Shown here: positions 1 through 64,000 of the stretch, one piece after another | How positions within the stretch are numbered: the stretch's first letter is position 1 | Layout of the letters: every line of letters begins with the position of its first letter | Assembly: GCA_002269645.1 (NCBI GenBank) | Contig: NIVC01000870.1 | Coordinates: forward strand, 246,330-310,329 | Origin: Macrostomum lignano | Lineage: Eukaryota | Direction: 5' to 3' | DNA length: 64,000 nucleotides | Made by a program: the position numbers and the translations under genes | The notes under the pieces: model-generated | Told to the model about the DNA's origin: nothing | Seen by the model: only the letters and a program-made list of their open reading frames with translations | Databases searched by the model: none

Positions 1-2763
1 TGCAAGTTGCACATCCACTGATCCACATTTTTGGCAGAAAAAAACAGTGGTCACTGTAACAATAACAACTGCCTAAAATTTATTTCTTTGGCCTTAAGGG
101 AGCTTTAGCAAATTAATATTGGTGCTGTTATTACTATTAACTAGGTCCCCTACATTAAATATAATAATGCATGCTCTTCTGGCTAAAAATTGATTGTTCT
201 ATATGCCCTTCTTGGTCAAAATTTTTTGGTCTATGCGGTTGATATATGAAGTATACCTTGGCTAGCTTAGACCTATTATCATTCTTAGATGACTTAAAAT
301 CAGTTAGTTTTTGATTTGGTAATTTTCTATGTTTATAATTTTGTTTGTCAAATAATTTACCTATTTGTTTGAAATGAAACAATTATATTATTATAAAATG
401 ATAGAAAATTATATATAAAATATTTTTAACACTAGGCCTACTTAGAAAAAATGTTCAAAATTGTATTTGAAGTTACTAATGCTTTTATGTTCTACTCAAT
501 AATAAAAAGCAACTGATTGCCATTCTCTGCTTTTAAGGTGTATAATTTACAATGATAAAAATTGTACAAAATATTAAATATCACATATTAGATATCATTG
601 TTAGAAATACATGGTATTTAATATCTAGCCCTATTTCCTTTAGCAACCCTTTACCAATAAGCCAATATCTAGTTTTTATCCAATAAAATATGCCGAGACC
701 AAATGCCAACCTCATCTTTCTTAGTTTGTGGGAACTAAAATTTGTGGAATTCTGGTTGTTTTGCCCCCAAACTGTTTTGGCCATGGACATTTCATCTCAG
801 ACCATTTCACCCATATTCCATTTTACCCATAAACCAGTTTGGCTACCACAGCCAGGAAGACGGTAGAATCCTCGGAATTTTCCGGCGCAAATCAGCAATT
901 TGCCGGCGCACGGCGCACACTTCACTGCGCCGCGCGCATGGGCTCGGCGCATCGGCGCATGGCTCGGTGCATCGGTGCATGGCTCGGCGCATGGCGCACA
1001 AGGTACGTCAGTGTACGTGACAATATAATAATGAATAATAAAAAAACGTATATTAAATGTCAATCAATCAATAAAATAAACGATAGTCGATACGATAGTC
1101 GTTATTTCCAATGTTGTTTCTATTTCAAATTTCATTAATCGACTTAACAAACTTAACAAATTTGCGCCTTTCGCGGCTTTTGTTGCGTCTTTTTGCTTAT
1201 ATTTTGCAAATAGAAGCCATGATTGAACTGCTTGAACTTCCATTGTTATTGATTCAATTTAGATACTTAATACTTGATGGTGCTTTTTCAAGTGGGGTCG
1301 TTCTCAAAATCAGGCACTGCTTATGCTTCCGTTTTTTTTCTTTAAAAATTCGTGACTCAATCTTTACCTAAGAACGAATTATAGATGCAACAAACGTATT
1401 TTGTGTCGTAAACCACAACAAAATGTCAGGACAGCATGGAATGCCGCTTTGTTTAAATATTATTATCGGAATTATTTTATTGCACGAAAACTAGAAATAC
1501 ACCAGCATATCATCGTCAAATTCTATAGAGTAATTTATTCTTTTAAAATAGATAATAATTTCATTTAATTAGTTTTCTGTTTACGGAGCGCCGAACCATT
1601 AAATAAACATATTTTGTTATAATATGACTGTATACCTATGATACGCATTCGTTTAACTTTGAACAATTTGTGCGTCGCGCAACCTGAGGGTACTATCTCA
1701 AGTATTACATTGCTTTGTTCGTGACATTTTCTAGCTATTTACAAATTAATTACAATGCGCATTGCGTTGGATAACGCAAATATAGTAATTCAAAACATTA
1801 TCTGAAAATTGTTAGCTACATTTCTTAGCGTGAACGACTGATATGTGCATTTATGCGCGAAATTTAGTATCCCGCTAGGCGCTAATTCATATCTGTGGTT
1901 ACAAGAATGATTGCAAAGTTTATGTATCACATAATCCTTTTGGATGATTCAAACATCCATAGGAAGATCTATATGTACTCATATTTTAACTCAGAAGTCT
2001 GCTTCAGACGGAAAAAGAATATATTTATACATCTACAGCAAAAATTAAAGCATGAGTGTATAATAGAGAAGCTTTATAGTAAGTATGAAATTACAAAGGC
2101 AGTTTAAATATAGCACACATGGCATATAAAGAGCTGAGAAAATTCGTGTGCATTGTGTATAGTCTCAAAAAGTTCAAGAAGATGCAAAAACTGGAAAGAA
2201 GAGACAAAACAAATCAAGCACAGAAATGAAATATGATTGCAAAAAGCTTTGTTGCATTGTAAATATGCATGGAATATTGGAGTTTGGACATCTTAATATA
2301 TGGTACATATGAATGCAGCCTGATATTCTGTAGAATTATCTATGTTTGACTCTAAATGTAATTATTTATTATAAATAAGACATTTTCTTGTCTTATATTT
2401 TTTATTCTTGCAAGAAATGTAGTCTTGCAAACAGCTATATACTCTAGTCTGCTATGAATGGATACAATATTATTAAACAAGAAGAAATTTAAAAAGTACA
2501 TGTATACTGACTGGTTTATGCTAAAGTATTACAATCCAAAAGGATTTACAAACGTTACTGCAGGACAAAAACAACTGAAAACAATTTGATGAAATGGGTA
2601 GATTAAAAAACATTTATCTGTATATGTAGGCATGAAGGAACTATATAATGAAGCTATCGAAACAGTCATGCTTGGACTTGACTGCCCCTGAATCAATAAA
2701 AATAGTGCATGAAGAATGATAGTATTTTAAACATAGTGTGCATTTAACACTAGTTTAAAGAAA

Positions 2764-3173
2764 TGTAACAGGATGTGATGGACCGAGTTTTGACATCATG
2801 GGTGTCGGATTATAATCCTCCAATACTTCGCCTCTTTTGGGCCTTCACCTTCGACTTACGTTTTCATGTACTTTTAGTCCCTTTAACATATTAATTAGTT
2901 GCAGCTAACCTTATTTATTGTCTATGACCTCATCCCTACCGTTTAGCCAAGCAATTCCAGCAATAGTGACCTAGCTCATCCTTTGCGTTTACCACTTTTA
3001 TATCTATGTACAAGACCTCCTCTCCGTTATAGGTTTCTCTTAGCTTTGCTCCCCTCAGGCGCGTCCATGTTCCTTTCTTTCTGCTTTACCTTTTGCTTCC
3101 ACTGCCACGAAATACACTCCATCTACTAACTGCTCATTAGTTTGTTGTCCAAGCGACAAATTTGGTAGCAGAG
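2764..3173 (+). mobile_element. 5' LTR (TGTAAC...GCGACA, about 395 bp) plus tRNA-iMet primer-binding site of an LTR retrotransposon
   Basis: TGT...ACA termini at 2764 and 3158. TGGTAGCAGAG at 3163-3173 is complementary to the 3' end of initiator tRNA-Met. An ORF follows directly. No second LTR found. Confidence 0.6.
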
Positions 3174-3197
3174 CGTTCACAACTCTTCAAATAATTC

Positions 3198-3728
3198 ATG
3201 GTTATTATGCGTTCGATGGATGCCGGCGACACCACCTCCACTTCTGCAACCACTACTGCTCTGGCGCATACCATGCCGCCCACTCCGACCGCTGTTGCTG
3301 CCACCGCTGGCACTAGTTCTGGAGCCCCCACTGGTCCTGATGCCTCTTTGACACCCAACTTTAACGACCGCTACGACCTCGCCGGGACCGACCGGGGCCC
3401 ACAACAACTGGCTGCTACTCCTACTGCGCCGGTCACTGCTGCCACCCTCACCCCGACAACTCCTGGCATCGATGTCAACGCATTGATGACCGCGAAGATG
3501 CAGCAGAACCAACAGCTAATACAACAGCTCGCTGCCGCAGTCCATCCTGCTGCAACAGCGGAGCCTGCTGCACCACCCACCTCAACGCCGCTGGAGATGC
3601 CGACTCCAAGGAGGCCATACTCCCTTGTCTCTGCCGCAGCCGATGGAGGCCTCGTTCCGCATTCGGATTTAAATACGAATGGTTCACCTTACTTGTACTA
3701 CTTGCGCCTAACTTTATTTAATATATAA
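3198..3728 (+). pseudogene. Truncated gag-like N-terminal ORF of the LTR fragment
   Basis: Begins 25 bp after the PBS. Thr/Ala/Pro-rich with a helical MTAKMQQNQQLIQQLAAA segment, then runs into AT-rich DNA at about 3690. No pol domains. Gag identity is inferred from position. Confidence 0.45.
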
Positions 3729-3840
3729 ATGTGAGCAAATCAACCCCTACTTTAATGGTATATAGCACGTACAATTAGGATAGGATTTCATTTTTAGTAT
3801 ATAGGATATATAGGATAGTTAGAGAGCTGAGATGAGCTAC

Positions 3841-6003
3841 CTAAGGTTCGTTGCAAAAGTCATAAGGGAGCAGCGCCTTTTCATCACCACTTGCACGTCC
3901 ACGTCCACCTCCGCGTCCTCGTCCACCTCGGCGTCCACCTCCGCGTCCTCGTCCACCTCGGCGTCCACGTCCACCTCCACGCCCACATCCGAGTCCACTC
4001 GTTGCAGTATCAGGAGCTGGCGCCTCCGGCAGCATCAGCGGCGCCCACACTTTCATCTCGTGGCATGGGCAGGCTACTGCTGTACCAGGGCACATGCAGG
4101 ACAGCTGACGGTAAGTGATCGGCCCACCATCAGTCCTTGAGACGTCGTGCATCGACTTCGAGCCTGGCATGCCGCAGAGGTCCTCACCTACGAAGGTGAT
4201 GATGCTTGTGAAATAGTTCATGTCCTCTGGCTGAACCAACCATGTGAGTATGTGCAGAGGGCTACCCGATCTGACGGCTTCCATAACATCCTGAGGTGTT
4301 ACAACGTCCTGCCGGCTAGCCACGACTTCATCGCAGCGGCGTTTGATAGCCGCTCCAACTCCATCCGCAGCACCCTTGCCGTGTCCGGCCTCTGTGTAGA
4401 TCCAACGCCAGCTTGACACCCTCATGATCTTCATCAGGCGGTCGAATAAGAAAACCATCTTGCGATTTCTATACTGGCTGGATGGCGAATCAGAGACGAT
4501 GACGATCTGGTCCAGTTGGCTAAAGGCGTCCTTATCGACATCGTGCTTCTCCTTAAAGTGGCGAAGGACTGGTTGTAGATGAGCGGCGATGGCCTCCGCC
4601 GTCTTACTCCTCTCTCCTGATACCGTTGCGAATGAGCAAGGTTGATGTCCAGCCATGTAGGCCACGCCTTGATGAAGCACCACCTGATCCTTGTCGCCAA
4701 AGTGCGCCGCCTGTACCTCTTTGTGGTACTTCGCCGTATAGTTTTCGGAGAAGTCTATGTGCAACAGGAGCTGTCCCGGCTGCAGAGTATCCTTAACCTG
4801 GCGGATTGCACGATACTGGTTCCGCATCCGCATAAAGTGGCCCGCAAAGTCGACTAGTTGCACCATCAGCATGCTGATAGCCGTCTTGCATGATGCCGTC
4901 TCTTTGACCACATCCAAGCCGCTGCGTCCATCTGTCCGAGGCTTCCAAACGCGGTACACAACCTGTGGCTCAGCCTCAGCTGTCTCCGTGACTACAAATG
5001 ACTTGCGACGGCACTCGTCGCATTTGCGCAGCAGGCAGTCAGCGTATTCCATGTCGCAGACCATTTCATTCAACACTTTAGTAATGTGGTGGCTGTGAAG
5101 AAGTCCAGCAATGTGCATGCCTTTGATTAAGGACTCCGTGTTAGTGCACTTTATGCACATACACATGTCTCGGTCACACAGACGAGCCCTCTTGACATAC
5201 CATGGCTTCCAGCGGTTAAATGTTGCCCGGCTGATCTTCACACCAGGATACTCCCAAAGGAACTTTGCATGGAGCAGGGAGACTGAGCTCAGGAGATAAC
5301 GCTTCTGCTTTGTCTCCTTCTCCTCGCCAAATCTCTTGGAGATGCAATCCTTCCGGGAGGAGGTGGCCCGCGAGTTTTCGTCCTGGCAAAAGTACTCCTG
5401 GACGACGCTCACAAGCAGATTTATCTTCGGCGCTCTCGGCTGCTTCAAGATCTTCGCGGAGGCGCCAAAGAAGGCCATGACGGCCTTCCGTCCTGCCTCG
5501 TGGGCGTTTAGACAGGCAGCCTTGATTACTCGCCGGGTGTTATTGAACCGTCTGACTGACTGCAGCGCTCTCTTCACATGGCTAGCTATGTTGGTGAAAG
5601 TCTGAAGCCGGCAACTTTTTGCCGCCAATTCCTTATTCGCGCGGTGAAGTTTCACTCGCAGGCAGGTTTTGCTTGTCTTGCGCTGCTTGGCAGCAGTCTC
5701 AAGCAGGTGCACCCTGGCCTTTAGCTTGGCATTCTCCCGCTTGAACGCCGCTGCCGATCTTGCCAAGGATCGCTGGGGGATCTCTGCCGAAGTGCTGGAC
5801 CCTGCCTTGTCCTTGCGATTGCCTTTGTCCCTATACTTCTGCTGTTGCCGCCGCATGTGCTCTAGGTAGCTACTGTGGGAGCCAAAATTTGTTTTAATAT
5901 ATTTTTTCCTCTTTTCACGCCGCTTTTGTCGTTCAGTCGGCTTGAACGGCATTGCTTGAAACAGATGGTGGGAATTTTTGTGTTTTGCAGTCATTTCAAG
6001 CAA
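3841..6003 (-). CDS. Sola2-type DDD transposase, about 720 aa
   Basis: Catalytic-type motifs HIDFSENY, IVSDSPSSQYRN and GHGKGAADGVGAAIKR. Cys clusters CMCIKC, CLLRKCDEC and CMC...CPCH. Basic N-terminus and an RG/RGG C-terminal tail. The first ATG is at 5994; the real start may be MPFKP. Confidence 0.85.
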   Translation of the reverse strand: MLEMTAKHKNSHHLFQAMPFKPTERQKRREKRKKYIKTNFGSHSSYLEHMRRQQQKYRDKGNRKDKAGSSTSAEIPQRSLARSAAAFKRENAKLKARVHLLETAAKQRKTSKTCLRVKLHRANKELAAKSCRLQTFTNIASHVKRALQSVRRFNNTRRVIKAACLNAHEAGRKAVMAFFGASAKILKQPRAPKINLLVSVVQEYFCQDENSRATSSRKDCISKRFGEEKETKQKRYLLSSVSLLHAKFLWEYPGVKISRATFNRWKPWYVKRARLCDRDMCMCIKCTNTESLIKGMHIAGLLHSHHITKVLNEMVCDMEYADCLLRKCDECRRKSFVVTETAEAEPQVVYRVWKPRTDGRSGLDVVKETASCKTAISMLMVQLVDFAGHFMRMRNQYRAIRQVKDTLQPGQLLLHIDFSENYTAKYHKEVQAAHFGDKDQVVLHQGVAYMAGHQPCSFATVSGERSKTAEAIAAHLQPVLRHFKEKHDVDKDAFSQLDQIVIVSDSPSSQYRNRKMVFLFDRLMKIMRVSSWRWIYTEAGHGKGAADGVGAAIKRRCDEVVASRQDVVTPQDVMEAVRSGSPLHILTWLVQPEDMNYFTSIITFVGEDLCGMPGSKSMHDVSRTDGGPITYRQLSCMCPGTAVACPCHEMKVWAPLMLPEAPAPDTATSGLGCGRGGGRGRRGGRGRGGGRRGGRGRGGGRGRASGDEKALLPYDFCNEP

Positions 6004-6519
6004 TTACAGCTGCAGTCTAATTTGGACAATCATGTGATTGGGAATCACTTAGATGTTACTAGGGGCAACAAACCCAGCAATGTCACTATTAGATGCCTCA
6101 ACTGCCAGTAGGACCTAGTGGAAAAGCTTCAAAAATGATATCCAAATTTTGCAGTCTATTTTGTGCTAAATCTGCATAGAGTCTAAACTGTATCTTTCAT
6201 TTAAATAATGCCAATAGCTACTTGCTTATTGGGACACAAAATTCAGGATTTTTTGCAAGAAACTGTACATTTCAAAGTAAAATTTTCCAAATGGCCAAAA
6301 CTTTTTTTGATGGACCAATTTCTACAAATAAAGCCACTTGATTCATATTCTTTCAGTCATTGAGATCTAATATCTAATTTAAAACATCAATTTTAATTTC
6401 AAGTTTAAAATGCTACTGAATCCCTTACTCATAAATTACAGTTTGTATGTATTGCCTGGTTTCTAAATTGTTAACATATTTTGTGTGGCTTATATGCAAT
6501 ATTTTCTTTTAAAAAATTA

Positions 6520-6885
6520 ATGCTCCTACACAACACCTAGTAAAACATTCTCCAAAAAATTCAGCCCAATCAGTTCTTTCAGTGACCCATGATGGCAGTC
6601 CCAATGGTTTGACATATGCAAAAGTGCATGTTTTTTCAGATGTTTTACTTAATTGTGGGGCTCAGAGGCAATGTATTTAAAAATGCAAAAAATGCTCCCA
6701 TAAGACACCTAGTCTAACACTCTCCAAAAAATTCGGCCCAATCAGTTCTTTCAGTGACCCATGATGGCAGTCCCAACGTTTTGTCACATGCAAAAGTGCA
6801 TGTTTTTCAGATGCTCTGCTTAATTGTGGGGCTCAGAGGCAATGTATTTAAAAAAGCACAAAAATGCTCCTGTAAGACACCCAGT
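6520..6885. repeat. Direct tandem duplication, about 172-bp unit x2, inside the Sola2 5' region
   Basis: GACCCATGATGGCAGTCCCAA at about 6584 and 6756 with the surrounding sequence repeated. Confidence 0.85.
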
Positions 6886-9599
6886 TCTCCACTTTACTCC
6901 TTTTTTTGGTCATTATCTTATTCCAGTGTTGCAAAACTGTGGTCCCAACGTTTATTGGCTTGTGCCTGTCTTAGTAGCAATTAATTGTATAAAAAAATAT
7001 TGCAACAACTGTGGTGCACTAATCCATATAAAAACATCACAAATACAAAGATCACATTATAAGGCACAAAAAAACGCCAAAAGACGCCATATGCATTGCT
7101 TTCACCTAAAAAACTAGCAATATATTTGTACAATTCAACTGCTAGTAACTAGAACAGTGATGCGTTTAAGTGATGAAAGATTGTGTTTAAGTCAAGGAAC
7201 AAATCACTAAGCAGTCATTCTTTAATAAGAAGCAAATTCTAATGTTCTTTTCTTCCTTCCTGTGCAAAATAGTTTATTTCTGATGTTTCTTTCCCATTGA
7301 ATTTTTTCACAAAACATGACACCGTCTTAGCGTTACATCGAAGAAATGGAAATATTAAATTGATAAAATGACTCAGTAGTCAGTTGCTTTGACAACCGTA
7401 CCAATTTCACTGTTTCGAATGATAAATAAAGTACTTTTCTTTCAACAGCTACGTTTACCCTGTTGCTTGTTTTGCATGAAAGGCTGGTTCAGGGTCGAAA
7501 ATTTTTTTTCTTGTTTTATCGCGTAATTCCTGATTTTGAGAACGACCCAGTGTATTTTTCTCGGCGCATGGCGCACAAGTAATTTTTTTTTCTCGGCGCA
7601 CGCGGCGCACAGCAAAAATTTTGATGGATGTTATTCCGGCGCACACGCTGCACCTTCCTGACCATGGTTTGGCTATAGGCGTTTTGGCCAAAATTGTGAT
7701 TATGTAATTTAGAGATACAGCCATATATGTTATTGCAATTTTGTTTATAACAATTGTAAATTATTACAAGTTTTTTATTCCTTTTGAAAATATGACAATT
7801 AAAGCCAATTTGAACAGCTAAGGATGAGAAAGGGTTTCGGTTATAGCTAGGTAAAGCCAAAAAAATATAATAAGATTTGTCACCAAAATTGAAAATCAAA
7901 GCACAGAGTTTAAAACCATAAAGTTTAGAAAAGGTCCATGGCCAAAATGGTCTATGGATGAAATGGTCTATGGGCAAAATGGTCTGTAGGTGAAATGGTA
8001 TAGGGGTGAAATGTACATGGCTAAAATGCTTTATGGGCAAAACAAGCAATTACCAATTTGTGCCCTTAAATCTCCCCCCCTTGCAGTCAATTTTCTGCCT
8101 TCAAGGAGTGACCTATGGTCATAGCAGCAGCCTTGTTCCAAAAACATTCTTAATGTTTAACTTTTAAAGCCTCAAAGAATATTAAAGCCCTAGTCTTTAA
8201 TCTAAGCATAATGTGCTTGATTGGTCAAGTATCCCTGCCTTTTATAAAGATAATAAGATATGCCATATGTTGTCCCATCCTTAATTCCTTCTCTCATTTA
8301 TGAGTTACAAGCCTATAGCCCCTAACACTTTAGACTATTAAAGTTTAATGCAAACTGCTCAGTCTTTAATTCCCTAATTCCTATTTATCCCTAATTTTTT
8401 TCTTTATTTATATATCACAATACCTATACTAAACTCTTGACTTGTTCAAAATCTTTATTTCACATCAAAGCAACTATTTAGTATTTGGATTGTCAACTTT
8501 TTAATTCTAATTTGAACCAAATATTTGGTTGATTTAATTCAATTCTGAATATTCCAAATATTTGCCCTATCTTTACATACATAGATAATTGATATAGGGT
8601 ATTAATAGATAATATATGTTGGGCAACCCATTTATAAGCTAAATTTTTCTAATCAGCTTTTGCTACATACCATTTTGCACTAAAACTTGTTTCTTAGGCT
8701 TTTGCTATTTGCCATGTATGCCAATTTGTATAGACTTTTGTTTATGTACAATGGAATTTTCTGCCATGATATACACATTCTTGAATATAATAGCCAGTTA
8801 CCTAGTAGATCTAGTCTATCTATATTTAGTGCATCTTCTATACAAGTATATCTTGCTATATAGCCTTAACTTTATTATGCAGAAGCTTACTGCTATCAAA
8901 GCCAATGTTTAAGTGTTATTTTGAAAAATTAACTTCCAGTTAAGTAACTTTTAGTTCCAAGGAAAATAACTTGTAGTATTTCTATTACTGTTCCTTTCTA
9001 ATGTTAAAGAACTACCTATTGAAAGAAGATTTAGAACATTTATAGAACATATAGAACATTTCTGGGTGAAAAAACAAAAATATATTGGTTTATAGTTGAA
9101 CATGTAGTTGTTCCTAAAATAAAATTTATATTTAGACTAGCTTTATATTTAAATAGGTTGAATTTTATTCAATAAATAGCTTTCTTGAAAAATAATTTAA
9201 GTTAAGAAAATAACGATGTTTATATTTTAAGTAAATATTAAGTAAACTGGCTATGCCTATTATTATTTACTACTAAAGCTGCAACTTGATAAATCTTGTT
9301 TAGAGAAGATTTGTCTCAATGCAGCCATCATGTCATGACCTGATCAATCACAAAGTGTTTAATCAAAAAAGCAATAAAAATTCATTTCAAAGCACATTAA
9401 GCAATTTCAATTGTTTCAACCCAGAAATTATAAAGTATCTGATTGCAATAGTCATAATTAATTGCTGAATTGCAGTCTTCAAGCCAGGACTCAAATTTGA
9501 TTAGTGAGATGTAAAATATAGCTGCAACTTGCAAATATACTGCAAAAATGTTGGGTATCTGCAGAGTTTAGTAGCAACCAACTGTGCATAAGTTACAAA

Positions 9600-9920
9600 A
9601 CTGCTGGGCCAGCCTCCCAGATCCCCAGTTGCTAGACCAGCCTCCCAGATCCCCAGTTGCTGGGCCACCAGCCTCCCAGATCCTCAGTTACTGGGCCAAC
9701 AACCTCCCAGATCCCCAGTTGCTGGGCCACCAGCCTCCCAGATCCTCAGTTACTGGGCCACCAACCTCCCAGATCCCCAGTTGCTGGGCCACCAGCCTCC
9801 CAGATCCTCAGTTACTGGGCCACCAACCTCCCAGATCCCCAGTTGCTGGGCCACCAGCCTCCCAGATCCTCAGTTACTGGGCCACCAACCTCCCAGATCC
9901 CCAGTTGCTAGACCAGCCAG
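9600..9920 (+). repeat. 28/31-bp minisatellite CCTCCCAGATCCCCAGTTGCTGGGCCA(CCA)G upstream of the BIR gene
   Basis: About 10 units seen directly. Confidence 0.95.
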
Positions 9921-10035
9921 CAGAGATAACTGGAATGCTTAAATTACACATCTACTTGACAAACACTTCATGAAGCCATTCCTAATGGTAAAAAGAGTTT
10001 CCAAGCTGTAAAGCAGGGCTCAGCCCAGCCTCGTT

Positions 10036-11955
10036 ATGGCTGCTCCAGCTGCCCCTCAGCTGACAGTGGAGCATCGGCAAACGCTAGTAAAAGCTTCCAC
10101 CGCCATTTCAAACAAACTTGGCGCCAGAATTAACCGATTAGCCAATAGTAATACGGTGCCAGATTTCTACGAAGCATTAAATGCAGTTGTCTACTTGATA
10201 TCGAGCGCTTGCTCTTTAAGTTATGTCTCTAAAGAAGCTCGGATGGCTTCATTTGTTCGAGTAGGCTGGGACAATCGCAGCGGTGTTAGTGGCGGAGGTC
10301 AAACGGCCGAGGACATGGCAGAGTGCGGCTTCTATAGTCTAGGCGATGCTGATCACGTCAAATGCTTCTTCTGCGACTTGGGACTGCGGGACTGGATCAG
10401 GGGGGACAGTCCTGAGCGGGAGCACGCCAAGTTCAGCCCTCTGTGCTTCTATTTGAAGAGCTGCCTGGGTCTGGACGGTCTGCAGGCGGTCACTCCGCAA
10501 ACTACTAATTATCCGGCATCGTACACCAGGCAGGATCACAATCAACTGATGCGCACCATTGGTGAAGACTTTTGTGGCCCTGTAGGCCGCGTCGCCTGCG
10601 GTGTTGGACTGGACGATACTAAAGTTCTGCTGGCTTTAGCTAGGAACTTCATCCGGTTTAGGTGATTGTCCTCAGTTGCTAGGCCACCAGCCTCCCAGAT
10701 CCCCAGTTGCTGGGCCACCAGCCTCCCAGAACCCCAGTTGCTGGGCCACCAGCCTCCCAGATCCCCAGTTGCTGGGCCACCAGCCTCTCAGATCCTCAGT
10801 TGCTGGGCCACCAGCCTCCCAGATCCCCAGTTGCTGGGCCACCAGCCTCCCAGATCCCCAGTTGCTGGGCCACCAGCCTCCTAGATCCCCAGTTGCTGGG
10901 CCACCAGCCTCCCAGATCCTCAGTTACTGGGCCACCAGCCTCCCAGATCCTCAGTTGCTGGGCAACCAGAATCCCAGATCCTCAGTTGCTTGGCAACCAG
11001 AATCCCAGATCCTCAGTTGCTTGGCAACCAGATCTTAGTTGCTGGGCAACCAGAATCCCAGATCCTCAGTTGCTGGGCCACCAACCTCCCAGATCCTCAG
11101 TTGCTGGGCCACCAGCCTCCCAGATCCCCAGTTGCTGGTCCACCAGCCTCCCAGATCCCCAGTTGCTGGGCCACCAGCCTCCCAGATCCCCAGTTGCTGG
11201 GCCACCAGCCTCCCAGATCCCCAGTTGCTGGGCCACCAGCCTCCCAGATCCCCAGTTGCTGGGCCACCAGCCTCCCAGATCCCCAGTTGCTGGGCCACCA
11301 GCCTCCCAGATCCCCAGTTGCTGGGCCACCAGCCTCCTAGATCCCCAGTTGCTGGGCCACCAGCCTCCCAGATCCTCAGTTACTGGGCCACCAGCCTCCC
11401 AGATCCTCAGTTGCTGGGCAACCAGAATCCCAGATCCTCAGTTGCTTGGCAACCAGAATCCCAGATCCTCAGTTGCTTGGCAACCAGATCTTAGTTGCTG
11501 GGCAACCAGAATCCCAGATCCTCAGTTGCTGGGCCACCAACCTCCCAGATCCTCAGTTGCTGGGCCACCAGCCTCCCAGATCCCCAGTTGCTGGTCCACC
11601 AGCCTCCCAGATCCCCAGTTGCTGGGCCAGCCTCTCAGATCCCCAGTTGCTGGGCCAGCCTCTCAGATCCCCAGTTGCTTGTCCACCAGCCTCTCAGATC
11701 CCCAGTTGCTGAGCCACCAGCCTCCCAGAGTGTCAGTTGCTAAGCCACTCCCTCTGCAGTCCAGCCGAGTATCACAAGGCTCAGCCTCCTCCCCGCATTG
11801 CCAGGAAGCGCTACTCAGCCAAGGAGCTCATCCTGAGTGCCCAGTCGGAGTGGCAGCGAGAACTACTCAACAACCCTTCAGATCCGCCGCAGTTTTTGAG
11901 CGGCTTCAACCTGGCTGCCGTGTTTCGCGAGTTCTACAGAATAATCGCATCGTGA
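10036..11955 (+). CDS. Single-BIR inhibitor-of-apoptosis-like protein, copy A, about 273 aa, 2 exons
   Basis: Exons 10036-10661 and 11760-11955 (AG|GTGATT donor, CCCTCTGCAG acceptor, phase 2, in frame). BIR motif RMASF...GFYSLGDADHVKCFFCDLGLRDW...EHAKFSPLC has CCHC zinc ligands. A possible UBA-like segment follows. No RING domain. Confidence 0.9.
10666..11740 (+). repeat. 28/31-bp minisatellite filling the BIR intron
   Basis: Array runs from just after the donor to about 20 bp before the acceptor. Confidence 0.95.
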
Positions 11956-12699
11956 ATTTCTATTAGTAAAATGTTTAGTTATAAAATAATAGCTTGTGTA
12001 TGGGATACTTCATTAATCATACTTTCGTAAGTAAAATTTTTACGCAGAAAATTTATCTCATCAATATTTATGATTCAAACTTAAGCACTATATCTCTATT
12101 TAGCGAGGAATATTTTCAATATTTATTGATTATTAAAAGTTGTAATACCAGTGACACGTTAATATAAACAATATATACTTTCTAACAAAAATTGTTGTAC
12201 AGTTGTATCTTTAACCTCTATTATGCAGAATGGATAAAGAATGTTTAAGAAGTTCTCTACCGTCATTTGCACTATTTTTTGTTGTAAACGGAAGCAATGT
12301 AAGCAATGTATATTGGGTGTTAAGTATCCAACTGTAAAACAATTTTGTCTGAATAAAATTTCAGAATAATTTTCACACTACTACTTATTTAGTAGCACTC
12401 ATTGTCTCTGTAAAAATTGAAAATATCTTCTAAAAGTGGTTTCTTGTCTCGTTTATTTTTTTGCGTTTCTTATATGTCTAGCGAATAATTATCCTCTGCA
12501 CTCCAATCCCCTATAAGATTATTTCATAATTCTTTAAGAATCTCCGACAATTCTCAAGTTTCTTTCCCGACTCCCTTTATGATTCTACCCCAACTTCCCA
12601 TTAGATTCTCCGCCAATTCCCTTTAAGAATCTCATCCAATTCCCCTTTAAAATCCCCCAATTTCCCTTTAAGAATCTCTCCTAATTCCCATAAGGAATG

Positions 12700-14010
12700 C
12701 CCTGATTCCCCTTAGGAATCTCCCCTGATTCCCCTTAGGAATCTCTCCTGATTCCCCTTAGGAATCTCCCCTGATTCCCCTTAGGAATCTCCCCTGATTC
12801 CCCTTAGGAATCTCCCCTGATTCCCCTTAGGAATCTCCCCTGATTCCCCTTAGGAATCTCCCCTGATTCCCCTTAGGAATCTCCCCTGATTCCCCTTAAG
12901 AATCTCCCCTGATTCCCCTTAAGAATCTCTCCTGATTCCCCTTAGGAATCTCCCCTGATTCCCCTTAGGAATCTCCCCTGATTCCCCTTAGGAATCTCCC
13001 CTGATTCCCCTTAGGAATCTCTCCTGATTCCCCTTAGGAATCTCCCCTGATTCCCCTTAGGAATCTCTCCTGATTCCCCTTAGGAATCTCCCCTGATTCC
13101 CCTTAGGAATCTCCCATGATTCCCCTTAGGAATCTCTCCTGATTCCCCTTAGGAATCTCCCCTGATTCCCCTTAAGAATCTCCCCTGATTCCCCTTAAGA
13201 ATCTCTCCTGATTCCCCTTAGGAATCTCCCCTGATTCCCCTTAGGAATCTCCCCTGATTCCCCTTAGGAATCTCCCCTGATTCCCCTTAGGAATCTCTCC
13301 TGATTCCCCTTAGGAATCTCCCCTGATTCCCCTTAGGAATCTCTCCTGATTCCCCTTAGGAATCTCCCCTGATTCCCCTTAGGAATCTCCCATGATTCCC
13401 CTTAGGAATCTCTCCTGATTCCCCTTAGGAATCTCCCCTGATTCCCCTTAGGAATCTCCCCTGATTCCCCTTAGGAATCTCTCCTGATTCCCCTTAGGAA
13501 TCTCCCCTGATTCCCCTTAGGAATCTCTCCTGATTCCCCTTAGGAATCTCCCCTGATTCCCCTTAGGAATCTCCCATGATTCCCCTTAGGAATCTCTCCT
13601 GATTCCCCTTAGGAATCTCCCCTGATTCCCCTTAGGAATCTCTCCTGATTCCCCTTAGGAATCTCCCCTGATTCCCCTTAGAAATCTCCCCTGATTCCCC
13701 TTAGGAATCTCTCCTGATTCCCCTTAGGAATCTCCCCTGATTCCCCTTAGGAATCTCCCCTGATTCCCCTTAGGAATCTCCCCTGATTCCCCTTAGGAAT
13801 CTCCCCTGATTCCCCTTAGGAATCTCTCCTGATTCCCCTTAGGAATCTCCCCTGATTCCCCTTAGGAATCTCCCCTGATTCCCCTTAGGAATCTCCCCTG
13901 ATTCCCCTTAGGAATCTCCCCTGATTCCCCTTAGGAATCTCCCATGATTCCCCTTAGGAATCTCCCCTGATTCCCCTTAGGAATCTCCACTGATTCCCCT
14001 TAGGAATCTC
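12700..14010 (+). repeat. 23-bp minisatellite CCCCTGATTCCCCTTAGGAATCT
   Basis: About 57 highly homogeneous units. Confidence 0.95.
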
Positions 14011-14117
14011 CCCCAACTTTGCGTCATTCATGGAGTTACCGATGGTGAAATTATATTATACTGTTATACATGTAATTGTGTATTCCAGCACTGAAGCAGG
14101 CCACCCAGCAGCCAAGC

Positions 14118-14972
14118 ATGGAGAAGATCAACATGTCCCTAGACGATATTATCAAGGCTAATAAAAAGCGTCCGAATTCGGCCAGAGGCAATTCCGCCGC
14201 TGGTCGGCGCGGCAGAGCCGGCGGGCGCGGCGGCGGCGGCGCCAGGGGTCGGGGAGGCGCTAATAGTCGCAGGCGCGGAGGTGGCGCCAATAACGCGCCT
14301 CCCCCGCGGCGCAACACCGTGGCGCCGATTCGTAGCGGCGGCGGGGTGGCCAAACGGTCGAGAAATATCCGCGGAAGAGGAGGCGGCGGCGCCGGACGCG
14401 GTGGCAGCTCGGCCGTGGCGAAGCTCGCCGCCCAATCGTTGAATCGGGCCAAGAAGCTTCAGCTCCTGCGTCGTCAGCGTCAGAGTCAGAGTGGCGCCGG
14501 CGTCAGAAGTGGCGCCAGTCGAGGTCGCGGTGGCGCCGCTGCCACCGCCGGAGCCTCCGCTAGCCCGCGCCGCTCCTTCGGAGGCGTTGCAAAGCCCAAT
14601 AAGACACCCGCATCCTCAGTGGGCATGGTTCGGGTCCGAGTTTCAAATGACAGGTTCGACAACAATAACGGCGGCAACAAAGACCGGCGCAGTCTGGAGC
14701 GAACCTACCTGATGCAGGCCAGGGCGCTGATTCAGGCGCAAAAGGAGGCGGCTGCGGCCAACGCCTCTGCAGCGGCTGCTGGGTCCGCCACGGCGGCTGC
14801 GTTTCGCTCGTTAGCCGGAGGCAGCGGCCGCGGTGGCTACCAGTTTGCTAGCCGCGGCGGCAGGAATAATCCTCAGAATGGAGGATTCCGCCGAGGCAGA
14901 GGCTTCGGTAGCGGCGGCCGCGGTGGAGGACGCCGCGGTGGTCGTCGCGGAGGCTGGGGCGGCTACCGCTGA
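14118..14972 (+). CDS. RGG-rich protein with N-terminal UAP56-binding motif (UIF/FYTTD1- or ALYREF-like, no RRM), copy A, 284 aa
   Basis: MEKINMSLDDIIKANKKR matches the DMSLDDII UBM of mRNA export adaptors. Many RGG/GRG motifs. The same 284-aa length is kept in copy B. A 3' splice acceptor TGTATTCCAG lies about 30 bp upstream of the ATG. Confidence 0.8.
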   Translation: MEKINMSLDDIIKANKKRPNSARGNSAAGRRGRAGGRGGGGARGRGGANSRRRGGGANNAPPPRRNTVAPIRSGGGVAKRSRNIRGRGGGGAGRGGSSAVAKLAAQSLNRAKKLQLLRRQRQSQSGAGVRSGASRGRGGAAATAGASASPRRSFGGVAKPNKTPASSVGMVRVRVSNDRFDNNNGGNKDRRSLERTYLMQARALIQAQKEAAAANASAAAAGSATAAAFRSLAGGSGRGGYQFASRGGRNNPQNGGFRRGRGFGSGGRGGGRRGGRRGGWGGYR

Positions 14973-15044
14973 TGTTTGACTCGGTGGGGTGGGTTTGAAT
15001 TTTACAAGTTTGGGGGAGTTCGTGTCCCCAGATGTAATCTGAAC

Positions 15045-15920
15045 CATAATTGGCGTCCCAATAATCTCCTCCGTAATTAGTGTTCCAATAATCCCCTCCG
15101 TAATTAGTGTTCCAATAATCCCCATCAAAATTAGTGTCCCAATAATCTCCATCATAATTAGTGTCCCAATAATCCCCATCAAAATAAGTGGCCCGATAAT
15201 CTCCATCATAATTAGTGTCCCAAAAAGTCCCCATCATAATTAGTGTCCCAATAATCCACATCATAATTGGTGTCCCAATAATCCCCATCATAATTGGTGT
15301 CCCAATAATCCCCATCATAATTGGTGTCCCAATAATCCCCATCATAATTGGTGCCCCAATAATCCCCATCATAATTAGTGTCCCAATAATCCCCATCATA
15401 ACTAGGGTCCCAATAATCCCCATCATAATTAGTGTCCCAATAATCCCCTCCATAATTGGTGTCCCAATAATCCCCTCCATAATTGGTGTCCCAATAATCC
15501 CCATCATAATTAGTGTCCCAATAATCCCCATCATAATTAGGGTCCCAATAATCCCCATCATAATTAGTGTCCCAATAATCCCCATCATAATTAGGGTCCC
15601 AATAGTCCCCATCATAATTGGTGTCCCAATAATCCCCATCATAATTAGTGTCCCAATAATCCCCATCATAATTAGTGTCCCAATAATCCCCATCATAATT
15701 AGGGTCCCAATAATCCCCATCATAATTGGTGTCCCAATAATCTCCATCATAATTAGGGTCCCAATAGTCCCCATCATAATTGGTGTCCCAATAATCCCCA
15801 TCATAATTAGTGTCCCAATAATCCCCATCATAATTAGTGTCCCAATAATCCCCATCATAATTAGTGTCCCAATAATCCCCATCATAATTGGTGTCCCAAT
15901 AATCCCCATCATAGTTGGTG
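15045..15920 (+). repeat. 27-bp minisatellite GTGTCCCAATAATCCCCATCATAATT(A/G)
   Basis: About 32 units directly downstream of the UBM gene. Confidence 0.95.
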
Positions 15921-16842
15921 TAATCCACCTTCAAGAACGTCTCTCTTAACTAAATAACTCAACCTCAAGTTACCTGTCAACCTGTCAATTATAGGTTTAA
16001 AATTGTTTGTTAGTTTAAAAAACGTGAATCAAATTGGATAAATTCCATCACAGCATCAGCAACTATACTTACTTTATTTAATTGCCCGTAACGAATCGCT
16101 GTTTTTAGCTGCTTTTTTACTTTTACTTCTTTTGCCAATTAATTTTAACTGGGCATTGTGATTTTTCAACACGTTGTTTAATACGCGTCAAAATTGGAAA
16201 ACTACTAACTAAGTAGTTAATCTGTGCCCAGTTAAATTAATTCGATATATATTTGTGTAAATGTGCACCCCGACCAGGCCAGGGCTTAAGGCAGCCTACC
16301 GTAGCTCATAAATAATTCATTTTCAAAGTACAAATGTTGATACTTCATATTGGTTGCTTGGGTTTCCTCGACGGGTTCGATTGAGTGATTGAATTATCAT
16401 TATTTATGATTTATTGCTGTGTGCCATAGTTGCAGGTCATATATGTCTGTTTAATTTGCGTGTGTTACATGCACTGTTGTACATAAACTGAGTTTGTTTC
16501 TTCATTTTTAGGTTAATTGATTGATTGATTTGTGTCACTTTTTTAGCTATCTGTTTTCTCGTCCATCTCATTTTCTGTAACTGCGCGCTGCACTGTCTGA
16601 TAATAATATAATTCAGCTTTATAAACACTTCGGCACTACTATGAGTAATTGGAGTCGCATCCAATCTTTCTGAAGTCTTTTATTATCATTTCTTTAAGTT
16701 GCTGCCGCTGCTGCCAAACTGCCGTAAGGAATGCGGCAGGTATATGTTATACCTGCTGTCAATATCCACAGCATACCGCAGGTTCGATGTATAATAACAG
16801 CTTCAGGTAGGCTTGTGTCTTCAGGTTTTTGTATTTGCACTG

Positions 16843-16970
16843 TCTGCCTGCCTGTCTGTCTGTCTGTCTCTATCTGTTTGTCTGTCTGTCTGTCTGTGTG
16901 TCTGTCTCTCTGTGTGTCTGTCTGTCTCTCTGTTTGTCTGTCTGTCTGTCTGTGTGTCTGTCTCTCTGTG

Positions 16971-17009
<39 letters not shown>

Positions 17010-17026
17010 GTGTCTGTCTCTCTGTG

Positions 17027-17064
<38 letters not shown>

Positions 17065-17123
17065 CCTGTCTGTCTGTCTGCCTGTCTGTCTGCCTGTCTG
17101 TCTGCCTGTCTGTCTGTCTGTCT
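16843..17123 (+). repeat. (CTGT)n/(GT)n compound microsatellite
   Basis: Seen directly. Confidence 0.95.
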
Positions 17124-17789
17124 TCAGGCGAAATAAGTCACAGAGCGAGCAAAAGAGAGCAGCGTTTTAAAAAGAACAGACATTAGAAAAAAACAGATGG
17201 CTTTCGGTTTGAATTCACAAAAAGTTTTTATTTGGGGTCTTACGCATGCAAAAATTTCGTACTTATGCAAGAAATATTAAAAAGCTGAACAGCACCTGCC
17301 ATGCTGTGTGCGAGTACATCGGTAAGGTCGGTACCGAAGATAAATAATAAAGACATGCAACGAGCTGACAGAAAATCAATGCAATTTGAAATGCAAAGCA
17401 GAAAAAGGCTTTAAAGAAATTGAAAAAATGAGAGGCTACAAGCTGGTGGTAAGATGCCGAGCAACAAAAGAAGACCAGAAAAAAATGAAAAAAAAAAACT
17501 CTTGAAAACCCCAATTTCAACGCTTGGGACCTGATGCTCTTCCGCGCCTTGAACGATATCTATAATGATCTTTGAAAAAGTCCTGGTTAATCCGTTGAAT
17601 GCATCTTGGTGCAAGACTCATGGGATTCTCTCTAAACTGTTTAATGAACTATAATAAACTCTCACAACTTTCAAACAAACAGTTTCATAGTCCTCCAATA
17701 AACTATATACTCTTAAGCCACCCATAAACTGTTTAAACATACCTACATAAAATATTTAACCTACCTCTAAAAAACTATTGAACCAACCT

Positions 17790-18065
17790 CTCATAAACTG
17801 TTTTAAACAACCTGTCATAAACTGTTTAACCAGTCTCTCATAAACTGTTTGAACAAACTCATGTTTAACCAACCTCTCATAGACTGTTTAACCAACCTCT
17901 CATAAACTGTTTAACCAACCTCTCATAAACTGTTTAACCAACCTGTCATAAACTGTTTAATCAACCTCTCATAAACAGTTTAACTAACCTGTCATAAACT
18001 GTTTAACCAACCTCTCATAAACTGTTTAACCAACCTGTCATAAACTGTTTAACCAACCTGTCATA
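17790..18065 (+). repeat. 23-bp minisatellite AACTGTTTAACCAACCT(C/G)TCATA
   Basis: About 12 units with degenerate flanking units. Confidence 0.9.
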
Positions 18066-18295
18066 AACTCTTATAAGAATCTTTAAGCATTTCCATAAAC
18101 AACGTTTTTAACAAACTCTCAAAAACTATTTATAAACCAATAAACACCCATTATAAACTTCGTAGGAAGTTCCCATAAACAATTTAGAAATCCCCAATGA
18201 ACAGTCGATAGGAAATTCCTCACAAACAGTATTTAAGAATCCTCATTGTCAACACAAACAACACAGTTGTAAAGTCGGTCCATTTCTCACAGTCC

Positions 18296-21200
18296 CTAGT
18301 TGCCAGCGCTGGGACTCCTGGCCGCCAGCGACCTTCGCTTGGTCTTCACCAGATCAGCGATGGACACGTCTAGCGACGCTTGCGAATCCCCGGCGCCCGC
18401 CGCCGCCGCCGCAGACAACCCGTCGAATCCGCCGTCGCCATCGGCGCCGACAATCGAATCTTGACTCCGACGCTTTCTCGAATTACCCACGCCGCTACAG
18501 CTACTACTGATGCTACTGTTAGTAGCAACCAGCGCTGCGTGCTCTTTATTGTCGCTAGACGAAGGAGTCGGCTGCTGCTGTTTCTTGAAGCCGATCGACC
18601 GACGCAAGCCCGGCTGTCGGACGCCGCTGCCGCCGGCAATCTGACGCGTCAATGTCGGACTATCGACAAATCTGTGCCGCTGCAGCAGGGATTGGTTTCT
18701 ATTAGAAGAGGCTGGCGTGGTTGGCATGGCAACGGGGTCCAGGTCGGGCAGGCCAAGGCCCAGCTGGCCAGACAGAAACTCCCGAGCCCTGCTTATCAGA
18801 GTCGATGAAGAGTTCAAAGCGGAGCGGAACGAGCTGGGCAGGTCGGCCGGGTTCAAGGCTGACAGGTCGCTCAGATCGGTGAAGTGCAGCAGCGGCAGGC
18901 CGGGCAGCACCTCGGCGCCGGTTGAGCGGCGCTGGAGGAGAAACATTGAGTTGCTGAGCTGACAGGGCATGGGAGGCAGAGGGGAACAGAGGGAGAGACA
19001 CCCAGTGCCCAGGAAATATTTGGGTAGATTGCCGATTTTCCATAGTCTATCGGTATACTTATTCATCAGGGCTGACAACAGGGAGAGGGGGAGAGGGGAT
19101 AGGGCACAGAGACTAGAATAACTAGATTGGCCACTCAGGCATATATACTTAGCAAAACAGCTGTTTTTCTAAGAGTACTTCAGTCCTGTAGCAATGAAGA
19201 ATACATAGGCTAGTCATATTTTATAATAATAAAGGCAGCTGAAATGACATTGATAAGCTTAGAAGCCCAAGCTTGCAGGCGCGTAAACAGCTTGCTAATT
19301 GGTTCAGTCATAATGTACATTGGCCACTGAAATGTACATGGCAGATTTAGGCTGGAACAACCGAGGAAGGTAATAAAAATTGGGTGGCGGGGCGGGGGTA
19401 GAGGGTGAGAGGGGAGATGGGGAGAGGGGAGAGGGTGAGACGGCGAGGGTAAGAGGAGGGTGAGAGGAGGGTGAGGGGGGGAGGGGAGGTTGAGAGGGTG
19501 AGAGGGGAGATGGTGAGAAGGGAGAGGGTGAGAGGGCGAGGGTAAGAGGAGGGTGAGAGGGCGAGGGTAAGAGGAGGGTGAGAGGAGGGTGAGGGGGGTG
19601 AGAGGAGAGAGGGGAGAGAGGCAGTAGGAACCGCAGGCCCATCAGCAGCCCCACCTGCAGGTTGAAGGCGGCAAGCGGTCTGCCCGTGAGCGCCAGTCCC
19701 GCCAGCCCCAGACTGGCCAGGCCAGCCCAGACCCGGACACAGACGAGGCCGGCGCTGCCGCAGTCGCCGTCGCCGTCGCAACGCTCCGGATCGGCCAGCA
19801 CCGCCATCATTTGGCCGTCGTCCCACACGGCGACAAGCAGGCCGCGGAGGTCTAATTCGTTGTTGTCGATGATTGCGGCGGCGTGCTGCGCCGGCGGCAA
19901 GGGCAGGCGGAGGAAACTGCGAGGTCGGTGCCGCGTCAGGATGAGGTCGGCGCGCTGCCCGAGCTCCAGGGGTCGGATAAGGCCGCCGCGGCTGAGGTTC
20001 AGAGACATCTGCGTGTCCGGGTGATGGCAACGAATAAGAGATTTCCTGTTGGAGACTTAGCTGGGATCTGTGAGAGATAAACGACTCCCTTATAACACCA
20101 TGGCCCTATGAGCGATTCTCTTATAACACCATGGCCCTATGAGCGATTCTGTTATAACAAAATGATTCTATGAATGATTCTCTTAATAGTACAATGACCC
20201 TATGAGCGATTGCTTTATAACATCATGACCCTATGAGGGATTTTATTATAAAACCTTGACACTATGAGCGATTTCCTAGAAACACGATGACCCTACGAGC
20301 GATTCAACATACCATTATGGCTCAATGAGCGAGTTCCTCACCAACCCCCCCCCCCGACAAAATCGCACCCGATGCCCGCCGGAAGCAGCGGATCCCACAT
20401 TCGCTCCGAGCACCAGCAGGCCGCAGCCCTCGCGCAGCCAGGACTCGGCGCCCTCCTCCGGGTTCCACACAGTCAGGGTGGCCACGGCGCCTTCGTCCAA
20501 GTCGGCGTCCTCGGTGCCGATGACCAGCAGGCGAACCAGCGGCGTCACCTGACGCTGCTGGACGAGCGGCGGCAGCAGCTGCTCCCGGTGCCGAGTCAGG
20601 ACGTCTCGCTGACGCTCCGTCAGCCAGGCCTGTAGTTCATCCGCGTTGAGGGCGGAGCGCAGGGCGGCCTGAAGCTCCTCGCCGGTGCTCAGCTGAGACA
20701 CTTCATCAGGCTGGTAGAGACGGCCGCGCTGCTGCGGGGGCTTGGAGCCCAGCTGAAATTGGGATGCGGGAGGCTGGGATGTGGGAGTCTGGCCCAGCAA
20801 CTGGGGATCTGGGAGTCTGGCCCAGCAACTGGGGATCTGGGAGTCTGGCCCAGCAACTGGGGATCTGGGAGGCTGGCGGCCCAGCAACTGAGGATCTGGG
20901 GCTGGTCCAGCAACTGGGGATCTGGGAGTCTGGCCCAGCAACTGAGTATCTGGGAGGCTGGCCCAGCAACTGGGGATCTGGGAGGCTGGCGGCCCAGCAA
21001 CTGAGGATCTGGGAGGCTGGCCCAGCAACTGGGGATCTGGGAGGCTGGCCCAGCAACTGGGGATCTGGGAGTCTGGCCCAGCAACTGAGTATCTGGGAGG
21101 CTGGCCCAGCAACTGGGGATCTGGGAGGCTGGCGGCCCAGCAACTGAGGATCTGGGAGGCTGGCCCAGCAACTGGGGATCTGGGAGGCTGGCCCAGCAAC

Positions 21201-23255
21201 TGAGTATCTGGGAGGCTGGCCCAGCAACTGGGGATCTGGGAGACTGGCGGCCCAGCAACTGGGGATCTGGGAGGCTGGTCCAGCAACTGGGGATCTGGGA
21301 GACTGGCCCAGCAACTGAGTATCTGGGAGGCTGGCCCAGCAACTGGGGATCTGGGAGGCTGGCGGCCCAGCAACTGAGGATCTGGGAGGCTGGCCCAGCA
21401 ACTGGGGATCTGGGAGGCTGGCCCAGCAACTGGGGATCTGGGAGTCTGGCCCAGCAACTGAGTATCTGGGAGGCTGGCCCAGCAACTGGGGATCTGGGAG
21501 GCTGGCGGCCCAGCAACTGAGGATCTGGGAGGCTGGCCCAGCAACTGGGGATCTGGGAGGCTGGCCCAGCAACTGAGTATCTGGGAGGCTGGCCCAGCAA
21601 CTGGGGATCTGGGAGACTGGCGGCCCAGCAACTGGGGATCTGGGAGGCTGGTCCAGCAACTGGGGATCTGGGAGACTGGCGGCCCAGCAACTGGGGATCT
21701 GGGAGGCTGGCGGCCCAGCAACTGAGGATCTGGGAGGCTGGTCCAGCAACTGGGGATCTGGGAGTCTGGTCCAGCAACTGGGGATCTGGGAGTCTGGTCC
21801 AGCAACTGGGGATCTGGGAGACTGGCGGCCCAGCAACTGGGGATCTGGGAGGCTGGCGGCCCAACAACTGGAAGCAGCCACCAACCTGGTCCTCCACAGC
21901 TTCCTCCATTCGCCGGCGGGCCTCAGCCTCGAACTCCCTGGCCCGTCGGTCCTCGGCTCGAGCCCCGCGGAACACCCTGGCGTCGCTGCCAGGGCTGCGC
22001 TCCATGAACTGCCGGGGGTACCGCCGGCTGACGAACAGGTGCAGAGCGCCAGCCTTGCCGCCGTCGGGCCGCAGTGAGCTGAGCGACACCGGCATCGGCG
22101 AGGCGTCGGCGAAGCCCAGCCGGACTCGTCGGTTGGCAACGCAGCGTCGGGTGCTGTTGCCATGGAGACGGAGAGCGGCGCTGGCCGGCGCTTCCAGCGG
22201 CTGGCAGGCCTCAGAGCAGCCAATCAGTTCAGCCTGGCAGGTGAGCAGCCGGGTGCCCGGTTTGATGAGGCCGGCGGAGGCTGCGCGGCACAGCAGGGGA
22301 TCCAGCTGTGCGCCGATGCAGTACCAGCCGTCCGTGAGGGTCACCTAAATCGGGAAACTAATTAATGCGTCAAATGAGCACACGCTGCTTATAAACTACT
22401 GACCAACAGTAGCAAGTGGTAAATAGTATAGGCAGAGAAAAATGCTGGCGAGACAATTGTCAGACGGCCAGACACAGACAGGTAGAGGGGAGACACAGAC
22501 AGGTAGAGGGGAGACACAGACAGGTAGAGGGGAGACACAGACAGGTAGAGGAGAGACACAGACAGGTAGAGTGGCCACACAGACAGGTAGAGGGGAGGCA
22601 CAGACCGGTAGAGGGGAGACACAGACAGGTAGAGGGGAGACACAGACAGGTAGAGGGGAGACACAGACCGGTAGAGGGGAGACACAGACAGGTAGAGTGG
22701 CGACACAGACAGGTAGAGGGGAGACACAGACAGGTAGAGGAGAGACACAGACAGGTAGAGTGGCCACACAGACAGGTAGAGGGGAGGCACAGACCGGTAG
22801 AGGGGAGACACAGACAGGTAGAGTGGCGACACAGACAGGTAGAGGGGAGACACAGACAGGTAGAGGAGAGACACAGACAGGTAGAGGGGAGATACAGACA
22901 GGTAGAGGGGAGACACAGACAGGTAGAGGGGAGACACAGACAGGTAGAGGGGAGACACAGACAGGTAGAGGGGAGACACAGACAGGTAGAGTGGCGACAC
23001 AGACAGGTAAAATGGAGGGGAGGATACACACAGTCTGACAGGGCAATGGCAGCAAGGATTGAATAGAAGCCGGGAGTTTCCTAATAAAATGCAAAGCCAG
23101 CAAAGTGAACCTTGAGCTGCTGCTGCTGCTGTTGCACCGGCTGCTTTCCAGTCTCTGTTCTGTCCGAGTTGCTGCTCCATCGCAGACTGACCACCTGCAG
23201 TGCTAGACGCGAGCTGGGCGGAGAGTCGCGCTCGAGAATTCGACGAATGCAGGGT
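18296..23255 (-). CDS. BRCA2: BRCA2 C-terminal DNA-binding domain (OB1, Tower, OB2, OB3, C-terminal tail), copy A; 5' exons not found
   Basis: Five exons splice in frame with GT-AG: 23255-23111 (PCIRRILERDSPPSSRLALQVV), 22344-21886 (VTLTDGWY...ELIGCSEACQPLE...HGNSTRR...RRYPRQFMER), 20752-20342 (RQVTPLVRLLV...LTVWNP...LREG), 20008-19655 (NELDLRGLLVAV...VRVWAGL...AAFNLQ) and 18931-18296 (LPLLHFTDLS...stop). Motifs match BRCA2 OB folds. No helical domain or BRC repeats found in the window. Confidence 0.9.
19400..19620 (-). repeat. Purine-rich (GAGGGTGAGAG-type) repeat, pyrimidine-rich on the BRCA2 sense strand, intronic
   Basis: Seen directly, inside intron 18932-19654. Confidence 0.85.
20090..20305. 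repeat. Degenerate 31-bp minisatellite (CCATGACCCTATGAGCGATT...) in a BRCA2 intron
   Basis: About 7 degenerate units; expanded in copy B at 57735-58262. Confidence 0.85.
20765..21870 (-). repeat. 28/31-bp CCCAGATCCCCAGTTGCTGGG minisatellite filling a BRCA2 intron (reverse orientation)
   Basis: Same family as the BIR arrays, read on the minus strand, between exon boundaries 21886 and 20752. Confidence 0.95.
22480..23010 (-). repeat. 21-bp minisatellite GAGACACAGACAGGTAGAGGG in a BRCA2 intron
   Basis: About 25 units. Confidence 0.95.
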
Positions 23256-23409
23256 CTGGTTGATGGAGGAATAAGCAGTAATATCTTGGTTCATTTTGTT
23301 GAGCCGAAATCGAATTTTTATCTTGTTCGAGCAAGACTCTGTGCTAATTTGTCCCTAAGTACGCATTGTTCGCTAATAACATTTTCAGCTTTCAGACAAT
23401 TATAAAGCA

Positions 23410-23726
23410 CAATAATAAAACTATAATTGATTACACCTGCCCTAAATGGGCAGATGTGCAACCAACAGCTCAGCCTCAGATATTGCGCGGCGCATCTGAA
23501 GGCTGCGTACGGCTGTTCAGTCCAAGGACCTGGAGGGGGGGGGGTCGCCACACACAGCCTCAATTACCCCAGCTAATGCTGGCACCCATTTTACAGCTGG
23601 GTGAACTGAAGAAACGCAGAGTTTAGTGTCTTGCTAAAGGACACAAATCGTTCCGGTGAGATCAGGAATCGAACCCCCGACCTTCAAGTCGTGAGTCCGA
23701 CGCTCCAACCACTGGCTACAGAGTGC
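23410..23726 (-). mobile_element. tRNA-derived CORE-type SINE, copy A
   Basis: Minus strand: A-box-like TAGCCAGTGG and B-box GGTTCGATTCC, then TGTGTCCTTTAGCAAGACACTAAAC...CAGCTGTAAAATGGG resembling the CORE domain, and an AT-rich tail. Confidence 0.75.
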
Positions 23727-24364
23727 AAGTAATATACAATAAATATATGCCACAGGAGACAAAGTGCAACAGAGGGTCAGTACATTGTACGTAGAAGTGT
23801 GTACGCGAGAGTGTGTTGCATCACCTTGGCAACAAAACTGAGTCTGTAAGATAGAATAGACCCCCTCGTACACACGCAGGAGCATTTTTATTGTTCTACC
23901 ATTTTGCGTCTTATAAGACAAACTCCTCAGCGCAAAATGGTAGCAGAAGAAACACAGTAGACAGCCACATCTTTGCACACGCAGCAAATCTCTGCAGAGT
24001 AGAATGAAAATATTTGAGAACAGATGCATCCAAAGTACGCAACGCGCACCGCCTTTTAACAGCTTTCATGTCTCCAGCGCACAGAGCACAGAGCTATTCG
24101 AATCTAACGGGGGTGTCGAGGAGCATAAGAGACGGACTAACAATAGAGCTCAGAGCTTTCCAGAGCTACTCAACAAGGAGGGCTGGGCTGCAAGTGCGCT
24201 TGAGCAGAAGAGCAAGAGAAAGAGATAAAAATTCTTAAATCTTCATGCTTTTTCACCTGCTAACGAAGATAGAAGTTTAGAGTAAAGACTAAAGCCCAAT
24301 ATCTGAGTAGTTGAAATCTGAGCTTAACAGAAGCTGACAGAAAACCTGCAGCTCACAGCTGAGG

Positions 24365-27300
24365 ATGCCAGAAGTTCGTCGAATGACCTTGGCCGCTCGG
24401 CCGAAAAATCAAGTGGTTGTGAGTTACTAACTGTCTAACTGTTGGATACTTTACTAAAATGCTGCATTTTAACATTGGTTAATGACATCCAAAATTTCAG
24501 TTCGGCGTGGTAGACAACACGCCCAAGCTGCAGTTGGACATGACCGACGAGAGGAGCGTAGAGAACCTATCCAGAGTGTGCCACTTTCTCATGCGAGAGG
24601 GCAAGGCGTGCTTGAGAAGCCTATTCGATTCCAAGCATCCAACGGACGAGCTAACGGAACACTTGGCCTCGCCGGACATTCACCGGACGCTGAGGCGACT
24701 TAAGATCAAAGACATGCTAACCGAAGACGACTGGCAGACGCTCTACCCGAAGGAGAAATCTTCCGTGTCCGCTGACAACTACGACCTGCGCCTGCTGCTC
24801 CTGTTAGTAAAATACACCTGCGATGTGACGAAGCCGCAGCCAAACGGCTGGATGGGAGATCCGGAACCTCGCGATGACAGCCAGGGCGCAGCGCTGCAAC
24901 GCCTACTGGGCATTCAACGCGAGCTCGCCTCGCTGCAGACCTTAAAGGCGAGCGCGGCTAACAGACTGTTTAGCCGCATTGCCGAGCAGCTCCAACGACT
25001 GGGACACTCGGGTGCAGCAGACTGCATGAACGCATACAAGCAGGACACTAGCATGGACGAGACTGAATCGCGCTTCATTCTGGACGAATTCCTCGTCTGG
25101 TACCGCCAAGAGGTCAGCCAGTTGAAGAGAGAAATCGAAAACCAAGAACGAAAGAAGAAGCGCGAGGAGATTCCTATTCTGCAGAAACGGCTCAAGACGC
25201 GCGATTTGGACACGTCGGAAATTAAAAAACGCCAGTCGGTTGTTGGAAAGGCGACGATGGACATGAGCGACAAGTCGCGCTGTCAGAGATGGGCTCATAT
25301 CAAAACTGGCATGGTATTAGCGGAGCGCCTCATTCTCGACAAGTACTACGAACAGCTGCTCAACGATGTAAAAGCGGACACAGTGGTTGAGCATCTGATG
25401 AACAAGGAGATTATTACCCAAGACGAGAGCACGGAAATATTTTCTACTCTGCGCAACAACGAGCAGATGTCGACACTGATCGACTTTCTAGTGCCAAAAT
25501 CTGGCAATGTGTTGGATGAGTTCGTTGAATCGCTGAAACCCAAGAACGAACAGGTGTACCAGCAGATGCACCAGGACTACCAGGCCGCTAAGGCCGACAT
25601 CCTTGCTAATAAACCACGTAAGTATTTATAATAATTAGTAAATCCTCTTCTAAGAGTTGATCACAGGATTTTTCTGTTTCTTCTGTTTCTTCAGAGGGTC
25701 TGCCTTACTGTAACAACATTCTTCGAGAGCGGTACTCCACCGCGTACGCCAAATGGAATCCGATTCCCTGGTACACTAAAGTTGAAACAGACATTGCCGA
25801 ATTCTACTGCCAACAGCAGCTGCTCAATTTGAATGGGTAAGTAGCAGGAAAACAGATCAAATCATTAAGCCAGACATAATTTTCAACTAAGCCACACATA
25901 ATTTTCAACTTTGATTTCTCAATTTAAAATTGCAGAAAGTCAGTCAACGCCTTCCAAGTTTTTGATTATAAGGAAGGCGAAAAAGACCCGCATACAGTAG
26001 TCATTGAGGGTGACCCCGGAACAGGGAAGAGTACGCTGGCTAAGTATATGGCCTACAAATGGTCTTTGGACGAAAACGTATTCAGACGGCCTTTCCAACT
26101 GCTAATCTTGCTTGATCTTAAAGTGACAGCGCCCACAGTGAAAGTGATGATGATGGAACAGCTTTTCGGAGGCGACTGCAAGCTGGCCGAACGCGAAATT
26201 TGGGAGGTGATGAACATGCACCAGGCGAGCACACTGCTCATCATAGATGGCTACGAAGACAATCTAAATGATGAGATGAAGAGTTTGCTATTTGAGAACA
26301 TCATGCCGGAACTGCACATTCTGGTATTTAGTCAGACTAACTTTACAGTCAGACTGATGCACCGCTACCAGCGAAAGGTAATTCTGACCGGATTCGCCAA
26401 ATCCCAGGCAGAGGAGTACGTTCAGAAGTACGTCAAACTAGCTAAGAAGCCGTGGGAACACTTTTCCTCGTTTCTAAACAAGCTAGTAGTGGCAAAAAAA
26501 TCAACTGAGCTTCAAAAGCTGCTGGATGCAGCGAAAAAGTCGCAGGAGCCGCAGAGGCGACGCGGGTCGTCAGAATCGGCGACATCTGTGACCTCGACAA
26601 AGCCCAGAGACGAGCGACCTTTGGAGAGGGAAAACACGGACAAAGTCAGCACAAAACTAAGCCGCAGCTCTAGCAAGGGTCAAGGAAACGATCAGCAGCA
26701 ACAACAGGATTCAAACGGTGAAAATTCAAATCAAAGCAAAATAGCGTCCCTGCGACATTACTCACAGGTGCCTTTGTACTGTTCGTTCTTCTGCCTGCTG
26801 ACCGACATGCGCATGAGTATCGATCTGAACTCTCCGACAACAATTGTGGAACAGTTTGTCTCCTGCATCAAGTTGAAGCTGATCGAACGCGAAAAGGAGA
26901 GTCGCTTCGAAGCGAATCGCGCCTACGCAATGCTGTCCGAACGCGCTATGGACACCATAAAGAAAGGCAGCGCAACTTTCATTTTGGCCAAGGAGGACCA
27001 CATGATGACTAAGTTCGGCCTGATTCAACTGGCTACAAACCTCACCGCAGAGGATAACCAGCGCTACATGTTTGGCAATCGTCTTATTCAAGAGTATCTC
27101 GCCGCGAAAAATCTAGACACTAGTGGAACAGATGAAGCTAGCCGCTTCTTCCAGAACATGAGTATGACTCCGATCTCCTACAATGTTGTTGTGTTCTACT
27201 GCAGCATCCGCAAGTCGGACAACGACACGCCGGCCACCCGGGAACTGTTTGCAAAGATACTGCAGTATAACAAACGGCGAGGCAAAGCGAGTCGCATGAA

Positions 27301-28474
27301 AATGCCAGCGGCTACGTCGCCAGAAGACAGTCAACTGGTCGAGGGCAAGATCATGGACTACCAGCTCAGTCTGGAATGCGTGGCGGTCATGGACATGGCC
27401 CGCAGAGATCTTGGCAAGAAAATTGTTGAATCGCTGCCAGAGCGATTCACCGTGAAGCACGAGGGCATCATTCCGAGATTGTCGCTTACAGGCCTGTCCA
27501 AGATGATCAAGTTTAACCACACGACCATCCAAGAGGTGGACTTGCGCCTAGATCTGCTAGCCAAAGAGACGCTTGAGGCATACAAAAGTCTGGCTACCGC
27601 AATGAAAACGAACGTTCACATCAAGACGCTCCGCATCTACTGGACAGAGAAGGATCTAATGGCAGACTTCCTTCAAACCGTGTGCTGTCCGGAGCCAGAG
27701 GACCCCGCCAATTCTACAGGCCAGATGGAAATCAGGCGTAAGAAGCCCGATCAGACCGGCTTTCATCTGAAGAATCTTGAGTGCATCGACGAGTCAGGAA
27801 AGAAGCTGGACCAGTTGTCGCCAAAAATGCTAAACAACATGCGCGAAGCCTGCTCGAACATGACTAAACTAGAAACGTTCGGATTTCAAAATTGTCACCA
27901 CATGTCGCTGGTTGGAAGCATAATAAAAAATTTGCCAACTAAATTTGCGGACAACCTGCGCATTCTAGACTTTTCTGGCTGCCAGATGAGCATAGTGGCA
28001 TCGCAGGATCTCAACGGAAAGCTGATGGAGAGCAAGAGTCTAGAAGGCCTGATCTTGGCTAACCTCAAGATTGATGCGATGGCCTTTAACACTTTCATCG
28101 CCGCATTCTCTAGCAATCGGACCATTGTCCTGCTGGATTTGAGCGGAATCCGCCTGGACAATGTCTGCTTCTTCTCTCTATCCGAAGCGCTGAAAATTAA
28201 TAACAAGCTTGAGAAGCTATTCTTACGCCAGGTGCCAATGGACACGAGAGCTTGCAAAGAGGTGGCTAGAATTCTAATGATTAATAAGATGCTGAAACTT
28301 CTCACGGTCACGCAGGAGGTCGTCAGCGAGGAGGGTCGCCGGGTTCTGGGCGAGGAGAGCCAGACGGAGACGCGCAAGAATCGGGCGGTCGTGGACGGCA
28401 TCGGGGTGGAGTATCGGCAGAGACCGACGAACGAGAGGGCCAATACTAAGAGAAACCCGCTGTCAGTCAAGTGA
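24365..28474 (+). CDS. NLR: DZIP3-type HEPN, coiled region, CARD-like death fold, NACHT, RI-like LRRs; copy A, about 1283 aa, 4 exons
   Basis: Exons 24365-24418, 24501-25617, 25695-25836 and 25936-28474 splice in frame (GTGAGT and GTAAGT donors). HEPN_DZIP3-like W..LYP...YDLRLL...C...P.PNGW..DP...D.S. CARD-like LDKYYEQLLNDVKADTVVEHLMNKEII. Walker A GDPGTGKS and Walker B LLIIDGYED. LxxLxL repeats (LRILDFSGCQM, IVLLDLSGIRL, LEKLFLRQV). Confidence 0.88.
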
Positions 28475-28592
28475 GGAAACCATGGCCGATGATGAAGACG
28501 CATCCTAACTATTATTATCAAATAACAGTGAATTTCAATAACTTTTTAAAAGTTGTGAATAGTTTTTGTTTAGCACTGCCCTCCTTCGTTAA

Positions 28593-29288
28593 TACGTCAT
28601 AGACTTACGACTGCGCAGTCTCGTTGTCATTGACCCGAAGGTCAGGCAGAGCGACGAGCTGACTAAGAAATTCGTTATCGCTGTCAAGTAAGCTAAAGTT
28701 CTGTTGAAACAGTAAACTTGCTCCATTTCGACATGAAGGTCCAAAAGTTTGCGAAACACCCACATTGCTACTTACCCCTAAACACCCACCTAATCTGCAC
28801 GCAGCCAACTGCAACATCTTACTGGCTGGCCGACCCTGGACAAGCCTGCACGCATGCCAGGGCACTTCGTTCAGGAGGACAGCTACAGCTGTGGCATCCT
28901 GGTGTGCCTCTTTGCGGAGAGCGTCATTTATACGAAGCACACCGTCCTGCCAGAAGTCGTTCACAACCTCCCTTACCAGAGACTGCGCATCTGGAATACC
29001 TTGGTGAAGGCCGCCATCGGCTCGAGTGGCCTGTGCTTCACCTGTGGCGAGGAGGAAGTTTTTTCGACTCGGCGGCACAGGAAGCCGGATGAATGGGTAA
29101 GAAACATTTGCACACAGCAGCAGTACACGTGTCAAAATTATCTTCCCCATGCCCCTTTATCTTCATCACAGATTGCCTGTGATTCCTGTGAAGCCTGGCA
29201 TCACCAGTTCTGCGTTGGAATCGCAAAGCTAGCACCGTCAAGGGTGTGGCACTGCCCCACTTGCCGGCTCGGAAGGCAGACAGACTGA
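28593..29288 (+). pseudogene. 5'-truncated Ulp1/SENP (C48) protease C-terminus plus PHD finger, probably transposon-derived
   Basis: In-frame exons about 28593-28687 (VIDLRLRSLVVIDP), 28805-29096 (QEDSYSCG catalytic Cys motif) and 29172-29288. The spliced PHD has a complete C4HC3 pattern (CFTC...CDSC...HQFC...CPTC). No start codon or catalytic-His exon found. Confidence 0.7.
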
Positions 29289-29614
29289 TTGACGAATGGT
29301 AATTATCATGATCTGACTAGTCTGTTTCGAGTATCAGCTTGCAGCATTTACTTGCAGCAATTTATAAGTACAACACTTCTCTATAAAATCCACTGAAGTC
29401 GTTCCATTTTTGTCTTTATTCAACCGATAATTTTACGCAAGCATTAGATACAAAAATAAGTATGTCGAAAAAAGTCATCACGATTAATTATGTTACAAAC
29501 TGTCCTGAATTTCATTAATTCAAGAATAAATTCATTTTGTTGGAGACCACTCAGTTGCGACATTGTCGTTTTTCACCGTTTATTACTGACATGCCCAGTC
29601 CTCTTATGTTTTAT

Positions 29615-29810
29615 CCACAGAACTTACACAAAATGCTCAATCAGCGTTCTCTTTTTAGAATAGAACTGAGTAGAAATAGATACGCGCTCACACTACTTTG
29701 TTGATGAAGAGGAATGAGTAGCCATATGTTAGTCTATGGCCAAAACATCGGGGTTTTCGCGAGTGTCTATGAGGCGAAGGCTTAAAGTTAGTTCTGTGTA
29801 AGTTCTGTGG
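29615..29810. mobile_element. 196-bp MITE
   Basis: Perfect 16-bp TIRs CCACAGAACTTACACA, flanked on both sides by TTTTAT. Superfamily not assigned. Confidence 0.65.
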
Positions 29811-30172
29811 TTTTATTTGCTGTTTAACGTAATGTTATCTTCATCAACTGATTGCAATCTTTTGTCGTCAATGACTATATTTTCTTAACTTGTAATAACA
29901 AATACATCGATAACGAAGGCTGAATAATTGAAAACTACGTTCGCATATAACACGAGAGATTAAGAAAAAGAACATAAATTACACGTACGAATTTTACTGG
30001 CTTAATTGAGTTTAAAGGCAATAAAAACAGGGACTCAGCATACCAATAGCATATAAAAATGATAGCGCCCTATTGTTGTCAAAATCAATTACTGACACTG
30101 CGAATGTTGCACATTACTGAAAACAATTATTGCTAGCTTCATTACAACAGTTATGTGCTTGCGACCTGCCTT

Positions 30173-31264
30173 TCACTTTGATGCCGATCTGCCGGTGGCC
30201 TTCGACTTCGATCCTGATCCGCCGGTGGCCTTCGACTTCGATCCTGATCCGCCGGTGGCCTTCGACTTCGATCCTGATCCGCCGGTGGCCTTCGACTTCG
30301 ATCCTGATCCGCCGGTGGCCTTCGACTTCGATCCTGATCTGCCGGTGGCCTTCGACTTCGATCCCGATCCAGTGTTAGCCATTGATTTGCTGACGACGAT
30401 GCTGCTTTTCTGCCATTTAGTTTTGCATGCTCTGTTTCTTATTTTCGTAGACGGAAGACGAGCAGCTTCCGAAGCTTCTCTTACGGCAGCTTCCGAAGCT
30501 TCTCTTACGGCAGCTTCCGAAGCTTCTCTTACGGCAGCTTCCGAAGCTTCTCTTACGGCAGCTTCCGAAGCCTCTCTTACCGCAGCTTCCGAAGTCTCGC
30601 TTACGGCAGCTTTCGAAGCCTCTTGAATGTCATCATGATCTTGAAACTCTAGAGAAGCGGTTTCGTCACCTGCAGACTCAACATTTTCATTGATCTCGCA
30701 GTCGTACGTGCTTTTGCGGAACTCAATTTCGGAAGCATTACCAGAATTTATACTAAATTTCGTTGCTTTAACGCACTCTGCTTGAATCTGCTTAGTGCAG
30801 GCGATTGAAGCTCGAATGAGGCCTGCCAATGCAGGAGAAGCAAACGACTCTGCTCGCGTTAAATTCTTTAACGCCTTGATGATTAGTCCGTTAGCCATAC
30901 CATCATCGTTACGCTCAATTACATCTACGCGCTTCCAATGGTGACCTTCAAGCCAGTCTCTGCCAGCCTCAACAGCACGAAGACGGTTCTAATAATCTTG
31001 TCTCGCGTCGGACGATGTCTTTTTTCGAAAAACAGCTACGCCATCTACTAATGCCAAAGAAAGGCCTCCACAACTTAGATATTTGATGTCACTCCCAGGA
31101 ACTGTTCGCAGATTGGATTCTAAAACATTAACACTCAGATAACGAGCTGCTTCGCGTACGTTGCTAACGTTGACATTTAAACCAACAACTAGATCGACAT
31201 CAGGGCAATCGCGCGGCAAGGGCCCCTGAGCTTCGAAAATGACGAACGGATCTTTGACGAACGC
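30173..31264 (-). pseudogene. Unknown 364-codon exon/ORF with one in-frame TAG and two coding tandem repeats
   Basis: The acceptor TTTATTTCAG precedes AFVKDPF...RQDY*NRLRAV...MANGLII in one frame (the 30989-31219 and 30173-30898 ORFs are the same frame). Contains 24-bp (REASEAAV) and 30-bp (GSGSKSKATG) repeats. No family recognised. Confidence 0.55.
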
Positions 31265-31394
31265 CTGAAATAAACTTTAGAGCAAATTTTACTGCACGAT
31301 ACTCACTCAGTACAAAAAAACATTGATACTATTGATACTGGTAAACAAGGCATACTTAAGGTGTTTAGGGCTAGTTCCCAGTGAGCTCCACGAA

Positions 31395-31530
31395 ACCCAC
31401 AAACCCAATGACACGCGCGAAGCGCGTGTCCTTGGGGTTGTGGGGTGAGCGGAGCGAACGCGCGAGGCACAAAGTGCCGAGCATGAGGAACAAACAGCCA
31501 GCCAATGCGCGAAGCGCATTGGGTGGTCTG
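31395..31530. other. Cluster of three hairpins at the Helentron 5' end
   Basis: GACACGCGC-GAA-GCGCGTGTC (31410-31430, extendable to about 21 bp with 2 mismatches), GGCAC-AAA-GTGCC (about 31466-31478) and CCAATGCGC-GAA-GCGCATTGG (31502-31522). Confidence 0.85.
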
Positions 31531-33659
31531 GCTTGTGACGAATATAATAATATGAGACGTGTGCATCGAAAAAATGACAAGAAAAATCTCACAAAAACTG
31601 CTGTAACTTCAAAACTACAAGTGCGAATTTCACAAGTGAGGTGTCATTTTAAAGAGAAGAATCTGATCTATTTAACGAGTATAGTTTTGTATGTATTCAC
31701 TGAGGAAAAAAGGAACAGGCTTCAGTTGAAATGTTTGTCATAAGATTATGTCTTTACAAAAGTGCATTTCCTCATGCACATTAAAGCTCGAGCTAAAAAT
31801 GTTCGAGGGTTATAAGTGCGCCTTACTAAGATGCATAACATCATTGGGTTGTTTTTTTCAATTGTAACAAAAAGTTGGCACTTTGGTTGCAAAAAATGCA
31901 AAAATTGGGAATGTACTTTTACAGTTTTTTGCATTTTTTTCTATACCGCTAATAGTTAAGCATACATACTATGCACCAATCGATGCGCAATTCAAAGATA
32001 CACAAGTGTGGAAATTTTCATTTCTTAAACATTTGAAATCAGAAAGTTATCGACGAAAGACTAAAAATCATGATCTCAAACTGCTTTGAGGAAAAGTGCT
32101 CATTATAATTTTTGGAATATGGAAGAAACAATTCAACGCCGTCATTTAATTCCAAACTAACTGTACTATAAGGTACTGCGATGATTTTTTTATTGAAAGA
32201 GCGAAACCTGTTTAAATATTTGAAAAAATGGAAAAAAGTACATTTTTTCATAGAAATACACTCTTTTGACTGCTTAATCCGATTTCCAACAACAAAATAG
32301 TTACTTTCCTGCTGATGCAAACCGTTATTAGGGTGAATTTTCAAAATTGCATACTGTGCCAAAAGTAAATTGAAGCTTAATATTTATAAACATTAGAAAC
32401 GGGACCACTAATGGGTATTTTACTTTGGTTACTTACTATTTTACTACGGACTAAACTGGCACTGGCAGAGACAGATTTGAGAGAAACTAATCGCTCCATT
32501 GTATTTGGCTCCAGCGTTACAAATTACAATAGCTATTTCGGGGTCTAACCGGCTAAGTTATCAAAAAAGCTAGATACCAATCACCAGTTTCATCATCAGC
32601 TATACCTACCACAATTTTATAGTCACATGCAACAGTAATACCCTCCTTTAAAAGTTTTCAATATCTAAAATGATGTGTTAAATTTTATCAAATTTCATAA
32701 ACAGTGAAATTTTAGCTGTTTACGTGCTGGTGGTTTGAAAGTAGCTGCTTTTGTGCTAAGATACACTGTCATTAATACCGTACCTATTATTGCATTTATT
32801 GTATTTGACCTATGAAAGTTGAAGCGTAAATTGTACTTTTCTAATTTCATTTTGTCATTTGTTTGCGCACTTGGGCCGGCCTCCCTGCCTTGTGGGGTGT
32901 GGTGGCCTTGGCCACTTTCTCCCCCTTCTGTTAGGATCCAAACACACTTGAAAGCTTGCCTCAAGTGTACATTTAATATTATCGATCGATTATTTAAAAC
33001 AAGCCTCTAGTGGTTGGTGTTGAGAGTGAGTGGCCTTGAGTGTACCCGAAAGCGAGAGGAAGCCCATTGGCGGACTATATGAACCTTCCTTTTTTGGAAA
33101 GTTGGGCCTTGTGCATTGCATAGTGTACGCTACACAAGACAGAAGGTAAAGAGAAAGAGAACGACAGGCTAGCCAATAGCGATAGCATGTGCTTCTCTCC
33201 AGTCCACTATGGTAGGGGGGGGGGAGGGGGTGTCAGACGGCCCAAGTCTAACCCCATACCCAAAACAGCGTACATGTAGAATAAGAAGGGATTGGGTCCA
33301 GATAAGTCTTCCCAATGTACATGTATGTACAAAGACAAACACTTACGAGAAAAATGGCTCTAAACCATAATTGTTACACTGTACATGTCTCTTTTTATTA
33401 ACTATTTGTCTTGTCTTTAGCAAGGATAAATTACTTTTACTTAATACCAAATGTACAATTGCATAAAAAGGAAAAGTACAATTGAACAATTGGACCCATG
33501 ATCACTTGGCCCACCCATATATCATATGTTTCCTTAAATATAAAAGGTCATGAACTCAAGGATATAGTTTATGCTTAATTTGTAATAACGCCCGTGGTTT
33601 CTGTTGGTGTGCAACTATAATGGCAATGACAGCAACCAAGTACTGTAACAATTAGTGCA

Positions 33660-34090
33660 ACTATAATGGCAACATACAGCGATACTGTAACGGCCAGTGA
33701 AACTATAATGGCAACAGATAGCGATACTGTAACGGCCAGTGAAACTATAATGGCAACAGACAGCGATACTGTAACGGCCAGTGAAACTATAATGGCAACA
33801 GACAGCGATACTGTAACGGCCAGTGAAACTATAATGGCAACAGACAGCGATACTGTAACGGCCAGTGAAACTATAATGGCAACAGACAGCGATACTGTAA
33901 CGGCCAGTGAAACTATAATGGCAACAGACAGCGATACTGTAACGGCCAGTGAAACTATAATGGCAACAGACAGCGATACTGTAACGGCCAGTGAAACTAT
34001 AATGGCAACAGACAGCGATACTGTAACGGCCAGTGAAACTATAATGGCAACAGACAGCGATACTGTAACGGCCAGTGAAACTATAAAGGC
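33660..34090 (+). repeat. 42-bp tandem repeat (ATDSDTVTASETIM) x10 at the RepHel ORF start
   Basis: Seen directly. Confidence 0.95.
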
Positions 34091-37000
34091 AGCTGCAGAT
34101 AGTGTCAGTGATACCGAATTGGCCAGGGGCAGTGCTAGTGCCATTATAATAGCAGGTGAAAGTCAGAAATATACAAGCAAGACCAGGATTCAAGAAACTA
34201 ACGACGCAAATTCCGAAACAAAAGATTATCTACAGTGCAGTCGTACTGTTCCCCGAATTCGTCTTCGACGCTGTTCATCGGGTAAGTGGAACAAAGTTTC
34301 TCCACATGTGACAGATTTAGGACTCAATATAAGCTTACGTGATGATGATAAACTCAGCGTCAATGATGATAGCATTTCAAAGGATAAGCAAAAATTGACG
34401 AGTGAATGTGCAAAGGAATCGTTAAAACAAAAGCGATCTCGTAGAGCTCGTTCTTCAAAAGCTGATATGATCCTACAACGATGCAAAGAAAATAAAGAGG
34501 GTGTAAATATTAGCCATTTTACTAGATCTAAGACGTGCTATGAAGAGTCAGTAGCATCTTTAAACATTAAGAGGCAAAAAGTGGAGATTTTAAACCGGTG
34601 CGCCGATGTTTTTACCCATCAGGTAGACTTGGATGCTTCAAATGAGATAAGAGAAAAATCTATGCATGGGTGTTTAAAGCAAAACGAAGTAAAAGTAACT
34701 CACTCAAAAGTTCAGTCAAAAGTTGAAGTGAATCTACAACCATCTAACTCTAAGCTTTCAGATCAAAAGGGTTCTACTTTTCTTCCAATAACGGAGTTGC
34801 AGATAGAGCGCGTACCTGGAGATGGCAATTGCTTTTTCCACGCCATCAGCAAATCTCTGCGCGGGACACCTTTAGCTCGAAGCAGCTCCCAGCTTCGAGA
34901 GTTTCTCGGAGAAGCTACTATTCCTTATCTGAGGGCTATGCAAAATGACGGTGTTTTTGATGAAGCCGGATTTAACGACATAGTTGCTACCACATTTTTG
35001 TCTGGAGAATACGTTCCCGATGAAGTTCCTCCCATTATTAGCAACTGCTTAAATGTAGACATGTACATCTACAATGCGGACGGAACTGTGCGAATGCAAC
35101 GTACAGTTAACCAGCCTGCTGCTGTGATTCGACTTCTGTTCCACAATGAGCATTATGACGCACTGTTTCTTAAAGCAAGGGAAAGTAACGGCATGCCTTT
35201 CACTGGGCAGTCTTGCTCAAGTAAGCAGAAGCTGTCGTTAAGAGTGGATACGACTCCTACTACTACATATACAATCGGTTTTAGAGACCACAAGGAAAGT
35301 AATTCTACATCAGAAACGGCGCAGAAACCTCGAAAACCATGCACGCGTCTTCTTCCAACAACATTGGACGACAAGTCTTCTCGACGCGCATCTTCAAGAA
35401 AAATGCCACAAGCAGTTATTAATAAATCCCCGAGCTGCAATTATGGGAATACAACTAAAGACGCTCTTGAAGATCAACAAAACGAAAATTTGCCTTCACA
35501 ATTTCAAGAAATACCTCCTCCGTTTTCAAAGTTGGACTGTGAAGGAGTTCAGAATGATTGCCTTTTTGACGAACTTGCTGTTCCTAAGTGCCTACAGCAG
35601 CCATTTAATGATTCGTTTTTGAAAATGAGAAATGCATTTTTCAAGGAGAGCTTACAATTTGTTTCAAACTTGAATATGTGTACCGTTTGTAAAGAGCGTT
35701 TCCCAGGCGTTTATTTTCGAAATGAATCGGATTTAAATTGTCAGCGTTGCGTGTCTGATAGAACCGAAAAATTTCAACCGAAAAAGTTTAGCGATACAAA
35801 CAATGTTAATCCATGCGAACAACCTGAAGTGCTGCGGGACTTAACTGTTGCAGAGCAGATGTTGATTTCACCTGTACTCAGCGTACTGACAATATTTCGA
35901 CTGTTTCCTCAAGGACAGTTGAGCTCTTGTGGTCATGGTATAATGTTTCCACAAGATCAGTCTGATGTTGTTAAAATGTTACCAAGAAGAAAGCTCCCAG
36001 TAGTCCTTTTATTTGAATCGCGTGAAGAGCAGCAGCAGATGGAGCTGGAAGATGCAAGTGTAAAGAAAAATCTGAATGCATTTACAAATAAACTTAGAGT
36101 TCGCCGTAAAAATGTGCTCGGTGCGATTAAATATTTAATGCAAAATAATAAGTATTTTAAGGAATATGCCGTTATGCTTGATGAGCAAGCTATTCAAGAC
36201 TTGCCGGAAAATGGCATAATGCCCGATCTGCCTGCTTTGTATGAATCTGAAATTCCAGGTACAGATCCAGCCTCTACTGAAAAAAATGATCGTCAGAAAA
36301 TTGGTGACGAAAATGCAGAATCCAAAAATACAGAGAGCTTCAGTGCTGTACTTATGGAAGCCCCACTGCGAGAGCTGGAGGACGAAGTTCGCAAGAAGCT
36401 TTTGGAAGAAAAGCTGCAATGGCCCAAGTCAAGCAGACATCCTGTAAATGAATTTCGGCAGGAGGGCTTATTTTCCCTTGCATTTCCTCACCTATTTCCT
36501 GATGGAAGTGGAGACTATCGCACCCCAAGGCTAAGGCATATCAGCTTAGGAGAATATGGATTACACTTAATGCGGTACCACTGCTCACGATTTCGATGTG
36601 ATCCGCGGTTTCGATTTTTTTTAGAAAACATGATCATGCGATGGCGAGCTTTAGAGCTAGGCCGCGTTTATGTCAGTCAGAAGGGTTGCGCTAATTTAAA
36701 TGCAGAGCAAATGAAAGAGCGCCTCAAGGATCCAGAGGTTCTTGCCAGTGTAAGTGCTCGAGGAATGCAATTGCGGGGAACAAAATCTTATTGGGAGCTG
36801 CAGAGGCGTCGTTTAGAGGCGATGATACAGACTATTGGTTTACCTCATTTATTCGTCACTCTGTCAGCAGCGGATGTGCACTGGCCGGAATTACGCGCAT
36901 TTTGGCAAGCCGAGCAATCTGAAGTTTCTCCGAACCTGCTTCAGAAACTATTAAAAGATCCAGGATTAGCCGACACAGTTTTCTGGAATCGCTTTGAAAT

Positions 37001-40000
37001 TTTTACTCGCCGCTTTTTTATTGAACATTGGAAGGTTACAGATTTCTGGTTTAGAGTCGAATACCAGAGCAGAGGCAGTCCACATATTCATGGTCTCGTA
37101 TGGTTGCCAGACGGTTTCGATGTCAGATCCGAACATGTTACTGAGGAACAGATGCGCGCCTTCGTTGATAAGTACACAACAAGCATTAACCCAGCAATGG
37201 ATGGATCTGCGAGCGGAAATAAAGTACTTAATCAAACAATTCCAATTGAAAAGCATCCTTCTCGTTTGCTTCCATCAGAAATAGAAAACAATAAAGCTGA
37301 TTTACAAGCGATTGCTCACCTAAGTCAACGCCACAGTCGGTGTAGCGAAAGGTGTTCCCGTACTCTACACGGCAAAGCTCAATGTCGATTTAAGTATCCA
37401 AGGCAAATACAGAAAGTATCTACAGTAAAACGAGTCTCACGACTGCATTGGGACGTTGAAACACAACGAAATGACGATCGAATGGGTGTATATAATCCCC
37501 AAGTTTTGTGCACCTGGCGTGCCAATGTAGACGTTCAGGTTGTTGTTTCACCAAAGTGTCTTGTCCGATACTTAATAAAGTATACAAGCAAAGGTGAAAT
37601 TCAATCACGGCATCTTGAAAAGTTAAGTAACAACGCTACATTAGAGGCAGAAAAAGAACAACAAGAAGGGAAACATGCAGTTGATAGACATAGTCGCACA
37701 GACCGAGCGCAGCGAATTGTTCAACAACAATTAATGAGTCAGGTTGGTAGCCGTGATTATAGTGCTCAAGAAGTCTGTCACCTTTTGCTTCAGACTCCAA
37801 TGTATCGTGCAACCAGGGACTTCGTTTTTGTTCAAACAGGATACAGTAGGATGATTTCAAAGCGAGGTACGTGCAGTAATAGCCTGGACAAGTATAGAAA
37901 TCGTTCTGTGATGTTCAATAAAATGACTATGTTTGAATTCTTCAGTAAGTTGAAGTTTGTCCGCAATCAAGTCGTGATGAGACCAAATGGAAGAGAAGCC
38001 ATTCTGATTATCAATCCGATTCTTCGAGCCAATGCTATCGAGTATGAAAGGCAGGAAGAATACTTTCGACAACAAACACTCCTGTATTCTGCGTGGCGCA
38101 CAGAGAAGGATGCAAAAGGCATTGCTTCCACGTGGCGCGAAGCATACAGCCAGCGACAGACTGAATCAGATAAATTTTGCCCACTCGCTGTTAAAAATTT
38201 GGCACAGCTTCAGAGAGACGAAGCTGATGCTATGCAACAGGAACAGGCAGATAGTGCACCAGATTTGGCAGCAGAGAACGCTGCTTCTGTTGCTGCGCCT
38301 TCACGGCCCGATAAAAGACAAGAAGAGTGGATGCAGATGCTAGCCTCTCGGCATGATGAAGCCATGCAAGATCCAAGAAGCCGAATGTTAAACAGATTTC
38401 CGCCAGTTCCAAAAAATTATGATTGGAGTGCGTCGAATGCTCAATTTCCTTGCTTAGTGGAGGTTAGCGAGTTACTAGAAAAACTGAAGTCAAAAACATC
38501 GGTGCATGAGGATGAAGCTGTCGTAAGCCTAAATCTTCTGAACGACAAGCAACGACAGGTGTATGATTTGGTGGCTGATCATATGCACCGTCTAGATAAG
38601 GAACGGCAAACTTCCTTCGAAAAAGCATCTTCCAAAGTGCAACCACTGCGTCTCATTATTTATGGCAGTGCTGGTAGTGGAAAAAGTTTCATCATCAGTG
38701 CATTGAAGCAGCTTTTAGGCAATAGATGCCGACTTTTCGCTCCAACTGGTGTTGCCGCTTACAATATTGGAGGCCAAACCCTTCACTCAGCTCTGCGAAT
38801 AACGACAGGAAGGAAAGGAAATTTGAGTCATGACGTTTCCCCTATTTCTGGACGCGCTTTAGCTAACCTTCAAAACGACTTTGCTCTGATCGACTACTTA
38901 ATTATGGATGAATTCAGTATGATCGGTCAACAGTTGCTCGCAATTGTAGATTCTCGATTAAGGATGGCTTTTCCACGTTACAAGGAGTGTACTTTCGGGG
39001 GGCGTTCCGTTATCCTTGTGGGTGATGTTTTTCAACTACCACCAGTTTTAGACTCTGCTTTGTATTCATCTGTTGTCGTCAACAGGAAAGCAACAAATTC
39101 TGGGCCTAAAGCAAGTGAATCGAAAAAGTTGGGAAGAATGTTATACTTGGAGTTCCGTACTGTTATTCATCTCGATCAATTAGTTCGTCAGGCAGAAGAT
39201 CAACGTTTTGCCGGGTTGCTGCAAGATATTCGTGAAGGAAATGCAAGTAAAGACACTTACAATATCCTTATGAGTAAAGAGTGTCGCGTTGCTGCGTCTG
39301 ATTTGATGCCTCCAGAGTTTATCGAAGGGTGTACTCACCTGTATTATACAAACAAGCAGGCCCTTGAAGAAAATTATCACAGATTAGCAGAGTTGTGCAC
39401 TAATTCGAGTCAGCCCGTATGCATCATTAACGCTTTATTCACGGGCTATTGCCCTAAGGAAAAACGTTCCGATTGTTACTCCGGACTTAGCGAAGAATTA
39501 CTTTTGGCTATTGGCTGTCGAGTAATGCTAACAAGAAACCTCTCAGTGAAGCATGGATTAGTAAATGGATCAACAGGTACTGTTCGAGGAATTTGCTTTA
39601 CGCCTGGGTCAAAACCACCCAGTTTACCATCTGTTGTTTGGGTTGAGTTCGACAGATACAGCGGTCCATCTCTGCAAGTTGCTAATTCATGTTTACAACA
39701 AGATGGTCGAAATCAAACATTGCATCTGGTTCCAATTCTACCTATTACTCTTTATCCGTTTTTGATGCTGATTCAATATCTAGCATAAAGCAACTGCCCC
39801 TAAAGCTAGCTTGGGCTATCACTGTGCACAAGTCTCAAGGGCTCACTTTGAATAAAGTGTTCGTAGACTTAGCTCCTTCTGGTTCTAAGAAAGAAGCTTC
39901 CGGATTGCTATATACTGCCTTAAGCCGTGTAAGACAGCTAGCTGACGTTCGTATAAATGCATGCGACTATGATCGGTTCTTAAAGTTATGTGGTCAAGAG

Positions 40001-40060
40001 TCGGTAAAACCTAAAGTGTTGGAGCAAAAGCGACTTCTTAGATTTCAGCCCCAACTGTAA
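33666..40060 (+). CDS. RepHel: OTU protease, Zn finger, HUH Rep and Pif1 helicase, with one frameshift near 39750
   Basis: OTU VPGDGNCFFHAIS...HNEHYDAL. Zn finger CTVC...CQRC. Rep motifs TLSAADVHW, RVEYQSRGSPHIHGL and YLIKYTSK. Pif1 GSAGSGKS, APTGVAA, DEFSMIG, GDVFQLPPV. The final motifs QLPLKLAWAITVHKSQG and YTALSRV are in the shifted frame (39689-40060). Confidence 0.93.
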
Positions 40061-40074
40061 AGTATTGCTGCCTG

Positions 40075-41360
40075 TATAGCTGCCTTCGTTGCCTATATCT
40101 ACTACCTGCCAATCTACTGGCTTGTGCCGATCTTTCTACTGTCCTCAGCTGCCGATCTTACTGGCCTACATGTATCTGCTGCTCTATTGTTTAATGCCTA
40201 GCTGTCAGCGTTGCCTATATCTATCTGCCAATCTACTGTCCTCAGCTGCCGATCTTACTGGCCTACATGTATCTGCTGCTCTATTGTTTAATGCCTAGCT
40301 GTCAGCGTTGCCTATATCTATTTGCCAATCTACTGTCCTCAGCTGCCGATCTTACTGGCCTACATGTATCTGCTGCTCTATTGTTTAATGCCTAGCTGTC
40401 AGCGTTGCCTATATCTATTTGCCAATCTACTGTCCTCAGCTGCCGATCTTACTGGCCTACATGTATCTGCTGCTCTATTGTTTAATGCCTAGCTGTCAGC
40501 GTTGCCTATATCTTCTGCCAATCTACTGTCCTCAGCTGCCGATCTTACTGGCCTACATGTATCTGCTGCTCTATTGTTTAATGCCTAGCTGTCAGCGTTG
40601 CCTATATCTATCTGCCAATCTACTGTCCTCAGCTGCCGATCTTACTGGCCTACATGTATCTGCTGCTCTATTGTTTAATGCCTAGCTGTCAGCGTTGCCT
40701 ATATCTATCTGCCAATCTACTGTCCTCAGCTGCCGATCTTACTGGCCTACATGTATCTGCTGCTCTATTGTTTAATGCCTAGCTGTCAGCGTTGCCTATA
40801 TCTATCTGCCAATCTACTGTCCTCAGCTGCCGATCTTACTGGCCTACATGTATCTGCTGCTCTATTGTTTAATGCCTAGCTGTCAGCGTTGCCTATATCT
40901 ATCTGCCAATCTACTGTCCTCAGCTGCCGATCTTACTGGCCTACATGTATCTGCTGCTCTATTGTTTAATGCCTAGCTGTCAGCGTTGCCTATATCTATT
41001 GCCAATCTACTGTCCTCAGCTGCCGATCTTACTGGCCTACATGTATCTGCTGCTCATGTTTTAATGCCTAGCTGTCTGCGTTGCCTATATCTATCTGCCA
41101 ATCTACTGTCCTCAGCTGCCGATCTTACTGGCCTACATGTATCTGCTGCTCTATTGTTTAATGCCTAGCTGTCAGCGTTGCCTATATCTATCTGCCAATC
41201 TACTGTCCTCAGCTGCCGATCTTACTGGCCTACATGTATCTGCTGCTCTATTGTTTAATGCTGCTGCGTTGCCTATATATCTATCTGCCAATCTACTGTC
41301 CTCAGCTGCCGATCTTACTGGCCTACATGTATCTGCTGCTCCATTGTTTAATGCCTATCA
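40075..41360 (+). repeat. 97-bp tandem repeat x about 13 in the Helentron 3' region
   Basis: Unit GCTGTCAGCGTTGCCTATATCTATCTGCCAATCTACTGTCCTCAGCTGCC...ATGCCTA. Confidence 0.95.
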
Positions 41361-41720
41361 GTCTGTACATGTACATGTAAAGCTGCCTTCGTCGCCTATC
41401 TACGGTTTTATTTGTTGGCTCTCGCTTTCCACCTCTCAGTCTTGCTACTTTCAACCAAATGTAGAGAACGAGTTTACCGGTGTAAGTTTTTTAGTTTCTT
41501 TGATAATATATACTTTCAAAATACGCATCGACTGTAGTGCTTGTTGCAAATTGTTATTTGTATCTAGCTTGCAAGATATTTTTTCTTTTATCAGTAAGTT
41601 TACCATACATTAATCAGCGTTAATAATGCTTTGGAAGTCTCTAAATAATCGATACAACACTAGGTATTATAAAATTCCAACCCAAAGCTCACTGGGGCGA
41701 AAAGACTTTGTCTTCATTAA

Positions 41721-42593
41721 CTAGTTTTATTCTAATCAAGCATCTAAGGTAAGAATGGACCTGCACATTATAGTAAACATATAGAAACATGAAAGCATGA
41801 AAATATTGTGTTTTCATGTTTAGTACTATATATAGATAGTTTAAAGTAAAGAAGGTATTGATACTGGTAAACAAGGCATACTTAAGGTGTCTAGGGCTAG
41901 TTTTATTCTAATCAAGCAGCTAAGGTAAGAATGGACCTGCACATTATAGTATACATATGGAAACATGAAAGCATGAAAATATTGTGTTTTCATGTTTAGT
42001 GCTATATATAGATAGTTTAAAGTAAATAAGGTATTGATACTGTAAACAAGGCATACTTAAGGTGTCTAGGGCTAGTTTTATTCTAATCAAGCAGCTAAGG
42101 TAAGAATGGACCTGCACATTATAGTATACATATAGAAACATGAAAGCATGAAAATATTGTGTTTTCATGTTTAGTACTATATATAGATAGTTTAAAGTAA
42201 AGAAGGTATTGATACTGGTAAACAAGGCATACTTAAGGTGTCTAGGGCTAGTTTTATTCTAATCAAGCAGCTAAGGTAAGAATGGACCTGCACATTATAG
42301 TAAACACATGGAAACATGAAAGCATGAAAATATTGTGTTTTCATGTTTAGTACTATATATAGATAGTTTAAAGTAAAGAAGGTATTGATACTGGTAAACA
42401 AGGCATACTTAAGGTGTCTAGGGCTAGTTTTATTCTAATCAAACAGCTAAGGTAAGAATGGACCTGCACATTATAGTAAACATATGGAAACATGAAAGCA
42501 TGAAAATATTGTGTTTTCATGTTTAGTACTATATATAGATAGTTTAAAGTAAAGAAGGTATTGATACTGGTAAACAAGGCATACTTAAGGTGT
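41721..42593 (+). repeat. 176-bp tandem repeat x5; its partial first unit is left of the Helentron at about 31330-31376
   Basis: CTAGTTTTATTC recurs at 41721, 41897, 42072, 42248 and 42424. The unit end ATTGATACTGGTAAACAAGGCATACTTAAGGTGT..AGGGCTAGTT also precedes 31377. Confidence 0.92.
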
Positions 42594-43372
42594 ATAATAT
42601 TTAATGATAGGCCTAAGCGTAGAAAAGGTAGACTTTTGGAAATATAGGAAAAGGGTAAAGTAAGTTTCATAAAATGGTATGCATGGCTTTCATTATATTT
42701 CATTATGTATATTATTATCTAATAACCTATTGAAATAGGTGTGATATGCCATTCAAGTCTAGAAAGAAAGCAATAATGAAAGAATAGTTTTATAAAAAGG
42801 TAATCAATTCATATTTATTTAGATTTTAGTACTAGGTTTGCTAAAAAGAACATTAAATAATTAAATAATTTTATTCAAATTGTTATTAGTGGCAATGTTT
42901 TGAGCTTTGAGATTTGACAAATAAATTTATATAGCTTAGCTATAAAGTACAGGAGAGTAATATCCCTCTTAGCCTAAGAGAGTAAATAAAGGCCTATACA
43001 AAGCATAACTTTTTTATAAATGTTAAAGTCTAAAGCTTAATATGTAACATGTTGGATGGATATATAATATAGTTGAAAGAAAAAATGATATATGCGTAAT
43101 GCCAAAGCTCATGTAAGACTTTGCTTTATACTTAATGTAATAGTAACAGACATAGATACCTACCGACAAACCATTTTTAGTTTTGGGAGGTTGAATGTAA
43201 AACTTAAAATATGTAAAACCTATATAAGGTAAAGGCAGATGCATTTTTCTTAGAACCGGTAATAACTAGTAACTAACTATTACTTTTTAATAAACATAAT
43301 TAGTACGACAAATAATTATGTTTATAAGACATTCAGATAGGTATGCTCCAGTCCTATCGGACAAATTACATG

Positions 43373-43634
43373 GAGCCTCTTCACGGCAATCGATTCCAGA
43401 ACCAGAATCGGTTCGGATTTCCAAGAAAAAAAGCAGTATAACTATTTAACTTTGTTGAATGTTCGAGTGCCCTAACAGCATCACTTTGCACAATTTTTCA
43501 CTTTCTTCTTGGCTATTGCCATTCAATAATCAAAGTATTAAAGCACTAATATCCCTCTAGTTATGGAGACAAAAAGTTAAACTTTACAAATTGGTTCTGG
43601 TTCTAGAACCAGAACAAGCAATATGAAGAGCCTC
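43373..43634. mobile_element. 262-bp MITE
   Basis: Termini GAGCCTCTTCA / TGAAGAGCCTC (10/11), subterminal AGAACCAGAA repeats, ATG on both flanks (possible 3-bp TSD). Confidence 0.5.
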
Positions 43635-43676
43635 ATGCTATTTTTTTGTTTGGGAAATTTTAAATCGAAAAATCTG

Positions 43677-44055
43677 GGGTCTCCCTAAAACACGCACCGC
43701 CCCGCCCCACAGCGCTACACGTTAAAACAAATGGGACTATAGCTAAAGACAGTTCAAAATATGTTTTATGTTAAGCTTCAAGCTTTTATTAAATTTAGTT
43801 TTTTTACTTTGAAATATTAAATTCGGTGTATAATAAGTTATATTAATAATAATATTAATAAAATAATAATAATATAATTTAATAATGCAAACGTGAATAT
43901 GAAAAATAATAATAAAATTTAAGGTAATAATTAAATTTAGTTATTCTGTTACTCTTACAACAAATAGTTTTCTTTGCAATCAAAATACTGCATTGACAAA
44001 AAATGTTATAATGTGTAGCGGTCGGGGCGGTGCGGTGCGTGTTTTAGGGAGACCC
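43677..44055. mobile_element. 379-bp Mutator-like MITE
   Basis: About 45-bp TIRs GGGTCTCCCTAAAACACGCACCGC..., 9-bp TSD AAAAATCTG (43668-43676, 44056-44064). Confidence 0.85.
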
Positions 44056-44139
44056 AAAAATCTGGCCCGGCCGGGGTTGGGCCTTAAAAAAGTCACACCC
44101 CACACAACCCCACTGCCACAAAAGTCGCCCCAACACTTT

Positions 44140-44190
44140 GGTCACTTCGTCAACCGAGTTGACGAAACGCCAGTTGACGAAATGACCATC
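44140..44190. mobile_element. Terminal remnant of a foldback element
   Basis: GGTCACTTCGTCAAC (44140-44154) is inverted against GTTGACGAA (44158-44166) and GTTGACGAAATGACC (44173-44187). No partner end found. Confidence 0.45.
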
Positions 44191-44963
44191 ACCCGTACTA
44201 GCTGACTGAGGATAGTGTGTCATTGTACTAGCAGAAATGCAGTACCATATGCCACAACTACGTCAAGTCAAACAGTTGTCTATGCTATTAGCATGTTTAA
44301 CAATAGGAAAAGAATTGATATTGCTAACATATTGTTTTCCTATTTTCTTAACTCCATGTGCCAGGATTTGGCAGTTTTGCTAATCTAGTCATGTTGCATC
44401 TTGCATGAATGCAAATAGCTGTTGTTAGTACTCTAGACTACATTAGATAGCCATGTGGCCTCGATATAATTGTGCACCGCATGAATAGCTAGCAAGAATG
44501 CCTGCATATACAATTTTGTTAGGGAAGTTAAGGCCTATAAAATATACCTAACTAGCTTATTATCACTCTTAGAAATTATTTTTTGAATTAGTTTTTTATT
44601 TGGAAATTTTTCATTTTTAGAATTTTGTTACTTTATTTATCTACTTGTTTGAAATGAAAATGTTATAATATGCAATGATAGAAAATAATAAAAATAAATC
44701 ACCAAGATCTTTCTAATACTACTTAGAAAAATATAATATTCAAATTGAATTATGTTAGAAGTTATTAGGGCTTCTAAGTTCTATTCAATTAAGAGAAACT
44801 AATTGGTACTCTTTGCTTTGCCTTTGAGTGTTTTATTTTCAATGAAGAAACTTGTAGCAGCCTATGAAATTTTTAATGCATAGCAATTAGATATAGTTAT
44901 ACTCATTGCTAAAACATATGGTATTTAATATCTAGCATATTCCCTTTAGCAACCCTTTACCAA

Positions 44964-45135
44964 CATGCTTGGGTGCAACCTAGGGATTCACCCGGCCATT
45001 TCTATGTGCAACACACATATGTAAGTCACTATTTGATAAAATAGTAGTCACGTGATTGCTCTCAGCCAATAGCAACTTACATGTATGTGTTGCCAATAAA
45101 AACAGCCAAGTGATTCCCAAGGTTGCGTATGTATG
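44964..45135. mobile_element. 172-bp MITE with 8-bp TSD, present only in copy B
   Basis: TSD TTTACCAA (44956-44963, 45136-45143). Imperfect TIRs CAT...GCAACCT.GGGA.TCAC..GGC. Copy A has the empty site TTTACCAATAAG at about 650. Confidence 0.8.
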
Positions 45136-45404
45136 TTTACCAATAAGCTTATCTCTATCAAAAAATGTATACAACACCAAATGCCAATCTTAGGCTACCC
45201 TTCTTGGTTTATAGGAATTAGAATTAGTGCATCTATATCTATGTTCTTAAACTTATTTTTAATGCTCTATTTCTAAAGCCTTAAAGAATCCTAAATCCTT
45301 AGTACTCAATCTAAGCTTATAATATGATTACTTAAGCACCCTCATTGTCTTTTGTTAAGATATACTATGTTGTCCTATCTTTAATTCCCTCCCTTATTTA
45401 TGAG

Positions 45405-45909
45405 TAGGGATTGCAATCCCGGGATTGGGCCCAAATCCTGGGATTTCCAGTCCTGGGATTTGGGGTTCCAAATCCTAGGACTAATTTTGTTATTATTTTT
45501 ATATAAAGTGTTGTAATATGAACATAATTGGGCCCACAACTAGGCCTAGTTTAATATACTGCGCTAATTTCTGTTAAATTTCCTCACGTTATGTGGCGTC
45601 TTTTTAAACCCTGTATTACAGATTTAAATGTGAAATTTATTCCTATATAAATTTTGATACATGATTAGCTTCTTTACTACTAATTAGTACTTTTATACTA
45701 CTTAAGTACATCATAAGATAATACTGTTTTTCATCTACAAAAAATCAGTATCTCTGTAACAAACTAAAATGGAATCAAAAATATTTTTAGCACATTTTTG
45801 CCTTAAAATTTCAACCCAGAAGCTTTAAAATCTGTATTTTTCTGATCCTGGGATTGAATCCTGGGATTGGCTAAATTTTGGGATTAAATCCCAAGATCCC
45901 AAGATTGCA
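45405..45909. mobile_element. Degenerate hAT-like MITE, present only in copy B
   Basis: Left end TAGGGATTGCAATCCCGGGATT with GGGATT/AATCCC subterminal repeats at both ends. Right TIR decayed. Copy A lacks it at about 8305. Confidence 0.55.
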
Positions 45910-47279
45910 AAAAACAAAGTTATTTGCCTACAACCCCTAATACTCTAGACTACCAACTTTAATTGCAAACAACTTAGTCCTTAATTTTATAATTCCTATT
46001 TATTTCTATTTTTTTTCCTTTTATATATGCATCACAATACCCATATTCAAGATTTCATCCAACATTCAAAATCATAATCCTACATCAAAGCAACCATTCA
46101 GTATTTGGATTATCAGCTTTTTAGTTCAAGTTTTAACCAAATTTTTGGTTGATTAAATTTAATTTTGAATATTCTTGATATCTATCCTATCTTTGCATAC
46201 ATATAGGTACATTTTGGACAACCCATTTGTAAGCTAAACTTTTCTAATTAGTTTTTGCTAGATACCACTGTGCATTGAAATTTTTTCTAAGCTTTTGCTA
46301 TATGCCATAGGTACCAATTTATATACAATTTTTTTATATATTAAAATTTTTTTTGCCATAATATACACATTCCTGAATATAGTCACCAAGTAAATCTAGT
46401 CTATTTGTATTTTTCATACTTTCTTTATAAGTACATCTTGCTATACAACCTTTACTAAGCAAAAGCTTATTGCTATCAAAGCCACTGTTTAAGTGTTACT
46501 ATGAAAAAGTAACTTCTAGTTAAATAACTTTTGGTTCCAAGGAAAATAATTTCTAGTACTTTCATTATTAGTCCTTTTAGTCCTTTTAAATTTTAAAGAA
46601 CTATCTATTAAAAAGTGCTTTAACATTTCTTAGTAGAAAACAAAAAATATATTGACTAAGAGTTAAACATATAGACTTATTAATTTTTTCTAAAATAAAA
46701 ATGTTATATAATATTTTTCATAATTATTGCATTTAAAATTTAAGTTAATTAGCAAAATATTATAAACAAGAAGTAGCAGCATGCTATAATAAAGGTTTTA
46801 ACAATGTAAAATAAAGTGCTTTAATTGATATATAAACATAGTTTTTTAGTTAATATTCTTGAAAAATTATTTTTATATATAACATTGTCAAGTCTCATTT
46901 AATAAATGGGATTTCTGATAATATTAGCAAAGCAAAATAATGTAATTTAGGAAAGTAACTGTCCTTACCTTTTAAGTAAATATTAAATGAATTGGCTATT
47001 ACTATTAATTAGCTAAGAGTTACTACAACTTGAAAGATCAAGTTTAGAGAAGATTTAGTATATTGGATTTGTCTCAATATAGCCATTATGACCTATTCAA
47101 AGTTTCAGATTACAATAGCCGTTAATAAATTGCTAAATTCCAGTTCTGAAGCAAGGATTCAAATTTTATTAGCTGGTGTAAAATATGGCTGCAAATTGTA
47201 CACATACACTGCAAAAGTGTTGGGTATCTGCAGAATTTAATAAATAACTGTGTATAAGTTACAAAAATGTTGCTGGTCG

Positions 47280-47600
47280 ACTAGCCTCTCAGATCCTCAG
47301 TTGCTAGGCCAGCTTCTCAGATCCTCAGTTGCTAGGCCAGCCTCTCAGATCCTCAGTTGCTGGGCCAGCTTCTCAGATCCTCAGTTGCTAGGCCAGCCTC
47401 TCAGATCCTCAGTTGCTAGGCCAGCTTCTCAGATCCTCAGTTGCTGGGCCAGTCTCTCAGATCCTCAGTTGCTGGGCCACCAGCCTCCCAGATCCTCAGT
47501 TGCTGGGCCACCAGCCTCCCATATCCTCAGTTGCTGAGCCAGCCTCCCAGATCCCCAGTTCCTGGGCCAACCTCTCAGATCCTCAGTTGCTGGGCCAGCC
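47280..47600 (+). repeat. 28-bp minisatellite upstream of BIR copy B (CCTCTCAGATCCTCAGTTGCTAGGCCAG variant)
   Basis: Seen directly. Confidence 0.93.
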
Positions 47601-47708
47601 ATCAGAGATAACTGGAATACACATCTACTTACCAAACACTTGCAGAAGGCATTCCCGATGGTAAAACGAGTTTCCAAGCTGTAAAGTGGGGCTCAGCCCA
47701 GCCTCGTT

Positions 47709-48987
47709 ATGGCTGCTCCAGCTGCCCCTCAGCTGACAGTGGAGCATCGGCAAACGCTAGTAAAAGCTTCCACTGCCATTTCAAACAAACTTGGCGCCAG
47801 AATTAATCGATTAGCCAATAGTAATACGGTGCCAGATTTCTACGAAGCATTAAACGCAGTTGTCTACTTGATTTCGAGCGCCTGCTCTTTAAGTTATGTC
47901 TCTAAGGAAGCTCGGATGGCTTCATTTGTTCGCGTAGGCTGGGACAATCGTAGCGGTGTTAGTGGCGGAGGTCAAACAGCCGAGGACATGGCAGAGTGCG
48001 GTTTTTATAGCCTAGGCGACGCTGATCACGTCAAGTGCTTCTTCTGCGACTTGGGACTGCGGGACTGGATCAGGGGGGACAGTCCCGAGCGGGAGCACGC
48101 CAAGTTCAGCCCGCTGTGCTTCTATTTGAAGAGCTGCCTGGGTCTTGACGGTCTGCAGGCGGTCACTCCGCAAACTACTAATTATCCGGCATCGTACACC
48201 AGGCAGGATCACAATCAGCTGATGCGCACCATTGGCGAAGACTTTTGTGGCCCTGTAGGCCGAGTCGCCTGCGGCGTTGGACTGGACGATACTAAAGTTC
48301 TGCTGGCTTTAGCTAGGAACTTCATCCGGTTTAGGTGATTGTCCTCAGTTGCTGGGACACCAGCCTCCCAGATCCCCAGTTGCTGGGCCACCAGCCTCCC
48401 AGATCCCCAGTTGCTAGGCCAGCCTCCCAGTTCCTCATTTGCTGGGCCAGCCTCCCAGATCCCCAGTTGCTGGGCCAGCCTCCCAGATCCTCAGTTGCTG
48501 GGCTACCAGCCTCCCAGATCCCCAGTTGCTGGGCCAGCCTCCCAGATCCCCAGTTGCTGGGCCAGCCTCCCAGATCCCCAGTTGCTGGGCCAGCCTCCCA
48601 GATCCCCAGTTGCTGGGCCAGCCTCCCAGATCCCCAGTTTCTGGGCCAGCCTCCCAGATCCCCAGTTGCTGGGCCAGCCTCCCAGATCCCCAGTTGCTGG
48701 GCCAGCCTCCCAGATCCCCAGTTGCTGGGCCAGCCTCCCAGATCCCCAGTTGCTAGAGCAGTGTCAGTTGCTGGGCCACTCCCTCTGCAGTCCAGCCGAG
48801 TATCACAAGGCTCAGCCCCCTTCCCCGCATTGCCAGGAAGCGCTACTCAGCCAAGGAGCTCATCCTGAGTGCCCAGTCGGAGTGGCAGCGAGAGCTACTC
48901 AACAACCCTTCAGATCCGCCGCAGTTTTTGAGCGGCTTCAACCTGGCTGCCGTGTTTCGCGAGTTCTACAGAATAATAGCATCGTGA
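47709..48987 (+). CDS. Single-BIR IAP-like gene, copy B (+1 frameshift in exon 2)
   Basis: Exons 47709-48334 and 48791-48987. The exon 1 protein is identical to copy A. Exon 2 reads CAGCCCCCTTCCCCGC versus CAGCCTCCTCCCCGC in A. Confidence 0.88.
48340..48760 (+). repeat. 28-bp minisatellite filling the BIR copy B intron
   Basis: About 15 units, shorter than in A. Confidence 0.95.
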
Positions 48988-49609
48988 ATTTCTATTAGTA
49001 AAATGTTTAGTTATAATTATAATAGCTTGTATATGGGATACTTCATTAATCATACTTTCGTAAGTAAAATTTTTAAGCAGAAAATCTATTTCATCAATAT
49101 TTATGATTCAAACTTAAGCACAATATCTCTATTTAGCGTGTATTATTTTAAATATTTATTGATTATTAAAAGTTTTAATACCAGTGACACGTTAATATAA
49201 ACAATATATACTTTCTAACAAAAATTGTTGTACAGTTGCTTCTTTAACTTCTATTATGCAAAATTGATAAAGCATGTTTAAGAAGTTCTCTACCGTCATT
49301 TGCACTATTTTTTGTTGTAAACGGGTGTAAGCAATGTATATTGGATGTTAAGTATGCAACTGTAAAACGATTTTGTCTGAATAAAATTTCAAAATAATTT
49401 CTACAATTCTTCTTATTGTCCTTAGCACTCATTGTCCCTGTGAACATTAAAATATCTTCTAAAATTTTTTTCTTGTCTCGTTTATTTTTTTGCGTTTCTA
49501 GTATGTATAGCGAACAATTATCCTCAGCACCCCAATGCCCGATAAGATTATTTCCTAATTTTTTAAGAATCTCCCACAGTTCTGAAGTTTCTTTCCCAAC
49601 TCCCTTTAT

Positions 49610-50720
49610 GATTCTCCCCCACCTCCTTCATGATTCTTCCCCAACTCCCCATAAGATTCTCCCCCATCCCCTCATGATTCTTCCCCAACTCCCCATAAGA
49701 TTCTCCCCCATCCCCTCATGATTCTTCCCCAACTCCCCATAAGATTCTCCTCCATCCCCCTCATGATTCTTCCCCAACTCCCCATAAGATTCTCCCCCAT
49801 CCTCCTCATGATTCTTCCCAAACTCCCCATAAGATTCTCCCCCACCCCCCTCATAATTCTTCCCCAACTCCCCATAAGATTCTCCCCCATCCTCCTCATG
49901 ATTCTTCCCAAACTCCCCATAAGATTCTCCCCCATCCTCCTCATGATTCTTCCCCAACTCCCCATAAGATTCTCCCCCATCCTCCTCATGATTCTTCCCA
50001 AACTCCCCATAAGATTCTCCCCCATCCCCTCATGATTCTTCCCCAACTCCCCATAAGATTCTCCCCCATCCCCTTCATGATTCTTCCCCAACTCCCCATA
50101 AGATTCTCCCCCATCCCCTTCATGATTCTTCCCCAACTCCCCATAAGATTCTCCCCCATCCCCTTCATGATTCTTCCCCAACTCCCCATAAGATTCTCCC
50201 CCACTCCCTCATGATTCTTCCCAAACTCCCCATAAGATTCTCCCCCATCCCCTTCATGATTCTTCCCCAACTCCCCATAAGATTCTCCCCCATCCCCTTC
50301 ATGATTCTTCCCCAACTCCCCATAAGATTCTCCTCCATCCCCTCATGATTCTTCCCCAACTCCCCATAAGATTCTCCCCCACTCCCTCATGATTCTTCCC
50401 AAACTCCCCATAAGATTCTCCCCCATCCTCCTCATGATTCTTCCCAAATTCCCCATAAGATTCTCTCCCACCCCCTCATGATTCTTCCCAAACTCCCCAT
50501 AAGATTCTCCTCCATCCCCCTCATAATTCTTCCCAAACTCCCCATAAGATTCTCCCCCATCCTTCTCATGATTCTTCCCAAACTCCCCATAAGATTCTCC
50601 CCCATCCTCCTCATGATTCTTCCCAAACTCCCCATAAGATTCTCCTCCATCCCCCTCATGATTCTTCCCAAACTCCCCATAAGATTATCTCCCAATTCCC
50701 CATAAGATTCTCCAACCATT
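49610..50720 (+). repeat. About 44-45-bp dimeric minisatellite CTCCCCATAAGATTCTCCCCCATCCCCTCATGATTCTTCCCCAA
   Basis: About 25 units, occupying the spacer equivalent to the 23-bp array of copy A. Confidence 0.93.
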
Positions 50721-50957
50721 CCAGGTAAGAAGGTTCCCTAATTCCCCTTAATGATCTCATCCAATTCCCTTTAAAAATCGCCCCCCAATTCCCCTTTAAG
50801 AATCTCTCCTAATTCCCATAAGGAATGCCCTGATTCCCCTTAGGAATTTCCCCAACTTTGCATCTTTCATGGAGTTACCGATGGTGAAATTATATTATAC
50901 TGTTATACATGTAATTGTGTATTCCAGCACTGAAGCAGGCCAGCCCAGCAGCCAAGC

Positions 50958-51812
50958 ATGGAGAAGATCAACATGTCCCTTGACGATATTATCAAGGCTA
51001 ATAAAAAGCGTTCGAATTCGGCCAGAGGCAATTCCGCCGCTGGTCGGCGCGGCGGCGCCAGCGGGCGCGGCGGCGGCGGCGCCAGGGGTCGGGGAGGCGC
51101 CAATAGTCGCAGGCGCGGAGGTGGCGCCAATAACGCGCCTCCCCCGCGCCGCAACACCGTAGCGCCAATTCGTAGCGGCGGCGGGGTGGCCAAAAGGTCG
51201 AGAAATATCCGCGGAAGAGGAGGCGGCGGCGCCGGTCGCGGTGGCAGCTCGGCCGTGGCGAAGCTCGCCGCCCAATCGTTAAACCGGGCCAAGAAGCTTC
51301 AGCTCTTGCGTCGTCAGAGTCAGAGTCAGAGTGGCGCCGGCGTCAGAAGAGGCGCCAGTCGAGGTCGCGGTGGCGCCGCTGCCACCGCCGGAGCCTCCGC
51401 TACCCCGCGCCGCTCCTTCGGAGGCGTTGCAAAGCCCAATAAGACGTCGGCATCCTCAGTGAGCATGGTTCGGGTGCGAGTTTCAAATGACAGGTTCGAC
51501 AACAATAACGGCGGCAACAAAGACCGGCGCAGTCTGGAGCGAACCTACCTGATGCAGGCCAGGGCGCTGATTCAGGCGCAGAAGGAGGCGGCTGCCGCCA
51601 ACGCCTCTGCGGCGGCTGCTGGTGCCGCGACTGCGGCTGCGTTTCGCTCGTTAGCCGGAGGCAGCGGCCGCGGTGACTACCAGTTTGCTAGTCGCGGCGG
51701 CAGGAATAATTCTCAGAATGGAGGATTCCGCCGAGCCAGAGGCTTCGGTAATGGCGGCCGCGGTGGAGGACGCCGCGGTGGTCGTCGCGGAGGCTGGGGC
51801 GGCTACCGCTGA
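50958..51812 (+). CDS. UBM/RGG protein (UIF/FYTTD1-like), copy B, 284 aa, intact
   Basis: Same motifs and length as copy A. Confidence 0.8.
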   Translation: MEKINMSLDDIIKANKKRSNSARGNSAAGRRGGASGRGGGGARGRGGANSRRRGGGANNAPPPRRNTVAPIRSGGGVAKRSRNIRGRGGGGAGRGGSSAVAKLAAQSLNRAKKLQLLRRQSQSQSGAGVRRGASRGRGGAAATAGASATPRRSFGGVAKPNKTSASSVSMVRVRVSNDRFDNNNGGNKDRRSLERTYLMQARALIQAQKEAAAANASAAAAGAATAAAFRSLAGGSGRGDYQFASRGGRNNSQNGGFRRARGFGNGGRGGGRRGGRRGGWGGYR

Positions 51813-51884
51813 TGTTTGACTCGGTGGGGTGGGTTTGAATTTTACAAGTTTGGCGGAGTTCGTGTCCCTAGATGTAATCTGAAC

Positions 51885-52330
51885 CATAATTGGCCTCCGA
51901 ATAATCCCCTCCGTAGTTAGTGTCCCAATAATCCCCTCCGTAATTAGTGTCCCAATAATCCCCTCCGTAATTAGTGTCCCAATAATCCCCTCCGTAATTA
52001 GTGTCCCAATAATCTCCATCATAATTAGTGTCCCAAAAAGTCCCCATCATAATTGGTGTCCCAATAATCCCCATCATAATTGGTGTCCCAATAATCCCCA
52101 TCATAATTGGTGTCCCAATAATCCCCATCATAATTGGTGTCCCAATAATCCCCATCATAATTGGTGTCCCAATAATCCCCATCATAATTGGTGTCCCAAT
52201 AATCCCCATCATAATTGGTGTCCCAATAATCCCCATCATAATTGGTGTCCCAATAATCCCCATCATAATTGGTGTCCCAATAATCCCCATCATAATTGGT
52301 GTCCCAATAATCCCCATCATAATTAGTGTA
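51885..52330 (+). repeat. 27-bp minisatellite, copy B
   Basis: About 16 units. Confidence 0.95.
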
Positions 52331-53251
52331 ATCCACCTTCAAGAACGTCTCTCTTAACTAATCACTCAACCTCAAGTTACCTGTCAACCTGTCAATTATA
52401 GGTTTAAAATTGTTTGCTAGTTTAAAAAACGTGAATCAAATTGGATTAACTCCATCACAGTCAGTCAGCATCAGCAACTATACTTATTTTATTTAATTGC
52501 CCGTAACGAATCGCTGTTTTTAGCTGCTTTTTTACTTTTACTTCTTTTGCCAATTAATTTTAACTGGGCATTGTGATTTTTCAACACGTTGTTTAATACG
52601 CGTCAAAATTGGAAAACTACTAACTAAGTAGTTAATCTGTGCCCAGTTAAATTAATTCGATATATATTTGTGTAAATGTGCACCCCGACCAGGCCAGGGC
52701 TTAAGGCAGCCTAGCTCATAAATAATTCATTTTCAAAGTACAAATTTTGATACTTCATATTGGTTGCTTGGGTTTCCTCGACGGGTTCGATTGAGTGATT
52801 GAATATCATTATTTATGATTTATTGCTGTGTGCCATAGTTGCAGGTCATATATGTCTGTTTAATTTGCGTGTGTTACATGCACTGTTGTACATAAACTGA
52901 GTTTGTTTCTTCATTTTTAGGTTAATTGATTGATTGATTTGTGTCACTTTTTTTAGCTATCTGTTTTCTCGTCCATCTCATTTTCTGTAACTGCGCGCTG
53001 CACTGTCTGATAATATAATATAATTCAGCTTTATAAACCCTTCGGCACTACTATGAGTAATTGGAGTCGCACCCAATCTTTCTGAAGTCTTTAATTATCA
53101 TTTCTTTAAGTTGCTGCCGCTGCTGCCAAACTGCCGTAGGGAATGCGGCAGGCATATGTTATACCTGCTGTCAATATCCACAGCATACCGCAGGTTCGAT
53201 GTATAATAACAGCTTCAGGTAGGCTTGTGTCTTCAGGTTTTTGTATTTGCA

Positions 53252-53322
53252 CTGTCTGCCTGCCTGTCTGTCTGTGTGTCTGTCTGTCTGTCTGTGTGTG
53301 TGTGTGTGTCTGTGTGTGTGTG

Positions 53323-53361
<39 letters not shown>

Positions 53362-53482
53362 GTGTGTGTGTGTCTGTCTGTCTGTCTGTCTGTGTGTGTG
53401 TCTGTCTGTCTGTCTGTCTGTGTGTCTGTCTGTCTGTCTGTCTGTGTGTCTGCCTGCCTGTCTGCCTGCCTGTCTGTCTCTA

Positions 53483-53519
<37 letters not shown>

Positions 53520-53544
53520 GTGTGTGTCTGTCTGTTTGTCTGTG

Positions 53545-53593
<49 letters not shown>

Positions 53594-53646
53594 GTGTGTC
53601 TGTCTGTCTGTCTGTCTGTGTGTGTGTCTGTCTGTCTGTGTGTGTG

Positions 53647-53677
<31 letters not shown>

Positions 53678-53802
53678 GTGTGTGTGTGTCTGTCTGTCTG
53701 TCTGTCTGTCTGTGTGTGTGTCTGTCTGTCTGTCTGTCTGTGTGTCTGTCTGTCTGTCTGTCTGTGTGTCTGCCTGCCTGTCTGCCTGCCTGTCTGTCTC
53801 TA

Positions 53803-53835
<33 letters not shown>

Positions 53836-53860
53836 GTGTGTGTCTGTCTGTTTGTCTGTG

Positions 53861-53909
<49 letters not shown>

Positions 53910-53962
53910 GTGTGTCTGTCTGTCTGTCTGTCTGTGTGTGTGTCTGTCTGTCTGTGTGTGTG

Positions 53963-53999
<37 letters not shown>

Positions 54000-54152
54000 G
54001 TGTGTCTGTCTGTCTGTCTGTGTGTGTGTCTGTCTGTCTGTGTGTGTGTGTCTGTCTGCCTGTCTGTCTGTCTGTCTGTGTGTGTGTGCCTGTCTCTGTT
54101 TGTCTGTCTGTGTGTGTGTGTGTGTCTGTCTGCCTGTCTCTGTTTGTCTGTC

Positions 54153-54190
<38 letters not shown>

Positions 54191-54302
54191 TGTCTGCCTG
54201 TCTCTGTTTGTCTGTCTGTCTGTCTGTGTGTGTCTGTGTGTGTGTCTGTCTGCCTGTCTGTCTGTCTGTCTGTGTGTCTGTCTGTCTGTCTGTCTGTCTG
54301 TG

Positions 54303-54341
<39 letters not shown>

Positions 54342-54352
54342 GTGTGTGTGTG

Positions 54353-54384
<32 letters not shown>

Positions 54385-54404
54385 AATCTGTCTGTCTGTC
54401 TGTC
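53252..54404 (+). repeat. (CTGT)n/(GT)n microsatellite, copy B
   Basis: About 1.15 kb versus about 0.28 kb in A. Confidence 0.95.
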
Positions 54405-55059
54405 TTCAGGCGAAATAAGTCACAGAGCGAGCAAAAGAGAGCTGCGTTTTAAAAAGAACAGACATTAGAAAAAAACAGATGGCTTTCGGTTTGAATTCAC
54501 AAAAAGTTTTTATTTGGGGTGTTACGCATGCAAAACTTTCGTACTTATGCAAGAAATATTAAAAAGCTGAACAGCACCTGCCATGCTGTGTGCGAGTACA
54601 GCGGCAAGGTCGGTACCGAAGATAAATAATAAAGACATGCAACGAACTGACAGAAAATCAATGCAATTGGAAATGCAAAGCAGAAAAAGGCTTTAAAGAA
54701 ATTGAAAAAATGAGAGGCTACAAGCTGGTGGTAAGATGCCGAGCAACAAAAGAAGACCAGAAAAAATTGAAAAAAAACTCTTGAAAACCTCAATTTCAAC
54801 GTTTGGGACCTGATGCTCTTCCGCGCCTTGAACGATATCTATAATGATCTTTGTTTGAAAAGTCCTGTTTAATCTGTTGAATGCATCTTCCACTCAAGAC
54901 TCATGGGATTCTCTATAAACTGTTTAATGACCTCTCACAACTTTCAAATAAACAGTTTCATAGTCCTCCAAAAACTATATACTCTTAAGCCACCCATAAA
55001 CTGTTTAAATATACCTACATAAAATAATTAACCTACCTCTAAAAAACTATTGAACCAAC

Positions 55060-55850
55060 CTCTCATAAACTGTTTAACCAACCTGTCATAAACTGTTTAA
55101 CCAGTCCCATAAACTGTTTGAACAAACTCATAAACTGTTTAACCAACCTCTCATAGACTGTTTAACCAACCTCCCATAAACTGTTTAACCAACCTCCCAT
55201 AAACTGTTTAACCAACCTGTCATAAACTGTTTAACCAGTCTCATAAACTGTTTGAACAAACTCATAAACTGTTTAACCAACCTCTCATAGACTGTTTAAC
55301 CAACCTCCCATAAACTGTTTAACCAACCTCCCATAAACTGTTTAACCAACCTGTCATAAACTGTTTAACCAGTCTCATAAACTGTTTGAAAAAACTCATA
55401 AACTGTTTAACCAACCTCTCATAGACTGTTTAACCAACCTCCCATAAACTGTTTAACCAACCTCCCATAAACTGTTTAACCAACCTGTCATAAACTGTTT
55501 AACCAGTCTCATAAACTGTTTGAACAAACTCATAAACTGTTTAACCAACCTCTCATAGACTGTTTAACCAACCTCCCATAAACTGTTTAACCAACCTCCC
55601 ATAAACTGTTTAACCAACCTCCCATAAACTGTTTAACCAGTCTCATAAACTGTTTGAACAAACTCATAAACTGTTTAACCAACCTCTCATAGACTGTTTA
55701 ACCAACCTCCCATAAACTGTTTAACCAACCTGTCATAAACTGTTTAACCAACCTGTCATAAACTGTTTAAACAACCTGTCATAAACTGTTTAACCAACCT
55801 GTCATAAACTGTTTAACAAACCTGTCATAAACTGTTTAAGCAACCTGTCA
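55060..55850 (+). repeat. 23-bp AACTGTTTAACCAACCT.CATA minisatellite, copy B, with higher-order periodicity
   Basis: Blocks of about 5 variant monomers recur roughly every 110 bp. Confidence 0.9.
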
Positions 55851-56082
55851 TAAACTCTTATAAGAATCTTTAAGCACTTCCATAAACAATTCTTTTAACA
55901 AACTGTCATAAACTATTTATAAACCAATAAACACCCATTATAAACTTCGTAGGAAGTTCCCATAAACAATTTAGAAATCCCCAATGAACAGTCGATAGGG
56001 AATTCCTCACAAACAGTATTTAAGAATCCTCATTGCCAACACGAACAACACAGTTGTGAAGTCGGTCCATTTCTCACAGTCC

Positions 56083-59000
56083 CTAGTTGCCAACGCTGGG
56101 ACTCCTGGCCGCCAGCGACCTTCGCTTGGTCTTCACCAGATCAGCGATGGACACGTCTAGCGACGCTTGCGAATCCCCGGCGCCCGCCGCCGCCGCCGCA
56201 GACGACCCGTCGAATCCGCCGTCGCCATCGGCGCCGACAATCGAATCTTGACTCCGACGCTTTCTCGAATTACCCACGCCGCAACAGCTACTACTGATGC
56301 TACTGGTAGTAGCAACCAGCGCTGCGTGTTCTTTATTGTCGCTAGACGAAGGAGTCTGCTGCTGCTGTTTCTTGAAGCCGATCGACCGACGCAAGCCCGG
56401 CTGTCGGACGCCGCTGCCGCCGCAATCTGACGCGTCAATGTCGGACTATCGACAAATCTGTGCCGCTGCAGTAGGGATTGGTTTCTATTAGAAGAGGCTG
56501 GCGTGGTTGGCATGGCAACGGGCTCCAGGTCGGGCAGGCCGAGGCCCAGCTGGCCAGACAGAAACTCCCGAGCCCTGCTTATCAGAGTCGATGACGAGTT
56601 CAAAGCTGAGCGGAACGAGCTGGGCAGGTCGGCCGGGTTCAAGGCTGACAGGTCGCTCAGATCGGTGAAGTGCAGCAGCGGCAGGCCGGGCAGCACCTCG
56701 GCGCCGGTTGAGCGGCGCTGGAGCAGAAATATTGAGTTGCTGAGCTGACAGGGCATGGGAATGGGAGGCAGAGGGGAACAGAGGGAGAGACACCCAGTGC
56801 CCAGGAAATATTTGGGTAGATTGCCGATTTTCCATAGTCTACCGGTATACTTATTCATCAGGCCTGACAACAGGGAGACTAGAATAACTAGATTGGCCAC
56901 TCAGGCATTTATACTTAGCAAAACAGCTGTTTTTCTAATAGTACTTCAGTCCTGTAGCAATGGAGAATACATAAGCTAGTCATAATTTATAAGAATAAAG
57001 GCAGCTGAAATGACTTTGATAAGCTTAGAAGCCCAAGCTTGCAGGCGCGTAAACAGCTTGCTAATTGGTTCAGTCATAATGTACATTGGCCACAGAAATG
57101 TACATGGCAGATTTAGGCTGGAACAACCGAGGAAGGCAATAAAAATTGGGTGGCGGGGCGGGAGAGGGTGAGAGGGCGAGGGTAAGAGGAGGGTGAGAGG
57201 AGGGTGAGGAGGGTGAGGGTAAGAGGAGGGTGAGAGGAGGGTGAGGGGGGAAGGGGAGGGTGAGAGGGGAGAGGGGAGAGAAGCAGTAGGAACCGCAGGC
57301 CCATCAGCAGCCCCACCTGCAGGTTGAAGGCGGCAAGCGGTCTGCCCGTGAGCGGCCAGGCCAGACTGGCCAGGCCAGCCCAGACCCGGACACAGACGAG
57401 GCCGGCGCTGCCGCAGTCGCCGTCGCCGTCGCAACGCTCCGGATCGGCCAGCACCGCCATCATTCGGCCGTCGTCCCACACGGCGACAAGCAGGCCGCGG
57501 AGGTCTAATTCGTTGTCGATGATTGCACCGGCGTGTTGTGCTGGCGGCAAGGGCAGGCGGAGGAAACTGCGAGGTCGGTGCCGCGTCAGGATGAGGTCGG
57601 CGCGCTGCCGAGCTCCAGGGGTCGGATAAGGCCGCCGCGGCTGAGGTTCAGAGACATCTGCGTGTCCGGGTGATGGCAACGAATAAGAGATTTCCTGTTG
57701 GAGACTTAGCTGGGATCTGTGAGAGATAAACGACTCCCTTATAACACCATGGCCCTATGACCGATTCTCTTATAACACCATGACCCTATGAGCGATTCTC
57801 TTATAACACCATGACCCTATGAGCGATTCTCTTATAACACCATGACCCTATGAGCGATTCCTTTATAACATCATGACCCTATGAGGGATTTCATTATAAA
57901 ACCATGACACTATGAGCGATTTCCTAAAAACACGATGACCTATGAGCGATTTCCTAAAAACACGATGACCCTATGAGCGATTTCCTAAAAACACGATGAC
58001 CCTATGAGCGATTTCCTAAAAACACGATGACCCTATGAGCGATTTCCTAAAAACACGATGACCCTATGAGCGATTTCCTAAAAACACGATGACCCTATGA
58101 GCGATTTCCTAAAAACACGATGACCCTATGAGCGATTTCCTAAAAACACGATGACCCTATGAGCGATTTCCTAAAAACACGATGACCCTATGAGCGATTT
58201 CCTAAAAACACGATGACCCTATGAGCGATTTCCTAAAAACACGATGACCCTATGAGCGATTTCCTAGCAACCAACCCCCCCCCCACCCGACAAAATCGCA
58301 CCCGATGCCGCCGGAAGCAGCGGATCCCACATTCGCCCCGAGCACCAGCAGGCCGCAGCCCTCGCGCAGCCAGGACTCGCGCGCCCTCCTCCGGGTTCCA
58401 CACAGTCAGGGTGGCCACGGCGCCTTCGTCCAAGTCGGCGTCCTCGGTGCCGATGACCAGCAGGCGAACCAGCGGCGTCACCTGACGCTGCTGGACGAGC
58501 GGCGGCAGCAGCTGCTCCCGGTGCCGAGTCAGGACGTCTCGCTGACGCTCCGTCAGCCAGGCCTGCAGTTCGTCCGCGTTCAGGGCGGAGCGCAGGGCGG
58601 CCTGAAGCTCCTCGCCGGTGCTCAGCTGGGACACTTCATCAGGCTGGTAGAGACGGCCGCGCTGCTGCGGGGGCTTGGAGCCCAGCTGAAATTGGGATGC
58701 GGTGTTGGGATCTGGGAGGCTGGCGGCCCAGCAACTGAGGATCTGGGAGTCTGGCCCAGCAACTGGGGATCTGGGAGTCTGGCCAAGCAACTGGGGATCT
58801 GGGAGGCTGGCGGCCCAGCAACTGAGGATCTGGGGCTGGTCCAGCAACTGGGGATCTGTGAGTCTGGCCCAGCAACTGGGGATCTGGGAGTCTGGCCCAG
58901 CAACTGGGGATCTGGGAGTCTGGCCCAGCAACTGGGGATCTGGGAGTCTGGTCCAGCAACTGGGGATCTGGGAGGCTGGCGGCCCAGCAACTGAGGATCT

Positions 59001-60702
59001 GGGAGGCTGGTCCAGCAACTGGGGATCTGGGAGGCTGGTGGCCCAGCAACTGGGGATCTGGGAGTCTGGCCCAGCAACTGGGGATCTGGGAGTCTGGCCC
59101 AGCAACTGGGGATCTGGGAGTCTGGTCCAGCAACTGGGGATCTGGGAGGCTGGCGGCTCAGCAACTGAGGATCTGGGAGGCTGGTCCAGCAACTGGGGAT
59201 CTGGGAGGCTGGCGGCCCAGCAACTGGGGATCTGGGAGTCTGGCCCAGCAACTGGGGATCTGGGAGTCTGGTCCAGCAACTGGGGATCTGGGAGTCTGGT
59301 CCAGCAACTGGGGATCTGGGAGGCTGGCGGCCCAGCAACTGGAAGCAGCCACCAACCTGGTCCTCCACAGCTTCCTCCATTCGCCGGCGGGCCTCAGCCT
59401 CGAACTCCCTGGCCCGTCGGTCCTCGGCTCGAGCCCCGCGGAACACCCTGGCGTCGCTGCCAGGGCTGCGCTCCATGAACTGCCGGGGGTACCGCCGGCT
59501 GACGAACAGGTGCAGAGCGCCAGCCTTGCCGCCGTCGGGCCGCAGTGAGCTGAGCGACACCGGCATCGGCGAGGCGTCGGCGAAGCCCAGCCGGACTCTT
59601 CGGTTGGCAACGCAGCGTCGGGTGCTGTTGCCATGGAGACGGAGAGCGGCGCTGGCCGGCGCTTCCAGCGGCTGGCAGGCTTCAGAGCAGCCAATCAGTT
59701 CAGCCTGGCAGGTGAGCAGCCGGGTGCCCGGTTTGATGAGGCCGGCGGAGGCTGCGCGGCACAGCAGGGGATCCAGCTGTGCGCCGATGCAGTACCAGCC
59801 GTCCGTGAGGGTCACCTAAATCGGGAAACTAATTAATGCGTCAAATGATCACACGCTGCTTATAAACTACTGACCAACAGTAGCAAGTGGTAAATAGTAT
59901 AGGCAGAGAAAAATGCTGGCGAGACAATTGTCAGACGGCCAGACACAGACAGGTAGAGGGGAGACACAGACAGGTAGAGGGGAGACACAGACAGGTAGAG
60001 GGGAGACACAGACAGGTAGAGGGAGACACAGACAGGTAGAGGGGAGACACAGACAGGTAGAGGGGAGACACAGACAGGTAGAGGGGAGACACAGACAGGT
60101 AGAGGGGAGACAAAGACAGGTAGAGGGGAGACAAAGACAGGTAAAGGGGAGACACAGACAGGTAGAGGGGAGACACAGACAGGTAGAGTGGCGACACAGA
60201 CAGGTAGAGTGAAGACAGACAGGTAGAGGGGAGACACAGGCAGGTAGAGGGGAGACACAGACAGGTGGAGGGGAGACACAGACAGGTAGAATGGCGACAC
60301 AGACAGGTAGAGGGGAGACACAGACAGGTAGAGGGAAGACACAGACAGGTAGAGGGAAGACACAGACAGGTAGAGGGAAGACACAGACAGGTAGAGGGGA
60401 GACACAGACAGGTAGAGTGGCGACACAGACAGGTAGAGGGGAGACATAAACAGGTAGAGGGGAGGGGAGGATACACACAGTCTGACAGGGCAATGGCAGC
60501 AAGGATTGAATAGAAGCCGGAAGTTTCCTAATAAAATGCAAAGCCAGCAAAGTGAACCTTGAGCTGCGGCTGCTGCTGTTGCACCGGCTGCTTTCCAGTC
60601 TCTGTTCTGTCCGAGTTGCTGCTCCATCGCAGACTGACCACCTGCAGTGCTAGACGCGAGCTGGGCGGAGAGTCGCGCTCGAGAATTCGACGAATGCAGG
60701 GT
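56083..60702 (-). CDS. BRCA2: BRCA2 DNA-binding domain exons, copy B, with several single-base indels
   Basis: Exons 60702-60558, 59815-59357, 58685-58272, 57657-57317 and 56717-56083. Indels relative to A at about 58378 (+1), 58310 (-1), 57609 (-1) and 56423 (-1). Intronic arrays at 57160-57280, 57735-58262, 58705-59340 and 59945-60460. Confidence 0.85.
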
Positions 60703-60854
60703 CTGGTTGATGGAGGAATAAGCAGTAATATCTTGGTTCATTTTGTTGAGCCGAAATCGAATTTTTATCTTGTTCGAGCAAGACTCTGTGCTAATTTGTC
60801 CCTAAGTACGCATTGTGCGCTAATAACATTTTCAGCTTTCAGACAATTATAAAG

Positions 60855-61173
60855 CACAATAATAAAACTATAATTGATTACACCTGCCCTAAATGGGCAG
60901 ATGTGCAACCAACAGCTCAGCCTCAGATATTGCGCGGCGCATCTGAAGGCTGCGTACGGCTGTTCAGTCCAAGGACCTGGAGGGGGGGGGGTCGCCACAC
61001 ACAGCCTCAATTACCCCAGCTAATGCTGGCACCCATTTTACAGCTGGGTGAACTGAAGAAACGCAGAGTTTAGTGTCTTGCTAAAGGACACAAATCGTTC
61101 CGGTGAGATCAGGAATCGAACCCCCGACCTTCAAGTCGTGAGTCCGACGCTCCAACCACTGGCTACAGAGTGC
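60855..61173 (-). mobile_element. tRNA-derived CORE-type SINE, copy B
   Basis: Essentially identical to 23410-23726. Confidence 0.75.
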
Positions 61174-61810
61174 AAGTAATATACAATAAATATATGCCAC
61201 AGGAGACAAAGTGCAACAGAGGGTCAGTACATTGTACGTAGAAGTGTGTACGCGAGAGTGTGTTGCATCACCTTGGCAACAAAACTGAGTCTGTAAGATA
61301 GAATAGACCCCCTCGTACACACGCAGGAGCATTTTTATTGTTCTACCATTTTGCGTCTTATAAGACAAACTCCTCAGCGCAAAATGGTAGCAGAAGAAAC
61401 ACAGTAGACAGCCACATCTTTGCACACGCAGTAAATCTCTGCAGAGTAGAATGAAAATATTTGAGAACAGATGCATTCAAAGTACGCAACGCGCACCGCC
61501 TTTTAACAGCTTTCATGTCTCCAGCGCACAGAGCACAGAGCTATTCGAGTCTAACGGGGGTGTCGAGGGCATAAGAGACGGACTAACAATAGAGCTCAGA
61601 GCTTTCCAGAGCTACTCAACAAGGAGGGCTGGGCTGCAAGTGCGCTTGAGCAGAAGAGCAAGAGAAAGAGATAAAAATTCTTAAATCTTCATGCTTTTTC
61701 ACCTGCTAACAAAGATAGAAGTTTAGAGTAAAGACTAAAGCCCAATATCTGAGTAGTTGAAATCTGAGCTTAACAGAAGCTGACAGAAAACCTGCAGCTC
61801 ACAGCTGAGG

Positions 61811-64000
61811 ATGCCAGAAGTTCGTCGAATGACCTTGGCCGCTCGGCCGAAAAATCAAGTGGTTGTGAGTTACTAACTGTCTAACTGTTGGATACTTTAC
61901 TAAAATGTGCATTTTAACATTGGTTAATGACACCAAAATATTTCAGTTCGGCGTGGTAGACAACACGCCCAAGCTGCAGTTGGACATGACCGACGAGAGG
62001 AGCGTAGAGAACCTATCCAGGTGTGCCACTTTCTCATGCGAGAGGGCAAGGCGTGCTTGAGAAGCCTATTCGATTCCAAGCATCCAACGGACGAGCTAAC
62101 GGAACACTTGGCCTCGCCGGACATTCACCGGACGCTGAGGCGACTTAAGATCAAAGACATGCTAACCGAAGACGACTGGCAGACGCTCTACCCGAAGGAG
62201 AAATCTTCCGTGTCCGCTGACAACTACGACCTGCGTCTGCTGCTCCTGTTAGTAAAATACACCTGCGATGTGACGAAGCCGCAGCCAAACGGCTGGATGG
62301 GAGATCCGGAACCTCGCGATGACAGCCAGGGCGCAGCGCTGCAACGCCTACTGGGCATTCAACGCGAGCTCGCCTCGCTGCAGACCTTAAAGGCGAGCGC
62401 AGCTAACAGACTGTTTAGCCGCATTGCCGAGCAGCTCCAGCGACTGGGACACTCGGGTGCAGCAGACTGTATGAACGCATACAAGCAGGACACTAGCATG
62501 GACGAGACTGAATCGCGCTTCATTCTGGGCGAATTCCTCGTCTGGTACCGCCAAGAGGTCAGCCAGTTGAAGAGAGAAATCGAAAACCAAGAACGAAAGA
62601 AGAAGCGCGAAGAGATTCCTATTCTGCAGAAACGGCTCAAGACGCGCGATTTGGACACGTCGGAAACGAAAAAACGCCAGTCGGTGTTGGAAAGGCGACG
62701 ATGGACATGAGCGACAAGTCGCGCTGTCAGAGATGGGCTCATATCAAAACTGGCATGGTATTAGCGGAGCGCCTAATTCTCGACAAGTACTACGAACAGC
62801 TGCTCAACGATGTAAAAGCGGACACAGTGGTTGAGCATCTGATGAACAAGGAGATTATTACCCAAGACGAGAGCACGGAAATATTTTCTACTCTGCGCAA
62901 CAACGAGCAGATGTCGACGTTGATCGACTTTCTAGTGCCAAAATCTGGCAATGTGTTGGATGAGTTCGTTGAATCGCTGAAACCCAAGAACGAACAGTGT
63001 GTACCAGCAGATGCACCAGGACTACCAGGCCGCTAAGGCCGACATCCTTGCTAATAAACCACGTAAGTATTTATAATAATTAGTAAATCCTCTTCTAAGA
63101 GTTGATCACAGGATTTTTCTGTTTCTTCTGTTTCTTCAGAGGGTCTACCTTACTGAACAACATTCTTCGAGAGCGGTACTCCACCGCGTACGCCAAATGG
63201 AATCCGATTCCATGGTACACTAAAGTTGAAACAGACATTGCCGAATTCTACTGCCAACAGCAGCTGCTCAATTTGAATGGGTAAGTAGCAGGAAAACAGA
63301 TCAGATCATTAAGCAAGACATAATTTTCAACTTTGATTTCTCAATTTAAAATTGCAGAAAGTCAGTCAACGCCTTCCAAGTTTTTGATTATAAGGAAGGC
63401 GAAAAAGACCCGCATACAGTAGTTATTGAGGGTGACCCTGGAACAGGGAAGAGTACGCTGGCTAAGTATATGGCCTACAAATGGTCTTTGGACGAAAACG
63501 TATTCGGACGGCCTTTCCAACTGCTAATCTTGCTTGATCTTAAAGTAACAGCGCCACAGTGAAAGTGATGATGATGGAACAGCTTTTCGGAGGCGACTGC
63601 AAGCTGGCCGAACGCGAAATTTGGGAGGTGATGAACATGCACCAGGCGAGCACACTGCTCATCATAGATGGCTACGAAGACAATCTAAATGATGAGATGA
63701 AGAGTTGCTATTTGAGAACATCATGCCGGAACTGCACATTCTGGTATTTAGTCAGACTAACTTTACAGTCAGACTGATGCACCGCTACCAGCGAAAGGTA
63801 ATTCTGACCGGATTTCGCCAAATCCCAGGCAGAGGAGTACGTTCAGAAGTACGTCAAACTAGCTAAGAAGCCGTGGGAACACTTTTCCTCTTTCTAAACA
63901 AGCTAGTAGTGGCAAAAAATCAACTGAGCTTCAAAAGCTGCTGGATGCAGCGAAAAAGTCGCAGGAGCCGCAGAGGCGACGCGGGTCGTCAGAATCGGCG
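61811..64000 (+). CDS. NLR copy B, 5' part, with about 8 single-base indels; truncated by the window edge
   Basis: Same exon structure and motifs as 24365-26581 (Walker A at about 63430). Confidence 0.82.

What the first reader, a model, noticed from the sequence alone, without database searches (positions are those of the whole stretch)
24365..28474. NLR with a catalytically degenerate HEPN domain fused ahead of a CARD
Seen: a spliced protein of about 1283 aa with a DZIP3-type HEPN-like N-terminus, a charged coiled linker, a CARD-like domain, an intact NACHT P-loop and LRRs. At the position of the HEPN RNase motif (R-N-x3-H) it reads RLLGIQRELASL, so Asn and His are lost. Established: HEPN RNases need this motif, and HEPN_DZIP3-NACHT fusions occur in some marine invertebrates. 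Inference: a tandem HEPN+CARD effector end whose HEPN is a pseudo-nuclease, possibly an RNA-binding sensor or dimerisation module gating CARD signalling. If the host is a lineage thought to have few NLRs, this would add novelty.
Basis: partly seen in the sequence, partly recalled or inferred. Interest (0 to 1): 0.75.

Follow-up and report, generated by a model that had tools for sequence, protein, structure and literature searches.

The report
Flatworm NLR with an inactive HEPN domain
This is a real, intact immune-receptor-type gene of the flatworm Macrostomum lignano (inactive HEPN, CARD, NACHT, leucine-rich repeats), but it belongs to an uncharacterised gene family shared by molluscs, annelids, brachiopods and nemerteans, all of which also lack the HEPN catalytic histidine.

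Summary
A GT-AG spliced gene at 24365-28474 encodes 1283 aa. The annotated isoform adds a mini-exon at 28603-28633 and gives 1292 aa. Pfam finds HEPN_DZIP3 (E 4e-17), CARD (E 6e-9) and NACHT (E 6e-15), and the C-terminus carries RNase-inhibitor-type LRRs. At the HEPN catalytic columns the protein reads Q157-R158-x3-S162, so Arg, Asn and His are all replaced.

The host is the flatworm Macrostomum lignano. The gene is already deposited as hypothetical protein PAA75635.1.

The architecture is not unique. Collinear full-length relatives occur in Lingula, Tubulanus, Owenia, Capitella, Lottia, Haliotis and Mizuhopecten. All nine CARD-bearing relatives lack the catalytic His, and none of 48 canonical RN..H HEPN domains sits in a CARD protein. 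The inactive HEPN is the family's best-conserved domain.

The family's CARD-to-WHD module aligns best and collinearly with NLRC4. Published counts show one NACHT+HEPN and one NACHT+CARD gene in a planarian.

Most likely this is an NLRC4-like NLR that signals through its CARD, with the HEPN kept for a non-catalytic role. It is a new member of a known kind and of moderate interest.

The parts
24365..24418 (+). Exon 1, with the start codon; encodes MPEVRRMTLAARPKNQVV
   Evidence: GT donor at 24419; matches the N-terminus of PAA75635.1
24501..25617 (+). Exon 2, one uninterrupted exon that encodes HEPN, linker and CARD (aa 19-390)
   Evidence: AG acceptor and GT donor. It was the query of the exhaustive search.
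24549..25169 (+). HEPN_DZIP3-type all-helical domain, aa 35-241 (Pfam match aa 68-206)
   Evidence: Pfam PF18738, E 4.2e-17. AlphaFold2 pLDDT 94 and pTM 0.87. No PDB fold match.
24915..24932 (+). Degenerate catalytic site, Q157-R158-E-L-A-S162, at the columns where canonical members read R-N-x3-H
   Evidence: Alignments; motif table
25170..25316 (+). Disordered basic linker, aa 242-290. The charged helix at aa 205-241 lies just upstream, inside the HEPN span.
   Evidence: pLDDT below 50; net charge +7; only 16-17% identity among orthologs
25317..25607 (+). CARD, aa 291-387
   Evidence: Pfam PF00619, E 6.3e-9. Foldseek matches Apaf-1, caspase-9 and NLRC4 CARDs with TM 0.81-0.89 and rmsd 1.3-2.2 A.
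25695..25836 (+). Exon 3, the pre-NACHT region with the conserved Y404..P413-x-x-W416 motif
   Evidence: Splice sites; invariant columns in A1 and A4
25936..28474 (+). Exon 4: NACHT, helical and winged-helix domains, and LRRs. It runs to the TGA at 28472-28474. The annotated mRNA instead splices out at 28470.
25991..26437 (+). NACHT NTPase, aa 457-605. P-loop GDPGTGKST at 26009-26035; Walker B LLIIDGYED at 26234-26260.
   Evidence: Pfam PF05729, E 5.8e-15. The family profile matches NLRC4 at E 7e-20.
26498..26758 (+). Low-complexity insert specific to M. lignano, aa 626-712, rich in Ser, Gln, Lys and Arg
   Evidence: Absent from all seven orthologs in the full-length alignment
27803..28372 (+). 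Ribonuclease-inhibitor-type leucine-rich repeats, about aa 1061-1250
   Evidence: phmmer matches to NLRP14, NLRP5, NLRP1 and RNH1 LRRs; family profile
28603..28633 (+). Alternative terminal mini-exon of the annotated mRNA; adds LTTAQSRCH and a stop
   Evidence: The 5-exon translation equals PAA75635.1 exactly
61811..64000 (+). Second, tandem copy of the gene, in a second copy of a unit of about 37.5 kb. The window end cuts it at about aa 653.
   Evidence: It has 9 single-base indels in coding sequence, and 13 synonymous against 4 non-synonymous substitutions.

Best explanation
The locus encodes the Macrostomum lignano member (Mlig016872.g2) of an old, conserved spiralian NLR family. Its architecture is inactive DZIP3-type HEPN, flexible charged linker, CARD, NACHT, helical and winged-helix domains, then RNase-inhibitor-type LRRs.

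Shown: the gene is intact. The architecture is collinear across five phyla. The catalytic His of the HEPN is replaced, mostly by Ser, in every CARD-bearing member, and Asn and Arg are also eroded in several lineages, all three in the flatworm. The HEPN is nevertheless the best-conserved domain. The CARD has a canonical fold. The CARD-NACHT-WHD module is closest to NLRC4 among solved structures.

Inferred: the protein works like NLRC4 or Apaf-1. Release of LRR autoinhibition leads to nucleotide-dependent NACHT oligomerisation. This clusters the CARDs, which recruit a CARD-bearing caspase or adaptor. In this reading the CARD took over the output role that an active HEPN RNase presumably has in CARD-less HEPN-NACHT proteins. 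The HEPN was then kept as a non-catalytic module. Because HEPN domains act as dimers, a dimerisation or regulatory scaffold is the likeliest role.
For: Gene model and identity to PAA75635.1. Pfam domains above curated cut-offs.

Exhaustive HMMER search: 391 hits. The top full-length hits come from Lingula, Tubulanus, Owenia, Lottia, Mizuhopecten, Capitella and Haliotis, and all are HEPN_DZIP3 + CARD + NACHT. The full-length alignment is collinear.

Motif: 9 of 9 CARD-bearing proteins lack His, and 0 of 48 canonical RN..H domains lie in CARD proteins. Canonical-motif long proteins are HEPN-NACHT(-LRR), HEPN-NB-ARC-TPR or HEPN-B-box-Filamin-NHL, never with a CARD. The only invariant polar residues in the clade's HEPN are D143 and C125; no His, Arg or Asn is invariant.

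Conservation: HEPN identity is 40.7% among the non-flatworm orthologs, against 26.3% for NACHT and 33.4% for CARD.

Folds: the CARD matches Apaf-1, caspase-9 and NLRC4 CARDs at TM 0.81-0.89. The NACHT profile hits NLRC4 at E 7e-20 and NAIP at 3e-16, ahead of the NLRPs and NOD2. The full-length profile aligns in one stretch to NLRC4 residues 20-512 at E 8e-43.

Constraint within M. lignano: several near-identical intact paralogs exist, and the two copies in the window differ by 13 synonymous and 4 non-synonymous changes.

Independent published counts: one HEPN_DZIP3 gene, NACHT-linked, in many spiralians including the planarian Schmidtea mediterranea (PMC9646362 Table S18).
Against: No functional data exist for any family member. 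No paper mentions the gene IDs.

The HEPN label rests on the Pfam sequence profile alone. A very confident model (pLDDT 94) found no PDB fold match, with every hit at E>1, and the family profile hit no PDB sequence.

The M. lignano sequence on its own does not single out NLRC4; that link appears only at the family-profile level.

The link between CARD presence and motif loss is probably one evolutionary event, not nine independent ones.

No CARD-bearing partner in M. lignano was looked for or found. No expression data could be consulted. The dimerisation or regulatory role of the HEPN is pure inference, because no multimer model could be run.
Confidence: 0.62

Rival explanations
1. The degenerate HEPN is a ligand sensor that binds RNA or nucleotides, for example viral RNA, and so gates CARD signalling.
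For: The domain is strongly conserved despite losing catalysis. The nearly invariant Arg of the 'ADIxR' motif, R152, is retained. From general knowledge, DZIP3/hRUL138 is an RNA-binding ubiquitin ligase, and some inactive HEPN domains bind nucleotides.
Against: The HEPN domain has a net charge of -1 and 29% charged residues, so it is not basic. No basic residue is invariant across the clade. The LRRs already provide a conventional sensor. No RNA-binding test is possible with these tools.
Confidence: 0.17
2. The HEPN is still an RNase and uses other residues, that is, a hidden or relocated active site.
For: The loose pattern Rx4-6H occurs at R57..H64 (RSLFDSKH) and at R278..H284.
Against: R57..H64 is the family-wide structural 'LRxxFxxxHPP' segment at the end of helix 1. 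It is also present in members that have the real RN..H site, and H64 itself is Phe in Tubulanus and Tyr in Owenia. R278..H284 lies in the unconserved disordered linker. No His, Arg or Asn is invariant in the clade.
Confidence: 0.04
3. The gene is a decaying or non-functional copy in M. lignano, and the degenerate HEPN simply reflects loss of constraint in a lineage that is losing NLRs.
For: The M. lignano HEPN is the most divergent in the family: 62.7 Pfam bits against 88-138 for the orthologs, with all three catalytic residues replaced. It carries lineage-specific low-complexity inserts. The second copy in the window has nine frame-breaking indels. Parasitic flatworms have lost all NACHT genes.
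Against: The reading frame is open for 1283 codons across four exons with intact splice sites. Several intact paralogs about 99.5% identical exist. Substitutions between the copies are 13 synonymous to 4 non-synonymous. The P-loop, the Walker B Asp and all clade-invariant HEPN core residues are kept. The His loss predates flatworms.
Confidence: 0.07
4. The architecture is a gene-prediction artefact that joins a HEPN gene to a neighbouring CARD-NLR gene.
For: None was found. It was considered because NLR clusters are often mis-merged.
Against: HEPN, linker and CARD are encoded by one uninterrupted exon, 24501-25617. The same order is seen in independently annotated proteins of seven other species.
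Confidence: 0.01

Closest known systems
NLRC4 (vertebrate CARD-NACHT-LRR inflammasome protein) and its partner NAIP
   Same: Both have CARD, then NACHT, HD1 and WHD, then RNase-inhibitor-type LRRs. The family profile aligns in one collinear stretch to NLRC4 residues 20-512 (E 8e-43) and ranks NLRC4 and NAIP first for the NACHT domain. Both read 'TTE'-like, not 'TSRP', at the sensor-1 position. RefSeq calls the scallop member 'NLRC4-like' and the Lingula member 'NLRC3-like'.
   Different: This family has an extra N-terminal HEPN_DZIP3 domain and a long linker. No NAIP-type partner is known. Identity is low, and orthology to NLRC4 was not tested by phylogeny.
HEPN_DZIP3-NACHT(-LRR) proteins expanded in bivalves and corals (PMC9646362; PMC3710099)
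   Same: They share the Pfam HEPN_DZIP3 domain at the N-terminus of a NACHT protein, often with LRRs.
   Different: Those proteins mostly keep RNx3-5H (194 of 202 in the pearl oyster), have no CARD and occur as large lineage-specific expansions. This family has lost the His, carries a CARD, and appears as about one gene per species.
'Classical NLRC' of Lingula, oyster and abalone, described in PMC11508797 (2024)
   Same: These are probably the same proteins or close relatives. They are described as CARD-NACHT-LRR and modelled in silico as binding caspase-1 through the CARD.
   Different: That paper does not mention the N-terminal HEPN domain or its inactivation (0 occurrences of 'HEPN'), and it includes no flatworm.
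Catalytically inactive HEPN domains, for example the Swt1 family
   Same: The HEPN-family domain is retained without the Rx4-6H catalytic residues. PMC3710099 lists inactive HEPN families.
   Different: The HEPN subfamily and the protein context differ. None is known inside a CARD-NACHT-LRR protein.

Membership tests
NLR (NACHT-LRR protein) | NACHT NTPase domain with a Walker A P-loop and a Walker B aspartate | tested here: met
   Pfam NACHT at 56 bits against a cut-off of 26.7. GDPGTGKST and LLIIDGYED are present, and G463, G466, G468 and D542 are invariant in the family.
NLR (NACHT-LRR protein) | C-terminal leucine-rich repeats | tested here: met
   Amino acids 1107-1244 align to NLRP14, NLRP5, NLRP1 and ribonuclease-inhibitor LRRs at E 1e-6 to 1e-8. 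The family profile gives stronger matches. No Pfam LRR model reached E<=1 for the flatworm protein itself.
Pfam HEPN_DZIP3 (PF18738) | Match to the family profile above the curated cut-off | tested here: met
   62.7 bits against a cut-off of 27, covering profile positions 3-140 of 144
HEPN superfamily, active RNase | Rx4-6H catalytic motif, here R-N-x3-5-H, at the conserved helix | tested here: not met
   The columns read Q157-R158-E-L-A-S162, where canonical members read YRNxxx(x)H.
HEPN superfamily (fold) | Structural similarity to solved HEPN domains | tested here: inconclusive
   The AlphaFold2 model has pLDDT 94.2, but every Foldseek PDB hit has E>1 and TM<0.3. The sequence profile hits no PDB chain. 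All-helical folds are hard for this method.
CARD (death-fold superfamily) | Profile match and a six-helix CARD fold | tested here: met
   Pfam CARD at 36.2 bits against a cut-off of 23.9. Foldseek gives TM 0.81-0.89 and rmsd 1.3-2.2 A to Apaf-1, caspase-9 and NLRC4 CARDs.
CARD (death-fold superfamily) | Homotypic binding to a CARD-bearing caspase or adaptor | not testable with these tools
   No M. lignano proteome search or interaction assay was available.
NLRC4-like NLR | CARD-NBD-HD1-WHD module most similar to NLRC4 | tested here: met
   Met at the family-profile level only: E 7e-20 for NACHT and E 8e-43 for one collinear stretch. The single flatworm sequence does not rank NLRC4 first. No phylogeny was done.
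NLRC4-like NLR | Activation by a NAIP-type ligand-bound partner and recruitment of caspase-1 | not tested
   There are no data. A docking claim for Lingula and oyster in PMC11508797 is in silico only.
Spiralian HEPN-CARD-NACHT-LRR family (defined here) | Collinear full-length alignment with the seven named members, plus shared loss of the catalytic His | tested here: met
   20-26% full-length identity with 48 invariant columns spread over all domains; motif table

The most novel reading that the evidence does not exclude
This family could be the ancestral, single-copy spiralian NLRC4-like inflammasome or apoptosome sensor. Its inactivated HEPN domain would have been re-used as an obligatory dimerisation, autoinhibition or RNA-sensing module. 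It may also be essentially the only NLR kept by free-living flatworms. That would make M. lignano, a transgenic and RNAi-tractable laboratory animal, a one-NLR system for working out what a pseudo-nuclease domain does in an NLR.
Probability: 0.2. Interest if true: 0.6.

Novelty: new member of a known kind. Interest (0 to 1): 0.35.

Why it matters
NLRs usually evolve as fast, lineage-specific expansions. A collinear NLR at roughly one gene per species across molluscs, annelids, brachiopods, nemerteans and flatworms is unusual.

The retained but catalytically dead HEPN is the best-conserved part of the protein. This points to an unrecognised non-enzymatic role for a nuclease-derived domain in animal innate immunity. 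It also suggests a hand-over of effector role from RNase to CARD.

Flatworms have very few NACHT genes, and M. lignano is experimentally tractable, so the function could be tested directly.

None of this is a new kind of system. HEPN-NACHT fusions, CARD-NLRs and inactive HEPNs are each known, and the protein is already in public databases as a hypothetical protein.

Tried and rejected
1. The word-index homolog searches were nearly useless here. The full-length query found only its own cluster and one weak hit. The N-terminal family alignment found one fragment and missed even its own members. The HEPN-only profile found only unnamed fragments from ENA, JGI and Logan assemblies. The survey therefore rests on the exhaustive HMMER search.

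2. I tried to place the closest unnamed relatives (P0005, P0007, P0022, P0046) taxonomically. Cluster look-ups gave no names, and the contig carrying P0007 is an anonymous metagenome contig.

3. Structural confirmation of the HEPN fold failed. Foldseek against the PDB and a profile search against PDB sequences gave nothing meaningful.

4. I first read the absence of the NACHT sensor-1 arginine (FSQT here, against 'TSRP' in many NLRs) as degeneration of the ATPase. I withdrew that reading because NLRC4 itself reads VTTTTE at that position.

5. A hidden Rx4-6H site was checked and rejected.

6. A gene-fusion artefact was rejected, because HEPN and CARD share one exon.

7. The literature searches that gave nothing were those for flatworm NLR descriptions, which found no description or statement in any paper's text, and those for the gene IDs. 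Zhu et al. 2022 on lophotrochozoan NLRs is not held in the library. The one relevant flatworm source was the count table in PMC9646362 Table S18.
Full report
**What is there**

The window is eukaryotic, with patchy GC content and many minisatellites.

Between 24365 and 28474 on the + strand, four exons join through canonical GT-AG introns into an open frame of 1283 codons. The exons are 24365-24418, 24501-25617, 25695-25836 and 25936-28474.

The product is 100% identical over its whole length to NCBI PAA75635.1. That entry is 'hypothetical protein BOX15_Mlig016872g2' of the free-living flatworm Macrostomum lignano, and UniRef names it 'CARD domain-containing protein'.

The deposited protein is 1292 aa. 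The annotated mRNA uses a donor at 28470/28471, just before the in-frame TGA, and a mini-exon at 28603-28633. That five-exon model reproduces the deposited protein exactly.

**Domains**

Pfam places three domains, each above its curated cut-off:

- HEPN_DZIP3 at aa 68-206: E 4.2e-17, 62.7 bits.
- CARD at aa 297-376: E 6.3e-9, 36.2 bits.
- NACHT at aa 457-605: E 5.8e-15, 56 bits.

The C-terminal 1107-1244 aligns to the RNase-inhibitor-type LRRs of NLRP14, NLRP5, NLRP1 and RNH1.

The P-loop (GDPGTGKST) and the Walker B stretch (LLIIDGYED) are intact.

An AlphaFold2 model of aa 1-475 shows four segments:

- a confident helical domain at 35-241, ending in a 37-residue helix that is 51% charged;
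- a disordered basic stretch at 242-290;
- a confident six-helix CARD at 291-387;
- a low-confidence tail.

The CARD superposes on the Apaf-1, caspase-9 and NLRC4 CARDs with TM 0.81-0.89 and rmsd 1.3-2.2 A.

HEPN, linker and CARD are all encoded by exon 2. The fusion therefore cannot be an annotation artefact.

**The motif**

I aligned the HEPN domains of the 150 best hits of an exhaustive HMMER search. Canonical family members read Y-R-N-x3-5-H at the catalytic columns. The flatworm protein reads I156-Q157-R158-E-L-A-S162.

So Arg, Asn and His are all replaced.

The loose pattern Rx4-6H occurs twice more in the N-terminal region. Neither occurrence is a credible active site:

- R57..H64 is the family-wide 'LRxxFxxxHPP' element. 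It is also present in members that have the real site, and H64 itself is not conserved.
- R278..H284 lies in the unconserved disordered linker.

**It is a family, not a one-off**

The exhaustive search with exon 2 gave 391 hits. The best full-length hits match across HEPN, linker and CARD. They come from seven named taxa:

- Lingula anatina (brachiopod)
- Tubulanus polymorphus (nemertean)
- Owenia fusiformis and Capitella teleta (annelids)
- Lottia gigantea and Haliotis species (gastropods)
- Mizuhopecten yessoensis (scallop)

Each is HEPN_DZIP3 + CARD + NACHT by Pfam, and some also match LRR_6. They align collinearly with the flatworm protein from the HEPN to the last LRR, with invariant columns in every domain.

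All of them lack the catalytic His:

| Species | Residues at the catalytic columns |
|---|---|
| Lingula | YRRQLVS |
| Capitella | FRKLLAS |
| Tubulanus | FRKQLVW |
| Lottia | LLQQIGS |
| Mizuhopecten | LYQQVAS |
| Owenia | IQAYLGS |

Several unnamed fragments of the same clade read FRNLLAS. This suggests an order of loss: His first, then Asn, then Arg.

Of 107 HEPN domains whose motif columns were covered, 48 are canonical RN..H, and none of those is in a CARD-bearing protein. All 9 CARD-bearing proteins lack the His.

Long canonical-motif proteins are HEPN-NACHT(-LRR), HEPN-NB-ARC-TPR or HEPN-B-box-Filamin-NHL, and none has a CARD.

The CARD-bearing proteins form one clade, so this is best read as one ancient event and not as nine independent ones.

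**Constraint**

Among the non-flatworm orthologs the inactive HEPN is the most conserved domain:

| Region | Mean identity among non-flatworm orthologs |
|---|---|
| HEPN | 40.7% |
| CARD | 33.4% |
| LRR | 31.3% |
| NACHT | 26.3% |
| Linker | 17.5% |

The invariant HEPN residues are hydrophobic or structural (F, P, L, W, C, G), plus D143. No His, Arg or Asn is invariant. This is the pattern of a pseudo-enzyme kept for its structure.

The flatworm protein is the most divergent member. Its HEPN scores 62.7 Pfam bits against 88-138 for the orthologs, and it has two lineage-specific inserts at aa 626-712 and 1022-1043.

**Relation to known NLRs**

A profile of the family's NACHT domain ranks solved structures in this order:

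| Solved protein | E-value |
|---|---|
| NLRC4 | 7e-20 |
| NAIP | 3e-16 |
| NLRP14 | 2e-14 |
| NOD2 | 1e-10 |

The full-length profile aligns in a single stretch to NLRC4 residues 20-512, from CARD through WHD, at E 8e-43.

I had first taken the lack of a 'TSRP' sensor-1 arginine as degeneration. NLRC4 reads VTTTTE at that position, so it is a shared trait.

This link to NLRC4 is seen at the family level only. The flatworm sequence on its own does not single out NLRC4, and no tree was built.

**What could not be confirmed**

The HEPN label rests on the Pfam profile alone. A very confident HEPN-only model (pLDDT 94.2, pTM 0.87) found no meaningful PDB match. The family profile hit no PDB sequence.

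**Literature**

- Anantharaman et al. 2013 (PMC3710099) list the DZIP3/hRUL138 HEPN family with a 'mostly conserved' motif and with fusions to CARD, NACHT, DEATH and LRR.
- Takeuchi et al. 2022 (PMC9646362) report that 194 of 202 pearl-oyster HEPN_DZIP3 proteins keep Rx4-6H.
- Their Table S18 gives exactly one HEPN_DZIP3 gene, NACHT-linked, in Lottia, Haliotis, Gigantopelta, Pomacea, Notospermus and Capitella.
- The same table covers two flatworms. The planarian Schmidtea mediterranea has NACHT 2, NACHT+HEPN 1, NACHT+LRR 1 and NACHT+CARD 1. Schistosoma mansoni has none.
- A 2024 survey (PMC11508797) calls the Lingula, oyster and abalone proteins 'classical NLRC' and does not mention a HEPN domain.
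- No paper mentions Mlig016872 or Mlig026612.

**Most likely mechanism**

Shown: an intact, constrained, NLRC4-like CARD-NACHT-LRR protein with an extra N-terminal HEPN-family domain that has no catalytic residues.

Inferred by analogy with NLRC4 and Apaf-1: ligand-dependent release of LRR autoinhibition leads to NACHT oligomerisation and CARD clustering. The clustered CARDs then recruit a CARD-bearing caspase or adaptor.

Also inferred: the CARD replaced the RNase as the output. The HEPN persists as a non-catalytic module, most plausibly for dimerisation or regulation, because HEPN domains act as dimers.

A role in RNA sensing is possible. It gets no support from the domain's charge, which is net -1.

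**The locus**

The window holds two tandem copies of a unit of about 37.5 kb. Roughly 8.3-26.6 kb matches 45.9-64.0 kb, and the last block is 96.6% identical.

The second gene copy (61811-64000) is cut by the window end. It carries nine single-base indels in coding sequence.

Its substitutions relative to copy 1 are 13 synonymous and 4 non-synonymous. Two of its amino-acid differences match the intact paralog Mlig026612. The indels may therefore be long-read consensus errors and not real decay.

**Verdict**

The pseudo-nuclease inference is strengthened and extended to a whole clade. The implied uniqueness is refuted.

This is a new member of a known kind, in an uncharacterised but already deposited family. 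Interest is moderate.

Noticed in passing
window 8300-26581 and 45918-64000: A tandem segmental duplication with a period of about 37.5 kb. The block 21231-26581 matches 58707-64000 at 96.6% identity; older parts are 70-93% identical. Each unit carries a copy of the NLR gene.
   Followed up: partly
window 61811-64000 (+): The second NLR copy has nine single-base indels inside coding exons. Its substitutions are 13 synonymous to 4 non-synonymous against copy 1. The annotated product is a 224-aa fragment (P0154). It is either a very recent pseudogene or carries long-read consensus errors.
   Followed up: partly
window 33666-39788 (+): An uninterrupted 2040-aa ORF encodes a Helitron Rep/helicase (Helitron_like_N 96 bits, PIF1 helicase 77 bits, DUF6570 68 bits). 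It is an apparently intact Helitron transposase lying between the two duplicated units.
   Followed up: partly
window 21850-22344 (-), with a duplicate near 59.3-59.8 kb: An exon encodes BRCA2 OB1 (75 bits) and a weak Tower domain match. It sits just upstream of the NLR gene and is divergently oriented. The same long ORF runs on into a GC-rich minisatellite.
   Followed up: partly
window 28854-29288 (+): A short ORF immediately 3' of the NLR has a PHD finger (24.7 bits). By eye it also has a Ulp1-like 'DSYSCGILVC' cysteine-protease motif, so it may be transposon-derived.
   Followed up: no
window 28471-28602: This is an alternative 3' end. The annotated mRNA splices out 132 bases that begin one base before the in-frame TGA and adds nine residues from a mini-exon. 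Retaining the intron gives the 1283-aa form.
   Followed up: yes
window 9.6-11.8, 12.5-14.0, 15.0-15.9, 20.3-23.3, 30.1-30.9, 40.1-41.4, 41.7-42.6, 47.3-50.9, 55.0-55.9 and 57.7-59.3 kb: Many long minisatellite arrays, some GC-rich and present in both orientations. They create long spurious ORFs on both strands. Units of about 97 and 176 nt occur at 40-42.6 kb.
   Followed up: no
aa 626-712 (window 26498-26758) and aa 1022-1043: Low-complexity inserts found only in the M. lignano protein, not in its seven orthologs. The first is rich in Ser, Gln, Lys and Arg and sits between the NACHT and the helical domains.
   Followed up: no
P0019 (Haliotis ortholog): The abalone member reads GAPGIGQTT in the P-loop, with the Walker A lysine replaced by Gln. 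Nucleotide binding may be altered in that lineage.
   Followed up: no
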